IMG/VR virus record: IMGVR_UViG_2693429622_000002
Strand: one strand, 5' to 3'
Source: a virus
Taxonomy: Duplodnaviria > Heunggongvirae > Uroviricota > Caudoviricetes
DNA: 29,630 nt
Shown: positions 1 to 29,630 of the stretch, piece after piece
Layout of the letters: the number at the start of each line of letters is the position of its first letter
How positions within the stretch are numbered: position 1 is the first letter of the stretch
The notes under the pieces: generated by a model
Databases searched by the model: none
Told to the model about the DNA's origin: nothing
What the model saw: the letters and a program-made list of their open reading frames with translations, nothing else
Made by a program: the position numbers and the translations under genes

Positions 1-164
1 TTAAGTGATAACAGATGTCTGGAAATATAGGGGCAAATCCAATCGTCGCCGTATTCCCGTATTAACAGAGACCGTAGCCCGACGGGGAACTCCTTCTGCG
101 CGAGTGTGCGGGAATAATCAAAAACGATGCACACCGGGGTTACCGGGTACACATATTTCATCAT
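1..164 (-). CDS. Hypothetical protein, partial ORF running off the left edge (begins MMKYVYPVTPVCIVFDYSRTLAQKEFPVGLRSLLIREYGDDWICPYISRHLLSL)
   Basis: My own minus-strand translation: open frame from ATG at 164-162 to window edge; same frame as the upstream 141-codon ORF and separated from it by a single TAA (212-210). No clear Shine-Dalgarno. Not recognised. Confidence 0.2.
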   Translation of the reverse strand, partial: MMKYVYPVTPVCIVFDYSRTLAQKEFPVGLRSLLIREYGDDWICPYISRHLLSL

Positions 165-209
165 GCCAGCGAGTCCGGTTCTGGCACGGAAGAAACCGGA
201 CGTTATGAT

Positions 210-620
210 TTAGTGCGGAAATATTTGTGTAGTGTTCTGTATGTTCTCAGTAAAGAGTAATGAATTATCAAAGGTATAGTAATACCTTTTGTTTTCGTGG
301 ATATTTGTAATCCATCTGAAAACCCCTGCTGTAGCAAGATTTTTCCTGTATTCGTAAAATGATAACTCTCCTGATTTGAATCCTTTTAAGGTGGCTTCTA
401 TAAGGCATTTATTTTTTGAAAATCTTACATTTACAACCTTACCCTGTCCTTTTATTAAAACCGTATTATCGTTTTCAAGAACAAGATGAATATTCTCTGT
501 GGCTAAATAGTAAATGTAATGTGAGACATTGTGACGTTTTAGTTCAGAATAAAACCAGTGATAGTTTAAATTATTTCGCACTTTATCGAATATTTGTTTA
601 AAAATGGCAACCTGAGCCAT
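210..620 (-). CDS. Hypothetical protein, AT-rich moron-like gene (136 aa from ATG at 620 with GAAGG 7 nt upstream; 141 aa if started at 635)
   Basis: 141-codon open frame in visibly low-GC DNA, where stops should be frequent; sits between the lysis-side region and cos. No motif recognised. Confidence 0.55.
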
Positions 621-677
621 TGTAGTACCTTCCATGTGATATGAGGGGGCGTAGTCTGCACGATTATCTAAATTGCT

Positions 678-911
678 TCAATCTGGTCTAACCTGTTTTC
701 TGAGCAATTCAGTAATGTCACTCTTTTCTTTGTTTGCTTCAGGCGAAACTCTTTTTTCTGAGCACAGTCTCCGGCGGCAGGCTTCAATGACCCAGGCTGA
801 GAAATTCCCGGACCCTTTTTGAACAAGAGCGATGTTAATTTGTTCAATCATTTGGTTAGGAAAGCGGATGTTGCGGGTTGTTGTTCTGCGGGTTCTGTTC
901 TTCGTTGACAT
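678..911 (-). CDS. Small ribbon-helix-helix (Arc/MetJ/CopG-like) DNA-binding protein, 77 aa
   Basis: Translation MSTKNRTRRTTTRNIRFPNQMIEQINIALVQKGSGNFSAWVIEACRRRL: basic N-terminus, beta-strand RNIRFP, then two short helices separated by a Gly-containing turn, typical RHH layout. Family call from pattern only. The start-proximal sequence appears to lie in lambda-conserved right-end DNA, so it may be a backbone gene. Confidence 0.55.
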   Translation of the reverse strand: MSTKNRTRRTTTRNIRFPNQMIEQINIALVQKGSGNFSAWVIEACRRRLCSEKRVSPEANKEKSDITELLRKQVRPD

Positions 912-1049
912 GAGGTTGCCCTGTATTCAGTGTCGCTGATTTGTATTGTCTGAAGTTGTTTTTACGTTAAGTTGATGCAGATCAATTAATACGATACCTG
1001 CGTCATAATTGATTATTTGACGTGGTTTGATGGCGTAGATGCACGTTGT

Positions 1050-1290
1050 GACATGTAGATGATAATTATTATCATTTTGCGGGTCCTTTCCGGCGATCCG
1101 ACAGGTTACGGGGCGGAAGGCGCGCGGGTTTTCGCTATTTATGACAATTTTCCGGTTTAAGGCGTTTCCGTTCTTCTTCGCCGTAACCTAATGTTTTTAT
1201 TTAAAACACCCCCTGAAAAGAAAGGAAACGACAGGTGCTGAAAACGGGCTTTTTGGCCTCTGTCGTTTCCTTTCTCTGTTTTTGTCCGTG
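1050..1290 (+). promoter_or_regulatory. cos: cos packaging region: cosQ-proximal sequence, cosN nicking site, cosB with Nu1-binding R elements
   Basis: Near-identity to my recollection of the lambda right-end/left-end junction (..TCCGGCGATCCGACAGGTTACG | GGGCGG.. CGCGGGTTTTCGCTATTTATGA..). Repeated CGTTTCC/GGAAACG motifs at about 1162-1179, 1218-1236 and 1260-1275 match lambda R3/R2/R1 placement. Confidence 0.85.
1111..1122 (+). promoter_or_regulatory. cosN: cosN 12-nt cohesive-end core, divergent from lambda (GGGCGGAAGGCG versus lambda GGGCGGCGACCT)
   Basis: Position fixed by conserved flanks (ACAGGTTACG upstream, CGCGGGTTTTCGC downstream); five substitutions clustered at positions 7-10 and 12. 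Confidence 0.7.
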
Positions 1291-1299
1291 GAATGAACA

Positions 1300-1819
1300 A
1301 TGGAAGTCAACAAAAAGCAGCTGGCTGACATTTTCGGTGCGAGTATCCGTACCATTCAGAACTGGCAGGAACAGGGAATGCCCGTTCTGCGAGGCGGTGG
1401 CAAGGGTAATGAGGTGCTTTATGACTCTGCCGCCGTTATAAGATGGTATGCCGAAAGGGATGCTGAAATTGAGAACGAAAAGCTGCGCCGGGAAGTTGAA
1501 GAACTGCGGCAGGCCAGCGAGACAGATCTCCAGCCAGGGACTATTGAGTACGAACGCCATCGACTTACGCGTGCGCAGGCCGACGCACAGGAGCTGAAAA
1601 ATGCCAGAGACTCCGCTGAAGTGGTGGAAACCGCATTCTGTACTTTCGTGCTGTCGCGGATCGCAGGTGAAATTGCCAGTATTCTCGACGGGATCCCCCT
1701 GTCGGTGCAGCGGCGTTTTCCGGAACTGGAAAACCGACATGTTGATTTCCTGAAACGGGATATCATCAAAGCCATGAACAAAGCAGCCGCGCTGGATGAA
1801 CTGATACCGGGGTTGCTGA

Positions 1820-1845
<26 letters not shown>
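1300..1845 (+). CDS. nu1: Terminase small subunit Nu1 (181 aa)
   Basis: Protein begins MEVNKKQLADIFGASIRTIQNWQEQGMPVLRGGGKGNEVLYDSAAV, matching lambda Nu1 from memory; immediately downstream of cosB. Confidence 0.95.
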
Positions 1846-5526
<3,681 letters not shown>

Positions 5527-5546
<20 letters not shown>

Positions 5547-6846
5547 TCTCCCGCATATTGCCAGCATGGCTTTTAATGAGCCGCTGATGCTTGAACCCGC
5601 CTATGCGCGGGTTTTCTTTTGTGCGCTTGCAGGCCAGCTTGGGATCAGCTGCCTGACGGATGCAGTATCCGGCGACAGCCTGACTGCCGGAGAGGCACCC
5701 GCGGCGCTGGCGTTATCCGGTGATGATGACGGACCACGACAGGCCCGCAGTTATCAGGTAATGAACGGCATCGCCGTGCTGCCGGTGTCCGGCACGCTGG
5801 TCAGCCGGACGCGGGCGCTGCAGCCGTACTCGGGGATGACCGGTTACAACGGCATTATCGCCCGTCTGCAACAGGCTGCCAGCGACCCGATGGTGGACGG
5901 CATTCTGCTCGATATGGACACACCGGGCGGAATGGTGGCGGGAGCATTTGACTGCGCTGACATCATCGCCCGTGTGCGTGACATAAAGCCGGTATGGGCG
6001 CTGGCCAATGACATGAACTGCAGCGCAGGTCAGCTGCTTGCCAGTGCCGCCTCCCGGCGTCTGGTCACGCAGACCGCCCGGACAGGCTCCATCGGCGTCA
6101 TGATGGCTCACAGTAATTACGGCGCTGCACTGGAGAAACAGGGCGTGGAAATCACGCTGATTTACAGCGGCAGCCATAAGGTGGATGGCAACCCCTACAG
6201 CCATCTACCGGATGATGTCCGGGAAACATTGCAGTCCCGGATGGATGCAACCCGCCGGATGTTTGCACAGAAGGTGTCGGCATATACCGGCCTGTCCGTG
6301 CAGGCTGTGCTGGATACCGAGGCTGCAGTGTACAGCGGTCAGGAGGCCATTGATGCCGGACTGGCTGATGAACTTGTTAACAGTACCGATGCGATCACCG
6401 TCATGCGTGATGCACTGGATGCACGTAAATCCCGTCTCTCAGGAGGGCGAATGACCAAAGAGACTCAATCAACAACTGTTTCAGCCACTGCTTCGCAGGC
6501 TGACGTTACTGGCGTGGTGCAAGCGACGGAGGGCGAGAACGCCAGCGCGGCGCAGCCGGACGTGAACGCGCAGATCACCGCAGCGGTTGCGGCAGAAAAC
6601 AGTCGCATTATGGGGATCCTCAACTGTGAGGAGGCTCACGGACGCGAAGAACAGGCACGCGTGCTGGCCGAAACCCCCGGTATGACCGTGGAAACGGCCC
6701 GCCGTATTCTGGCCGCAGCACCACAGAGTGCACAGACGCGCAGTGACACTGCGCTGGATCGTCTGATGCAGGGGGCACCGGCACCGCTGGCTGCAGGTAA
6801 CCCGGCATCTGATGCCGTTAACGATTTGCTGAACACACCAGTGTAA
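5527..6846 (+). CDS. C: Head maturation protease / scaffold C (439 aa), GTG start
   Basis: In-frame GTG at 5527 preceded by GGAGGAG; product begins (V)TAELRNLPHIASMAFNEPLMLEPAYARVFF as lambda gpC. The longer ORF from 5392 is a track artefact overlapping B. Confidence 0.9.
6241..6846 (+). CDS. nu3: Scaffolding protein Nu3, nested in-frame within the 3' part of C
   Basis: Internal ATG at 6241 (MDATRRMFAQKVSAYTGL) in the C frame, co-terminal with C, as in lambda. Confidence 0.8.
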   Translation: MDATRRMFAQKVSAYTGLSVQAVLDTEAAVYSGQEAIDAGLADELVNSTDAITVMRDALDARKSRLSGGRMTKETQSTTVSATASQADVTGVVQATEGENASAAQPDVNAQITAAVAAENSRIMGILNCEEAHGREEQARVLAETPGMTVETARRILAAAPQSAQTRSDTALDRLMQGAPAPLAAGNPASDAVNDLLNTPV

Positions 6847-6855
6847 GGGATGTTT

Positions 6856-7188
6856 ATGACGAGCAAAGAAACCTTTACCCATTACCAGCCGCTGGGCAAT
6901 AGTGACCCGGCTCATACCGCAACCGCGCCCGGCGGATTGAGTGCGAAAGCGCCTGCAATGACCCCGCTGATGCTGGACACCTCCACCCGTAAGCTGGTTG
7001 CGTGGGATGGCACCACCGACGGTGCTGCCGTTGGCATTCTTGCGGTTGCTGCTGACCAGACCAGCACCACACTGACGTTCTACAAGTCCGGCACGTTCCG
7101 TTATGAGGATGTGCTCTGGCCGGAGGCTGCCAGCGACGAGACGAAAAAACGGACCGTGTTTGCCGGAACGGCAATCAGCATCGTTTAA
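6856..7188 (+). CDS. D: Head decoration protein D (110 aa)
   Basis: [43 protein letters not shown] matches lambda gpD; start at second ATG (6856). Confidence 0.95.
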
Positions 7189-7243
7189 CTTTACCCTTCA
7201 TCACTAAAGGCCGCCTGTGTGGCTTTTTTTACGGGATTTTTTT

Positions 7244-8269
7244 ATGTCGATGTACACAACCGCCCAGCTGCTGGCGGCAAATGAGCAGAAATTTAAGTTT
7301 GATCCGCTGTTTCTGCGTCTCTTTTTCCGTGAGAGCTATCCCTTCACTACGGAGAAAGTCTATCTCTCACAAATTCCGGGACTGGTAAACATGGCGCTGT
7401 ACGTTTCGCCGATTGTTTCCGGTGAGGTTATCCGTTCCCGTGGCGGCTCCACCTCTGAATTTACGCCGGGATATGTCAAACCCAAGCATGAGGTGAATCC
7501 GCAGATGACCCTGCGTCGCCTGCCGGATGAAGATCCGCAGAATCTGGCGGACCCGGCTTACCGCCGCCGTCGCATCATCATGCAGAACATGCGTGACGAA
7601 GAGCTGGCCATTGCTCAGGTCGAAGAGATGCAGGCAGTTTCTGCCGTGCTCAAGGGCAAATACACCATGACCGGTGAAGCCTTCGATCCGGTTGAGGTGG
7701 ATATGGGCCGCAGTGCGGCGAACAACATCACACAGTCCGGCGTCACGGAGTGGAGCAAGCGTGACAAGTCCACGTATGACCCGACCGACGATATCGAAGC
7801 CTACGCGCTGAACGCCAGCGGTGTGGTGAATATCATCGTGTTTGACCCGAAAGGCTGGGCGCTGTTCCGTTCCTTCAAAGCCGTCAAGGAGAAGCTGGAT
7901 ACCCGTCGCGGCTCTCATTCCGAGCTGGAGACAGCGGTAAAAGACCTGGGCAAAGCGGTGTCCTATAAGGGAATGTATGGCGATGTGGCCATCGTCGTGT
8001 ATTCCGGACAGTACGTGGAAAACGGCGTCAAAAAGAACTTCCTGCCGGACAACACGATGGTGCTGGGGAACACTCAGGCTCGCGGTCTGCGCACCTATGG
8101 CTGCATTCAGGATGCGGACGCACAGCGCGAAGGCATTAACGCTTCTGCCCGTTACCCGAAAAACTGGGTGACCACCGGCGATCCGGCGCGTGAGTTCACC
8201 ATGATTCAGTCAGCACCGCTGATGCTGCTGGCTGATCCTGATGAGTTCGTGTCCGTTCAACTGGCGTAA
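7244..8269 (+). CDS. E: Major capsid protein E (341 aa)
   Basis: MSMYTTAQLLAANEQKFKFDPLFLRLFFRESYPFTTEKVYLSQIPGLVNMALYVSPIVSGE matches lambda gpE; start at internal ATG 7244. Confidence 0.95.
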   Translation: MSMYTTAQLLAANEQKFKFDPLFLRLFFRESYPFTTEKVYLSQIPGLVNMALYVSPIVSGEVIRSRGGSTSEFTPGYVKPKHEVNPQMTLRRLPDEDPQNLADPAYRRRRIIMQNMRDEELAIAQVEEMQAVSAVLKGKYTMTGEAFDPVEVDMGRSAANNITQSGVTEWSKRDKSTYDPTDDIEAYALNASGVVNIIVFDPKGWALFRSFKAVKEKLDTRRGSHSELETAVKDLGKAVSYKGMYGDVAIVVYSGQYVENGVKKNFLPDNTMVLGNTQARGLRTYGCIQDADAQREGINASARYPKNWVTTGDPAREFTMIQSAPLMLLADPDEFVSVQLA

Positions 8270-8271
8270 TC

Positions 8272-8296
8272 ATGGCCCTTCGGGGCCATTTTCTCT
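8272..8296 (+). terminator. Stem-loop between E and FI (ATGGCCC-TTCG-GGGCCAT followed by TTTCTCTCT)
   Basis: Perfect 7-bp stem with tetraloop read directly; trailing U-tract is imperfect, so possibly an attenuator or mRNA-stability element rather than a full terminator. Confidence 0.35.
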
Positions 8297-8310
8297 CTGT
8301 GGAGGAGTTC

Positions 8311-8709
8311 ATGACGAAAGATGAACTGATTGCCCGTCTTCAGGAGCTGGGTGAGCAATTGAACCGCGATGTCAGTTTGACGGGAACGAAAGAAGAACTG
8401 GCGCTTCGTGTGGCAGAGCTGGAAGAAGAGCTTGATGACACGGATGAAACTGCCGGTCAGGACACCCCTCTCAGCCGGGAAAATGTGCTGACCGGGCATG
8501 AAAATGAGGTGGTATCAGCGCAGCCGGATACCGTGATTCAGGATACGGCTGAACTGGTCACGGTCGTGGCACTGGTGACGCTGCATACTGATGCACTTCA
8601 CGCCACGCGGGATAAACCTGTGGCATTTGTGCTGCCGGGAACGGCGTTTCGTGTCTCTGCCGGTGTGGCAGCCGAAATGACAGAGCGCGGCCTGGCCAGA
8701 ATGCAATAA
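8311..8709 (+). CDS. FI: DNA-packaging accessory protein FI (132 aa)
   Basis: MTKDELIARLQELGEQLNRDVSLTGTKEELALRVAELEEELDD resembles lambda gpFI; GGAGGAG RBS before ATG 8311. Confidence 0.9.
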   Translation: MTKDELIARLQELGEQLNRDVSLTGTKEELALRVAELEEELDDTDETAGQDTPLSRENVLTGHENEVVSAQPDTVIQDTAELVTVVALVTLHTDALHATRDKPVAFVLPGTAFRVSAGVAAEMTERGLARMQ

Positions 8710-8720
8710 CGGGAGGCGCT

Positions 8721-9074
8721 GTGGCTGATTTCGATAACCTGTTCGATGCTGCCATTGCCCGCGCCGATGAAACGATACGCGGGTACATGGGAACGTCAGC
8801 CACCATGACATCCGGTGAGCAGTCAGGTGCGGTGATACGTGGTGTTTTTGATGACCCTGAAAATATCAGCTATGCCGGACAGGGCGTGCGCGTTGAAGGC
8901 TCCAGCCCGTCCCTGTTTGTCCGGACTGATGAGGTGCGGCAGCTGCGGCGTGGAGACACGCTGACCATCGGTGAGGAAAATTTCTGGGTAGATCGGGTTT
9001 CGCCGGATGATGGCGGAAGTTGTCATCTCTGGCTTGGACGGGGCGTACCGCCTGCCGTTAACCGTCGCCGCTGA
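8721..9074 (+). CDS. FII: Head-tail connector protein FII (117 aa), GTG start
   Basis: 117 aa; GGGAGG RBS 5 nt upstream of GTG 8721; lambda synteny. Confidence 0.9.
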   Translation: MADFDNLFDAAIARADETIRGYMGTSATMTSGEQSGAVIRGVFDDPENISYAGQGVRVEGSSPSLFVRTDEVRQLRRGDTLTIGEENFWVDRVSPDDGGSCHLWLGRGVPPAVNRRR

Positions 9075-9085
9075 AAGGGGGATGT

Positions 9086-9664
9086 ATGGCCATAAAAGGT
9101 CTTGAGCAGGCCGTTGAAAACCTCAGCCGTATCAGCAAAACGGCGGTGCCCGGTGCCGCCGCAATGGCCATTAACCGCGTTGCTTCATCCGCGATATCGC
9201 AGTCTGCGTCACAGGTTGCCCGTGAGACAAAGGTACGCCGGAAACTGGTAAAGGAAAGGGCCAGGCTGAAAAGGGCCACGGTCAAAAATCCGCAGGCCAG
9301 AATCAAAGTTAACCGGGGGGATTTGCCCGTAATCAAGCTGGGTAATGCGCGGGTTGTCCTGTCCCGCCGCAGGCGTCATAAAAAGGGGCAGCGTTCATCC
9401 CTGAAAGGTGGCGGCAGCGTGCTTGTGGTGGGTAACCGTCGTATTCCCGGCGCGTTTATTCAGCAACTGAAAAACGGCCGGTGGCATGTTATGCAGCGTG
9501 TGGCCGGGAAAAACCGTTACCCCATTGATGTGGTGAAAATCCCGATGGCGGTGCCGCTGACCACGGCGTTTAAACAGAATATTGAACGGATACGGCGTGA
9601 ACGTCTTCCGAAAGAGCTGGGCTATGCGCTGCAGCATCAACTGAGAATGGTAATAAAGCGATGA
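9086..9664 (+). CDS. Z: Tail completion protein Z (192 aa)
   Basis: 192 aa, lambda synteny. Confidence 0.9.
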   Translation: MAIKGLEQAVENLSRISKTAVPGAAAMAINRVASSAISQSASQVARETKVRRKLVKERARLKRATVKNPQARIKVNRGDLPVIKLGNARVVLSRRRRHKKGQRSSLKGGGSVLVVGNRRIPGAFIQQLKNGRWHVMQRVAGKNRYPIDVVKIPMAVPLTTAFKQNIERIRRERLPKELGYALQHQLRMVIKR

Positions 9665-10056
9665 AACATACTGAACTCCGTGCAGCCGTACTGGATGCAC
9701 TGGAGAAGCATGACACCGGGGCGACGCTTTTTGATGGTCGCCCCGCTGTTTTTGATGAGGAAGATTTTCCGGCAATTGCCGTTTATCTCACCGGCGCTGA
9801 ATACACGGGCGAAGAGCTGGACAGCGATACCTGGCAGGCGGAGCTGCATATTGAAGTTTTCCTGCCTGCTCAGGTGCCGGATTCAGAGCTGGATTCGTGG
9901 ATGGAGTCCCGGATTTATCCGGTGATGAGCGATATCCCGGCACTGTCAGATTTGATCACCAGTATGGTGGCCAGCGGCTATGACTACCGGCGCGACGATG
10001 ATGCGGGCCTGTGGAGTTCAGCCGATCTGACTTATGTCATTATCTATGAAATGTGA
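9661..10056 (+). CDS. U: Tail terminator protein U (131 aa)
   Basis: 131 aa, 4-bp overlap with Z, lambda synteny. Confidence 0.9.
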
Positions 10057-10063
10057 GGACGCT

Positions 10064-10804
10064 ATGCCTGTACCAAATCCTACAATGCCGGTGAAAGGTG
10101 CCGGGACCACCCTGTGGGTTTATAAGGGGAGCGGTGACCCTTATGCGAACCCGCTTTCAGACGTTGACTGGTCGCGTCTGGCAAAAGTTAAAGACCTGAC
10201 GCCCGGCGAACTGACCGCTGAGTCCTATGACGACAGCTATCTCGATGATGAAGATGCAGACTGGACTGCGACCGGGCAGGGGCAGAAATCTGCCGGAGAT
10301 ACCAGCTTCACGCTGGCGTGGATGCCCGGAGAGCAGGGGCAGCAGGCGCTGCTGGCGTGGTTTAATGAAGGTGATACCCGTGCCTATAAAATCCGCTTCC
10401 CGAACGGCACGGTCGATGTGTTCCGTGGCTGGGTCAGCAGTATCGGTAAGGCGGTGACGGCGAAGGAGGTGATTACCCGCACGGTGAAGGTCACCAATGT
10501 GGGACGTCCGTCGATGGCAGAAGATCGCAGCACGGTGACGGCGACGACCGGCATGACGGTGACACCCGCCAGTGCTTCCGTAGTGAAAGGGCAGAGCACC
10601 ACGCTGACCGTGGCATTCCAGCCGGATGGCGCAACCGACAAGAGCTTCCGTGCGGTGTCTGCGGATAAAACAAAAGCCACCGTGTCGGTCAGTGGTATGA
10701 CCATCACCGTGAAAGGTGTTGCTGCAGGCAAGGTCAACATTCCGGTCGTATCTGGTAATGGTGAGTTTGCTGCGGTTGCAGAAATCAACGTCACCGCCAG
10801 TTAA
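10064..10804 (+). CDS. V: Major tail protein V (246 aa)
   Basis: [59 protein letters not shown] matches lambda gpV; start at internal ATG 10064. Confidence 0.95.
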
Positions 10805-10819
10805 TCCGGAGAGTCAGCG

Positions 10820-11242
10820 ATGTTCCTGAAAACCGAATCATTTGAACATAACGGTGTGACCGTCACGCTTTCTGAACTGTCAGCCCTGCAGCGTATTGAG
10901 CATCTCGACCTGATGAAACGGCAGGCAGAACAGGCGGAGTCAGACAGCAACCGGAAGTTTACTGTGGAAGACGCCATCAGAACCGGCGCTTTTGTGGTTG
11001 CGATGTCCCTGTGGCATAACCATCCGAAGAAGACGCAGATGCCGTCCATGAATGAAGCCGTTAAACAGATTGAGCAGGAAGTGCTTACCACCTGGCCCAC
11101 AGAGGCAATTTCTCATGCTGAAAACGTGGTGTACCGGCTGTCCGGTATGTATGAGTTTGTGGTGAATGATGCTCCTGAACAGGCAGAGGACGCCGGGCCT
11201 GCAGAGCCTGTTTCTGCGGGAAAGTGTTCGACGGTGAGCTGA
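10820..11242 (+). CDS. G: Tail assembly chaperone G (140 aa)
   Basis: 140 aa; followed by overlapping -1 frame T ORF; lambda synteny. Confidence 0.9.
   Translation: MFLKTESFEHNGVTVTLSELSALQRIEHLDLMKRQAEQAESDSNRKFTVEDAIRTGAFVVAMSLWHNHPKKTQMPSMNEAVKQIEQEVLTTWPTEAISHAENVVYRLSGMYEFVVNDAPEQAEDAGPAEPVSAGKCSTVS
11218..11224 (+). promoter_or_regulatory. Programmed -1 ribosomal frameshift slippery heptamer G GGA AAG (G to G-T)
   Basis: GGGAAAG in the G frame as G.GGA.AAG near the 3' end of G; the -1 frame continues open to 11658. Confidence 0.85.
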
Positions 11243-11658
11243 GTTTTGCCCTGAAACTGGCGCGTGAGATGGGGCGACCCGACTGGCGCGCCATGCTTGC
11301 CGGGATGTCATCCACGGAGTATGCCGACTGGCACCGCTTTTACAGTACCCATTATTTTCATGATGTTCTGCTGGATATGCACTTTTCCGGGCTGACGTAC
11401 ACCGTGCTCAGCCTGTTTTTCAGCGATCCGGAGATGCATCCGCTGGATTTCAGTCTGCTGAACCGGCGCGAGGCTGACGAAGAGCCTGAAGATGATGTGC
11501 TGATGCAGAAAGCGGCAGGGCTTGCCGGAGGTGTCCGCTTTGGCCCGGACGGGAATGAAGTTATCCCCGCTTCCCCGGATGTGGCGGACATGACGGAGGA
11601 TGACGTAATGCTGATGACAGTATCAGAAGGGATCGCAGGAGGAGTCCGGTATGGCTGA
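11224..11658 (+). CDS. T: T segment of the tail assembly chaperone fusion G-T (made only by -1 frameshifting from G)
   Basis: 144-codon open -1 frame starting at the slippery site with no independent start signal; overlaps H start. Confidence 0.85.
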   Translation: MFDGELSFALKLAREMGRPDWRAMLAGMSSTEYADWHRFYSTHYFHDVLLDMHFSGLTYTVLSLFFSDPEMHPLDFSLLNRREADEEPEDDVLMQKAAGLAGGVRFGPDGNEVIPASPDVADMTEDDVMLMTVSEGIAGGVRYG

Positions 11659-14212
11659 ACCGGTAGGCGATCTGGTCGTTGATTTGAGTCTGGATGCGGC
11701 CAGATTTGACGAGCAGATGGCCAGAGTCAGGCGTCATTTTTCCGGTACGGAAAGTGATGCGAAAAAAACAGCGGCAGTCGTTGAACAGTCGCTGAGCCGA
11801 CAGGCGCTGGCTGCACAGAAAGCGGGGATTTCCGTCGGGCAGTATAAAGCCGCCATGCGTATGCTGCCTGCACAGTTCACCGACGTGGCCACGCAGCTTG
11901 CAGGGGGGCAGAATCCCTGGCTGATCCTGCTGCAACAGGGTGGTCAGGTTAAGGACTCCTTCGGCGGGATGATCCCCATGTTCAGGGGGCTTGCCGGCGC
12001 GATCACCCTGCCGATGGTGGGGGCCACCTCGCTGGCGGTGGCGACCGGTGCGCTGGCGTATGCCTGGTATCAGGGCAACTCAACCCTGTCCGATTTCAAC
12101 AAAACGCTGGTCCTTTCCGGTAATCAGGCGGGACTGACGGCAGATCGTATGCTGGTCCTGTCCAGAGCCGGGCAGGCGGCAGGGCTGACGTTTAACCAGA
12201 CCAGCGAGTCACTCAGCGCACTGGTTAAGGCGGGGGTAAGCGGTGAGGCTCAGATTGCGTCCATCAGCCAGAGTGTGGCGCGTTTCTCCTATGCATCCGG
12301 CGTGGAGGTGGACAAGGTCGCTGAAGCCTTCGGGAAGCTGACCACAGACCCGACGTCGGGGCTGACGGCGATGGCACGCCAGTTCCATAACGTGACGGCG
12401 GAGCAGATTGCGTATGTTGCTCAGTTGCAGCGTTCCGGCGATGAAGCCGGGGCATTGCAGGCGGCGAACGAGGCCGCAACGAAAGGGTTTGATGACCAGA
12501 CCCGCCGCCTGAAAGAGAACATGGGCACGCTGGAGACCTGGGCAGACAGGACTGCACGTGCATTCAAATCCATGTGGGATGCGGTGCTGGATATTGGTCG
12601 TCCTGATACCGCGCAGGAGATGCTGATTAAGGCAGAGGCTGCGTTTAAGAAAGCAGACGACATCTGGAATCTGCGCAAGGATGATTATTTCGTTAACGAT
12701 GAAGCACGGGCGCGTTACTGGGATGATCGTGAAAAAAAACGCCTGGAGCGGGATGCAGCCCAAAAGAGGGTAGATCAACAGCGTCAACAGGACAAAAATG
12801 CGCAGCAGCAGAGCGATACCGAAGCGTCACGGCTGAAATATACCGAAGAGGCGCAGAAGGCTTACGAACGGCTGCAGACGCCGCTGGAGAAATATACCGC
12901 CCGTCAGGAAGAACTGAACAAGGCACTGAAAGACGGAAAAATCCTGCAGGCAGATTACAACACGCTGATGGCGGCGGCGAAAAAGGATTATGAAGCGACG
13001 CTGAAAAAGCCGAAACAGTCCGGCGTGAAGGTGTATGCGGGCGATCGTCAGGAAGACAGTGCTCATGCGGCCCTGCTGACGCTTCAGGCAGAACTCCGGA
13101 CGCTGGAGAAGCATGCCGGAGCGAATGAGAAAATCAGCCAGCAGCGCCGGGATTTGTGGAAGGCAGAAAGTCAGTTCGCGGTACTGGAGGAGGCGGCACA
13201 ACGTCGCCAGCTGTCCGCACAGGAGAAATCCCTGCTGGCGCATAAAGACGAGACGCTGGAGTACAAACGCCAGCTGGCTGCACTTGGTGACAAGGTTACG
13301 TATCAGGAGCACCTGAATGCGCTGGCGCAGCAGGCGGATAAATTCGCACAGCAGCAACGGGCAAAACGGGCAGCCATTGATGCGAAAAACCGGGGGCTGA
13401 CTGACCGGCAGGCAGCGCGGGAAGCCACGGAACAGCGCCTGAAGGAACAGTATGGCGATAATCCTCTGGCGCTGAATAACGTCATGTCAGAGCAGAAAAA
13501 GACCTGGGCGGCTGAAGACCAGCTTCGCGGGAGCTGGATGGCAGGCCTGAAGTCCGGCTGGAGTGAGTGGGAAGAGAGCGCCACGGACAGTATGTCACAG
13601 GTTAAAAGTGCAGCCACGCAGACCTTTGATGGTATTGCACAGAATATGGCGGCGATGCTGACCGGCAGTGAACAGAACTGGCGCAGCTTCACCCGCTCCG
13701 TGCTGTCCATGATGACAGAAATTCTGCTTAAGCAGGCAATGGTGGGGATTGTCGGGAGTATCGGCAGCGCCATTGGCGGGGCTGTTGGTGGCGGCGCATC
13801 CGCGTCAGGTGGTACAGCCATTCAGGCCGCTGCGGTGAAATTCCATTTTGCAACCGGGGGATTTACGGGAACCGGCGGCAAATATGAGCCAGCGGGGATT
13901 GTTCACCGTGGTGAATTTGTCTTCACGAAGGAGGCAACCAGCCGGATTGGCGTGGGGAATCTCTACCGGCTGATGCGCGGCTATGCGGAAGGTGGTTATG
14001 TGGGCGGTGCCGGAAGTCCGGCGCAGATGCGGCGGGCTGAAGGCATTAATTTTAATCAGAACAATCACGTGGTGATTCAGAACGACGGTACGAATGGTCT
14101 GCCAGGTCCACAGATGATGAAGGCCGTGTATGACATGGCCCGCAAGGGTGCCCGTGATGAAATTCAGACACAGATGCGTGATGGTGGCCTGTTCTCCGGA
14201 GGTGGACGATGA
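11651..14212 (+). CDS. H: Tail tape measure protein H (853 aa)
   Basis: 853 aa as in lambda gpH; helical Ala/Gln/Glu-rich centre and Gly-rich C-terminal region. Confidence 0.95.
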   Translation: MAEPVGDLVVDLSLDAARFDEQMARVRRHFSGTESDAKKTAAVVEQSLSRQALAAQKAGISVGQYKAAMRMLPAQFTDVATQLAGGQNPWLILLQQGGQVKDSFGGMIPMFRGLAGAITLPMVGATSLAVATGALAYAWYQGNSTLSDFNKTLVLSGNQAGLTADRMLVLSRAGQAAGLTFNQTSESLSALVKAGVSGEAQIASISQSVARFSYASGVEVDKVAEAFGKLTTDPTSGLTAMARQFHNVTAEQIAYVAQLQRSGDEAGALQAANEAATKGFDDQTRRLKENMGTLETWADRTARAFKSMWDAVLDIGRPDTAQEMLIKAEAAFKKADDIWNLRKDDYFVNDEARARYWDDREKKRLERDAAQKRVDQQRQQDKNAQQQSDTEASRLKYTEEAQKAYERLQTPLEKYTARQEELNKALKDGKILQADYNTLMAAAKKDYEATLKKPKQSGVKVYAGDRQEDSAHAALLTLQAELRTLEKHAGANEKISQQRRDLWKAESQFAVLEEAAQRRQLSAQEKSLLAHKDETLEYKRQLAALGDKVTYQEHLNALAQQADKFAQQQRAKRAAIDAKNRGLTDRQAAREATEQRLKEQYGDNPLALNNVMSEQKKTWAAEDQLRGSWMAGLKSGWSEWEESATDSMSQVKSAATQTFDGIAQNMAAMLTGSEQNWRSFTRSVLSMMTEILLKQAMVGIVGSIGSAIGGAVGGGASASGGTAIQAAAVKFHFATGGFTGTGGKYEPAGIVHRGEFVFTKEATSRIGVGNLYRLMRGYAEGGYVGGAGSPAQMRRAEGINFNQNNHVVIQNDGTNGLPGPQMMKAVYDMARKGARDEIQTQMRDGGLFSGGGR

Positions 14213-14538
14213 AAACCTTCCGCTGGAAAGTGAAACCCGGTATGGATGTGGCTTCGGCCCCTTCTGTAAGAAAGGTGCGCTTTGGTGATGGCTATTCCCA
14301 GCGAGCGCCTGCCGGGCTGAATGCCAACCTGAAAACGTACAGCGTGACGCTTTCTGTCCCCCGTGAGGAGGCCATGGTACTGGAGTCGTTTCTGGAAGAG
14401 CACGGGGGCTGGAAAGCCTTTCTGTGGACGCCGCCTTATGAGTGGCGGCAGATAAAGGTGACCTGCGCAAAATGGTCGTCGCGGGTCAGTATGCTGCGTG
14501 TTGAGTTCAGCGCAGAGTTTGAACAGGTGGTGAACTGA
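14209..14538 (+). CDS. M: Tail tip protein M (109 aa)
   Basis: 109 aa, overlaps H stop, lambda synteny. Confidence 0.9.
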   Translation: MKTFRWKVKPGMDVASAPSVRKVRFGDGYSQRAPAGLNANLKTYSVTLSVPREEAMVLESFLEEHGGWKAFLWTPPYEWRQIKVTCAKWSSRVSMLRVEFSAEFEQVVN

Positions 14539-15236
14539 TGCAGGATATCCGGCAGGAAACACTGAATGAATGCACCCGTGCGGAGCAGTCGGCCAGCGTG
14601 GTGCTCTGGGAAATCGATCTGACAGAGGTCGGTGGAGAACGTTATTTTTTCTGTAATGAGCAGAACGAAAAAGGTGAGCCGGTCACCTGGCAGGGGCGAC
14701 AGTATCAGCCGTATCCCATTCAGGGGAGTGGTTTTGAACTGAATGGCAAAGGCACCAGTACGCGCCCCACGCTGATGGTTTCTAACCTGTACGGTATGGT
14801 CACCGGGATGGCGGAAGATCTACAGAGTCTGGTCGGCGGAACGGTGGTCCGGCGTAAGGTTTACGCCCGTTTTCTGGATGCGGTGAACTTCGTCAACGGA
14901 AACAGTGACGCCGATCCGGAGCAGGAGGTGATCAGCCGCTGGCGCATTGAGCAGTGCAGCGAACTGAGCGCGGTGAGTGCCTCTTTTGTACTGTCCACGC
15001 CGACGGAAACAGATGGCGCTGTTTTTCCGGGACGTATCATGCTGGCCAACACCTGCACCTGGACCTATCGCGGCGATGAGTGCGGTTATCACGGTCCGGC
15101 GGTCGCGGATGAATATGACCAGCCAACGTCCGACATCACGAAGGATAAATGCAGCAAATGCCTGAGTGGCTGTAAGTTTCGCAATAACGTCGGCAACTTT
15201 GGCGGCTTCCTTTCCATTAACAAACTTTCGCAGTAA
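14538..15236 (+). CDS. L: Tail tip protein L (232 aa)
   Basis: 232 aa, ATGA overlap with M, lambda synteny. Confidence 0.9.
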   Translation: MQDIRQETLNECTRAEQSASVVLWEIDLTEVGGERYFFCNEQNEKGEPVTWQGRQYQPYPIQGSGFELNGKGTSTRPTLMVSNLYGMVTGMAEDLQSLVGGTVVRRKVYARFLDAVNFVNGNSDADPEQEVISRWRIEQCSELSAVSASFVLSTPTETDGAVFPGRIMLANTCTWTYRGDECGYHGPAVADEYDQPTSDITKDKCSKCLSGCKFRNNVGNFGGFLSINKLSQ

Positions 15237-15241
15237 ATCCC

Positions 15242-15985
15242 ATGACAGAGACAGAATCAGCGATTCTGGCGCACGCCCGGCGATGTGCTCCAGCGGAGTC
15301 GTGCGGCTTCGTGGTAAGAACGCCGGAGGGGGAAAGATATTTCCCCTGCGTGAATATCTCCGGTGAGCCGGAGGCGTATTTCCGTATGTCGCCGGAAGAC
15401 TGGCTGCAGGCAGAGATGCAGGGTGAGATTGTGGCACTGGTCCACAGCCACCCCGGTGGTCTGCCCTGGCTGAGTGAGGCCGACCGGCGGCTGCAGGTGC
15501 AGAGTGATTTGCCGTGGTGGCTGGTCTGCCGGGGGGCGATTCACAAGTTCCGCTGTGTGCCACATCTTACCGGGCGGCGCTTTGAGCACGGGGTGACGGA
15601 CTGTTACACGCTGTTCCGGGATGCTTACCATCTGGCGGGGATTGAGATGCCGGATTTTCATCGTGAGGATGACTGGTGGCGTCACGGTCAGAATCTCTAT
15701 CTGGATAATCTGGAGGCCACAGGGCTGTATCAGGTGCCGTTGTCAGCGGCGCAGCCGGGCGATGTGCTGCTGTGCTGTTTTGGTTCATCGGTGCCGAATC
15801 ATGCCGCCATTTACTGTGGTGACGGCGAGCTGCTGCACCATATTCCTGAACAACTGAGCAAACGAGAGAGGTATACCGACAAATGGCAGCGACGCACACA
15901 CTCCCTCTGGCGTCACCGGGCATGGCACGCATCTGCCTTTACGGGGATTTGCAACGATTTGGCCGCCGCATCGACCTTCGTGTGA
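15242..15985 (+). CDS. K: Tail tip assembly protein K with JAMM/MPN-like and NlpC/P60-like motifs (247 aa ORF; alternative start at 15386 gives the 199-aa form I recall for lambda)
   Basis: HSHPGGLPWLSEAD (H-x-H-x7-S-x2-D, JAMM-like) and Cys/His pattern (TDCYTLF, NHAAIYCGDGELLHH) consistent with NlpC/P60; true start codon uncertain. Confidence 0.85.
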   Translation: MTETESAILAHARRCAPAESCGFVVRTPEGERYFPCVNISGEPEAYFRMSPEDWLQAEMQGEIVALVHSHPGGLPWLSEADRRLQVQSDLPWWLVCRGAIHKFRCVPHLTGRRFEHGVTDCYTLFRDAYHLAGIEMPDFHREDDWWRHGQNLYLDNLEATGLYQVPLSAAQPGDVLLCCFGSSVPNHAAIYCGDGELLHHIPEQLSKRERYTDKWQRRTHSLWRHRAWHASAFTGICNDLAAASTFV

Positions 15986-16554
15986 AAACGGGTGCCGAAG
16001 CCATCCGGGCGATGGCCACACAGCTCCCTGCGTTTCGTCAGAAGCTGAGCGACGGCTGGTATCAGGTGCGTATTGCCGGGCAGGATGTTAGCACGTCCGG
16101 ATTAACGGCACAGTTACATGAGGCTCTGCCTGACGGCGCTGTGATTCATATTGTTCCCAGAGTCGCCGGGGCCAAGTCAGGTGGTGTATTCCAGATTGTC
16201 CTGGGAGCAGCCGCCATTGCCGGATCATTCTTTACCGCCGGAGCCACCCTTGCAGCATGGGGGGCTGCCATTGGTGCCGGTGGTATGACCGGCATTCTGT
16301 TTTCTCTCGGTGCCAGTATGGTGCTCGGCGGTGTGGCTCAGATGCTGGCACCGAAAGCCAGAACTCCCCGCACACAGACAACGGATAACGGTAAGCAGAA
16401 CACCTATTTCTCCTCACTGGATAACATGGTTGCCCAGGGCAATGTTATGCCTGTTCTGTATGGTGAAATGCGCGTGGGGTCACGTGTGGTATCTCAGGAG
16501 ATCAGCACGGCAGACGAAGGGGACGGTGGTCAGGTTGTGGTGATTGGTCGCTGA
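15883..16554 (+). CDS. I: Tail tip assembly protein I (223 aa)
   Basis: 223 aa; overlaps the 3' end of K by about 100 bp in another frame as in lambda. Confidence 0.9.
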   Translation: MAATHTLPLASPGMARICLYGDLQRFGRRIDLRVKTGAEAIRAMATQLPAFRQKLSDGWYQVRIAGQDVSTSGLTAQLHEALPDGAVIHIVPRVAGAKSGGVFQIVLGAAAIAGSFFTAGATLAAWGAAIGAGGMTGILFSLGASMVLGGVAQMLAPKARTPRTQTTDNGKQNTYFSSLDNMVAQGNVMPVLYGEMRVGSRVVSQEISTADEGDGGQVVVIGR

Positions 16555-16614
16555 TGCAAAATGTTTTATGTGAAATCGCCTCCGGGCGGTTTTATCGTTT
16601 ATGGAGCATGACGA

Positions 16615-19600
16615 ATGGGTAAAGGCAGCAGTAAGGGGCATACCCCGCGCGAAGCGAAGGACAACCTGAAGTCCACGCAGCTGCTGAGTGTGATCGATGC
16701 CATCAGCGAAGGGCCGGTTGAAGGTCCGGTGGATGGATTAAAAAGCGTGCTGCTGAACAGTACGCCGGTGCTGGACAGTGAGGGGAATACCAACATCTCC
16801 GGCGTCACGGTGGTGTTCCGGGCAGGTGAGCAGGAGCAGTCACCGCCGGAGGGATTTGAATCCTCCGGCTCCGAGACGGTGCTGGGTACGGAAGTGAAAT
16901 ATGACACGCCGATCACCCGGACCATCACGTCGGCAAACATTGACCGACTGCGTTTTACCTTCGGTGTACAGGCACTGGTGGAAACCACCTCAAAGGGAGA
17001 CAGGAATCCGTCTGAAGTTCGCCTGCTGGTTCAGATACAGCGTAACGGTGGCTGGGTGACGGAAAAAGACATCACCATTAAGGGCAAAACCACCTCGCAG
17101 TATCTGGCCTCGGTGGTGGTGGATAACCTGCCGCCGCGCCCGTTTAATATCCGGATGCGCAGAATGACGCCGGACAGCACCACAGACCAGCTGCAGAACA
17201 AAACGCTCTGGTCGTCATACACCGAAATCATCGATGTGAAACAGTGCTACCCGAACACGGCACTGGTCGGCGTACAGGTGGATTCGGAGCAGTTCGGCAG
17301 CCAGCAGGTGAGCCGTAATTATCATCTTCGCGGGCGCATTCTGCAGGTGCCGTCGAACTATAATCCGCAGACGCGGCAATACAGCGGTATCTGGGACGGA
17401 ACGTTAAAACCGGCATACAGCAACAACATGGCCTGGTGTCTGTGGGATATGCTGACCCATCCGCGCTATGGCATGGGGAAACGTCTTGGTGCGGCAGATG
17501 TGGATAAATGGGCGCTGTATGTCATCGGCCAGTACTGTGACCAGTCGGTGCCGGACGGCTTTGGCAGCACGGAGCCGCGCATCACCTGTAATGCCTGGCT
17601 GACCACACAGCGCAAGGCGTGGGATGTGCTCAGTGATTTCTGCTCGGCGATGCGCTGTATGCCGGTATGGAACGGGCAGACGCTGACGTTCGTGCAGGAC
17701 CGACAGTCGGATAAGGTGTGGGCCTATAACCGCAGTAATGTGGTGATGCCGGATGATGGCGCGCCGTTCCGCTACAGTTTCAGCGCCCTGAAAGACCGCC
17801 ATAATGCCGTTGAGGTGAACTGGATTGACCCAGATAACGGCTGGGAGACGGCGACAGAGCTTGTGGAGGATACGCAGGCCATTGCCCGTTACGGTCGTAA
17901 TGTCACGAAGATGGATGCCTTTGGCTGTACCAGCCGGGGGCAGGCACACCGCGCCGGGCTGTGGCTGATTAAAACGGAACTGCTGGAGACGCAGACCGTG
18001 GATTTCAGCGTGGGTGCTGAAGGGCTTCGTCATGTACCGGGCGATGTCATTGAAATCTGCGATGATGACTATGCCGGTATCCGCACCGGCGGGCGCGTGC
18101 TGGCGGTGAACAGCCAGACCCGGACGCTGACGCTCGACCGTGAAATCACGCTGCCATCCTCCGGCACCACGCTGATAAGCCTGGTTGACGGGCAGGGGAA
18201 TCCGGTCAGCGTGGAGGTCCAGTCCGTCACCGACGGCGTGAAGGTAAAAGTGAGCCGTGTTCCTGACGGTGTTGCTGAATACAGCGTGTGGGGGCTGAAG
18301 CTGCCGACGCTGCACCAGCGATTGTTCCGCTGCGTGAGTATCCGTGAGAACGACGACGGCACGTATGCCATCACCGCCGTGCAGCATGTGCCGGAAAAAG
18401 AAGCCATCGTGGATAACGGGGCGCACTTTGACGGCGACCAGAGCGGCACGGTGAATGGTGTCACGCCGCCAGCGGTGCAGCACCTGACTGCCGAAGTCAC
18501 CGCAGACAGCGGGGAATATCAGGTGCTGGCGCGCTGGGACACGCCGAAGGTGGTGAAGGGCGTGAGCTTCCTGCTCCGTCTGACCGTAACAGCGGATGAC
18601 GGCAGTGAGCGGCTGGTCAGCACGGCCCGGACGACGGAAACCACTTACCGCTTCACACAACTGGCGCTGGGGAACTACAGGCTGACAGTCCGGGCAGTAA
18701 ATGCGTGGGGGCAGCAGGGCGATCCGGCGTCGGTATCGTTCCGGATTGCCGCACCGGCAGCGCTGTCGCGGATTGAGCTGACGCCGGGCTATTTTCAGAT
18801 AACCGCCACGCCGCATCTTGCGGTTTATGATCCGACGGTACAGTTTGAGTTCTGGTTCTCGGAAAAGCGGATTGCGGATATCAGGCAGGTTGAAACCACA
18901 GCACGCTATCTTGGCACGGCGCTGTACTGGATAGCCGCCAGTATCAATATCAAACCGGGCCATGATTATTACTTTTATATCCGCAGTGTGAACACCGTTG
19001 GCAAATCGGCATTCGTGGAGGCTGTTGGTCAGCCGAGTGATGATGCATCCGGTTATCTGGATTTTTTCAAAGGCGAGATAGGGAAAACCCATCTGGCTCA
19101 GGAGCTGTGGACGCAGATTGATAACGGTCAGCTTGCGCCTGACCTGGCTGAAATCAGGACGTCCATTACGGATGTCAGCAATGAAATCACGCAGACCGTC
19201 AATAAGAAACTGGAAGACCAGAGTGCGGCAATTCAGCAGATACAGAAGGTTCAGGTTGATACAAATAATAACCTGAACAGCATGTGGGCTGTGAAGCTGC
19301 AGCAGATGCAGGACGGACGCCTTTATATCGCGGGTATTGGTGCCGGTATTGAGAACACCCCTGACGGCATGCAGAGTCAGGTGCTGCTGGCGGCGGACAG
19401 GATTGCGATGGTTAATCCTGCGAATGGCAACACAAAACCGATGTTTGTTGGTCAGGGCGATCAGATATTCATGAACGACGTGTTCCTGAAACGCCTGACG
19501 GCCCCCACCATTACCAGCGGTGGAAATCCATCGGCATTTTCCCTGACTCCGGACGGAAAGCTGACCGCTAAAAATGCGGATATCAGTGGCAGTGTGAATG

Positions 19601-20112
19601 CGAACGCCGGGACGCTCAACAATGTCACGGTAAATGAAAACTGTACGATTAAGGGCATGCTGGAGGCGACTCAGGTCAGAGGTGACTTCGTTAAAGCTGT
19701 ATCCAAATCATTTCCGAAACAGGCTGGTACGTGGGGTAACACGGAAACACCAAACGGGACGGTTACAGTCACCATAAGCGATGATCATAACTTTGACCGC
19801 CAGATTATTATTCCGCCCATTATTTTTAACGGTATAGCGTATGACGATCCGGGGAGCGGAAATAACCCAGGAGGCACGCGATACACGGGTTATGGTTTTG
19901 AAGTTCGCAAAAACGGCGTATTAATCGCATCCAGAGAAACTAAAGGTGCCATTCCCGGTAGTTACAGTGCAGTTATTGATATGCCTAGTGGTGGTGGTAG
20001 CGTCACTCTGGAGTTTAAGATTTTCCAGAAAGGCAATCAGGGGGCAGGCAATATCACCGACTGTACGGTGATTGTGACCAAAAAAGCGGCTTCCGGCATC
20101 AGTATTCGTTGA
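16615..20112 (+). CDS. J: Central tail fibre / host specificity protein J (1165 aa)
   Basis: Long ORF after I with conserved J N-terminal and central regions; about 33 aa longer than the 1132-aa lambda J I recall, so the C-terminal receptor-binding region is probably different from lambda's. Confidence 0.9.
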
Positions 20113-20134
20113 AATATTTATAACCCCAATAAAT

Positions 20135-20160
20135 GGCGTCAGGAATGACGCCTTTTTTAT
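20135..20160 (+). terminator. Intrinsic terminator after J (GGCGTCA-GGAA-TGACGCC + TTTTTTATT)
   Basis: Perfect 7-bp GC-rich stem and U-tract read directly. Confidence 0.7.
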
Positions 20161-20182
20161 TGCAGAAAAGCGAGAGGTAATT

Positions 20183-20296
20183 ATGCGTAAAGTTTGTGCA
20201 GCCATTTTGTCCGCAGCCATTTGCCTGGCCGTATCCGGTGCGCCTGCATGGGCGTCTGAACATCAGTCCACGCTGAGCGCGGGGTATCTTCATGCC
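20183..20296 (+). CDS. lom: lom 5' fragment (outer-membrane Lom/Ail family), cut by the assembly gap
   Basis: MRKVCAAILSAAICLAVSGAPAWASEHQSTLSAGYLHA, identical to the start of the 24601 copy; runs into the N run. Confidence 0.7.
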
Positions 20297-20307
20297 NNNN
20301 NNNNNNN
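20297..20307. other. Assembly gap (11 N)
   Basis: Run of n characters in the sequence. Confidence 1.
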
Positions 20308-21641
20308 CGCCTGTCACTATTGAACTGATACCGGGGTATTTTCAGATAACGGCGGTCCCGAAACTGGCTGTATATGACCCGACGGTGCAGTTTGAGTTCT
20401 GGTTTTCGGAAAAGCGGATTGCGGATATCAGGCAGGTTGAAACCACAGCACGCTATCTTGGCACGGCGCTGTACTGGATAGCCGCCAGTATCAATATCAG
20501 GCCGGGCCATGATTATTATTTTTACGTTCGCAGTGTGAACACCGTTGGCAAATCGGCATTTGTGGAGGCCATCGGTCGGGCGAGCGATGATGCAGAAGGT
20601 TATCTGAATTTTTATAAAGGGTTGATCAATAAAACGCATCTCGGCAAGGAGTTGTGGACGCAGATTGATAACGGTCAGCTTGCGCCGGACCTGACTGAAA
20701 TCAGGACGTCCATTACGAATGTCAGCAATGAAATCACGCAAACCGTCAATAAAAAACTGGAAAATCAGAGTGCTGCAATCCAGCAGATACAGAAAGTTCA
20801 GGTTGATACAAATAATAACCTGAACAGCATGTGGGCTGTGAAGCTGCAACAGATGAAGGACGGACGCCTTTATATTGCGGGTATCGGTGCCGGTATTGAG
20901 AATACGCCAGCAGGAATGCAGAGTCAGGTGCTGCTGGCGGCAGACAGGATTGCGATGATTAATCCTGCGAATGGCAACACAAAGCCGATGTTTGTTGGTC
21001 AGGGCGATCAGATATTCATGAACGACGTGTTCCTGAAATGCCTGACGGCTCCGACCATTACCAGCGGCGGTAATCCTCCGGCATTTTCCCTGACACCTGG
21101 CGGACGGCTGACGGCGAAAAATGCCGATATCAGCGGTAACGTGAACGCGAACTCCGGGACGCTCAACAACGTCACGATTAATAAGAACTGTCGGGTTCTG
21201 GGAAAATTGTCCGCGAACCAGATTGAAGGCGATCTCGTTAAAACAGTGGGCAAACCTTTCCCACGGGACTCCCGGGCACCGGAGAGGTGGCCATCAGGGA
21301 CCATTACCGTCAGGGTTTATGACGATCAGCCGTTTGATCGGCAAATTGTTATTCCCGCGGTGGCGTTTCGCGGTGCTAAACATGAGCGGAAGAATAACAA
21401 TATTTATTCGTCATGCCGCCTGATAGTGAAGAAAAACGGTGCTGAAATTTATAACCGAACGACCCTGGATAATACGCTGATATATACGGGTGTTATTGAT
21501 ATGCCTGCCGGTCACGGTCACATGACGCTGGAGTTTTCTGTATCGGCATGGCTGGTAAATGGCTGGTATCCCACAGCAAGTATCAGCGATTTGCTGGTTG
21601 TGGTGATGAAGAAAGCCACTGCAGGCATCACGATTAGCTGA
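20308..21641 (+). CDS. J: J 3' fragment, variant allele (C-terminal about 444 aa; distinct receptor-binding tail ending ..[14 protein letters not shown])
   Basis: About 90% nucleotide identity by eye to 18778 onward in the conserved part, diverging strongly over the last 130 codons; 5' end missing at the gap. Confidence 0.8.
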
Positions 21642-21660
21642 ATTTTATAACCCAGATACG

Positions 21661-21686
21661 GGCACCAGAAATGGTGCCTTTTTTAT
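21661..21686 (+). terminator. Intrinsic terminator after variant J (GGCACC-AGAAAT-GGTGCC + TTTTTTATT)
   Basis: Stem differs in sequence from the 20135 copy but base pairing is kept (compensatory changes). Confidence 0.7.
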
Positions 21687-21708
21687 TGCAGAAAAGCGAG
21701 AGGTAATT

Positions 21709-22308
21709 ATGCGTAAAGTTTGTGCAGCCATTTTGTCCGCAGCCATTTGCCTGGCCGTATCCGGTGCGCCTGCATGGGCGTCTGAACATCAGTCCACGCT
21801 GAGCGCCGGGTATCTTCAGACCCATACTGATATGCCAGGCAGCGATGACCTGAAGGGCATTAACGTGAAATACCGTTATGAGTTTACGGACACGCTGGGG
21901 CTGATTACGTCATTCAGTTATGCCAACGCTGAAGATGAGCAAAAAACGCATTACAGCGATACCCGCTGGCATGAGGATTCCGTGCGTAACCGCTGGTTCA
22001 GCGTGATGGCGGGGCCGTCTGTGCGCGTGAATGAATGGTTCAGCGCGTATGCGATGGCGGGCGTGGCTTACAGCCGTGTGTCGACCTTCTCCGGGGATTA
22101 TCTCCGCGTAACTGACAACAAGGGGAAAACGCACGATGTGCTGACCGGAAGTGATGGCGGTCGCCACAGCAACACGTCTCTGGCGTGGGGGGCTGGCGTG
22201 CAGTTTAACCCGACCGAATCCGTGGCCATTGACCTTGCTTATGAAGGTTCCGGCAGTGGTGACTGGCGCACTGACGGTTTCATCGTGGGTGTCGGTTATA
22301 AGTTCTGA
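21709..22308 (+). CDS. lom: Outer membrane protein Lom (Ail/Lom family beta-barrel), intact, 199 aa
   Basis: Signal-peptide-like N-terminus; C-terminus AYEGSGSGDWRTDGFIVGVGYKF matches lambda Lom from memory; GAGAGG RBS. Confidence 0.9.
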   Translation: MRKVCAAILSAAICLAVSGAPAWASEHQSTLSAGYLQTHTDMPGSDDLKGINVKYRYEFTDTLGLITSFSYANAEDEQKTHYSDTRWHEDSVRNRWFSVMAGPSVRVNEWFSAYAMAGVAYSRVSTFSGDYLRVTDNKGKTHDVLTGSDGGRHSNTSLAWGAGVQFNPTESVAIDLAYEGSGSGDWRTDGFIVGVGYKF

Positions 22309-22335
22309 TTAGCCAGGTAACACAGTGTTATGACT

Positions 22336-22361
22336 GCCCGCTGGTTCAGGCGGGCTTTTTG
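22336..22361 (+). terminator. Intrinsic terminator after lom (GCCCGC-TGGTTCA-GGCGGGC + TTTTTGT)
   Basis: Read directly. Confidence 0.7.
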
Positions 22362-22371
22362 TGGGGTGAAT

Positions 22372-22698
22372 ATGGCAGTAAAGATTTCAGGTGTACTGAA
22401 AGATGGGGCGGGTAAACCTGTCGTAAATTGTGCGATTGAACTGCGGGCCAGAAGAACCAGTCCGACCGTTGTGGCACACGTTGTTGCCACTTGCGTGACG
22501 GACAATAACGGTGCTTATGTGATTGAGGCTGAGCCGGGGTATTACGAGGTTGCGCTTCACTGTAACGGCTGGCAGCCAACCCGTGTCGGGGATATTGATG
22601 TGGCACCGACTGATGCACCGGGGACACTGAACGCGTTTCTGAATGCACCAAAGGATGGTGATTTACGTCCGGAGGTGATGAAGTGTCAGCGCCAGTGA
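22372..22698 (+). pseudogene. stf: Side tail fibre stf, variant N-terminal domain, truncated after about 100 codons by an IS21-family insertion
   Basis: [12 protein letters not shown].. aligns with the start of the full stf at 25182 but diverges; reading frame leaves stf-like sequence right after ..DLRPE and stops at 22698 inside the IS-like DNA. Confidence 0.7.
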
Positions 22699-22927
22699 TA
22701 TAAGACGGTAATTCGCCATTTGGATTGTCCGCTCCACCCAACATGTTGTTTCCTTAAGGTTCTCACACCAGAAAGGACATCAACATGCTGAGCAGAGAGG
22801 ACTTTTACATGATAAAGCAAATGCGCCAGCAGGGCGCGTACATCGTCGATATTGCGACTCAGATTGGTTGCTCTGAACGGACGGTCAGACGCTACCTCAA
22901 ATACCCTGAACCGCCAGCCAGAAAGAC
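22684..22927 (+). mobile_element. istA: IS21-family element, 5' end only (terminal sequence plus first 47 codons of istA), cut by the assembly gap
   Basis: ORF 22785-22927 encodes MLSREDFYMIKQMRQQGAYIVDIATQIGCSERTVRRYLKYPEPPARK, which I recognise as an IS21-type IstA N-terminal HTH; boundary near 22676-22684 inferred from where the stf alignment breaks. Confidence 0.65.
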
Positions 22928-22936
22928 NNNNNNNNN
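22928..22936. other. Assembly gap (9 N)
   Basis: Run of n characters in the sequence. Confidence 1.
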
Positions 22937-24530
22937 TCAGGTGCTGGCGCGCTGGGACACGCCGAAGGTGGTGAAGGGCGTGAGCTTCCTGCTCCGTCTG
23001 ACCGTAACAGCGGATGACGGCAGTGAGCGGCTGGTCAGCACGGCCCGGACGACGGAAACCACTTACCGCTTCACACAACTGGCGCTGGGGAACTACAGGC
23101 TGACAGTCCGGGCAGTAAATGCGTGGGGGCAGCAGGGCGATCCGGCGTCGGTATCGTTCCGGATTGCCGCACCGGCAGCGCTGTCGCGGATTGAGCTGAC
23201 GCCGGGCTATTTTCAGATAACCGCCACGCCGCATCTTGCGGTTTATGATCCGACGGTACAGTTTGAGTTCTGGTTCTCGGAAAAGCGGATTGCGGATATC
23301 AGGCAGGTTGAAACCACAGCACGCTATCTTGGCACGGCGCTGTACTGGATAGCCGCCAGTATCAATATCAAACCGGGCCATGATTATTACTTTTATATCC
23401 GCAGTGTGAACACCGTTGGCAAATCGGCATTCGTGGAGGCTGTTGGTCAGCCGAGTGATGATGCATCCGGTTATCTGGATTTTTTCAAAGGCGAGATAGG
23501 GAAAACCCATCTGGCTCAGGAGCTGTGGACGCAGATTGATAACGGTCAGCTTGCGCCTGACCTGGCTGAAATCAGGACGTCCATTACGGATGTCAGCAAT
23601 GAAATCACGCAGACCGTCAATAAGAAACTGGAAGACCAGAGTGCGGCAATTCAGCAGATACAGAAGGTTCAGGTTGATACAAATAATAACCTGAACAGCA
23701 TGTGGGCTGTGAAGCTGCAGCAGATGCAGGACGGACGCCTTTATATCGCGGGTATTGGTGCCGGTATTGAGAACACCCCTGACGGCATGCAGAGTCAGGT
23801 GCTGCTGGCGGCGGACAGGATTGCGATGGTTAATCCTGCGAATGGCAACACAAAACCGATGTTTGTTGGTCAGGGCGATCAGATATTCATGAACGACGTG
23901 TTCCTGAAACGCCTGACGGCCCCCACCATTACCAGCGGTGGAAATCCATCGGCATTTTCCCTGACTCCGGACGGAAAGCTGACCGCTAAAAATGCGGATA
24001 TCAGTGGCAGTGTGAATGCGAACGCCGGGACGCTCAACAATGTCACGGTAAATGAAAACTGTACGATTAAGGGCATGCTGGAGGCGACTCAGGTCAGAGG
24101 TGACTTCGTTAAAGCTGTATCCAAATCATTTCCGAAACAGGCTGGTACGTGGGGTAACACGGAAACACCAAACGGGACGGTTACAGTCACCATAAGCGAT
24201 GATCATAACTTTGACCGCCAGATTATTATTCCGCCCATTATTTTTAACGGTATAGCGTATGACGATCCGGGGAGCGGAAATAACCCAGGAGGCACGCGAT
24301 ACACGGGTTATGGTTTTGAAGTTCGCAAAAACGGCGTATTAATCGCATCCAGAGAAACTAAAGGTGCCATTCCCGGTAGTTACAGTGCAGTTATTGATAT
24401 GCCTAGTGGTGGTGGTAGCGTCACTCTGGAGTTTAAGATTTTCCAGAAAGGCAATCAGGGGGCAGGCAATATCACCGACTGTACGGTGATTGTGACCAAA
24501 AAAGCGGCTTCCGGCATCAGTATTCGTTGA
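22937..24530 (+). CDS. J: J 3' fragment (C-terminal 531 codons), exact duplicate of 18519-20112
   Basis: Nucleotide-identical to the corresponding part of the full J as far as I compared; 5' end missing at the gap. Confidence 0.8.
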
Positions 24531-24552
24531 AATATTTATAACCCCAATAAAT

Positions 24553-24578
24553 GGCGTCAGGAATGACGCCTTTTTTAT
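24553..24578 (+). terminator. Intrinsic terminator after J (duplicate of 20135-20160)
   Basis: Identical hairpin and U-tract. Confidence 0.7.
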
Positions 24579-24600
24579 TGCAGAAAAGCGAGAGGTAATT

Positions 24601-25083
24601 ATGCGTAAAGTTTGTGCAGCCATTTTGTCCGCAGCCATTTGCCTGGCCGTATCCGGTGCGCCTGCATGGGCGTCTGAACATCAGTCCACGCTGAGCGCGG
24701 GGTATCTTCATGCCCGGACCAACGTTCCCGGCAGTGATGATCTGAACGGGATTAACGTGAAATACCGTTATGAGTTTACGGATACGCTGGGGCTGGTGAC
24801 GTCATTCAGCTATGCAGGAGACAAGAATCGCCAGCTGACCCGTTACAGCGATACCCGCTGGCATGAAGATTCCGTGCGTAACCGCTGGTTCAGCGTGATG
24901 GCGGGGCCGTCTGTGCGCGTGAATGAATGGTTCAGCGCGTATGCGATGGCGGGTGTGGCTTACAGCCGTGTGTCGACTTTTTCCGGGGATTATATCCGCG
25001 TAACTGACAATAAGGGGAAAACGCACGATGTGCTGACCGGAAGTGATGACGGTCGCCACAGCAACACGTCTCTGGCGCACTGA
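24601..25083 (+). pseudogene. lom: lom with an 83-bp internal deletion near the 3' end (frameshift, premature stop; C-terminal strands lost)
   Basis: Compared with 21709-22308: ..TCTGGCG[83 bp missing]CACTGACGG..; the deletion is flanked by a CTGGCG direct repeat in the intact copy; ORF ends ..NTSLAH*. Confidence 0.75.
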
Positions 25084-25144
25084 CGGTTTCATCGTGGGTG
25101 TCGGTTATAAATTCTGATTAGCCAGGTAACACAGTGTTATGACA

Positions 25145-25170
25145 GCCCGCCGGTTCAGGCGGGCTTTTTT
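25145..25170 (+). terminator. Intrinsic terminator after lom (GCCCGCC-GGTTCA-GGCGGGC + TTTTTTGT)
   Basis: Read directly. Confidence 0.7.
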
Positions 25171-25181
25171 GTGGGGTGAAT

Positions 25182-28100
25182 ATGGCAGTAAAGATTTCAG
25201 GTGTACTGAAAGACGGCACAGGAAAACCGGTACAGAACTGCACAATCCAGCTGAAAGCAAAACGTAACAGCACCACGGTGGTGGTGAACACGCTGGCCTC
25301 AGAAAATCCGGATGAAGCCGGGCGTTACAGCATGGACGTTGAGTACGGTCAGTACAGCGTTATTCTGTTGGTGGAAGGATTCCCGCCGTCACATGCCGGG
25401 ACCATCACCGTGTATGAAGATTCCCGACCCGGTACGCTGAATGATTTTCTCGGTGCCATGACGGAGGATGATGCCCGTCCGGAGGCACTGCGCCGTTTTG
25501 AGCTGATGGTGGAAGAGGTGGCGCGTAACGCGTCCGCGGTGGCACAGAACACGGCAGCCGCGAAGAAATCAGCCAGCGATGCCAGCACATCAGCCCGTGA
25601 GGCGGCAACCCATGCGACTGATGCTGCAGATTCAGCACGTGCAGCCAGCACGTCAGCCGGACAGGCCGCTTCGTCGGCTCAGTCAGCGTCTTCCAGCGCA
25701 GGAACGGCATCAACAAAGGCCACTGAAGCCTCAAAAAGTGCTGCCGCTGCAGAGTCCTCAAAAAGCGCGGCGGCTACCAGTGCCGGTGCGGCGAAAACGT
25801 TAGAAACGAATGCGGCAGCGTCACAACAATCAGCAGCCACTTCTGCATCCACCGCGACCACGAAAGCGTCAGAAGCTGCCACCTCAGCCCGGGATGCGTC
25901 GGCTTCAAAAGAGGCGGCAAAATCATCAGAAACGAACGCATCATCAAGCGCCAGTAGCGCAGCTTCCTCGGCGACGGCGGCTGCAAATTCTGCGAAGGCG
26001 GCCAAAACGTCCGAGACGAACGCCAGGTCTTCTGAAACGGCAGCGGGACAGAGTGCCTCAGCTGCGGCAGGCTCAAAAACAGCGGCTGCGTCGTCTGCCA
26101 GCGCCGCGTCAACAAGTGCCGGGCAGGCCTCAGCCAGTGCCACCGCCGCCGGAAAATCGGCAGAAAGCGCCGCATCATCCGCTTCAACAGCCACAACGAA
26201 GGCTGGCGAAGCCACTGAGCAGGCCACGGCAGCAGCGAGGTCAGCTTCCGCAGCGAAGACATCCGAAACGAACGCGAAAGCGTCGGAAACCCGTGCAGAA
26301 TCCTCAAAAACGGCTGCCGCATCGTCCGCCAGTTCGGCGGCGTCATCGGCATCATCGGCGTCTGCTTCAAAAGATGAGGCGACCAGACAGGCGTCAGCAG
26401 CGAAGGGCAGCGCCACGACGGCATCCACGAAGGCGACAGAGGCTGCTGGTAGTGCGACGGCAGCAGCTCAGAGCAAAAGTACGGCGGAATCTGCAGCAAC
26501 GCGCGCTGAGACAGCGGCAAAACGGGCAGAGGATATTGCATCCGCCGTGGCGCTTGAGGATGCGAGCACGACGAAAAAGGGGATAGTACAGCTCAGTAGT
26601 GCGACTAACAGCACTTCCGAGTCACTGGCGGCAACACCAAAAGCCGTTAAGGCCGCGTATGACCTGGCTAACGGGAAATACACCGCACAGGATGCAACGA
26701 CAGCACAGAAAGGGATAATCCAGCTAAGCAGCGCGACCAACAGCACGTCTGAAACGCTGGCGGCAACGCCAAAGGCAGTAAAAGCAGCCAATGACAATGC
26801 TGAGAAACGTCTGCAGAAAGATCAGAACGGTGCGGATATCCCTGGCAAAGACACCTTTACGAAAAATATTGGTGCCTGCCGTGCCTTCGGTGGGTCAGTA
26901 AGCACAACAACAGGAAACTGGACGACTGCACAGTTTATCGAGTGGCTGGATTCTCAGGGAGCATTTAACCATCCATACTGGATGTGCAAGGGTTCCTGGT
27001 CTTATGGCAATAATAAAATCATTACTGATACTGGCTGCGGTAATATTCATCTCGCCGGAGCTGTCATTGAAGTAATGGGGATAAAGTCAGCGATGACGAT
27101 CCGCATTACCACTCCGACCACATCCAGCGGTGGCGGAACAACCAACGCCCAGTTTACCTATATTAATCACGGAACAGATTATTCACCTGGCTGGCGAAGG
27201 GACTATAACTCCAGAAATAAGCCAACGGCATCAGAGATCGGGGCGCTACCGTCAGGTGGAACAGCAGTATCATCAGTTAATCTGGCTTCAAAAGGTCGGG
27301 TAGCCGCGCTGACAGACAATACGCAGGGGGCAGCAGGTCTTGAGTTATACGAGGTGTATAACAACGGATATCCAACAGCGTATGGAAATATCATTCACCT
27401 GAAAGGGATGACAGCCGTTGGCGAAGGTGAGTTACTCATCGGCTGGAGTGGTACAAGCGGTGCTCATGCTCCGGCATTTATTCGTTCACGACGGGATACG
27501 ACCGACGCAAACTGGTCGCCGTGGGCGCAGCTTTACACCTCGGCTCATCCTCCTGCAGAGTTTTATCCAGTCGGTGCACCAATCCCGTGGCCATCAGATA
27601 CCGTTCCGTCTGGTTATGCCCTGATGCAGGGGCAGACTTTTGACAAATCTGCTTACCCGAAACTTGCAGCCGCTTATCCGTCAGGCGTGATCCCTGATAT
27701 GCGTGGCTGGACGATTAAGGGCAAGCCCGCCAGTGGTCGTGCCGTATTGTCTCAGGAACAGGATGGCATTAAATCGCACACCCACAGCGCCAGCGCATCC
27801 AGTACGGATTTGGGGACGAAAACCACATCGTCGTTTGATTACGGCACTAAATCCACGAATAACACCGGGGCGCATACGCACAGTCTGAGCGGCTCTACAA
27901 GTTCAGCTGGGGCCCACCAACATAGTCAGACTGGGCCCAGAACGAATAGCGGGAGTCAACCTACTGGAATGTTTCCGGCAGGGAGTACTCAAGTTAGCGG
28001 GACTAATCAGGTTGGTATCAGTGGCTCATTAACCAGTGGCACCTCCCAATGGGTAGGTAAATCATCTTCAGAAGGAAACCATACACACTCACTGTCCGGC

Positions 28101-28265
28101 ACAGCAGCATCTGCGGGTGCACACGCGCATACTGTCGGTATTGGTGCTCATACGCACTCTGTTGCGATTGGTTCACATGGACACACCATCACCGTTAACG
28201 CTGCTGGTAACGCGGAAAACACCGTCAAAAACATCGCATTTAACTATATTGTGAGGCTCGCATAA
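25182..28265 (+). CDS. stf: Side tail fibre protein Stf (about 1027 aa from ATG 25182): N-terminal attachment domain, long Ala/Ser/Thr-rich repetitive shaft, C-terminal tip with repeated His-x-His motifs
   Basis: N-terminus [67 protein letters not shown] matches lambda Stf from memory; tip motifs [52 protein letters not shown] at about 27770-28195; GTG at 25176 is likely a track artefact. Confidence 0.9.
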
Positions 28266-28846
28266 TGGCATTCAGAATGAGTGAACAAGCACGGACCATA
28301 AAAATTTATAACCTGCTGGCCGGAACTAATGAATTTATTGGTGAAGGTGACGCATATATTCCGCCTCATACAGGTCTGCCTGCAAACAGTACCGATATTG
28401 CACCGCCAGATATTCCGGCTGGTTTCGTGGCTGTTTTCAACAGTGATGAGTCATCGTGGCATCTCGTTGAAGATCATCGGGGTAAAACGGTTTATGACGT
28501 GGCTTCCGGCGACGCGTTATTTATTTCTGAACTCGGCTCATTACCGGAAAATGTCACCTGGTTATCCCCGGAAGGGGAGTTTCAGAAGTGGAACGGCACA
28601 GCCTGGGTGAAGGATACGGAAGCAGAAAAACTGTTCCGGATCCGGGAGGCGGAAGAAACAAAAAACAGCCTGATGCAGGTAGCCAGTGAGCATATAGCGC
28701 CGCTTCAGGATGCTGTGGATCTGGAGATCGCAACGGAGAAAGAAACCTTGTTGCTGGAAGCTTGGAAAAAGTATCGGGTGTTGCTGAACCGTGTTGATAC
28801 ATCAACTGCACCGGATATTGAATGGCCAGTAGCACCTATAGGGTAA
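28265..28846 (+). CDS. tfa: Tail fibre assembly chaperone Tfa (193 aa)
   Basis: [54 protein letters not shown] matches lambda Tfa from memory; ATG overlaps the stf stop (TAATG). Confidence 0.9.
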
Positions 28847-28930
28847 ATTCGTAATGATTACCTAAATACGTTATTCTTTTGTTAAAAAAGTGATTTTGCT
28901 ATAGGTAGGGAGTATGTTCTTGGATTAAGA

Positions 28931-28962
28931 ATAAAAAATCGCCATGAAAGAGCTTCATGGCG
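28931..28962 (-). terminator. Intrinsic terminator oriented for leftward transcription (CGCCATGAA-AGAGC-TTCATGGCG, then T-run on the minus strand)
   Basis: Perfect 9-bp inverted repeat at 28940-28962; on the minus strand it is followed by ATTTTTTAT (plus 28931-28939). Implies a leftward transcript originating to the right. Confidence 0.5.
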
Positions 28963-29630
28963 AGTACATAAACGTACAAAATGTGATGAAAGTAGAGTGG
29001 CGTAAGCCACTATATTAAGATATGACAATAGCGAAGAAAAGTAAATAACATTTTATGGACGTTTAATTGTTAATTATAAAAACTAGAGTGCCCGATATTG
29101 TTTATCTTGCTTTAAAATAATGTACTCAAACCAAATTTTTGAGCTAAAAGCTCAAATAATATAAATGCAATAATAATGTTTAATAAGACAATTAGCTTGC
29201 TTTGTATTTTCATTTCGGAATACTGTTAAGTAACTTTGATGACCCTAACAATAGATCGGAATTTTCTTAGAGTCAATGGTCACTGTTTTTGCTTGCAAAG
29301 CAAATGTTTTGGTGGTTATAAGTCGTCTTAATATAGTCACGCATGCAACTTGTTCCATGCGGAGATTAAAGATTGGAATATAACGCGAAGATGGAATTAA
29401 ATTACATTTGCAATAATTAATTTATTATTACTCAATAATTACCGATATTATTATTGTAAATTAATCATTAGAATGCAAAAAGAAATGTAACGGCAAAATA
29501 AGAGGACGATAGCTGAGAAAAAAGCGTGCTTTCCCAATCTGGGGCAAATCACGTCTGAATGACACCTGAAAACAGGTGGTAGCCTCAAGAAGGCTGGTGA
29601 TGCTGCCAACTTACTGATTTAGTGTATGAT

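Follow-up and report, generated by a model that had tools for sequence, protein, structure and literature searches.

The window analysed here is the whole 29,630-nucleotide stretch of DNA from a virus of the class Caudoviricetes (IMG/VR record IMGVR_UViG_2693429622_000002), and the question raised by its left end is whether two small genes lying side by side in the accessory region between Rz and the cohesive-end site (cos) form one functional unit or are separate accessory genes. They had originally been read as a regulator with a ribbon-helix-helix (RHH) fold followed by an effector, in the manner of a type II toxin-antitoxin (TA) or exclusion cassette. The anatomy behind that reading is correct. 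Two open reading frames (ORFs) on the minus strand, 678–911 (77 aa, with an ATG start) and 210–635 (141 aa; 210–620 from an internal ATG), stand to the left of cos, which is about 200 bp to the right of the two-gene interval; the start of the 77-aa gene is 200 bp from the cohesive end. The cos site itself (1081–1122, plus strand) comprises cosQ, GGGTCCT at 1081–1087, and a 12-nt cohesive-end segment at 1111–1122 reading GGGCGGAAGGCG. It was placed by alignment to the right end of lambda, DLP12 and Qin, with the annotation of cosQ taken from phage 434. Further to the right, the late packaging genes begin with a 181-aa ORF for the small terminase subunit, nu1 (1300–1845, plus strand), whose annotation is Nu1 in PhiR49_1 and nohD in E. 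coli. An Rfam scan of positions 1–1500 gave no more than miRNA noise below threshold, at the hairpin close to nu1.

The longer product is not the unassignable protein that it had been taken for. Whether 136 or 141 residues long, it is a full-length member of the DUF1398 family, covering positions 1–119 of the 119 in the PF07166 profile with 147 bits (cutoff 22), and it also matches phrog_413 with an E-value of 1e-89. E. coli YdfO, the structure of which has been solved by NMR (PDB 2HH8), is matched with an E-value of 1.4e-69 and an identity of 76% over the structurally aligned residues. The protein has the YdfO-like fold of 2HH8, a duplicated alpha-alpha-beta3 module, and apart from 2HH8 no informative structural neighbours of it were found. 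It is basic (pI 9.3–9.4) and soluble. Since it has no signal peptide and no membrane or hydrophobic segment, the database labels of 'envelope protein' and 'head protein' are unsupported. The family that can be reached from this sequence appears to be narrow, as a phmmer search against 1.84 billion representatives gave only 196 matches, many of them fragments. Distant DUF1398 genes (26–38% identity) are found alone amid unrelated chromosomal genes, with no conserved partner gene in the neighbourhoods inspected, and E. coli K-12 has a solitary DUF1398 paralogue, ycgX (PMC3509220). The DUF1398 gene of lambda, lambdap78, is dispensable (PMC10695390), and ydfO is strongly induced by ionic liquid (PMC4077768). 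The latter report also states that over-expression of YdfO protects against oxidative stress; however, the source cited there is about the CPS-53 gene yfdO and says nothing of ydfO, and because of this mix-up of ydfO and yfdO in the literature the claim is not used here.

The DUF1398 gene (210–635, minus strand) is more likely to start at ATG620 than at ATG635, because a Shine-Dalgarno sequence, GGAAGG, is located 7 nt upstream of the former and none precedes the latter, and because the 136 residues counted from ATG620 equal the annotated length of YbcV and YdfO in K-12. The gap between the genes, originally estimated at roughly 55 bp, is 57 bp with this start and 42 bp with ATG635. With a GC content of 31.7% against 54.2% for the whole window (z = -3.8), the gene has a composition equalled in only 1.4% of windows of the same size. 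The low GC that had been ascribed to the pair therefore holds for this gene, but its neighbour, at 44.4%, is only mildly low. Comparison with the homologues in Qin, DLP12 and lambda gives dN/dS values of 0.21–0.35, indicative of purifying selection. These values, together with scores far above the Pfam gathering thresholds for both proteins, imply that both are true genes and not chance reading frames.

The 77-aa product of the upstream gene (678–911, minus strand) is a DUF3950 (YlcI/YnfO) protein, with 72.8 bits for PF13132 (cutoff 25), 35.2 for the NCBIfam model NF041551, YlcI_YnfO_N (cutoff 30), an E-value of 6e-33 for phrog_949 and 96% identity to annotated E. coli proteins of the YlcI/YnfO family. 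The protein is soluble and, with a pI of 10.9, very basic; it lacks a hydrophobic segment and ends in a C-terminal tail of the Qin type. Its gene is antisense to the late genes, divergent from nu1 and next to cos, a position shared with lambda, DLP12, Qin, 434 and 2851. A scan of genome contigs for further relatives yielded mostly lambda control-DNA contamination in unrelated taxa and no new diversity.

Several observations point to an Arc-like RHH fold. In an hhalign comparison, residues 12–33 of the DUF3950 protein are in register with residues 9–30 of Arc, with NIRFP placed opposite NLRWP and followed by helix A and the glycine turn; the register is correct, at an E-value of 0.042 and a probability of 1.2%. 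When the same register is extended by eye, a serine five residues past the glycine falls at the start of Arc helix B. A PHROG scan of 18 family members gave weak HicB-like matches in 13 (best E 0.003) and Arc-like matches in 6 (best E 0.073). The single-sequence AF2 model, with a pLDDT of 54.7, has helices at 19–31 and 37–50, a spacing like that of RHH proteins, and no N-terminal strand. On the negative side, a Pfam scan of 18 members at E-values up to 10 matched no RHH family, the DUF3950 profile found nothing among PDB sequences and Foldseek found no structural match to the model (pLDDT as above) in the PDB. As the direct tests are all negative or below significance, the protein is probably, although not provenly, an Arc-like RHH DNA-binding protein. 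The RHH call of the original prediction is thus plausible from the Arc register and the PHROG matches, but it is not statistically established. In addition to the predicted fold, the protein resembles Arc and Mnt of P22 in being small, basic and encoded inside a lambdoid late region with transcription against it, and its N-x-R-(W/F)-P strand motif, helix A, glycine turn and the serine at the start of helix B are in register with Arc residues 9–30. Unlike Arc and Mnt, the DUF3950 protein has no significant sequence or profile score and no evident antirepressor target, and its dimerization and DNA binding are only predicted.

Comparison with characterized prophages shows that the pair is already known and already annotated: it is the ynfO-ydfO pair of Qin, and it corresponds to lambdap78 plus the ylcI-like gene in lambda and to ybcV and ylcI in DLP12. 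In a four-way alignment, positions 150–1320 of the window match K-12 Qin along the whole length, through ydfO, ynfO, the cos remnant and nohA. The two genes are adjacent here, on the same strand and in the same frame, and as in Qin (b4533-b1549) there is no ybcW/lambdap79 between them. The window differs from Qin in that its DUF1398 gene is a diverged allele (dS 0.67) and in that the pair belongs to an apparently complete lambdoid structural region, whereas Qin is a decayed prophage. Lambda and DLP12 have both genes, in the same orientation and likewise between Rz/bor and cos, as well as the cos-proximal DNA and the same block of promoter and PdhR box (see below). The DUF1398 proteins share 76% amino acid identity with the one encoded here, and residues 1–55 of the DUF3950 proteins (YlcI of DLP12, an unnamed YlcI-like ORF in lambda) are 94.5% identical. 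They differ by an extra block of 560 bp between the genes, which encodes ybcW/lambdap79 on the opposite (plus) strand and swaps the C-terminal tail of the small protein, giving YlcI another, shorter C-terminus. No homologue of lambdap79 was found anywhere in the window.

The expectation that the start of the RHH-like gene lies in DNA conserved in lambda is borne out, since positions 747–1110 are 93–100% identical to lambda, DLP12 and Qin, and positions 912–1110 are almost invariant in all four. Also in agreement with the original prediction, the RHH-like gene is more of a backbone gene than the ORF downstream of it: in the phage collection, DUF3950 is present in 152 records and DUF1398 in 43. 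The downstream ORF is, however, not cargo peculiar to this phage, since lambda itself carries it as lambdap78. It had further been allowed that the interval might simply align to right-end ORFs of lambda with known functions; the whole interval does align to right-end ORFs of the lambda group, but these are ORFs without a known function. The closest phages, PhiR49_1, Kati, Chlobot and ev099, are 98–99% identical. Among complete E. coli genomes, 3951 of 5426 (about 73%) carry similar DNA, and the PGAP labels there are 'DUF1398 domain-containing protein' and 'YlcI/YnfO family protein'. The Qin-type junction is present in 2172 of these genomes (about 40%) and ybcW in 1934.

The DNA around the gene boundary offers some insight into how the DUF1398 gene may be controlled. 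A sigma-70 promoter-like site on the minus strand (663–690) has a -35 element, TAGACC (690–685), a 16-nt spacer and a -10 element, GATAAT (668–663). In the consensus scan it matches at 9 of 12 positions, and it presumably acts as the promoter of the gene. An inverted repeat resembling a PdhR box, ATCTGGTctaACCTGTT (679–695), overlaps this -35 element as well as the RHH-like gene's stop codon, and it is identical to the K-12 site except for one spacer base. In K-12, the PdhR targets identified by SELEX include this box at ybcV/ybcW and at ynfO/ydfO, and deletion of pdhR results in a 10-fold drop of ybcV mRNA (PMC7660256). The promoter-like site and the PdhR box are located in a short block common to the Qin-type and the lambda/DLP12-type arrangements, just inside the point of divergence. 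Overlap with a -35 element is an unusual place for an activator to bind. A second inverted repeat, CTAAATTGCT/AGCAATTCAG, brackets the promoter-like site, one of its arms lying at 703–712. Just past the stop codon of the DUF1398 gene, a hairpin on the minus strand (172–201, GTCCGGTT...AACCGGAC) has no T-run and is a candidate terminator. It folds at -14.4 kcal/mol (z -1.7) in the window; in Qin the stem is kept via a paired change (z -6.0), and DLP12 folds differently.

For the RHH-like gene, no sigma-70-like promoter exceeded the scan threshold on the minus strand of 912–1110. An inverted repeat, ATCAATTAATACG-N7-CGTCATAATTGAT (981–1013), with 13-nt arms that are 85% complementary, is situated 70–100 bp ahead of the gene, within a segment that lambda, DLP12 and Qin share without any difference, and may represent its operator or promoter region. 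A promoter-like site on the plus strand, GTGACA-16-TATCAT (10 of 12 matches, 1048–1075), overlaps a perfect palindrome just before cosQ. In K-12, ybcW and ylcI are transcribed convergently as a pair (PMC12288877).

Taken together, the probable explanation, and the one held with good confidence, is that the interval contains two known lambdoid accessory genes that are transcribed independently from the prophage, one for a small DNA-binding protein linked to the junction and the other a DUF1398 moron. The present analysis contributes to this explanation the family identities, the architecture, the spread of the pair, the purifying selection and the separability of the genes, while prophage transcription and the binding and effect of PdhR come from the K-12 literature. 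The DUF3950 protein would most likely be an Arc/Mnt-like RHH dimer that binds DNA, and its most probable target would be its own upstream 200 bp up to cos, including the inverted repeat with the 13-nt arms, which suggests autoregulation. Its gene is a fixture of the lambdoid junction between lysis and packaging genes and runs against the late operon. The DUF1398 gene, in turn, behaves as a moron: it is AT-rich, lies antisense to late transcription and is carried by some lambdoid phages but absent from others. It fits the classical moron pattern in its atypical GC, its orientation, its patchy presence (less than a third of the number of records of its neighbour) and its promoter-like site with the PdhR-box-like repeat. 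A promoter of its own and an orientation antisense to lytic genes are typical of accessory loci (PMC7067206). With a sigma-70-like promoter that is overlapped by a site for the pyruvate sensor PdhR, the gene would be expressed from the prophage under host control, and its protein may act without DUF3950, alone on a host target and not as a toxin. The gene can be compared with bor and lom of lambda, classical morons expressed in the lysogen. These, too, are non-essential and of atypical composition, occupy accessory slots within the late region and are transcribed either antisense to the late genes or independently of them. Bor and Lom, however, are envelope proteins with known phenotypes, in contrast to the YdfO-like proteins, which have neither signal peptide nor membrane segment.

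The cassette reading, which takes the RHH-like protein for an autoregulating antitoxin and the product of the DUF1398 gene for a toxin or abortive-infection effector, draws on the gene order, with the RHH-like gene first and a small basic protein 57 bp behind it on the same strand, on the HicB-like antitoxin matches in the majority of the DUF3950 members and on the location of the pair in a prophage accessory region. The pairing, however, is not conserved. At least 109 phage records have DUF3950 without DUF1398, among them phage 434, with the order Rz-bor-DUF3950-cosQ, and the Stx phage 2851, where DUF3950 is divergent from an HNH-terS-terL packaging module. In lambda and DLP12 the two genes are about 660 bp apart with a gene on the opposite strand between them, and distant DUF1398 genes are solitary. 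The obligate association in one operon expected of a type II TA system is thus not observed. In Pfam and PADLOC, no match of either protein to a toxin family reached the threshold; the HEPN_AbiA_CTD match is below cutoff (15.8 bits against 27), and the defence models of PADLOC-DB 2.0 gave only Csx23 for DUF1398 (E 0.025, 12.6 bits) and none for the RHH-like protein. A ybcV over-expression clone had a glycogen phenotype and did not die (PMC2853380), and YdfO could be made in amounts sufficient for the NMR structure. Since the genes are separable, DUF3950 often occurs alone, as does distant DUF1398, ydfO has its own promoter-like site and PdhR box, and no toxin or defence match was found, a coupled cassette, whether for TA, exclusion or another defence, is not supported and is very improbable. 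A 233-aa 'fusion' of DUF3950 and DUF1398 (P0013), considered as a Rosetta-stone link, turned out to be a gene-calling artefact, the DNA having TGA, read as Trp by the gene caller of the source, where the protein has W, and the loci not yielding this protein under table 11.

A unit without toxicity, in which the RHH-like protein is a dedicated repressor or activator of the DUF1398 gene, is also quite unlikely. In its favour, the 2172 genomes counted above with the Qin-type junction have the two genes side by side on one strand, and the AATTG core of the CTAAATTGCT/AGCAATTCAG repeat around the DUF1398 promoter-like site resembles the arms upstream of the RHH-like gene. However, the arm at 703–712 belongs to DNA specific to the Qin type and is missing from lambda and DLP12 despite the same promoter block, short AT-rich repeats are often chance matches, and in most phages that carry the RHH-like gene there would be nothing for it to regulate, as they lack a DUF1398 gene. 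Read-through from the promoter of the RHH-like gene may nevertheless co-transcribe the DUF1398 gene where the two are arranged as in Qin. Another explanation assigns the RHH-like protein to the packaging/late-gene junction itself, where it would bind near cos or repress read-in to the terminase genes, and leaves the DUF1398 gene as an unrelated passenger. DUF3950 is kept between the lysis and terminase genes, in antisense, both in phages with lambda-type cos and in the HNH-terS-terL phage; the 200 bp that separate the gene from cos are almost invariant among lambda, DLP12, Qin and the window; and the plus-strand promoter-like site with its palindrome at 1048–1075 directly precedes cosQ. DUF3950 is also found beside packaging modules in capsid-forming PICIs (PMC13612085). 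A dedicated role at the junction is nevertheless considered unlikely. Minimal cos fragments function without the DUF3950 gene. The conservation close to cos is explained by the function of cos itself combined with frequent recombination at cos (PMC3945230). A bolder extension of the preferred explanation of two independent accessory genes is possible, if doubtful: the DUF1398 protein could be a prophage effector controlled by pyruvate through PdhR that protects the lysogen or reprogrammes it, for instance by superinfection exclusion or a metabolic switch, and DUF3950 could be a new class of Arc-like repressors that guards the boundary between lysis and packaging genes in lambdoid phages and PICIs.

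As a discovery the pair carries little weight. Both genes are already catalogued in lambda, Qin, DLP12 and most E. coli genomes, which makes the finding an ordinary one; the families are in Pfam and NCBIfam, and the pair is present in lambda, in K-12 and in about three quarters of the complete E. coli genomes. It is rather a reminder that two of the most widespread genes of lambdoid prophages have no known function, one of them despite a structure from 2006. The analysis also corrects the misleading envelope and head protein labels and the confusion of ydfO with yfdO.

The slot between the two genes is polymorphic for ybcW/lambdap79. According to a recent report, lambdap79 triggers, or activates, the NADase defence system Vulcan, and escapers of lambda lose lambdap79 through recombination with Qin (bioRxiv 10.64898/2026.09.04.749371). 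Because ybcW/lambdap79 is absent, phages with the arrangement of the window are predicted to be insensitive to the Vulcan trigger. The window has the architecture that those escapers are expected to acquire, and it would represent a natural escape allele.

The 12-nt cohesive-end segment at window 1111–1122 reads GGGCGGAAGGCG, whereas its lambda counterpart is GGGCGGCGACCT; the two differ at five of the six final bases, and the flanks and cosQ (1081–1087) are conserved around the variant segment. The identical variant is found in phage PhiR46_1, in contrast to PhiR49_1, a close relative of the window, and the E. coli K-12 cryptic prophages DLP12 and Qin, all of which keep the lambda sequence. 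GGGCGGAAGGCG is a natural alternative cosN overhang inside an otherwise lambda-type cos. Directly 5' of cosQ, a perfect 8+1+8 palindrome, ATGATAATTATTATCAT, which is less perfect in its lambda version, overlaps a plus-strand promoter-like site (GTGACA-16-TATCAT, 1048–1075, 10 of 12 matches). Farther to the left, the plus-strand sequence TTGTctgaagTTGT at 946–959 fits the CII-site consensus ttgyN6ttgy, and a match to this consensus is annotated at the equivalent spot in the phage 434 record; the CII-type sequence of the window is probably a mere pattern match.

At the left edge, the alignments of the window with PhiR49_1, Kati and lambda begin only at 41–42, leaving bases 1–41 unaligned, and a module boundary lies shortly past the 3' end of the DUF1398 gene. 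Ahead of this boundary, the nearest relatives carry a KilA-N-domain gene and also a small ORF. The right edge, after the tail-fibre-assembly gene, holds a second strongly AT-rich stretch (28610–29630, minimum GC 27.5%) with no complete ORF of at least 60 aa, possibly another accessory slot that is truncated by the window end.

The DUF3950 and DUF1398 ORFs share one reading frame and are separated by one TGA and 14 open codons (window 636–680). The cluster of 233-aa DUF3950-DUF1398 "fusion" proteins (P0013, 761 member sequences) was rejected as spurious, being a product of the TGA=Trp code used by public gene callers. The scan of genome contigs for the lambda YlcI-like (DUF3950) gene returned matches (loci L019–L053) mostly from unrelated taxa, including Streptomyces, Cohnella, Pedobacter, Pseudomonas and Shewanella. 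The contigs that bear them are about 48.4 kb or about 3.5 kb long and look like residual lambda control or spike-in DNA in the assemblies, as do numerous ENA contigs, likewise about 3.5 kb in length, that carry a frameshifted lambdap78 (the lambda DUF1398 gene) or ylcI.

Over-expression of YdfO, a DUF1398 protein, has been said to increase resistance to oxidative stress (PMC4077768). This claim appears to be a mix-up of gene names, because the source cited for it (PMC3105296) actually deals with yfdO of the CPS-53 prophage.

Follow-up and report, generated by a model that had tools for sequence, protein, structure and literature searches.

The window analyzed here, a 29,630-nt stretch of DNA that covered only the late region of a prophage, very probably contains a working lambda-type cos site with a natural minority allele of cosN, tolerated in the sequence-insensitive right half of the site and moved by recombination. 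The variant core, GGGCGGAAGGCG, was located at nt 1111–1122 on the plus strand and occurred once in the window; its lambda counterpart is GGGCGGCGACCT, and an exact search of the whole 29,630 nt found no copy of this canonical sequence. When the right and left ends of lambda (NC_001416) were joined and the junction was aligned with nt 901–1300 of the window, the cohesive ends were identical at positions 1–6 and 11 and differed at positions 7 (C to A), 8 (G to A), 9 (A to G), 10 (C to G) and 12 (T to G). A first-pass annotation had reported five core substitutions within lambda-like flanks; its coordinates and base calls were exact, and the alignment confirmed the substitutions.

The cos site and terminase genes of the window

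The core was preceded by ...GGGTCCTTTCCGGCGATCCGACAGGTTACG and followed by CGCGGGTTTTCGCTATTTATGA..., and a single mismatch with lambda was present on each side, within the 30 nt on the left and within the first 33 nt on the right. Over the approximately 388 flanking positions aligned, about 17 mismatches and 1 indel were found (ca. 4.6%). At this flank rate, the probability of at least 5 changes in 6 adjacent positions was calculated to be about 1e-6, indicating that the cluster of substitutions in the core is real and non-random. With 5 of 12 positions different, the sequence fell outside the canonical cohesive-end group represented by lambda, 21, phi80 and 434. The predicted stability of the annealed ends was nearly unaltered, with a nearest-neighbour duplex free energy of -17.8 kcal/mol for the variant core versus -18.2 kcal/mol for that of lambda, and a G+C content of 10/12 in each. 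Rotational symmetry of the 16-bp cosN was reduced from 10 matched positions in lambda to 8 in the variant; since functional asymmetry of cosN is documented, this drop should not matter.

The remainder of the site was that of lambda. The 16-bp cosN, consisting of CG, GGGCGGAAGGCG and CG, occupied nt 1109–1124 (plus strand) in a column-for-column alignment with the lambda junction, in which the left half GGGCGG and the CG pairs at nt 1109–1110 and 1123–1124 were identical to lambda; the window sequence and the lambda alignment placed the variant right half, AAGGCG, at nt 1117–1122 (plus strand). Upstream, an exact and single copy of the cosQ heptamer GGGTCCT, the packaging-termination signal, was present at nt 1081–1087 (plus strand) with the lambda spacing to the nick, which we take to be the equivalent of lambda bp 48473–48479. 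Downstream, the cosB element R3 (AGGCGTTTCCGTTCTT, nt 1160–1175, plus strand) was identical to lambda R3 (bp 50–65) and located at the same distance from cosN; R3, the extent of which was taken from PMC9026076, is the TerS binding site nearest to cosN. R2 (nt 1219–1234, minus strand) and R1 (nt 1260–1275, plus strand) shared one exact 16-mer, CTGTCGTTTCCTTTCT, identical to that of lambda, while the region between R3 and R2 (nt 1176–1218, plus strand), a putative IHF site I1 assigned by alignment with lambda alone, had several substitutions. Thus GGGCGG and the two CG pairs 12 bp apart, the cosQ spacing, R3, R2 and R1 were all found as in a lambda-type cos, followed by genes for Nu1 and gpA, and the window differed from the lambda elements only at the five cohesive-end positions.

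Both terminase genes were intact. The nu1 gene (nt 1300–1845, plus strand) encoded a TerS of 181 aa (Pfam Phage_Nu1, E=2.4e-101), 178 of which (98%) were identical to lambda Nu1, and gene A (nt 1820–3745, plus strand) encoded a TerL (gpA) of 641 aa with the Pfam domains GpA_ATPase (1.3e-50) and GpA_nuclease (1.8e-74), sharing 637 of the 641 residues (99%) with lambda gpA. The four differences were T151S, D185E, L404R and T466I. L404R (codon 404, nt 3029–3031) falls in the nuclease domain and was found in 3 of the 44 TerL proteins adjoining the variant allele versus none of the 32 adjoining the canonical one; it is too rare to account for the allele, although it could affect this particular enzyme. 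The head and tail ORFs from W to J, as well as stf and tfa, were all open.

By analogy with lambda, Nu1 (TerS) would bind R3, R2 and R1 of cosB, IHF would bend the DNA at I1, and TerS would thereby place two gpA (TerL) nuclease centres on cosN. TerL would then nick the top strand between nt 1110 and 1111 and the bottom strand between nt 1122 and 1123, giving virion DNA with 12-nt 5′ overhangs, 5′-GGGCGGAAGGCG at the left end and its complement 5′-CGCCTTCCGCCC at the right end. These nick positions, as well as packaging by this particular prophage, are inferred from the sequence; no contig or record retrieved from IMG/VR and the metagenomes (scanned without a left-flank requirement) or from the phage records (44-mer search) began or stopped at the predicted nick. 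As the right half lies beside cosB, where TerL would be held by TerS, nicking would be insensitive to the sequence of this half, and as both chromosome ends derive from copies of one site, any change in the right half stays complementary. Sequence-insensitive nicking and automatic complementarity would together allow such an allele to be tolerated, to drift, and to be exchanged among phages through recombination in or close to cos.

A different explanation, also raised in the first-pass annotation, is mutational decay, in which the cos of a defective prophage no longer packages DNA and substitutions accumulate in the unused site. Compatible with it are the coverage of the window, which is restricted to the late region, the rearranged tail-fibre end (nt 20292–25083), where two additional C-terminal fragments of J occur along with a truncated lom, and the rare L404R in gpA. 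However, five changes in six bases would not be expected of decay while cosQ, the left half, R3, R2, R1 and 20-odd late ORFs stayed intact, nor would the presence of the same hexamer in many diverged backgrounds, deposited phages included (see below). The confinement of the changes, the intact packaging module and the recurrence across lineages thus make decay very improbable.

Recurrence of the variant allele

To retrieve the allele in its context, 44-nt queries were used in which each 28-nt seed word must span the entire core. In complete E. coli genomes, the variant 44-mer was found in 169 places in 158 of 5,426 genomes and the canonical 44-mer in 8,393 places in 4,474 genomes; the variant accounts for about 2% of the E. 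coli lambda-type cos sites. Exact-pattern scans detected the variant core in 82 contigs of IMG/VR and in 31 contigs of metagenomes, the sources of which included human gut and food. The 44-mer search also retrieved two deposited N15-like phage genomes, PhiR46_1 and YDC107_1. The former has annotated telL and telR and the host field ECOR13 (E. coli), and it was regarded as a plaque-forming isolate on the basis of this GenBank host field alone; the latter is classified as a Ravinvirus. In a scan of one genome per species by 20-mer match, 16 matches were obtained, of which only Escherichia sp. E1V33 was relevant; the other 15, from GC-rich non-enteric genomes, were taken as chance matches. A full-text search for the 12-mer in either orientation and for 11-mer cores, the scope of which did not include the survey of Vahanian et al. 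2017, gave only unrelated eukaryotic and primer matches and no phage paper naming the allele.

These data bear on the possibility that the core is an assembly or sequencing artefact at phage genome ends and that the true sequence is GGGCGGCGACCT. Mis-assembly can affect the termini of linear virion DNA in general, and nothing specific to the present case was found. Against this, the identical 12-mer with matching flanks was recovered from unrelated projects, in the 158 complete E. coli genomes, the 82 contigs of IMG/VR, the 31 from metagenomes and the two phages; furthermore, cos in prophages and plasmid-prophages does not lie at a molecule end but inside. The assembly error at virion ends suggested in the first-pass annotation is therefore countered by recurrence in independent assemblies and by the internal location of cos in prophages, and can practically be dismissed. 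The remaining suggestion of that annotation, a true altered cohesive end, gains support from recurrence in hundreds of assemblies and from the intact terminase and morphogenesis genes, as far as can be judged from sequence data.

The allele was observed in a variety of genetic backgrounds. In IMG/VR, it occurred in about 20 distinct 30-nt left-flank haplotypes, essentially all of which retained the cosQ heptamer, and together with three cosB/TerS types, namely lambda-type, 21-type and a third type, each of which was also seen with the canonical core. Likewise, both alleles were seen with the left flank found most often (GGGTCCTTTCCGGCGATCCGACAGGTTACG) and with the most frequent right flank. 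A SNP located about 55 bp downstream was linked to the allele, with TTCGCC or TTCTCC accompanying the variant and TTCGTC the canonical core, and recombinants between the core and this SNP were present in both directions. The allele thus looks like an old haplotype that was spread by recombination rather than one arising by recurrent mutation.

Across the IMG/VR loci, the segment from cosN through about 33 bp rightward (CGCGGGTTTTCGCTATTTATGAAAATTTTCCGG) was nearly invariant, and the cosQ-cosN interval and cosB were widely diverged. The comparison suggests that cos acts as the junction at which lambdoid genomes recombine their left and right arms.

Variation and tolerance in cosN's right half

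In lambda, many mutations in bp 7–12 of cosN have minimal effect, whereas the symmetric changes in the left half are severe; for example, G2C reduces the yield about 10-fold while C11G has no phenotype (Feiss et al. 2015, PMC4669245). This asymmetry was ascribed to the closeness of the right half to cosB, with TerS at R3 anchoring TerL, and the CG pairs flanking cosN as well as cosQ are conserved (PMC4669245). Natural variation is likewise restricted to positions 7–12, as in N15 and phiD326 (positions 9 and 12) and Gifsy-1 (positions 8, 9 and 11) (PMC4669245), and the cohesive end of LLS and mEp213 is GGGCGGCGCGCT (2025, PMC12315714). The window fits this naturally variable class, since its changes lie only within positions 7–12 and positions 1–6 and the CG pairs are unchanged; the variant adds a natural allele to those already known from this half of cosN. 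It had been assumed in the first-pass annotation that the cohesive end is highly conserved, which applies to positions 1–6 and the nick-flanking CG pairs but not to positions 7–12, which are mutationally tolerant and naturally variable (PMC4669245). Clustering of the substitutions in positions 7–12 is therefore the expected pattern and no anomaly.

Likeness to the known systems was partial. The cohesive end of N15 (NC_001901) was confirmed as GGGCGGCGTCCG, in which, as in the window, natural changes are confined to the right half and position 12 is G; however, N15 has 2 changes from lambda versus 5 in the window, and it possesses its own cosB with a single R3 and no IHF site and a TerL about 65% identical to that of lambda, whereas the rest of cos and the terminase of the window are those of lambda. 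In Gifsy-1 and mEp213/LLS, all differences from lambda also fall in positions 7–12, but the hexamers are others, with 2 to 3 changes, and the head genes and flanks are far more diverged from lambda. Engineered lambda right-half mutants, such as C11G, exhibit the sequence-insensitive cosB-proximal nicking (PMC4669245) that is the mechanism proposed for the window, yet they carry single or few laboratory changes in contrast to the natural five-base haplotype found here, and the published right-half tolerance covers single and double changes, not five together.

To catalogue the alleles in IMG/VR, scans were run with the left half and a lambda-like right flank fixed and the canonical hexamer excluded, a design whose range did not extend to changes at position 10 only or position 11 only. 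AAGGCG was found in 78 contigs, followed by CAGGCG in 4, CAGACG in 3, and AGACCT, TGACCT and GAGCGT in 2 each, while CGACCG, CTGACG, AAGCGT, AAGGCT and CAACCT were each found in 1; at least 10 further rare right-half alleles thus exist besides AAGGCG. A single step separates CAACCT and CGACCG from lambda and, likewise, CAGGCG and AAGGCT from the variant, so that the mutational paths linking the two common alleles can be seen in part. A scan for position 9 other than A combined with C7 and T12 gave zero matches in IMG/VR. Among the first 120 IMG/VR contigs listed without exclusion of the canonical hexamer, 115 were canonical, 3 carried AAGGCG, 1 carried CGACCG, and 1 had a left-half change (GGGCGA). 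Conservation of C11 was considered as a functional clue and rejected, as C11G has no phenotype (PMC4669245) and both GAGCGT and AAGCGT have G at position 11.

To compare the terminases adjoining the alleles, 93 full-length TerL proteins were extracted. At 10% distance, 82 of them formed one cluster (80 at 3%), which held both alleles, and four TerL sequences of 641 aa and four TerS sequences, 100% identical, adjoined both alleles. The largest difference in column frequency between TerL proteins of the two allele classes was at most 0.36. Association of the allele with a particular TerL clade or a diagnostic residue was therefore rejected, identical proteins being found beside both alleles; as judged from these sequences, the terminase does not appear to track the cosN allele.

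These comparisons also bear on the idea that the variant is a functionally distinct cosN, with a co-adapted terminase required or the nicks shifted, which would confer novel specificity in packaging or cleavage. Of the six right-half positions, five are changed, more than in any allele in the literature compared, and the symmetry pattern of the site is altered, as such a reading would have it. However, identical TerL and TerS proteins lie beside both alleles with no diagnostic residue, the CG pairs at the nicks and the spacing from cosN to R3 are unchanged, and the lambda and N15 terminases show no cosN specificity, lambda terminase using cosN-N15 equally well (PMC4669245). A distinct specificity is therefore most unlikely, and the AAGGCG cosN is in all likelihood cut by ordinary lambda terminase, as predicted from the sequences.

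In complete E. coli genomes, AAGGCG was over-represented on plasmids of about 46 kb, which accounted for 16 of its 169 places versus 20 of the 8,393 canonical places (odds ratio about 44, Fisher p about 1e-18). Examples of these loci are NZ_CP101200.1, PV340565.1 and CP025712.1. The three carriers inspected proved to be N15-like prophages whose head, tail and packaging module were those of lambda; a protelomerase and a CyRepA1 replication protein were present in one, telL and telR were annotated in another, and the third is classified as a Ravinvirus.

This enrichment can be read in terms of selection for a cohesive-end compatibility group, whose members would be isolated from exchange with, or parasitism by, canonical-cos elements because chromosomes with mixed cos ends, mismatched at 5 of 12 positions, would fail to circularise. 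A 2-nt cohesive-end mismatch is viable but already lowers the yield about four-fold (PMC4669245), and the population is near-dimorphic, with one major and one minor allele and the others in no more than 4 contigs each; the ca. 44-fold enrichment on N15-like plasmid prophages points in the same direction. On the other hand, rolling-circle concatemers carry identical cos sites, so that mismatched ends would arise only from rare mixed concatemers, and the free shuffling of the allele across flanks and cosB types argues against isolation, while both the near-dimorphism and the plasmid enrichment may simply stem from ancestry. Selection of this kind is accordingly improbable for the present allele, and there is a slightly better, still small chance that the cosN right half defines compatibility groups in general among lambda-like phages, N15-like plasmid prophages and cos-hijacking satellites. 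If it did, the two common alleles would hinder mixed packaging and selection would keep them separate, and the strong excess of AAGGCG among N15-like plasmids would reflect such grouping.

For a minority allele tolerated in the right half and moved by recombination, the reading preferred here, the consequences are small for biology and somewhat greater for practice. Annotation and terminus prediction that rely on literal searches for the lambda 12-mer overlook cos in about 2% of E. coli lambda-type prophages and, among N15-like plasmid prophages, in a large proportion. The survey of alleles amounts to a natural mutagenesis map, in which positions 1–6 and the CG pairs are fixed and positions 7–12 accept at least 12 hexamers with the same terminase, and it supports the published model that anchoring by TerS frees cosB-proximal nicking from sequence. 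In addition, the two common alleles provide a natural 5-nt mismatch pair for probing how much complementarity is needed in circularisation.

Neighbouring features of the window

Upstream of cos, nt 210–911 (minus strand) encoded a DUF1398 protein (nt 210–635) and a DUF3950/YlcI-like protein (nt 678–911), whereas lambda has bor, lambdap78 and lambdap79 in this region. In a related variant-cos prophage of APEC strain E14033, iss was found at the same upstream place.

At the other end of the late region, a full-length J (nt 16615–20112, 1165 aa) was followed by two additional J C-terminal cassettes. The first (nt 20292–21641, 449 aa) possessed the domains Ig_J_second, Phage_Tail_Tip and Ig_GpJ_C and was followed by a full lom (nt 21709–22308); the second (nt 22785–24530, 581 aa) possessed the same three domains plus Ig_J, with a weak N-terminal match to HTH_23, and was followed by a truncated lom (nt 24601–25083, Ail_Lom positions 1–159 of 199) and then by stf and tfa. 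This array looks like tandem repeats of a receptor-binding domain and lom, or recombination scars. Within tfa (nt 28265–28846), a full-length match to Rfam RF02111 'IS009' was located at nt 28608–28806 (plus strand), with 218 bits versus a gathering score of 117 (E=1.5e-53).

Follow-up and report, generated by a model that had tools for sequence, protein, structure and literature searches.

A triple J-lom-stf array in a lambdoid prophage contig is very probably a scaffolding artefact

Is the row of J, lom and stf genes in this viral contig a genuine tandem array, or does it reflect the way in which the contig was put together? In the window, that is, the whole stretch of 29,630 nt that was analysed, the list of open reading frames and the Pfam matches return three J pieces, three lom copies, two stf starts and an IS, all on the plus strand, as a preliminary description of this DNA had listed them. 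The same description had proposed a concatenation of contigs from related prophages or of overlapping contig ends, and this is supported on comparative evidence. It is known that most false duplications have an assembly gap between the copies (bioRxiv 10.1101/2021.04.09.438957), and that short reads are defeated by homologous prophage content (PMC10925052). Judged from sequence comparison, it is highly probable that the triple array is a scaffolding artefact, in which three contigs were joined into one sequence, with short stretches of N as spacers.

Results

An exact duplication with N runs at its edges

The exact 1778-bp duplication with N runs at the edges of its copies, which had been claimed before, was found again at the same coordinates. 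A direct comparison within the window has shown that copy 1 (18519-20296) and copy 2 (22937-24714) are identical in 1778 of 1778 nt, with no mismatch; the copies of a false duplication are identical or nearly so. Each copy consists of 1594 nt of the 3' part of J, the intergenic spacer and 114 nt of the 5' part of lom. No exact repeat of 1778 nt is expected by chance in 29.6 kb. A repeat search has returned the same pair and, in addition, a weaker third copy (88%) in 20319-20618.

There are only two N runs in the whole window, one of 11 N (20297-20307) and one of 9 N (22928-22936), and no further non-ACGT letters. To the base, both N runs coincide with the inner ends of the repeat: copy 1 abuts the 11-N run, which is the right limit of the identity, and the 9-N run directly before copy 2 is the left limit. 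An assembly gap between the copies or at their edges, as is seen in false duplications, is therefore present in the form of both N runs. With these runs as scaffold spacers, the window consists of three contigs, which we call A (1-20296), B (20308-22927) and C (22937-29630).

The genes of pieces A and C

Piece A (contig 1) leads from lambda-type packaging, head and tail genes to a complete J gene and 38 codons of lom, with the 11-N run next to them. It matches a closed E. coli prophage, annotated from terminase over tape measure to J and lom, in one HSP of 20.3 kb at 97.4%. The complete J (16615-20112) codes for the tail tip attachment or host specificity protein of 1165 aa; its Pfam domains Phage-tail_3, FNIII-A_GpJ, Ig_J, Ig_J_second, Phage_Tail_Tip and Ig_GpJ_C are all above the cut-off. 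The lom fragment that follows (20183-20296) covers positions 1-38 of 199 of Ail_Lom (E = 9e-18) and is ended by the gap.

Piece C (contig 3) starts with the third J piece, a 3' fragment (22937-24530) seen in both the reading frames and Pfam. Next comes the lom of the A/C prophage (24601-25083), truncated to 160 aa by a frameshifting deletion of 83 nt between CTGGCG direct repeats; the deletion junction is common to 8 other loci. It is followed by stf (25182-28265), the side tail fibre gene of 1027 aa with the domains phage_tail_N, Phage_fiber_2 and Collar, and by tfa (28265-28846), the gene of the tail fibre assembly protein (Caudo_TAP, E = 5e-44).

The collapsed locus in related genomes

How is this locus arranged in relatives? 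We used a collapsed model, in which B is removed and the overlap of A and C is merged (1-20296 + 24715-29630). Assembly L178 matches 17926-20296 + 24715-29630 at 100.0% over 7287 nt, with 0 mismatches and 0 gaps. The model is found in other assemblies at 99.97% (L004), 99.955% (L189), 99.95% (L062), 99.94% (L067) and 99.87% (L081). In total, 34 HSPs cross both repeat boundaries of the model, and the matched stretch of the six assemblies just named is without N. The matches of L178 and L004 point to C as the true continuation of A, with an overlap of 1778 nt.

Note that this near-identical support comes from short-read contigs of other isolates, whereas the closed genomes speak for the architecture and not for strain-level identity, their closest matches being 97.4% for A and 97.1% for C. 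In the closed genome ET82, A and C both align to one J-lom-stf-tfa stretch, and in isolated lambdoid phages a 10-kb query (16000-26000) stacks on a single stretch of ~5.66 kb. In closed E. coli genomes as well as in isolated lambdoid phages, the collapsed sequence occurs at ~95-97% and in a single copy. A falsely duplicated locus is single in independent assemblies, closed genomes and phages, and so it is here. Two or more J 3' fragments at one locus were seen in 0 of 175 N-free loci, and among relatives at 99.87-100% identity none has the repeat with an alternative flank.

The idea of overlapping contig ends fits these results well: A and C share 1778 identical bases, and the merged form is uninterrupted in N-free contigs at 99.87-100%. 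Likewise, the join of 16615-20112 to 24601 onward, which had been suggested as the true one, is the arrangement that the relatives have. After collapse, the genes stand in the order J, lom, stf, tfa, with Pfam domains above the cut-off in 4 of 4 genes. Both the gene order and the domains (six GpJ domains, Ail/Lom, phage_tail_N/Collar and Caudo_TAP) are the same as in the J-lom-stf-tfa region of phage lambda. On the other hand, the 83-nt deletion in lom sets the locus apart from lambda, as does the low identity (~60%) between the J receptor-binding ends of the two prophages.

The origin of piece B

Piece B (contig 2), with the structure J'-lom'-stf'::IS21, has counterparts in N-free relatives and matches positions 8001-10376 of L008 at 99.07%. 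It begins with a J' 3' fragment of 444 codons (20308-21641), which starts in the middle of the gene, at about residue 717, without a start codon; accordingly, it matches Ig_J_second from profile position 3, followed by Phage_Tail_Tip and Ig_GpJ_C. Its first 944 nt are 86% identical to the J of A and C; in the receptor-binding end the identity falls to ~60%. The lom' gene (21709-22308) is of full length, with 199 aa and a match to Ail_Lom from 1 to 199 of 199 (E = 4e-129). Of stf' there is the 5' end of 104 codons (22372-22683; phage_tail_N, 1-104 of 134), interrupted by the IS.

All matches of B to closed genomes end at 22683. The remaining 244 nt (22684-22927), which have HTH domains, are 100% identical to an annotated "IS21-like element IS21 family transposase istA". 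They are the left end of the element and include the start of istA, of which there are 47 codons (22785-22927). A complete element of the IS21 family has ~2 kb, with istA behind the terminal repeat, istB and a target-site duplication. What we see resembles an IS21-family insertion in a prophage stf in the sharp end of homology at 22683/22684, in the left end with istA that is identical to annotated elements, and in the stf::IS junction, which an IMG/VR scan found in 6 other assemblies. It differs in that the first 244 nt stand alone: the element is multi-copy in relatives, and contig B breaks off within it, so that the window has neither the right end nor the target-site duplication. The exact stf::IS21 junction had 0 matches in GTDB representative genomes.

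In the closed O121 genome NZ_CP119441 (the L008 match), B lies at 99.07% inside one J-lom-stf of a prophage that adjoins yecD/aspS. In the N-free contigs L003, L005 and L006, the sequence upstream of B is its own J 5' part, 92-94% identical to A. Having its own J 5' part and, in a closed genome, another chromosomal site, B is by these alignments from a different prophage than A and C. That contigs of more than one related lambdoid prophage are involved had been proposed, and it is borne out by the different J 5' part contiguous with B and by the 99.1% match within one J gene of the prophage at the other site.

The junctions

The two junctions sever genes at non-homologous points: lom is cut after codon 38, and a 244-nt IS21 stub is followed by the middle of J. 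A real tandem duplication should have readable junctions that are reproduced independently, but both junctions here are N runs. The case for such a duplication fails because L004, though 99.97% identical, has other junction partners (the IS up to 22927, then N, then J from 17953, as compared with J from 18519 in the window), and because none of the 175 N-free loci has an array. In sister assemblies we find N-separated chains of J fragments of the same kind, with single Ns and with other break coordinates.

It could also be asked whether the assembly was contiguous here and the N runs mask real bases. This is very unlikely, as the N spacers of the sister assemblies lie at analogous, but different coordinates.

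As for the contig ends, A ends 16 nt past the longest exact run of B and C (131 nt, 20150-20280), C starts within an exact run of 44 nt (18490-18533), and the start of B follows a run of 43 nt at a distance of 12 nt. The ends are close to, not exactly at, the edges of shared exact repeats, which is suggestive only. Since exact paralogue runs of 30 nt or more are found once per ~100 nt, we did not count this coincidence as evidence.

Discussion

The source would be an E. coli/Shigella-type genome with several related lambdoid prophages, assembled as a draft from short reads. A (1-20296) and C (22937-29630) would be overlapping ends of one lambda-like prophage, and the 1778 nt common to them would have been written twice, without merging. 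B (20308-22927) would be a piece of a second prophage, with 1.3 kb of the J 3' part, lom and the stf start interrupted by the IS21-like element; most likely J, lom and stf are so similar that read pairs or alignments in them linked it to the place between A and C, although we infer this step. The real locus would then run from 1-20296 directly to 24715-29630, with a single copy each of J, lom (truncated), stf and tfa.

Potentially, the 1778-nt segment could be a true repeat, which two prophages of this genome share since a gene conversion or recombination event not long ago; in that case A and C come from different prophages, and the scaffold is still wrong. Lambdoid J-lom-stf regions are indeed mosaic, with paralogous copies in a median of 3-4 places per E. 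coli genome, the L004 genome contains at least 3 J variants, and an assembler may extend contigs into a common repeat from either side. We nevertheless regard such a repeat as very improbable, since the left flank of A, the repeat and the right flank of C are uninterrupted at 99.87-100% in six independent assemblies, no other flank of the repeat was seen among relatives at that identity, and the closed genomes are collinear, with A and then the tail of C. Still less credit goes to the written order being real, i.e. to a partial tandem array J-lom' / J'-lom-stf'::IS21 / J-lom-stf with N runs that hide a few bases, arisen for example when two prophages recombined illegitimately or through IS21. 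An IS21-like element does stand at one junction, IS elements mediate rearrangements, and the prophages of E. coli are well known to recombine with one another. However, this order requires two illegitimate junctions, each exactly under an N run, together with zero divergence over 1778 nt, and leaves behind two J fragments without promoter and start as well as a 244-nt IS stub. Moreover, the near-identical L004 has another partner at the corresponding junction (J 17953 vs 18519), and the order is absent from the 175 N-free related contigs and from the closed genomes and isolated phages examined. By the same measure, there is hardly any chance that IS21-associated recombination with a second prophage has supplied the prophage of this strain with alternative J receptor-binding ends, lom and stf starts in a tandem array; if true, the array would be a stock of host-range cassettes for homologous recombination.

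Some observations count against reading the array as an artefact. The N spacers are 11 and 9 long, unlike a fixed spacer, a pure de Bruijn assembler would not usually leave contig ends with an exact overlap of 1778 nt, and the contig ends do not fall exactly on the edges of the repeats shared by the paralogous genes. In addition, the comparative support comes from other isolates, and there is a small chance of a private rearrangement in this one strain.

The probable scaffolding artefact has much in common with the false duplications of vertebrate assemblies (bioRxiv 10.1101/2021.04.09.438957): the copies are identical, gaps lie at their edges, independent or better assemblies have a single copy, and the fragments are annotated as paralogues. 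The difference is that here the genome is a haploid bacterial one and that the intervening contig is a paralogue from another prophage, not an allelic haplotype.

The array is very probably no real feature, and there is no new biology in the window; its value is practical, as a caution to those who annotate such sequences or maintain viral-contig databases. Annotation of the sequence as written leads to false paralogues of J, lom and stf, to a false prophage length and to false "tandem tail-fibre" architectures. Surveys of host range or tail fibres in such collections should break contigs at N runs, however short, and drop duplicate flanks. The same pattern of fragment chains occurs in several IMG/VR contigs from isolate drafts.

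The duplication and the gene content of the window

A direct comparison within the window finds no mismatch between 18519-20296 and 22937-24714 (1778 nt each), and the only non-ACGT characters in its 29,630 nt are a run of 11 Ns (20297-20307) and a run of 9 Ns (22928-22936). Both the exact duplication and the two runs, as reported in the preliminary description, are thus borne out. The identity cannot be extended, as the first copy abuts the 11-N run and the second starts right after the 9-N run. A repeat search of the window returned the same pair and, in addition, a partial third copy with 88% identity at 20319-20618. Given the two N runs and the limits of the identity, the window divides into three pieces, A (1-20296), B (20308-22927) and C (22937-29630), separated from each other by N spacers.

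By its ORFs and database match, piece A carries a lambda-type morphogenesis block, from the small and large terminase to the portal, head and tail genes, and it aligns as a single 20.3-kb HSP (97.4% identity) with an annotated prophage of a closed genome. It includes a complete J gene (16615-20112, 1165 aa), in which Pfam recognises all six GpJ domains, and ends 38 codons into lom (20183-20296). The phage genes of pieces B and C were likewise assigned with Pfam. Piece B opens in the middle of J, at position 3 of the Ig_J_second profile (around residue 717 of J), and lacks the start codon; this J' fragment (20308-21641, ending at the stop) is followed by a full lom' (21709-22308, 199 aa), the first 104 codons of stf' (22372-22683) and, in the last 244 nt, the left end of an IS21-like element with the start of istA, at 100% identity to IS21-like elements. 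Piece C also opens within J, at the position equivalent to 18519, and continues with a truncated lom (24601-25083), stf (25182-28265) and tfa (28265-28846). The earlier inventory was correct: J and lom are each present as three pieces, stf has two starts, and there is one IS.

Piece B is 86% identical to A/C over the first 944 nt and 90-96% identical in lom and the start of stf. In the receptor-binding domain, which takes up roughly the final 380 nt of J, identity is about 60%. The first 1000 nt of the window have a low G+C content (39.7% vs 51-60% in the structural genes) and match DUF1398 and YlcI/YnfO genes, found upstream of the terminase in a closed relative.

Pieces A and C describe one locus

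We compared a collapsed model (window 1-20296 joined to 24715-29630) with 189 IMG/VR loci, fetched by three exact patterns, namely the stf::IS21 junction and 40-mers over each repeat boundary. In this comparison, 34 HSPs crossed both repeat boundaries with at least 200 nt on each side. The best match, L178, covers 7287 nt without mismatches or gaps, corresponding to window 17926-20296 plus 24715-29630; further such matches are L004 (99.97%), L189 (99.955%, from 13967), L062 (99.95%), L067 (99.94%) and L081 (99.87%). The matched stretch contains no N in any of the six. The left flank of A, the repeat and the right flank of C are thus present, in exactly this sequence and only once, in several independently assembled prophages that are near-identical to this one; these comparators are short-read contigs of other isolates. 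Of the 175 N-free loci, none contains more than one J 3' fragment.

Closed genomes, available as comparators at 95-97% identity only, give the same picture: in strain ET82, A and C both map to one reference stretch, in a prophage with J, lom, stf and tfa once each, followed by a GGDEF gene, ybhB and bioA. In isolated and propagated lambdoid phages (ev099, phi458, Kati, PhiR68_2 and others), a 10-kb query (16000-26000) matches one J-lom-stf stretch of ~5.66 kb. Pieces A and C represent one locus, which they cover with an overlap.

The lom gene of this prophage (24601-25083) lacks, at 25066-25077, 83 nt that are present in the lom of B and of closed genomes. The deletion is flanked by two CTGGCG direct repeats and causes a frameshift, giving 160 aa instead of 199. 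It is a real lineage marker and not an assembly error, because its junction recurs in eight other loci (L004, L045, L062, L081, L147, L151, L173 and L178).

In the closest closed prophage (NZ_CP101005.1), portal, J and lom are annotated as pseudogenes with an internal stop or frameshift (locus 13903-15504, 26573-30068 and 30139-30737), which could reflect real decay or long-read consensus errors.

Piece B belongs to another prophage

Three N-free loci (L003, L005 and L006) contain piece B at 99.6-99.8% identity and continue unbroken upstream into the 5' part of a J gene with only 92-94% identity to the J of A. Piece B is also found, at 99.07%, in the closed O121 genome NZ_CP119441, within a single J-lom-stf region of a prophage that adjoins yecD/aspS and has a different tape-measure region. 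Piece B is a paralogous fragment of another prophage.

The match in NZ_CP119441 ends at 22683, where the IS21-like element starts in the window, interrupting the stf of the second prophage behind codon 104 (22683/22684). Six IMG/VR contigs, which come from different isolates, share exactly this junction; closed genomes whose J'-lom' is 99% identical have no IS21-like insertion in stf.

In NZ_CP119441.1, an ipaH-type T3SS effector gene (locus 12231-13982) follows the B-type J-lom-stf prophage, and the genomes with the best matches to B have large plasmids (~274-294 kb) and many IS21 copies. Together, these features hint that the window comes from an enteroinvasive E. coli or Shigella-like lineage.

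How the window may have been assembled

On comparative evidence, we regard the feature as an assembly artefact and the real locus as an ordinary lambda-type J-lom-stf-tfa module. The earlier reading of a mis-scaffolded region is supported by the single collapsed copy in relatives, the placement of B in another prophage and the variation in breakpoints. Alternatively, two prophages could each carry a genuine copy of the 1778 nt, with A and C derived from different elements; the uninterrupted contigs that run from the A flank through the repeat into the C flank at 99.87-100% speak against this. That the written order is real is highly improbable: it would require two illegitimate junctions, each exactly masked by an N run, and copies that have not diverged at all, and in L004 the corresponding junction has different partners. 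In this contig, which is 99.97% identical to C, B ends at the same IS coordinate (22927), and a single N is followed by J from 17953 rather than 18519; upstream, a second B-type piece is chained, differing from the first at 28 of 2402 nt.

As for the mechanism, read pairs or a reference may have led a scaffolder to link the A, B and C contigs, because long stretches of J, lom and the start of stf are highly similar between prophages of the same genome; the longest exact runs are 131 nt between B and C and 158 nt between the J of A and the B-type J' of relatives. The tiny gaps would then have been written where the distance estimate was around zero or negative. For a negative gap estimate with an undetected overlap, some scaffolders write a minimal N spacer. 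Short-read assembly is known to be limited by homologous lambdoid prophages (PMC10925052). False duplications in assemblies are mostly gap-separated (bioRxiv 10.1101/2021.04.09.438957), and the window shares this signature.

Fragment chains in other assemblies

In other assemblies, the B contig is broken at 22714-22736 or 294 nt beyond 22927, which is the pattern of contig ends within a multi-copy IS. At single Ns in L001, L002, L041, L108, L126 and L169, the alignment with the collapsed model steps backwards or changes its identity class. Chains of J, lom and stf fragments separated by single Ns occur in L041 and L074 (IMGVR_UViG_2700989365_000006), L151, L108, L126, L169, L001 and L004, and one J 40-mer is present in up to five copies within one such contig. 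Many IMG/VR contigs from isolate drafts carry chains of this kind, from which we conclude that the same scaffolding artefact is widespread in the collection. Locus L002 also changes type at a point without an N (3065-3074): its J is B-type on one side (100% to window 20308-21002) and gives way to the 3' part of a C-type J (99.2-99.5% to 23441-24895). Either this J is a true recombinant or the contig is chimeric.

Follow-up and report, generated by a model that had tools for sequence, protein, structure and literature searches.

A full-length J gene followed at once by a fragment of a second J gene, with a different C-terminus, raises the question whether one phage keeps alternative receptor-binding modules at a single locus. 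The locus lies in a 29,630-bp stretch of DNA (hereafter the window), which is the whole of record CXCO01000046.1 (GCA_001252995.1), a draft scaffold.

Three J pieces and two N-runs in one scaffold

The first gene, J1 (16615–20112, plus strand), is an open reading frame encoding a tip attachment or central tail fibre protein J of 1165 residues. [quoted passage not shown] Nu1, A, portal, protease, capsid E, tape measure, M, L, K and I genes are located 5′ of J1, which belongs to an apparently complete lambda-type late operon; J1 stands last in the order H-M-L-K-I-J, with lom and the side tail fibre genes behind it, which fits a lambda-type J. The J1 RBD (19639–20109, plus strand) is 157 residues in size and of phage-434 type. 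Behind J1, the first 113 nt of lom (20184–20296, plus strand; a 38-residue Ail_Lom product in the source gene call) are interrupted by a scaffold gap.

The second piece, J2 (20308–21641, plus strand), contains the last 443 codons of the J gene of another prophage and matches the last three domains of the J1 series, Ig_J_second, Phage_Tail_Tip and Ig_GpJ_C. Its RBD (21186–21638, plus strand) is 151 residues in size and distantly related to the tips of phage 21 and A8. It is followed by lom2, an intact Ail/Lom gene of 199 residues (21709–22308, plus strand; positions 1–199 of 199 of the Ail_Lom model), by the N-terminal gene of a side tail fibre that is truncated by an IS (22330–22698, plus strand; positions 1–104 of 134 of phage_tail_N) and by the left end of an IS21-family element (22674–22927, plus strand), whose istA N-terminus is 98.4% identical to annotated istA and enters the next gap. 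IS21-family istA is present in many E. coli genomes in up to 15 copies per genome, and the end of a segment in such a multi-copy element is a typical contig break.

The sequence-only reading had counted two J copies; both are present, but a third piece, at 22937–24530, was overlooked. Its translation matches the C-terminal part of J1 exactly. The piece lies within a spurious repeat of the J1 locus (22937–24714, plus strand), which is an exact duplicate of 18519–20296 (100% over 1778 nt) and holds J1 codons 636–1165, the intergenic region and the start of lom. The remainder belongs to the J1 prophage and was assigned by Pfam: lom1, a truncated Ail/Lom gene of 160 residues (24601–25083, plus strand), and the genes of the side tail fibre (1029 residues) and the tail fibre assembly protein (193 residues) at 25176–28846 (plus strand), with matches to phage_tail_N, Phage_fiber_2, Collar and Caudo_TAP.

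The only non-ACGT letters in the 29.6 kb are two N-runs, located exactly at the two illegitimate junctions. The first, 11 Ns at 20297–20307, has flanks that map to different chromosomal loci; the second is 9 Ns in length (22928–22936) and would join codon 47 of the IS21 transposase to the middle of J. The boundary at 20308, which had been taken as the start of a J fragment, is not biological: it abuts the 11-N run, which cuts lom off after 113 nt. An apparent start codon, the ATG at 20292, is likewise an artefact, as its reading frame runs through the Ns.

The pieces map to two prophages of one chromosome

We mapped the pieces to the chromosome CBDDMI010000001.1. Window 14183–20296 corresponds to positions 1–6114 of locus L015 with 99.95% identity, and window 22937–29630 to positions 4337–11030 of the same locus with 100% identity. 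L015 is a single contiguous H-M-L-K-I-J(1165)-lom(160)-stf-tfa locus without any insert. Both copies of the 1778-nt repeat map to one single stretch of it, and in complete chromosomes the 160-residue lom1 product directly follows the 1165-residue J. The middle segment (20308–22927), including the J2 piece, maps to another locus of this chromosome, L007 (7979–10598, 99.81%), in the context M-L-K-I-J(1159 residues)-lom(199)-stf′(122)-IS21′. In related chromosomes, full-length J2 is a protein of 1159 residues with the same position in the tail operon. Its host prophage is cryptic and riddled with IS elements; complete chromosomes have the same 122-residue side tail fibre product in their cryptic prophage, and complete E. 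coli prophages match the middle segment only up to ∼22683.

The J1 and J2 loci are ∼680 kb apart in complete Shigella sonnei-type chromosomes. The pair is also found in two further chromosome-sized contigs (L010/L016 and L011/L018), and S. sonnei 53G (HE616528.1; PMC5447701) carries the J1 locus as well. In a 96% related E. coli prophage (L004), the J region is likewise contiguous. The earlier supposition that both J alleles reside in prophages of one genome is thus borne out by complete chromosomes of the same lineage; co-residence and separation were read from these close relatives, whose segments are 99.8–100% identical to those of the window.

We are confident that the window is a scaffold artefact made of three pieces, which come from two prophages that each have a full-length J and that carry exchangeable RBD alleles. 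Pieces A (1–20296) and C (22937–29630) belong to one chromosomal locus with a 1778-nt overlap, in a lambda-type prophage of the order J1-lom-stf-tfa, and piece B (20308–22927) originates from the IS-degraded cryptic prophage, at a distance of ∼680 kb on that chromosome. Piece B was misplaced between A and C, probably because J and lom of the two prophages are near-repeats. The 1778-nt duplication would have been made by the scaffolder or gap-filler, by a route that we can only infer. Comparison of J1 with full-length J2 from a related chromosome revealed no long exact repeat at the piece ends, only runs of 40–158 nt elsewhere. The idea of a full-length J beside an alternative J fragment at one locus therefore fails, the juxtaposition being a product of scaffolding. 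Thousands of C-terminal fragments named 'host specificity protein J, partial' are found on sub-kb contigs of draft assemblies. Where a genome harbours several lambdoid prophages, contigs habitually end in J and lom, and a draft that shows a truncated J next to a full one should therefore not be taken for a biological arrangement.

J1 and J2 carry diverged alleles of the receptor-binding domain

The C-terminal strings quoted in the sequence-only reading are correct, and its description of two proteins that are similar and then diverge sharply was confirmed. J1 and J2 are 72% identical over 443 shared residues in BLASTP. In the MAFFT alignment, identity is 89.9% over the 288 shaft residues upstream of the tip and 41.2% over the last ∼150–155 residues, with three indels (42.6% by global pairwise alignment); this contrast is far beyond chance. 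At the DNA level, 18772–19644 and 20319–21191 are 88.8% identical. Between 19645–20073 and 21192–21602 (∼430 nt), BLAST gives no match, and identity returns to 88.6% over the final ∼40 nt of J and on into lom.

The divergent block had been taken for the receptor-binding domain of J, and both copies bear this out. Both tips match one Pfam domain, PF12421 (Ig_GpJ_C), and by sequence also the solved RBD structures of lambda gpJ and A8 gpJ; the matches to 8xcj/8xck/8iyk and 9wca span the whole C-terminal domain. The tips align end to end and keep the core motifs FDRQI, KNG, VIDMP.G.G and KKA..GI. The tips are thus not unrelated modules but alleles of a single domain that have diverged. Structure prediction, which the sequence-only reading had proposed, gave an AF2 model of the J1 tip with a pLDDT of 74, whose best matches are lambda gpJ (8xck) and A8 gpJ (9wcb). 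The top four Foldseek matches are all solved lambda or A8 gpJ RBD structures (E 8e-15 and TM 0.67 for lambda gpJ). Since the homologues of the J1 tip are almost all near-identical partial fragments, the AF2 alignment is shallow and the confidence of the model is moderate.

Origin and predicted receptors of the two tips

The J1 tip is 95.5% identical to the J tip of phage 434 over 157 residues, without indels relative to 434, and 41–43% identical to J2, phage 21 and lambda. Different from the tip, the J1 shaft is 95% phage-21-like and only 75% 434-like. Sliding DNA identity gave a similar picture: the tip is 87–98% identical to 434, whereas 19015–19494 is 96% identical to phage 21 and 22–75% identical to 434. 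These comparisons clearly point to J1 as a natural mosaic, in which a tip of the phage-434 type sits on a shaft like that of phage 21, and such phylogenetic incongruence between tip and shaft requires recombination. The claim of a module swap rather than scattered substitution thus holds for the exchange pattern, a 434-type tip on a 21-like shaft, but the two modules belong to the same domain family.

As single J mutations alter receptor use in both phage 21 and lambda, the seven substitutions among the 157 residues of the J1 tip could in principle matter. Replacement of lambda J by 434 J retargeted the phage to OmpC, with the specificity set by the C-terminus (PMC11101478, PMC3509688). Owing to its 434-type tip and this literature, J1 is predicted to dock on the porin OmpC.

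Both tips were also aligned to J proteins of known receptor, as had been suggested; J1 proved to be 434-type, and the closest such relatives of J2 are more distant. The J2 tip is 66–67% identical to phage 21, 64% identical to A8 gpJ (E 1e-51; A8 sequence taken from PDB 9wca) and 40–43% identical to lambda and J1. We also considered whether the J2 C-terminus is lambda's own LamB-binding tip; tblastn and alignment led us to reject this, as the identity is only 40–43%. The J2 tip is 92–95% identical to J of vB_EcoS-640R1, PPompW, several Stx2a phages and P-EibA. A literature search on the tip-carrying phages Evi, Tritos and the PhiR series found nothing relevant on their receptors. The J2 tip belongs to the clade of phage 21 and A8, whose own tips share 82% identity, but A8 uses OmpC and phage 21 uses LamB (PMC11338833, PMC11336670); in phage 21, one J mutation adds OmpC (PMC11336670). 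Because two such close tips use different porins, the receptor of J2 is not transferable by homology, and its porin target (LamB, OmpC or other) is not readable from sequence. The redirected adsorption that had been expected is indicated for J1 only by homology to 434 and its OmpC literature; for J2, the relatives differ in receptor.

It is a rather improbable but conceivable outcome that the J2-type tip, whose identity to RBDs of assigned receptor does not exceed 67%, binds an outer-membrane protein other than LamB or OmpC, with the cryptic S. sonnei prophage as the donor. If so, a resident 434-type phage or an incoming phage might gain J2 specificity through a double crossover in the conserved flanks.

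In our reading, the Shigella sonnei-like genome holds two full-length J genes with shafts that are ∼90% identical and with different alleles of the C-terminal Ig-like RBD. The variable cassette is ∼430 nt in length and bracketed by conserved sequence, upstream by the end of the beta-prism shaft and downstream by the final ∼40 nt of the gene together with the intergenic region and lom. With such brackets, lambdoid phages that reside in one genome, or that infect the cell, can swap the cassette by homologous recombination. The exact-match runs in the conserved flanks reach 94 and 131 nt, so recombination between J1 and J2 is mechanistically possible, and we infer that J tips have been exchanged in this way. 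Among 5426 complete E. coli genomes, the J1-type tip is present in 39% and the J2-type tip in 62%. Both are common, already known variants, and in this respect the finding is ordinary. The host range of many lambdoid prophages, Stx ones included, could be predicted better if a receptor were assigned to the very widespread J2-type tip.

Alternative explanations

The window could also be a real tandem array of J 3′ cassettes (J1, the J2 piece and the second J1 piece), which illegitimate recombination or a duplication would have generated and which would offer alternative tips at one locus. All three J pieces share strand and order on one database record, and each has its own lom after it. However, both junctions fall on the only two N-runs, the second would fuse a transposase to the middle of J, related complete chromosomes have A and C contiguous without an insert and B elsewhere, and the 96% related prophage is contiguous as well. 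When the lom′-′J junction was searched in the 5426 complete E. coli genomes, there was no abutting match among the best places listed, which span 583–740 nt instead of the 400 nt that directly adjoining halves would give. We consider a tandem array very unlikely. Programmed host-range switching, through C-termini exchanged by an invertase or diversified by a reverse transcriptase, is more improbable still and close to negligible. Its sole support is the superficial picture of nearby alternative C-terminal modules, and that proximity is itself an assembly artefact. DNA comparison showed that the J copies are direct repeats, not inverted ones; no recombinase, invertase or reverse-transcriptase family was found among the called genes of locus L006 (window 6615–29630), nor any invertase, recombinase or reverse transcriptase in Pfam scans of the large upstream open reading frames.

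The divergence of the tips might instead reflect one domain that drifted by point substitution under diversifying selection, without module exchange. The shared Pfam domain, the end-to-end alignment and the common core motifs agree with this. Drift is nevertheless hard to reconcile with a fall in identity from ∼90% to ∼41% within some 30 codons and its recovery at the last ∼40 nt of J, with a J1 tip so much closer to 434 than the adjacent shaft is, or with the occurrence of the J2-type tip at 92–95% identity in unrelated Stx and other phages; we regard it as highly improbable. Two prophages with exchangeable RBD alleles, brought together by scaffolding, remain the explanation that we favour.

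Comparison with known tail tips

In Mu and P1, tail-fibre C-termini are exchanged by invertases acting on the G segment and the C segment, respectively. That lambdoid phages exchange the receptor-binding domain of J as a module is textbook knowledge that goes back to lambda h434. Engineered delivery particles now make use of it, and the grafting of natural gpJ C-termini onto lambda J at residue 964 resulted in OmpC targeting (PMC11338833).

The lambda gpJ RBD, which binds LamB (PDB 8xck, 8xcj), is of the same family as the tips of the window (phmmer E 5e-22 to 5e-30) and has the same place, at the end of the beta-prism shaft. However, it is only 40–43% identical to either tip, and neither is the LamB-binding lambda allele. 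Phage 434 is much closer to J1: the last 157 residues of its J (OL657226, CDS 15505–18918) correspond to the J1 tip at 95.5% identity, all indels included, and its gene order J-lom-stf is that of the J1 prophage. Different from 434 and lambda, the J1 shaft (19015–19494) contains a stretch of 28 residues that is missing from both. For J2, the closest RBDs with an assigned receptor are those of phage 21 and the A8 gpJ chimera, which are of the same Ig-like fold family; about one third of the residues differ and there is an indel of 5–6 residues, whereas the phage 21 shaft is 91–95% identical to both J genes of the window.

Organization of the window

The + strand of the window carries one lambda-type late operon, in the order Nu1, terminase A, portal, S49 protease, capsid E, tape measure H (853 aa), M, L, K, I and J. 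The last gene of this series, J1 (16615–20112, +), encodes 1165 aa; on the 3′ side it is followed by one terminator-like hairpin, lom cut to its first 113 nt and a run of Ns. A script scan of the whole window found non-ACGT characters in only two stretches, 20297–20307 (11 Ns) and 22928–22936, which separate segA (1–20296), segB (20308–22927) and segC (22937–29630). Right after the first N-run, the sequence resumes midway through a J gene (J2). The start of segC is a 100% copy of the final 1778 nt of segA (18519–20296 = 22937–24714), and it contains a third J piece (22937–24530), one exact suffix of J1. This piece was missed by the sequence-only reading, whose comparison of J1 and J2 itself holds.

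The ORFs of 449 aa (20292–21641) and 581 aa (22785–24530) are artefacts of reading across the N-runs, the latter joining an IS21 transposase N-terminus to the C-terminal half of J1; both are listed by mechanical ORF calling and among the genes called in the public record itself. The scaffold ends (1–1200 and 28850–29630) are 36–44% in G+C, versus 50–60% for the phage late genes. One DUF1398 gene (210–635) is located on the minus strand, and in related chromosomes the right end is followed by IS1.

The J2 fragment and J1 belong to two prophages

The J1 protein has an exact match in CXCO01000046.1 of GCA_001252995.1; since this record is 29,630 bp in length, the window is the entire draft scaffold. 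As reference for the J1 locus, we used L015 (CBDDMI010000001.1, 1,270,390–1,282,872). In BLAST, window 14183–20296 matches L015 1–6114 at 99.95%, and window 22937–29630 matches L015 4337–11030 at 100%. Both map to overlapping stretches of L015; therefore, segA and segC are one locus, and the 1778-nt overlap was written twice in the scaffold. HE616528.1 (S. sonnei 53G; PMC5447701) agrees with this arrangement, and one 96% related E. coli prophage (L004) is also contiguous here. In chromosome-sized contigs, the 160-aa lom of segC lies right after the 1165-aa J, before a 1027-aa side fibre and a 193-aa assembly protein. A long exact repeat, sought at the segment ends to account for the break points, was absent there. 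Neighbouring WGS prefixes (CXBN, CXBR, CXBV and CXDS) belong to S. sonnei drafts of Holt et al. 2012 (PMC5447701), so the source very probably comes from that series as well.

SegB was located through its 122-aa truncated side-fibre gene, which sits in an IS-riddled prophage remnant at L007 (CBDDMI010000001.1, 1,948,712–1,969,080). The order at L007 is antiterminator Q region, IS elements, M, L, K, I, full-length J (1159 aa), lom (199 aa), the side-fibre (stf) stub (122 aa), IS21 fragment, more IS elements and a sit-like ABC transporter. Window 20308–22927 matches L007 7979–10598 at 99.81% without gaps; thus, the J2 'fragment' is the 1.3-kb 3′ part of a complete J, ∼680 kb away from the J1 prophage. 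The fragment (20308–21641) is J-like and has a divergent tip, as had been read, but its boundary is a run of Ns and not a biological end, which that reading missed. What looked like a full-length J beside an alternative tip fragment is two prophages wrongly scaffolded together. The possibility that both alleles belong to prophages of one genome is borne out by the related chromosome CBDDMI010000001.1, and both loci are also present in two further chromosome-sized contigs.

SegB terminates inside an IS21-family element with up to 15 copies per genome, and such a multi-copy element is a typical contig end. In the second prophage, the side tail fibre gene breaks off after 122 codons at the left end of this element (22674–22927; istA N-terminus MLSREDFYMIKQMRQQ...). 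Several complete S. sonnei-type chromosomes have the same insertion as a fixed feature of their cryptic prophage, and IS3-family elements in turn cut into the IS21 there. In the homologue search, C-terminal fragments labelled 'host specificity protein J, partial' came from sub-kb contigs in clusters of hundreds to >1000; draft assemblies evidently break within J as a matter of routine. Such clusters reach 1400 members, from E. coli, E. albertii and Shigella drafts, and public protein collections also hold chimeric calls with J tips fused to unrelated N-termini. These partial and chimeric fragments are a systematic annotation artefact.

Near its 3′ end, the lom gene of the J1 prophage (24601–25117) has an internal deletion or frameshift that leaves a product of 160 aa; the usual final codons (...GFIVGVGYKF-stop) come afterwards, out of frame. 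Since the 160-aa product is listed in >1200 index blocks of public assemblies, this truncation is a widespread allele, not an error of sequencing.

Divergence of the two tips

J1 and the 443 residues encoded by 20310–21638 share 72% identity overall (BLASTP). When aligned together with J of lambda, 21 and 434, the two are 89.9% identical over the 288 residues between ELTPGY and the shaft end, whereas the tip (∼150 residues, NC(T/R)..G to the C-terminus) is only 41.2% identical and contains three indels (42.6% for the tip in global pairwise alignment). At the DNA level, 18772–19644 and 20319–21191 (873 nt) are 88.8% identical; BLAST detects no similarity over ∼430 nt of the tips, and identity returns to 88.6% over a stretch that begins ∼40 nt before the end of J, crosses the intergenic region and enters lom. 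The sharp tip divergence that had been noticed is therefore real, and it does not dissolve into scattered substitutions upon alignment.

Both tips match Pfam PF12421 ('Tip attachment protein J, C-terminal receptor binding domain') and, over their full length, the solved receptor-binding domains (RBDs) of lambda gpJ (8xcj, 8xck and 8iyk) and 'A8 gpJ 713' (9wca and 9wcb); thus, they are alleles of one Ig-like domain. The J fibre is a trimer tipped by three RBDs, whose distal loops enter the porin trimer; J-porin binding sets off rearrangements that open the tail (PMC11101478). Between J1 and J2, the conserved strand motifs FDRQI, KNG, VIDMP.G.G and KKA..GI are interspersed with the four blocks that diverge most or carry indels, a pattern that would fit loop-borne specificity.

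J1 mosaicism and tip exchange

By sliding DNA identity, J1 is a mosaic. Its first 2.4 kb is ∼95–97% identical to lambda, 434 and 21; 19015–19494 is phage-21-like (96%) and unlike 434/lambda (22–75%), while 19615–20074 is 434-like (87–98%) and unlike 21/lambda (36–62%). With a 21-like shaft stretch and a 434-like tip, the module-swap interpretation was right in kind, and the mosaic indicates that natural tip exchange has occurred. Efficient homologous recombination usually needs roughly 25–30 nt. The exact runs flanking the tip cassette exceed this length (up to 94 nt upstream and 131 nt downstream), so the proposed host-range exchange is plausible; the cassette could plausibly be exchanged between co-resident prophages or with a superinfecting phage. 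In engineered chimeras, the junction was placed at lambda residue 964 (PMC11338833), shortly before the lambda RBD, which starts at ∼residue 981.

Both cassettes are very common. Among 5426 complete E. coli genomes, the J1-specific 429-nt block is present in 2106 and the J2-specific 411-nt block in 3365 (up to 9 copies per genome). These counts imply that both are present together in at least 45 genomes, and the real number is probably far higher. J-tip swapping, the two alleles and their co-residence have all been described before and are ordinary.

Comparison with J proteins of known receptor

In the tip, J1 and phage 434 share 95.5% identity and the same indels. Replacement of lambda J by the 434 gene changes the receptor from LamB to OmpC, and specificity resides in the C-terminus (PMC3509688, PMC11101478). 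Based on this homology, OmpC is the predicted receptor for J1. Built from a shallow alignment, the AF2 model of the J1 tip is of moderate confidence (pLDDT 74); its best four Foldseek matches are lambda and A8 gpJ RBD structures (E ∼1e-14, TM ∼0.67), including 9wcb, A8 gpJ bound to OmpC of EDL933.

The J2 tip is 92–95% identical to J of vB_EcoS-640R1, PPompW, several Stx2a-converting phages, PhiR5_1 and P-EibA, for which we found no receptor data in the literature. E. coli CFSAN029787 (NZ_CP011416.1; L005) carries a prophage with a 99–100% identical J2-type tip, and one frameshifted ipaH-family T3SS effector gene (L005 10231–11873) lies just 3′ of its tail fibre genes. To the tips of phage 21 and A8, the identity of J2 is 67% and 64%, respectively. 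Phage 21 uses LamB, and a single J mutation adds OmpC (PMC11336670); A8 targets OmpC (PMC11338833). These two tips are 82% identical yet differ in receptor; similarity is therefore no guide to which receptor the widespread J2-type tip uses. The cryptic J2 prophage adjoins the sit-like iron/manganese ABC transporter operon (L007 15342–18791), and in phage 21 sitD lies directly 3′ of the tail fibre genes (L002 9968–10001), suggesting that the cargo region as well as the J shaft is common to the cryptic J2 prophage and phage 21.

What the first reader, a model, noticed from the sequence alone, without database searches (positions are those of the whole stretch)
22372..22927. IS21-family insertion truncating a variant side-tail-fibre gene
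The second stf copy follows the full stf to ..RPE and then reads into sequence encoding an IstA-like N-terminus (MLSREDFYMIKQMRQQGAYIVDIATQIGCSERTVRRYLKYPEPPARK). This points to IS disruption of stf in one prophage and would also explain a contig break here, since IS copies are repeated in the genome. The N-terminal domain of this stf copy is itself strongly diverged from the full copy.
Basis: partly seen in the sequence, partly recalled or inferred. Interest (0 to 1): 0.4.

Follow-up and report, generated by a model that had tools for sequence, protein, structure and literature searches.

The report
IS21 insertion truncating prophage tail-fibre gene
A copy of the mobile element IS21 sits inside a side-tail-fibre gene of a decayed prophage, and the same junction is present in public Shigella sonnei genomes, so it is an ordinary, already recorded gene disruption that also explains why the assembly breaks here.

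Summary

- **Window layout:** the window is three contigs joined by N runs. The finding lies on the 2.6-kb middle contig (20308-22927), which reads J' C-terminus, lom', stf' N-terminus, then an IS end.
- **The gene:** stf' (ATG 22372) is a diverged paralogue, 50% aa identity to the full stf at 25182. Its intact 470-aa form exists in E. coli.
- **The junction:** homology to intact stf' stops after codon 104 (22683, RPEVMK). At 22684 the left end of IS21 begins (TGTCAGCGCCA...). The stf' frame reads CQRQ and stops at 22696-98. istA starts separately at 22785 in another frame, and the contig ends 244 nt into the IS.
- **Identity of the IS:** the 244 nt are 100% identical to annotated IS21 copies, with up to five matching places on the S. 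sonnei virulence plasmid. That repetition explains the contig break.
- **Public record:** the 108-aa read-through product equals GenBank ALZ55769.1 of S. sonnei FORC_011. Seven further S. sonnei draft contigs carry it and end 31 or 53 nt into IS21.
- **Later decay:** in FORC_011 this IS21 copy was split by IS600 and truncated at nt 1098, and 433 nt of stf' are lost. No target-site duplication can be recovered.

This is ordinary IS-driven decay and is already known.

The parts
20308..22927 (+). Separate small contig (p2) from a second, degenerate lambdoid prophage: J' C-terminal part, lom', stf' N-terminus, IS21 left end. It is bounded by N runs at 20297-20307 and 22928-22936.
   Evidence: N runs located. 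p2 is only ~89% identical to p1/p3. It is 99.8% identical to S. sonnei FORC_011 CP010829.1 (L004 7937-10556).
21709..22308 (+). lom' (Ail/Lom outer-membrane protein, 199 aa), the gene upstream of stf'.
   Evidence: ORF. Annotated Ail/Lom family in the matching E. coli loci. PF06316.
22336..22365 (+). Terminator-like hairpin plus T run between lom' and stf'.
   Evidence: Consensus scan. Conserved in the other lom-stf intergenic region. Function not tested.
22372..22683 (+). stf' N-terminal 104 codons (MAVKISG...RPEVMK). This is all that remains of the variant side-tail-fibre gene upstream of the IS.
   Evidence: PF08400 at 126 bits. 99.7% nt identity to intact 470-aa genes, ending at 22683. 50% aa identity to the full stf.
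22684..22927 (+). IS21 left end, nt 1-244 of the 2130-bp element, in the same orientation as stf'. The contig ends inside it.
   Evidence: 244/244 identical to the IS21 copies in L002 and L004. 100% identical to copies on S. sonnei pINV plasmids. Left terminus defined by comparing three differently flanked copies.
22684..22694 (+). Terminal inverted repeat / L1 repeat, TGTCAGCGCCA. Its partner at the right end of full copies is TGGCGTTGACA.
   Evidence: L1/L2 architecture as described in PMC11208146.
22684..22698 (+). IS-encoded tail of the truncated stf' ORF: TGT CAG CGC CAG TGA, read as CQRQ then stop.
   Evidence: Translation. The resulting 108-aa product equals ALZ55769.1.
22726..22736 (+). 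Subterminal L2 repeat, TGTCCGCTCCA (9 of 11 identical to L1).
22785..22927 (+). istA start: ATG at IS nt 102, 47 complete codons of the N-terminal helix-turn-helix region plus 2 nt, cut by the contig end.
   Evidence: Identical to the first 47 residues of the annotated IstA WP_000952382.1. HTH_23 and HTH_7 hits. Best NCBIfam hit NF033546, below cut-off as expected for a fragment.
25182..28265 (+). Full-length stf of the other prophage (p1+p3 locus), used as the comparison copy.
   Evidence: PF08400, Phage_fiber_2 and Collar domains. ORF.

Best explanation
A copy of IS21 transposed into the side-tail-fibre gene (stf') of a defective lambdoid prophage in the Shigella sonnei lineage.

- Position and orientation: it landed exactly between codons 104 and 105, in the same orientation as the gene.
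- Effect on the gene: the ORF now ends after 104 native residues plus CQRQ. It keeps only about three quarters of the N-terminal domain (PF08400 positions 1-104 of 134) and loses the whole shaft and receptor-binding part. The fibre gene is therefore inactivated; this last step is inferred.
- What the window holds: only the first 244 nt of the IS. These are the inverted repeat with its L1 and L2 repeats (the units of the IS21 terminal repeats), the istA ribosome-binding region, and the first 47 codons of the IstA helix-turn-helix domain.
- Contig break: IS21 is present in several identical copies in S. sonnei, on the chromosome and on the pINV plasmid. The assembler could not extend through it, so the contig stops.
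- How the insertion arose (established knowledge of the family, not tested here): the IstA DDE transposase and the IstB AAA+ helper act together, and insertion makes a short target duplication.
- Present state of this copy: in the complete genome of S. sonnei FORC_011 it is a dead remnant. An IS600 is inserted at IS21 nt 428, and the element is truncated at nt 1098 against a second, 5'-truncated IS600. That IS600 abuts stf' at nt 746. So part of istA, all of istB, the right inverted repeat, any target duplication and stf' nt 313-745 are gone.
For: - Junction defined to the base by comparison with intact stf' (L001) and with two differently flanked IS21 copies (L002, L003).
- IS segment 100% identical to annotated IS21. 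Full-length IstA and IstB of such a copy pass the NCBIfam IS21 models (284 and 302 bits).
- The same junction occurs in a complete S. sonnei chromosome and in 7 independent draft contigs that stop 31 or 53 nt into IS21.
- The exact 108-aa product is deposited as FORC11_1838. Partial forms ending at residues 99-104 are seen on 45 to at least 1000 Shigella contigs, nearly all S. sonnei. Deposited partial S. boydii and E. coli proteins read through the junction as RPEVMKRFEEMV.
- No complete E. coli genome out of 5426 carries the junction.
- The rest of stf' (from nt 746) and its downstream DUF4376 gene lie 3.5 kb further on, in the same orientation, in FORC_011. The intervening IS600 elements were identified.
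- IS21 is multi-copy in S. sonnei.
Against: - No target-site duplication and no right IS21 end next to stf' could be found. There were 0 hits in GTDB representative genomes and JGI metagenomes. Simple transposition into this site is therefore inferred from the clean left junction and the collinear remainder of the gene, not shown.
- The window's own genome cannot be followed past IS21 nt 244. That it has the same downstream decay as FORC_011 is inferred from 99.8% identity of the contig.
- The five differences from FORC_011 are clustered (20446-20450 and 21747-21750) and are not explained.
- Loss of function of the truncated protein is inferred, not tested.
Confidence: 0.93

Rival explanations
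1. The stf'-IS21 junction was not made by insertion at this site. Instead, homologous recombination or an adjacent deletion or inversion involving another IS21 copy brought an IS21 left end next to a broken stf'.
For: No target-site duplication or right end is recoverable. S. sonnei is known for IS-mediated deletions and inversions, including ones between IS21 copies.
Against: In FORC_011 the 3' part of stf' and the gene after it lie directly downstream of the IS cluster, collinear and in the original orientation. This is what in-situ insertion followed by local decay predicts. The left junction falls exactly at the IS21 terminus.
Confidence: 0.05
2. The junction is an assembly or scaffolding chimera. 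The window is visibly a concatenation of contigs, with an exact 1778-nt overlap between two of them.
For: The window has two N joins. p1 and p3 share 1778 identical bases. ORFs read across the N runs artefactually.
Against: The junction at 22683/22684 lies inside a contig, 244 nt from its end. It is reproduced base for base in a complete chromosome and in 7 independent assemblies.
Confidence: 0.01
3. The truncated 108-aa N-terminal Stf fragment is retained because it has a function of its own, for example binding tail tips of related phages, rather than being a pseudogene remnant.
For: The fragment is conserved without change across S. sonnei assemblies, and it keeps an intact start and most of one domain.
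Against: S. sonnei is highly clonal (my own knowledge, not tested here), so conservation carries no weight. The surrounding prophage is riddled with IS600 fragments and lacks its head and left-arm genes next to the tail genes. No expression or selection test was possible.
Confidence: 0.01

Closest known systems
IS21 (archetype of the IS21 family; istA transposase plus istB AAA+ helper), as annotated on S. sonnei pINV and E. coli plasmids
   Same: - 244/244 nt identical to the left end of annotated 2130-bp copies.
- Terminal TGTCAGCGCCA inverted repeat with a second subterminal repeat (L1, L2).
- istA ATG at nt 102.
- The 47 N-terminal IstA residues are identical.
   Different: Only the left 244 nt are in the window. 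At this locus in FORC_011 the element is split by IS600 and lacks everything beyond nt 1098, so it cannot transpose on its own. Identity to the ISfinder/R68.45 reference sequence itself could not be checked; RP4/RK2 records are not in the collections.
Locus FORC11_1838 (ALZ55769.1) in Shigella sonnei FORC_011, CP010829.1
   Same: The 108-aa product is identical, the junction is identical, and the contig is 99.8% identical over 2620 nt.
   Different: Five clustered base differences in J' and lom' (20446-20450, 21747-21750). The window's strain is therefore not FORC_011 itself, or one of the two assemblies has paralogue-induced errors there.
Intact variant side tail fibre WP_046880233.1 (470 aa) of E. 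coli CFSAN029787 and related strains
   Same: 99.7% nt identity up to codon 104, and the same J-lom-stf gene order.
   Different: It is uninterrupted, continuing RPEVMKRFEEMVAQ..., and is followed by a DUF4376 gene and an ipaH pseudogene.
Lambda-type Stf/StfR side tail fibre (the 1029-aa copy at 25176-28265, ATG 25182, in this window)
   Same: The same N-terminal domain family (PF08400), an identical first 12 residues, and a near-identical upstream region.
   Different: Only 50% aa identity over the 104 residues. The intact stf' is less than half as long and pairs with a different downstream gene.

Membership tests
IS21 family insertion sequence | Terminal inverted repeats with 5'-TG...CA-3' ends | tested here: met
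   The left end TGTCAGCGCCA is at 22684. Full copies that are identical over these 244 nt end in TGGCGTTGACA. The right end is not in the window.
IS21 family insertion sequence | Repeated subterminal elements (L1, L2 / R1, R2) within the ends | tested here: met
   L1 is TGTCAGCGCCA at IS nt 1 and L2 is TGTCCGCTCCA at nt 43 (window 22684 and 22726). The right end of full copies has TGTCAACGCCA, TGCCCGCT and TGTCCGCT. The architecture matches the description in PMC11208146.
IS21 family insertion sequence | istA encoding a transposase with an N-terminal HTH and a DDE catalytic domain | tested here: inconclusive
   The window holds only 47 codons. These give HTH hits, and the best NCBIfam hit is NF033546 at 23.5 bits, below the cut-off of 160. 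The identical full-length copy (L002) scores 284 bits and matches the solved IS5376 IstA structure 8b4h at E = 2e-82.
IS21 family insertion sequence | istB AAA+ helper ATPase gene downstream of istA | not testable with these tools
   The contig ends at IS nt 244. Full copies carry istB (NF038214, 302 bits). At this locus in FORC_011 istB has been deleted, so this copy is a remnant.
IS21 family insertion sequence | Short (4-8 bp) target-site duplication | not testable with these tools
   The right junction is absent from the window and deleted in FORC_011. The predicted right junction gave 0 hits in two collections. An unrelated IS21 copy (L003) shows a 4-bp duplication, AGAA.
Lambda-like side tail fibre (Stf) proteins | Prophage tail fibre N-terminal domain (PF08400) encoded after J and lom | tested here: met
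   126 bits against a cut-off of 26.6, covering profile positions 1-104 of 134. Gene order J'-lom'-stf'.
Lambda-like side tail fibre (Stf) proteins | Shaft and C-terminal receptor-binding region, with a downstream assembly or partner gene | tested here: not met
   Absent from the window copy, which is cut at codon 104. It is present in intact homologues (470 aa plus a DUF4376 gene). The window copy is therefore a pseudogene fragment of a family member.

The most novel reading that the evidence does not exclude
The conserved 108-aa Stf N-terminal fragment, or the IS21 end fused to it, has been co-opted in S. sonnei. It might act as a tail-tip-binding decoy against related phages, or as a regulatory read-through into IS21, rather than being inert debris.
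Probability: 0.01. Interest if true: 0.3.

Novelty: already known. Interest (0 to 1): 0.07.

Why it matters
It matters little beyond annotation.

- **Annotation:** the small contig 20308-22927 belongs to a second, decayed prophage of a Shigella sonnei-like genome. The stf fragment should be annotated as a pseudogene disrupted by IS21.
- **Assembly:** contig ends in this window are caused by IS copies, IS21 here and IS1 at the window's end. ORFs that run across the N joins are artefacts.
- **Background:** IS-driven decay of prophage genes in Shigella is well documented.
- **Possible use:** the junction could serve as a lineage marker for S. sonnei. It was absent from all 5426 complete E. coli genomes searched, and deposited partial S. 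boydii and E. coli proteins read through the site uninterrupted.

Tried and rejected
- **Right junction and target duplication.** I scanned for IS21 right end + 0-12 nt + stf' nt 313 onward in GTDB representative genomes and JGI metagenomes. Both gave 0 hits. The left junction was also absent from GTDB representatives. That was expected, because I believe Shigella is merged into E. coli there, with one representative genome. The window itself holds no IS21 right end and no continuation of stf'.
- **Archetype IS21 on RP4/RK2/R68.** I tried to compare with it by accession (BN000925, L27758, PP591959, AM261760). None is in the collections. Identity to the ISfinder reference therefore rests on PGAP naming plus my recollection of the IstA sequence.
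- **Possible IS21 target preference.** BLAST seemed to extend IS21 matches 5-8 nt into the stf' flank. The flanks were GGTGATGAAG, ACGTGAAGG and GGTGAAGAA. I rejected a target preference. The listing ranks copies by coverage, so it selects those whose flanks happen to resemble the query, and only two independent insertions were involved.
- **stf'-IstA fusion protein.** Rejected, because the frames differ and a stop lies at 22696-98.
- **Chimeric junction.** Rejected on eight independent assemblies.

Full report
**Layout of the window**

The window is not one continuous sequence. It has two N runs, at 20297-20307 and 22928-22936. These separate three pieces: p1 (1-20296), p2 (20308-22927) and p3 (22937-29630).

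The last 1778 nt of p1 (18519-20296) are 100% identical to the first 1778 nt of p3. So p1 and p3 are overlapping contigs of one lambdoid prophage tail region: J, lom, a 1029-aa stf, then tfa. p2 is a separate 2.6-kb contig, only ~89% identical to them. It carries the C-terminal part of a second J gene, a second lom (21709-22308) and the finding.

**The observation**

An ORF starts at ATG 22372 and has the Prophage tail fibre N-terminal domain (PF08400, 126 bits, profile positions 1-104 of 134). The upstream intergenic region and the first ~55 nt are almost identical to those of the full stf at 25182. After that the two diverge sharply, to 50% aa identity over 104 residues.

This variant gene exists intact in E. 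coli. Nine complete genomes match 22330-22683 at 99.7%. In E. coli CFSAN029787 it is a 470-aa 'prophage tail fiber N-terminal domain-containing protein', preceded by J and lom and followed by a DUF4376 gene and an ipaH pseudogene.

**The junction**

- Homology to intact stf' ends at 22683.
- The intact gene continues ...GGTGATGAAG|CGCTTTGAGGAAATGG (RPEVMK|RFEEMV).
- The window continues ...GGTGATGAAG|TGTCAGCGCCAGTGATATAAG.
- Two IS21 copies with unrelated left flanks (L002, L003) begin at the same TGTCAGCGCC. The IS terminus is therefore at 22684.
- The insertion lies exactly between codons 104 and 105.
- The stf' frame reads four IS-encoded codons (CQRQ) and stops at 22696-98.
- istA starts at 22785 (IS nt 102) in another frame, so there is no fusion protein.
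Both are 8-9 nt too early.

**Identity of the IS**

- 22684-22927 is 244/244 identical to the first 244 nt of a 2130-bp element annotated 'IS21-like element IS21 family transposase' plus 'helper ATPase IstB'.
- It is also identical to copies on S. sonnei pINV plasmids, with up to 5 matching places per plasmid.
- The full-length IstA and IstB of such a copy score 284 and 302 bits against the NCBIfam IS21 models.
- That IstA matches the solved IS5376 IstA structure in sequence.
- The window segment shows the terminal repeat TGTCAGCGCCA (L1) and a second repeat TGTCCGCTCCA 42 nt further in (L2). This is the end architecture described for IS21 (PMC11208146).
- The 47-residue IstA fragment alone gives only helix-turn-helix hits and a sub-threshold best hit to NF033546, as expected for its length.

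**Where it comes from**

- The 108-aa read-through product is found, as an exact sequence, in the complete chromosome of Shigella sonnei FORC_011 (CP010829.1, ALZ55769.1 'FORC11_1838').
- It is also on seven S. sonnei draft contigs.
- p2 is 99.8% identical to the FORC_011 locus. The five differences are clustered at 20446-20450 and 21747-21750.
- All seven draft contigs end 31 or 53 nt into IS21.
- Partial proteins ending at residues 99-104 are recorded on 45 to at least 1000 Shigella contigs, nearly all S. sonnei.
- Deposited partial S. boydii and E. coli proteins read straight through the site (RPEVMKRFEE...).
- None of 5426 complete E. coli genomes has the junction.
- On this sampling the insertion looks like a feature of the S. 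sonnei lineage.
- Papers list IS21 among the 12 IS types of S. sonnei 53G (PMC7373316).
- They also describe several chromosomal and pINV copies.

**What lies beyond the contig end**

In FORC_011 the order after the junction is as follows:

1. IS21 nt 1-428.
2. A complete IS600 in the opposite orientation, flanked by the duplication GTT.
3. IS21 nt 426-1098.
4. A second IS600 lacking about 85 nt of its left end, joined directly to IS21 nt 1098.
5. stf' from nt 746, followed by the DUF4376 gene.

The 3' part of istA, all of istB, the right inverted repeat, any target duplication and stf' nt 313-745 have therefore been lost. The rest of this prophage is also decayed. IS600 fragments directly precede the tail genes M-L-K-I-J.

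A pattern for the predicted right junction found nothing in two public collections. An unrelated IS21 copy (L003) shows the 4-bp duplication AGAA. If this insertion was a simple one, the duplicated bases would have been GAAG.

**Mechanism**

Shown:
- A clean IS21 left terminus inside stf'.
- The collinear 3' remainder of the gene downstream in a complete genome.
- Multi-copy identical IS21 in the same species.

Inferred:
- The junction arose by ordinary IS21 transposition, in which the IstA DDE transposase acts with the IstB AAA+ ATPase. This is established for the family and was not tested here.
- The truncated 104-residue fragment is non-functional.
- The window's strain shares the downstream decay seen in FORC_011.

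Rivals: an IS21-mediated rearrangement rather than insertion (about 5%), an assembly chimera (about 1%; contradicted by eight independent assemblies), and a co-opted fragment (about 1%).

**Verdict**

The finding is real and correctly interpreted, apart from small coordinate errors and the implied read-through into IstA. It is ordinary. IS-mediated pseudogenisation of prophage genes is typical of Shigella, and this very junction is already in GenBank. Novelty: already known. Interest: low.

Noticed in passing
window 18519-20296 and 22937-24714: These two stretches are 100% identical over 1778 nt. Pieces p1 and p3 are overlapping contigs of one locus, placed on either side of the unrelated contig p2. 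The 'third' J C-terminus and lom start in the window are therefore a duplication artefact of the concatenation, not extra gene copies.
   Followed up: yes
window 22785-24530 and 20292-21641 (+), 20183-20323: ORFs that read across the N runs are artefacts of contig joining. One example is the 581-aa 'IstA N-terminus + J C-terminus' ORF. Another is the lom start running into J'.
   Followed up: yes
window 24601-25083 (lom of p3), deletion point near 25071-25076: The lom gene next to the full stf has an 83-nt deletion relative to lom' (equivalent to 22182-22264). The deletion lies between two CTGGCG direct repeats. It shifts the frame and ends the ORF at 160 aa instead of 199, which looks like a slippage or microhomology deletion making a pseudogene.
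   Followed up: partly
window 29597-29630: The window ends 34 nt into a sequence present about 9 times per E. coli genome (67,197 places). In an annotated genome it lies 20 nt upstream of an IS1A transposase gene. This is the IS1 left inverted repeat, so this contig end is also caused by an IS.
   Followed up: yes
window 20446-20450 and 21747-21750: The only five differences between p2 and S. sonnei FORC_011 fall in two tight clusters, in J' and at the start of lom'. This suggests paralogue-driven assembly noise or gene conversion between the two prophages rather than point divergence.
   Followed up: no
L004 (CP010829.1) 10313-13854: In S. sonnei FORC_011 the IS21 copy is nested. IS600 is inserted at IS21 nt 428 with a GTT duplication. 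The IS21 is then truncated at nt 1098 and fused to an IS600 lacking ~85 nt of its end, which in turn abuts stf' nt 746. Further IS600 fragments at 1503-3064 cut the prophage upstream of the tail genes.
   Followed up: yes
L001 (E. coli CFSAN029787) 8209-9851: In the E. coli strain with the intact stf', the prophage end carries a frameshifted T3SS effector gene, ipaHe, just downstream of the fibre genes. At the equivalent place S. sonnei FORC_011 has an ABC-3/ZnuA-type transporter operon.
   Followed up: no
window 22336-22365 and 25145-25175: A conserved GC-rich hairpin plus T run (terminator-like) sits between lom and stf in both prophage copies, immediately before the stf start codon region.
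   Followed up: partly

Follow-up and report, generated by a model that had tools for sequence, protein, structure and literature searches.

A probable leftward gene for a YncL-like membrane microprotein in the AT-rich accessory region behind tfa of a lambdoid prophage

Phage morons, such as bor and lom of lambda and those of the HK97-type phages, are autonomous units: each has a promoter and a terminator of its own, deviates in base composition and is expressed in the lysogen. Lambda also has sib/tI, a retroregulatory terminator that lies in the b region beside attP. On the side of the host there is YncL (b4598), an inner-membrane microprotein of 31 residues that is induced by stress in E. 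coli K-12. According to a published report it depolarises the membrane and condenses the nucleoid (PMC12542507). A short AT-rich stretch behind the tail genes of a lambdoid prophage can be compared with each of these. I propose that it is probably an accessory gene, read leftward, for a YncL-like membrane microprotein, with a hairpin terminator at its end.

The stretch lies at the right-hand end of the window, by which is meant the whole 29,630 nt of DNA analysed (IMG/VR record IMGVR_UViG_2693429622_000002). Its left border is tfa (28265-28846, plus strand), encoding a tail fibre assembly protein (Pfam Caudo_TAP PF02413, E=4.6e-44). Its natural right edge is at 29595, and the left inverted repeat of an IS1 element starts at 29596. 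The window cuts this element short (29596-29630, plus strand, GGTGATGCTGCCAACTTACTGATTTAGTGTATGAT); in two related loci (L001 and L002) it is annotated as IS1A. At the IS1 junction 550 bp are deleted relative to ev099, and beyond the window come IS1 and then a rightward AraC-family gene. Flanked by tfa and IS1, the island is accessory DNA of a lambdoid prophage. The initial annotation had supposed a cargo boundary, and this is borne out, in that the island occupies the accessory region between tfa and the attachment-site end. It was right, too, about the abrupt fall in GC after tfa, which amounts to 30.5% over 28847-29560 and 31.7% over the full 28847-29595, the remainder of the window (1-28846) having 54.8%. 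Nor does either strand of the island carry an open reading frame (ORF) of at least 60 codons, as had been said: the longest runs from start to stop for 52 aa and from stop to stop for 58 codons. The suggestion of curved DNA fares less well, since there is no A-tract phasing or 10-11 bp periodicity in the island. As for homology to a pseudogene, which the initial annotation had also raised, no remnant turned up in any frame when 14 six-frame fragments of the island were compared with Pfam and PHROGs, and much of the island is conserved.

One conserved unit takes up the left 578 bp of the island (28847-29424), and 827-828 of 5426 complete E. coli genomes (about 15%) have it. RefSeq annotates no feature under it among the matches listed. 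In 50 of 56 related loci it sits 121-122 nt after the tfa stop codon, as gauged by the distance to a marker 18-mer. Homology to the prophage copies at the ydfJ site and adjacent to sit stops near 29424. What follows is a lineage-specific AT-rich linker (29425-29510, GC 24%), present only in phages of the ev099/mEp332 type and in prophages like this one. Within the unit, the ORF and the 3' block described below always occur together.

One view of such a stretch is that it is mere filler, an AT-rich and probably H-NS-silenced spacer or recombination linker, whose ORF and hairpins reflect composition and recent ancestry and whose terminator insulates the late genes from leftward read-through from the att side. 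The copies are indeed very alike, mostly at 95-99%, with diverged copies at about 77%, and there are mosaic junctions among them. The exact marker 18-mer is absent from the relatives of E. coli, the 8 matches among 185,579 species-representative genomes being chance ones in unrelated taxa. It is also the case that hydrophobic ORFs arise in AT-rich DNA through composition alone (PMC11188072). Filler would hardly be expected, however, to hold the same position and orientation behind several types of tfa and at several chromosomal sites, as the unit does. An excess of signals for silencing is missing as well: besides the lack of A-tract phasing, the high-affinity H-NS nucleation motif is matched once with at most 2 mismatches, where 2.3 matches are expected, so there is no excess beyond composition. 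Two further difficulties for this view come from the ORF itself.

The ORF has 33 codons and lies on the minus strand (29112-29213, stop included). Its product, MKIQSKLIVLLNIIIAFILFELLAQKFGLSTLF, is predicted to be a single-pass membrane microprotein like YncL. BLASTP aligns it with K-12 YncL at 39% identity and 64% similarity over 28 aa (E=2e-7), colinear from Met1. The alignment score of 60 was reached by none of 20000 composition-preserving shuffles (mean 20.2, sd 4.1, maximum 54), a likeness beyond what composition provides. Searched with NCBIfam NF000537, the equivalog model of the YncL family, the ORF scores 25.0 bits (E=1.3e-5), under the curated cutoff of 35 bits, and two variant proteins score 23.5 and 22.5 bits (E=3.7e-5 and 7.5e-5); K-12 YncL scores 68.6. 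The two proteins resemble each other in length (33 and 31 aa), in their colinearity from the first residue and in plan: each opens with a polar N-terminal part containing one basic residue, goes on to a hydrophobic helix and has a basic residue and then F-G close to the C-terminus. They differ in that the ORF falls short of the family cutoff (25 vs 35 bits), lies in a prophage behind tfa whereas K-12 yncL lies between patD and ortT, and lacks the strong Shine-Dalgarno sequence of yncL; the 3' regions are unrelated. At best the ORF would be a paralogue or xenologue of YncL. ORFs of 33 codons are in themselves not rare at 22-32% GC.

The ORF is unbroken in every aligned copy, including those of about 77% identity, where 18 nucleotide changes cause only 5 residue changes, all of them conservative. 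Substitutions at codon positions 3, 1 and 2 stand at 15:9:2. Measured against the 77% copy, dN/dS is 0.09 (NG86) to 0.29 (LWL85), a small sample, and is the lowest of the six frames; the frame is also the only one free of stops. The diversity behind these figures is small, four protein variants from essentially three independent lineages. To judge by the pattern of substitution, the ORF is under purifying selection, and the idea that the island is regulatory rather than protein-coding is not supported on this point. The selection is seen in the ORF frame alone, through both codon-position bias and low dN/dS, and this, with the YncL likeness, makes it quite improbable that the stretch is filler.

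The protein has left few traces in databases. A HMMER search of 1.84 billion representative proteins returned the identical peptide and one frameshift variant and nothing else, and in a set of some 15 billion predicted proteins its sequence occurs just three times. A degenerate back-translated pattern of its N-terminus found only chance ORFs in viral contigs. Searches with tblastn against phages gave no match even in phages that carry the ORF, presumably through low-complexity masking. When four start-codon ORFs among the island fragments were compared with NCBIfam, and the YncL-like ORF with PADLOC, the match to YncL was the only one. In the literature I found no paper giving the peptide sequence, and it is absent from the accessible part of the supplement of the Enterobacteriaceae microproteome preprint.

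How might such an ORF be expressed? A sigma-70-like promoter candidate lies at 29248-29276 on the minus strand (TTGACT, a spacing of 17, TATTGT), with 9 of 12 consensus positions and about 35 nt upstream of the ATG. All variants share its -35 element unchanged; copies of the L009 type have a weaker -10 element, TATCGT. Promoter-like sites in the island number 5, with 4.3 expected in shuffles, so that the candidate occurs at chance frequency and I assign it to the ORF by inference. Upstream of it, the remainder of the unit (29277-29424) holds a 7-bp palindrome (29288-29304) and a conserved stretch (29330-29369); the ORFs of this part are disrupted by indels in the L009 type.

I propose that 28847-29424 is a self-contained unit, read leftward, within an accessory (moron) region that runs from the last tail gene, tfa, to the attachment-site end. 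The promoter at 29276-29248 would drive a short mRNA encoding the 33-residue single-pass membrane microprotein (29213-29112), a relative of YncL, the stress protein of E. coli. Next would come a structured 3' UTR of about 150 nt, and the hairpin terminator at 28963-28939 with its U tract would close the transcript and keep it from running antisense into tfa. The microprotein, by analogy with YncL, would reside in the inner membrane of the lysogen and may mildly lower the membrane potential or alter stress tolerance. The unit is like a moron in its deviant composition (31.7% vs 54.8% GC) and its place where the tail gene block ends. It also has a strong terminator and a promoter-like site, albeit one whose match to consensus is no better than chance, and it reads against the late operon. 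It is unlike the classical morons in that its product is far smaller than theirs.

There is no Shine-Dalgarno-like motif before the ATG of the ORF (TATTCCGAAATG; TTAACAGTATTCCGAA then ATG), nor in the L009-type version, and the leader is AU-rich. The missing motif would fit tightly limited translation, as in an alternative model where the locus is a type I-like toxin-antitoxin module, the hydrophobic peptide acting as a membrane toxin whose translation is checked by RNA pairing, with the 3' UTR folding back onto the start region or with an antisense RNA transcribed from the plus strand. Like Hok, TisB, ZorO, Ldr, Ibs and ShoB, the peptide is short and hydrophobic with weak translation signals, and its size and hydrophobicity are those of the Hok, TisB, ZorO class, though it has no sequence similarity to any of these toxins and PADLOC, Pfam and PHROGs give no match. 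Its homologue YncL does depolarise membranes, and yet is described as a sublethal stress protein and not as a toxin with an antitoxin (PMC12542507). In the minimum-energy fold the start region is paired with 29043-29023, but in the centroid fold it is unpaired, and duplexes between start region and 3' UTR are modest, -11 to -16 kcal/mol, with cognate pairs not consistently better than non-cognate ones. From a promoter-like site on the plus strand (29022-29051) an RNA complementary to the 3' half of the ORF would arise; the supposed RNA has no terminator, however, and no antitoxin RNA was identified. I consider a toxin-antitoxin module very unlikely.

At the other end of the proposed transcript is an intrinsic terminator (28930-28963, minus strand), consisting of a stem-loop at 28963-28939 and then a U tract at 28938-28930. 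The stem (28939-28948 with 28954-28963) is a perfect 10 bp, or 11 pairs with a G-U, has 5 G-C pairs and a 3-nt loop, and is followed on the minus strand by the tail TTTTTTATT. On the plus strand no T run follows the stem, which restricts the signature of an intrinsic terminator to the minus strand. The initial annotation had seen a 9-bp repeat here (28940-28962) and called it a minus-strand terminator; apart from the length of the stem, that call was correct. The stem is retained in all variants, the copies of about 77% identity included.

Between ORF and terminator is what would be the 3' UTR of the small gene (28964-29111, minus strand), with a small hairpin at 28997-29010. The 3' region folds more stably than its shuffles (z=-5.2). 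Nowhere is the island more conserved than in the block made up of the distal part of this region and the terminator (28930-29013), which shows about 94-95% identity, compared with about 77% for the whole unit and 82% for the ORF. Since the ORF is less conserved than the block, the RNA of the block may be the main selected element. The block may be a 3'UTR-derived sRNA, and this leads to a different account of the locus, in which the product is an Hfq-type sRNA of these 84 nt (maybe extending to about 29066), arising from its own start or by processing, with the ORF either incidental or one half of a dual-function locus.

The layout is that of a typical sRNA, combining a small hairpin, 34 unpaired nt that are a potential seed, and a U-tailed terminator. 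In having these elements after a short coding sequence in prophage DNA, the 3' end of the unit resembles known 3'UTR-derived or prophage Hfq-dependent sRNAs (CpxQ, SroC, MicL; DicF, IpeX, AgvB/AsxR, Esr41, KilS). In the R12-type variant the small hairpin has A in place of G at 29006; this makes a U-G wobble on the minus strand and a C-A mismatch on the plus, and so is tolerated on the minus strand only. The weak Rfam matches (MicC, Aar, Esr41) are all to sRNAs, end-to-end and on the minus strand. Their scores are far under threshold, though: in an E-value scan of 28200-29630 against Rfam 15, the best in the island were MicC with 22.8 of 90 bits (E=1.3) and Esr41 with 15.6 of 102. A scan of the whole window at gathering thresholds passed a single match, IS009, inside tfa. 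The covariance-model check proposed with the suggestion of an sRNA-bearing region thus found nothing significant in the island, and, unlike the sRNAs named above, the 3' end matches no Rfam family.

Other points count against a free-standing sRNA. In the diverged types the U tract has interruptions. Upstream of the block there is a TATAAT (29079-29074) with no -35 element, hence no canonical promoter. The variants are too little diverse for covariation, and the high identity of the block may reflect recombination, because the mosaic junction of one copy (L043) falls within it. When targets of the unpaired stretch were sought in K-12 yncL mRNA and in the phage window, none stood above shuffles except a trivial antisense match to itself, and I found no report in the literature of an sRNA downstream of tfa. 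The signs of coding selection on the ORF, moreover, still stand. I regard an sRNA as the product of the locus as unlikely. A more elaborate idea, that the YncL-like depolarising microprotein is joined by a 3' end released as a trans-acting sRNA that reprograms host genes, seems to me decidedly improbable. A leftward gene for the microprotein, with a structured 3' UTR, is the reading I prefer.

Perfect hairpins were noted in the island by the initial annotation, and all three are present, with coordinates slightly corrected (28939-28963, 29138-29156 and 29288-29304). Perfect stems of at least 7 bp number 5 where 0.72 are expected (P=0.008 in 1000 dinucleotide shuffles), a count that represents three sites, two of them scored at two loop sizes. 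The 10-bp stem has P=0.02 in shuffles, and terminator-like sites number 2, with 0.4 +/- 0.6 expected by chance. Only the terminator hairpin is conserved, and the loss of two hairpins out of three speaks for a spacer. The 8-bp palindrome at 29138-29156 (29138-29145 with 29149-29156) lies inside the ORF, within codons F-E-L-L-A-Q-K; mismatches break its stem, 2 of them in the L009 type and a single one in the R12 type, no U tract comes after it, and it is probably incidental. The 7-bp palindrome (29288-29294 with 29298-29304) is lost in the L009 type. With the one inside the ORF and both broken in diverged copies, the regulatory role suggested for these two palindromes finds little to recommend it. 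A 12-bp inverted repeat around the ORF (29009-29020 and 29326-29337) was considered as the mark of a mobile or invertible cassette and set aside, since it is degraded in the diverged type.

The right end of the island is a separate 85-nt module (29511-29595, minus strand), with two small hairpins and then a terminator-like hairpin (29556-29523) that runs into a T run (29522-29517); its fold is at z=-1.8. Many other lambdoid prophages have the module close to their right end, beside uspF, zinT and ompW, and its left edge falls just past the T run in three different contexts. In ev099 and in one related locus (L006) it is contiguous with about 130 nt and a tRNA-Ser 3' fragment that matches attR of phage SerU-LTIIb. 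By this resemblance the module is the distal end of a serU-type attachment-site arm, an unrelated relic, ended by a terminator and truncated by IS1. It may recall lambda sib/tI in having a terminator-like hairpin about 200 nt from an att core (in ev099, hairpin and T run are some 280-350 nt from the tRNA-Ser att relic), read in the direction of int, at the outer edge of a conserved att arm. The identification with sib was nonetheless rejected: direct comparison finds no sequence similarity, and lambda sib lies elsewhere in ev099, beside the real attP. The module here is a relic, with cargo and IS1 standing between it and any int gene.

The module bears on where leftward transcription might begin. 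From the orientation of the terminator the initial annotation had deduced leftward transcription from beyond the window. Leftward transcription is the most plausible, but an origin beyond the window is not, for IS1 and a rightward AraC-family gene are what lies there. A second minus-strand terminator-like hairpin, at 29556-29523, would stand in the way, and there is a promoter-like site within the island itself. Taken as a whole, the earlier interpretation is partly supported.

A silent ORF would leave the region as ordinary accessory filler plus a terminator. Should the gene be real, lambdoid prophages carry a YncL-like microprotein in about one in seven complete E. coli genomes, unannotated among the matches listed. 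Given the recent report that YncL lowers membrane potential and condenses the nucleoid (PMC12542507), a phage-borne copy, if expressed in lysogens, could affect stress tolerance, sensitivity to antimicrobial peptides, persistence and superinfection. Were the locus to have both functions, about 15% of E. coli strains would carry an unannotated phage-borne switch of membrane energetics, dormancy or phage exclusion. In its highly conserved 3' end the unit offers a defined candidate for a prophage sRNA, and the locus as a whole a test case for small-protein genes hidden in the AT-rich "intergenic" DNA of phages.

The window loses GC content directly after tfa (28265-28846; Pfam Caudo_TAP), falling from 54.8% (1-28846) to 31.7% in the island that follows (28847-29595), whose natural right edge is set at 29595, with the left end of IS1 running from 29596. 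The initial annotation described an AT-rich island, devoid of long reading frames and holding perfect hairpins, and this description stands; its interpretation, that the DNA is regulatory rather than protein-coding, is supported only in part. There is no ORF of 60 or more codons in the island on either strand, the longest start-to-stop ORF being 52 aa and the longest stop-to-stop stretch 58 codons. The three hairpins are real: a strong one at 28939-28963 (10-bp perfect stem, or 11 pairs with G-U), followed on the minus strand by TTTTTTATT, and two others at 29138-29156 (8-bp stem) and 29288-29304 (7-bp stem). Dinucleotide shuffles give 0.72 perfect hairpins where five are counted (P=0.008), and the 10-bp perfect stem has P=0.02 by the same measure.

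To the left, near the end of the window, lies the side tail fibre gene, stf (25176-28265; Pfam phage_tail_N and Collar domains). Its Ala/Ser/Thr-rich repeat region (25600-26800) also reads, in its other frames and on the complementary strand, as long ORFs (109-258 aa) that overlap one another; these are artefacts of repetitive GC-rich composition, not genes. A 218-bit match to the IS009 family (Rfam RF02111; 28608-28806, plus strand) falls wholly within the coding sequence of tfa, in the conserved C-terminal part that is the sole part common to the different tfa types preceding the island. This 'sRNA' family may simply model conserved coding DNA.

The strong hairpin terminates a leftward unit. 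All variants preserve its stem, and its U tract, interrupted in diverged types, occurs on the minus strand only, in agreement with the orientation first assigned to it. It had been taken to imply leftward transcription from beyond the window. The DNA to the right holds IS1 and an AraC-family gene that reads rightward, and a leftward transcript from there would meet another hairpin first (that of 29556-29523, treated below), which weakens the idea. The remaining palindromes, also thought regulatory, are probably incidental. That at 29138-29156 sits within an ORF, over codons F-E-L-L-A-Q-K, and is broken by two mismatches in one diverged type (L009, about 77% identical to the window) and by one in another (R12); that at 29288-29304 lies upstream of a promoter-like site and is lost in the diverged type.

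Read leftward, the conserved unit (28847-29424) carries that promoter-like site, TTGACT-17-TATTGT (29276-29248, minus), followed by a 33-codon ORF (29213-29112, minus; product MKIQSKLIVLLNIIIAFILFELLAQKFGLSTLF), about 150 nt of 3' sequence and the terminator. The product matches the NCBIfam model of YncL, a stress-response membrane protein, with E=1.3e-5; its 25 bits fall short of the curated cutoff of 35 bits, and two variant proteins match with E=3.7e-5 and 7.5e-5. By BLASTP it shares 39% identity and 64% similarity with K-12 YncL over 28 residues, ungapped, from Met1. Hydrophobic ORFs arise in AT-rich DNA from composition alone (PMC11188072), and for this reason the alignment score of the real peptide, 60, was compared with those of 20000 shuffles of it, all of which fell short (mean 20.2, sd 4.1, maximum 54); no other reading-frame fragment of the island scores above 28 against YncL.

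Selection points the same way. In the copy about 77% identical to the window the ORF is intact, start and stop unchanged, and its 18 nucleotide differences change only five residues, all conservatively. Across lineages, substitutions at codon positions 3, 1 and 2 number 15, 9 and 2, and dN/dS, resting on few independent lineages, is 0.09 (NG86) to 0.29 (LWL85), the lowest of the six frames; this frame is also the only one of the six free of stops. No Shine-Dalgarno sequence precedes the ORF, and its promoter candidate is statistically unremarkable, five such sites being found against 4.3 expected. Judged from sequence, the ORF most likely represents a genuine small-protein gene, a yncL paralogue or xenologue, in which case the island is not devoid of coding DNA. 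The ORF has gone unnamed: no annotated feature lies under the island match among the RefSeq matches listed, and the peptide occurs three times, without a name, among about 15 billion predicted proteins. Defence-system models do not match it.

A perfect 12-bp inverted repeat (29009-29020 and 29326-29337; ACTATATTAAGA and TCTTAATATAGT) brackets the cassette of promoter and ORF. It matches at 19 of 25 positions when extended, the number of such repeats expected by chance is about 0.1, and the diverged type has three mismatches in it.

Other readings of the island were tested. Homology to a protein-coding pseudogene, which the initial annotation held would count against its view, was looked for, and no remnant was found in any frame. 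Nor does the island behave as curved DNA, having neither A-tract phasing nor an excess of the H-NS nucleation motif beyond composition; on general grounds, at 31.7% GC, it is likely to be bound by H-NS.

The suggestion that the island bears an sRNA calls for caution. Rfam returned sub-threshold matches only (MicC, 22.8 of 90 bits; Esr41, 15.6 of 102 bits), so no known sRNA is indicated. The 3' block (28930-29013, minus) consists of the terminator, a 34-nt stretch and a small hairpin (28997-29010), a layout like that of a 3'UTR-derived Hfq-type sRNA, which makes it a candidate. Between types that share about 77% identity overall and 82% in the ORF, the block keeps 94-95%. The 3' region folds with z=-5.2 against shuffles, the 34-nt stretch being paired when this region is folded by itself and unpaired in the fold from the promoter, and one base change within the small hairpin leaves a U-G wobble in minus-strand RNA where the plus strand would have a C-A mismatch. 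Recombination could also explain the high identity, because one mosaic copy (L043) has its junction within the block, at about 28960-29000 in window coordinates, its left part matching the 77%-identical type and its right part a 90% type. No canonical promoter for an independent transcript is seen, and the block (827 of 5426 genomes) and the ORF (828 of 5426) co-occur. Simple target searches against K-12 yncL mRNA and the phage window found nothing, and a type I toxin-like pairing between the start region and the 3' UTR proves weak and inconsistent. In a RIL-seq analysis, chromosomal yncL mRNA is listed as a target of KilS, an sRNA of the Rac-prophage kilR region (PMC8175672); this may be a link between prophage RNA and YncL relevant to a phage-borne yncL-like gene.

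The unit is one of three modules. Other prophages, at the ydfJ site and beside sitABCD, also have it directly behind tfa, and its marker 18-mer stands 121-122 nt past the tfa stop in 50 of the 56 loci examined, a set that includes loci with tfa genes alike only in the last 47 residues. Among 185,579 species-representative genomes the 18-mer has only chance matches in unrelated taxa, and therefore the unit seems confined to E. coli accessory prophage DNA. A lineage-specific AT-rich linker (29425-29510) separates it from a third module (29511-29595), found towards the right end of many prophages that otherwise differ, by uspF, zinT and ompW.

Near-identical DNA is present in complete E. coli chromosomes in the order J, lom, stf, tfa, island, IS1, AraC-family regulator gene, IS fragments, ybhB-bioA; the carrier is a lambdoid prophage in the attachment site of lambda. 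The island also occurs without IS1 in three sequenced phages (ev099, mEp332 and PhiR70_1). In ev099 it runs on for another 550 bp, including a 3' fragment of tRNA-Ser(CGA), to an AraC-family gene, beyond which lie the genuine lambda-type sib, attP and int. Since those 550 bp (ev099 locus, 5750-6299) are missing from IS1-bearing genomes, the IS1 junction (left inverted repeat at 29596-29630; 6750-7517 in an IS1-bearing locus) is also a deletion end point, not a simple insertion. The AraC-family gene (7724-8467 and 6506-7249 in the same two loci, IS1-bearing and ev099), flanked by IS fragments, is the main cargo separating island from attachment site. In uninterrupted phages about 1.5 kb of unannotated DNA lies upstream of it, from the tfa stop to its start, AT-rich in the gene-proximal part.

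On the minus strand, the third module has two small hairpins, a longer imperfect hairpin (29556-29523) and a T run (29522-29517). Its conserved left edge falls just past the T run in three different sequence contexts, which fits a transcription-unit boundary, and a linked pair of substitutions turns a G-A mismatch of the long hairpin into an A-U pair. About 130 nt of AT-rich DNA directly adjoin the module in ev099 and in an unrelated prophage by uspF; in ev099 the tRNA-Ser fragment follows, and this stretch matches the attR of phage SerU-LTIIb. From these sequence features I read the module as the outer end of a serU-type att arm, closed by a terminator, and in the window as a relic severed by cargo and IS1. 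It occupies a position like that of lambda tI/sib but differs in sequence from lambda sib, which is present at a separate place in ev099.

In ev099 the serU fragment and arm (about 5750-5935), which match attR of the SerU-LTIIb prophage, lie amid an accessory region although the phage uses lambda attP. The fragment has the look of an att-site relic that was perhaps picked up along with the adjacent AraC-family gene. In the prophage by uspF, imperfect direct repeats of about 90 nt (about 4860-4950 and 5212-5300) bracket the 85-nt module and att arm; the left one is annotated, doubtfully, as a 55-aa 'capsid protein'.

I propose that leftward transcription of the unit starts at its own promoter in the lysogen, that its AU-rich, unstructured leader lets some 33-residue peptide be translated, and that the peptide would insert into the inner membrane. 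YncL production leads to sublethal depolarisation and nucleoid condensation (PMC12542507), and by analogy the phage copy may modulate membrane energetics or stress tolerance. Going by its signature, the terminator keeps the leftward transcript from running on into tfa as antisense RNA. In the lytic cycle, late transcripts that read on through tfa would be antisense to the unit. Further roles of the 3' block may be to stabilise the mRNA or yield an sRNA. The unit is best described as a conserved, so far unannotated moron that encodes a YncL-like microprotein and has its own terminator, beside a relic att-arm terminator and IS1. Its significance would rise if the 3' block were a trans-acting sRNA or if the peptide altered host physiology.
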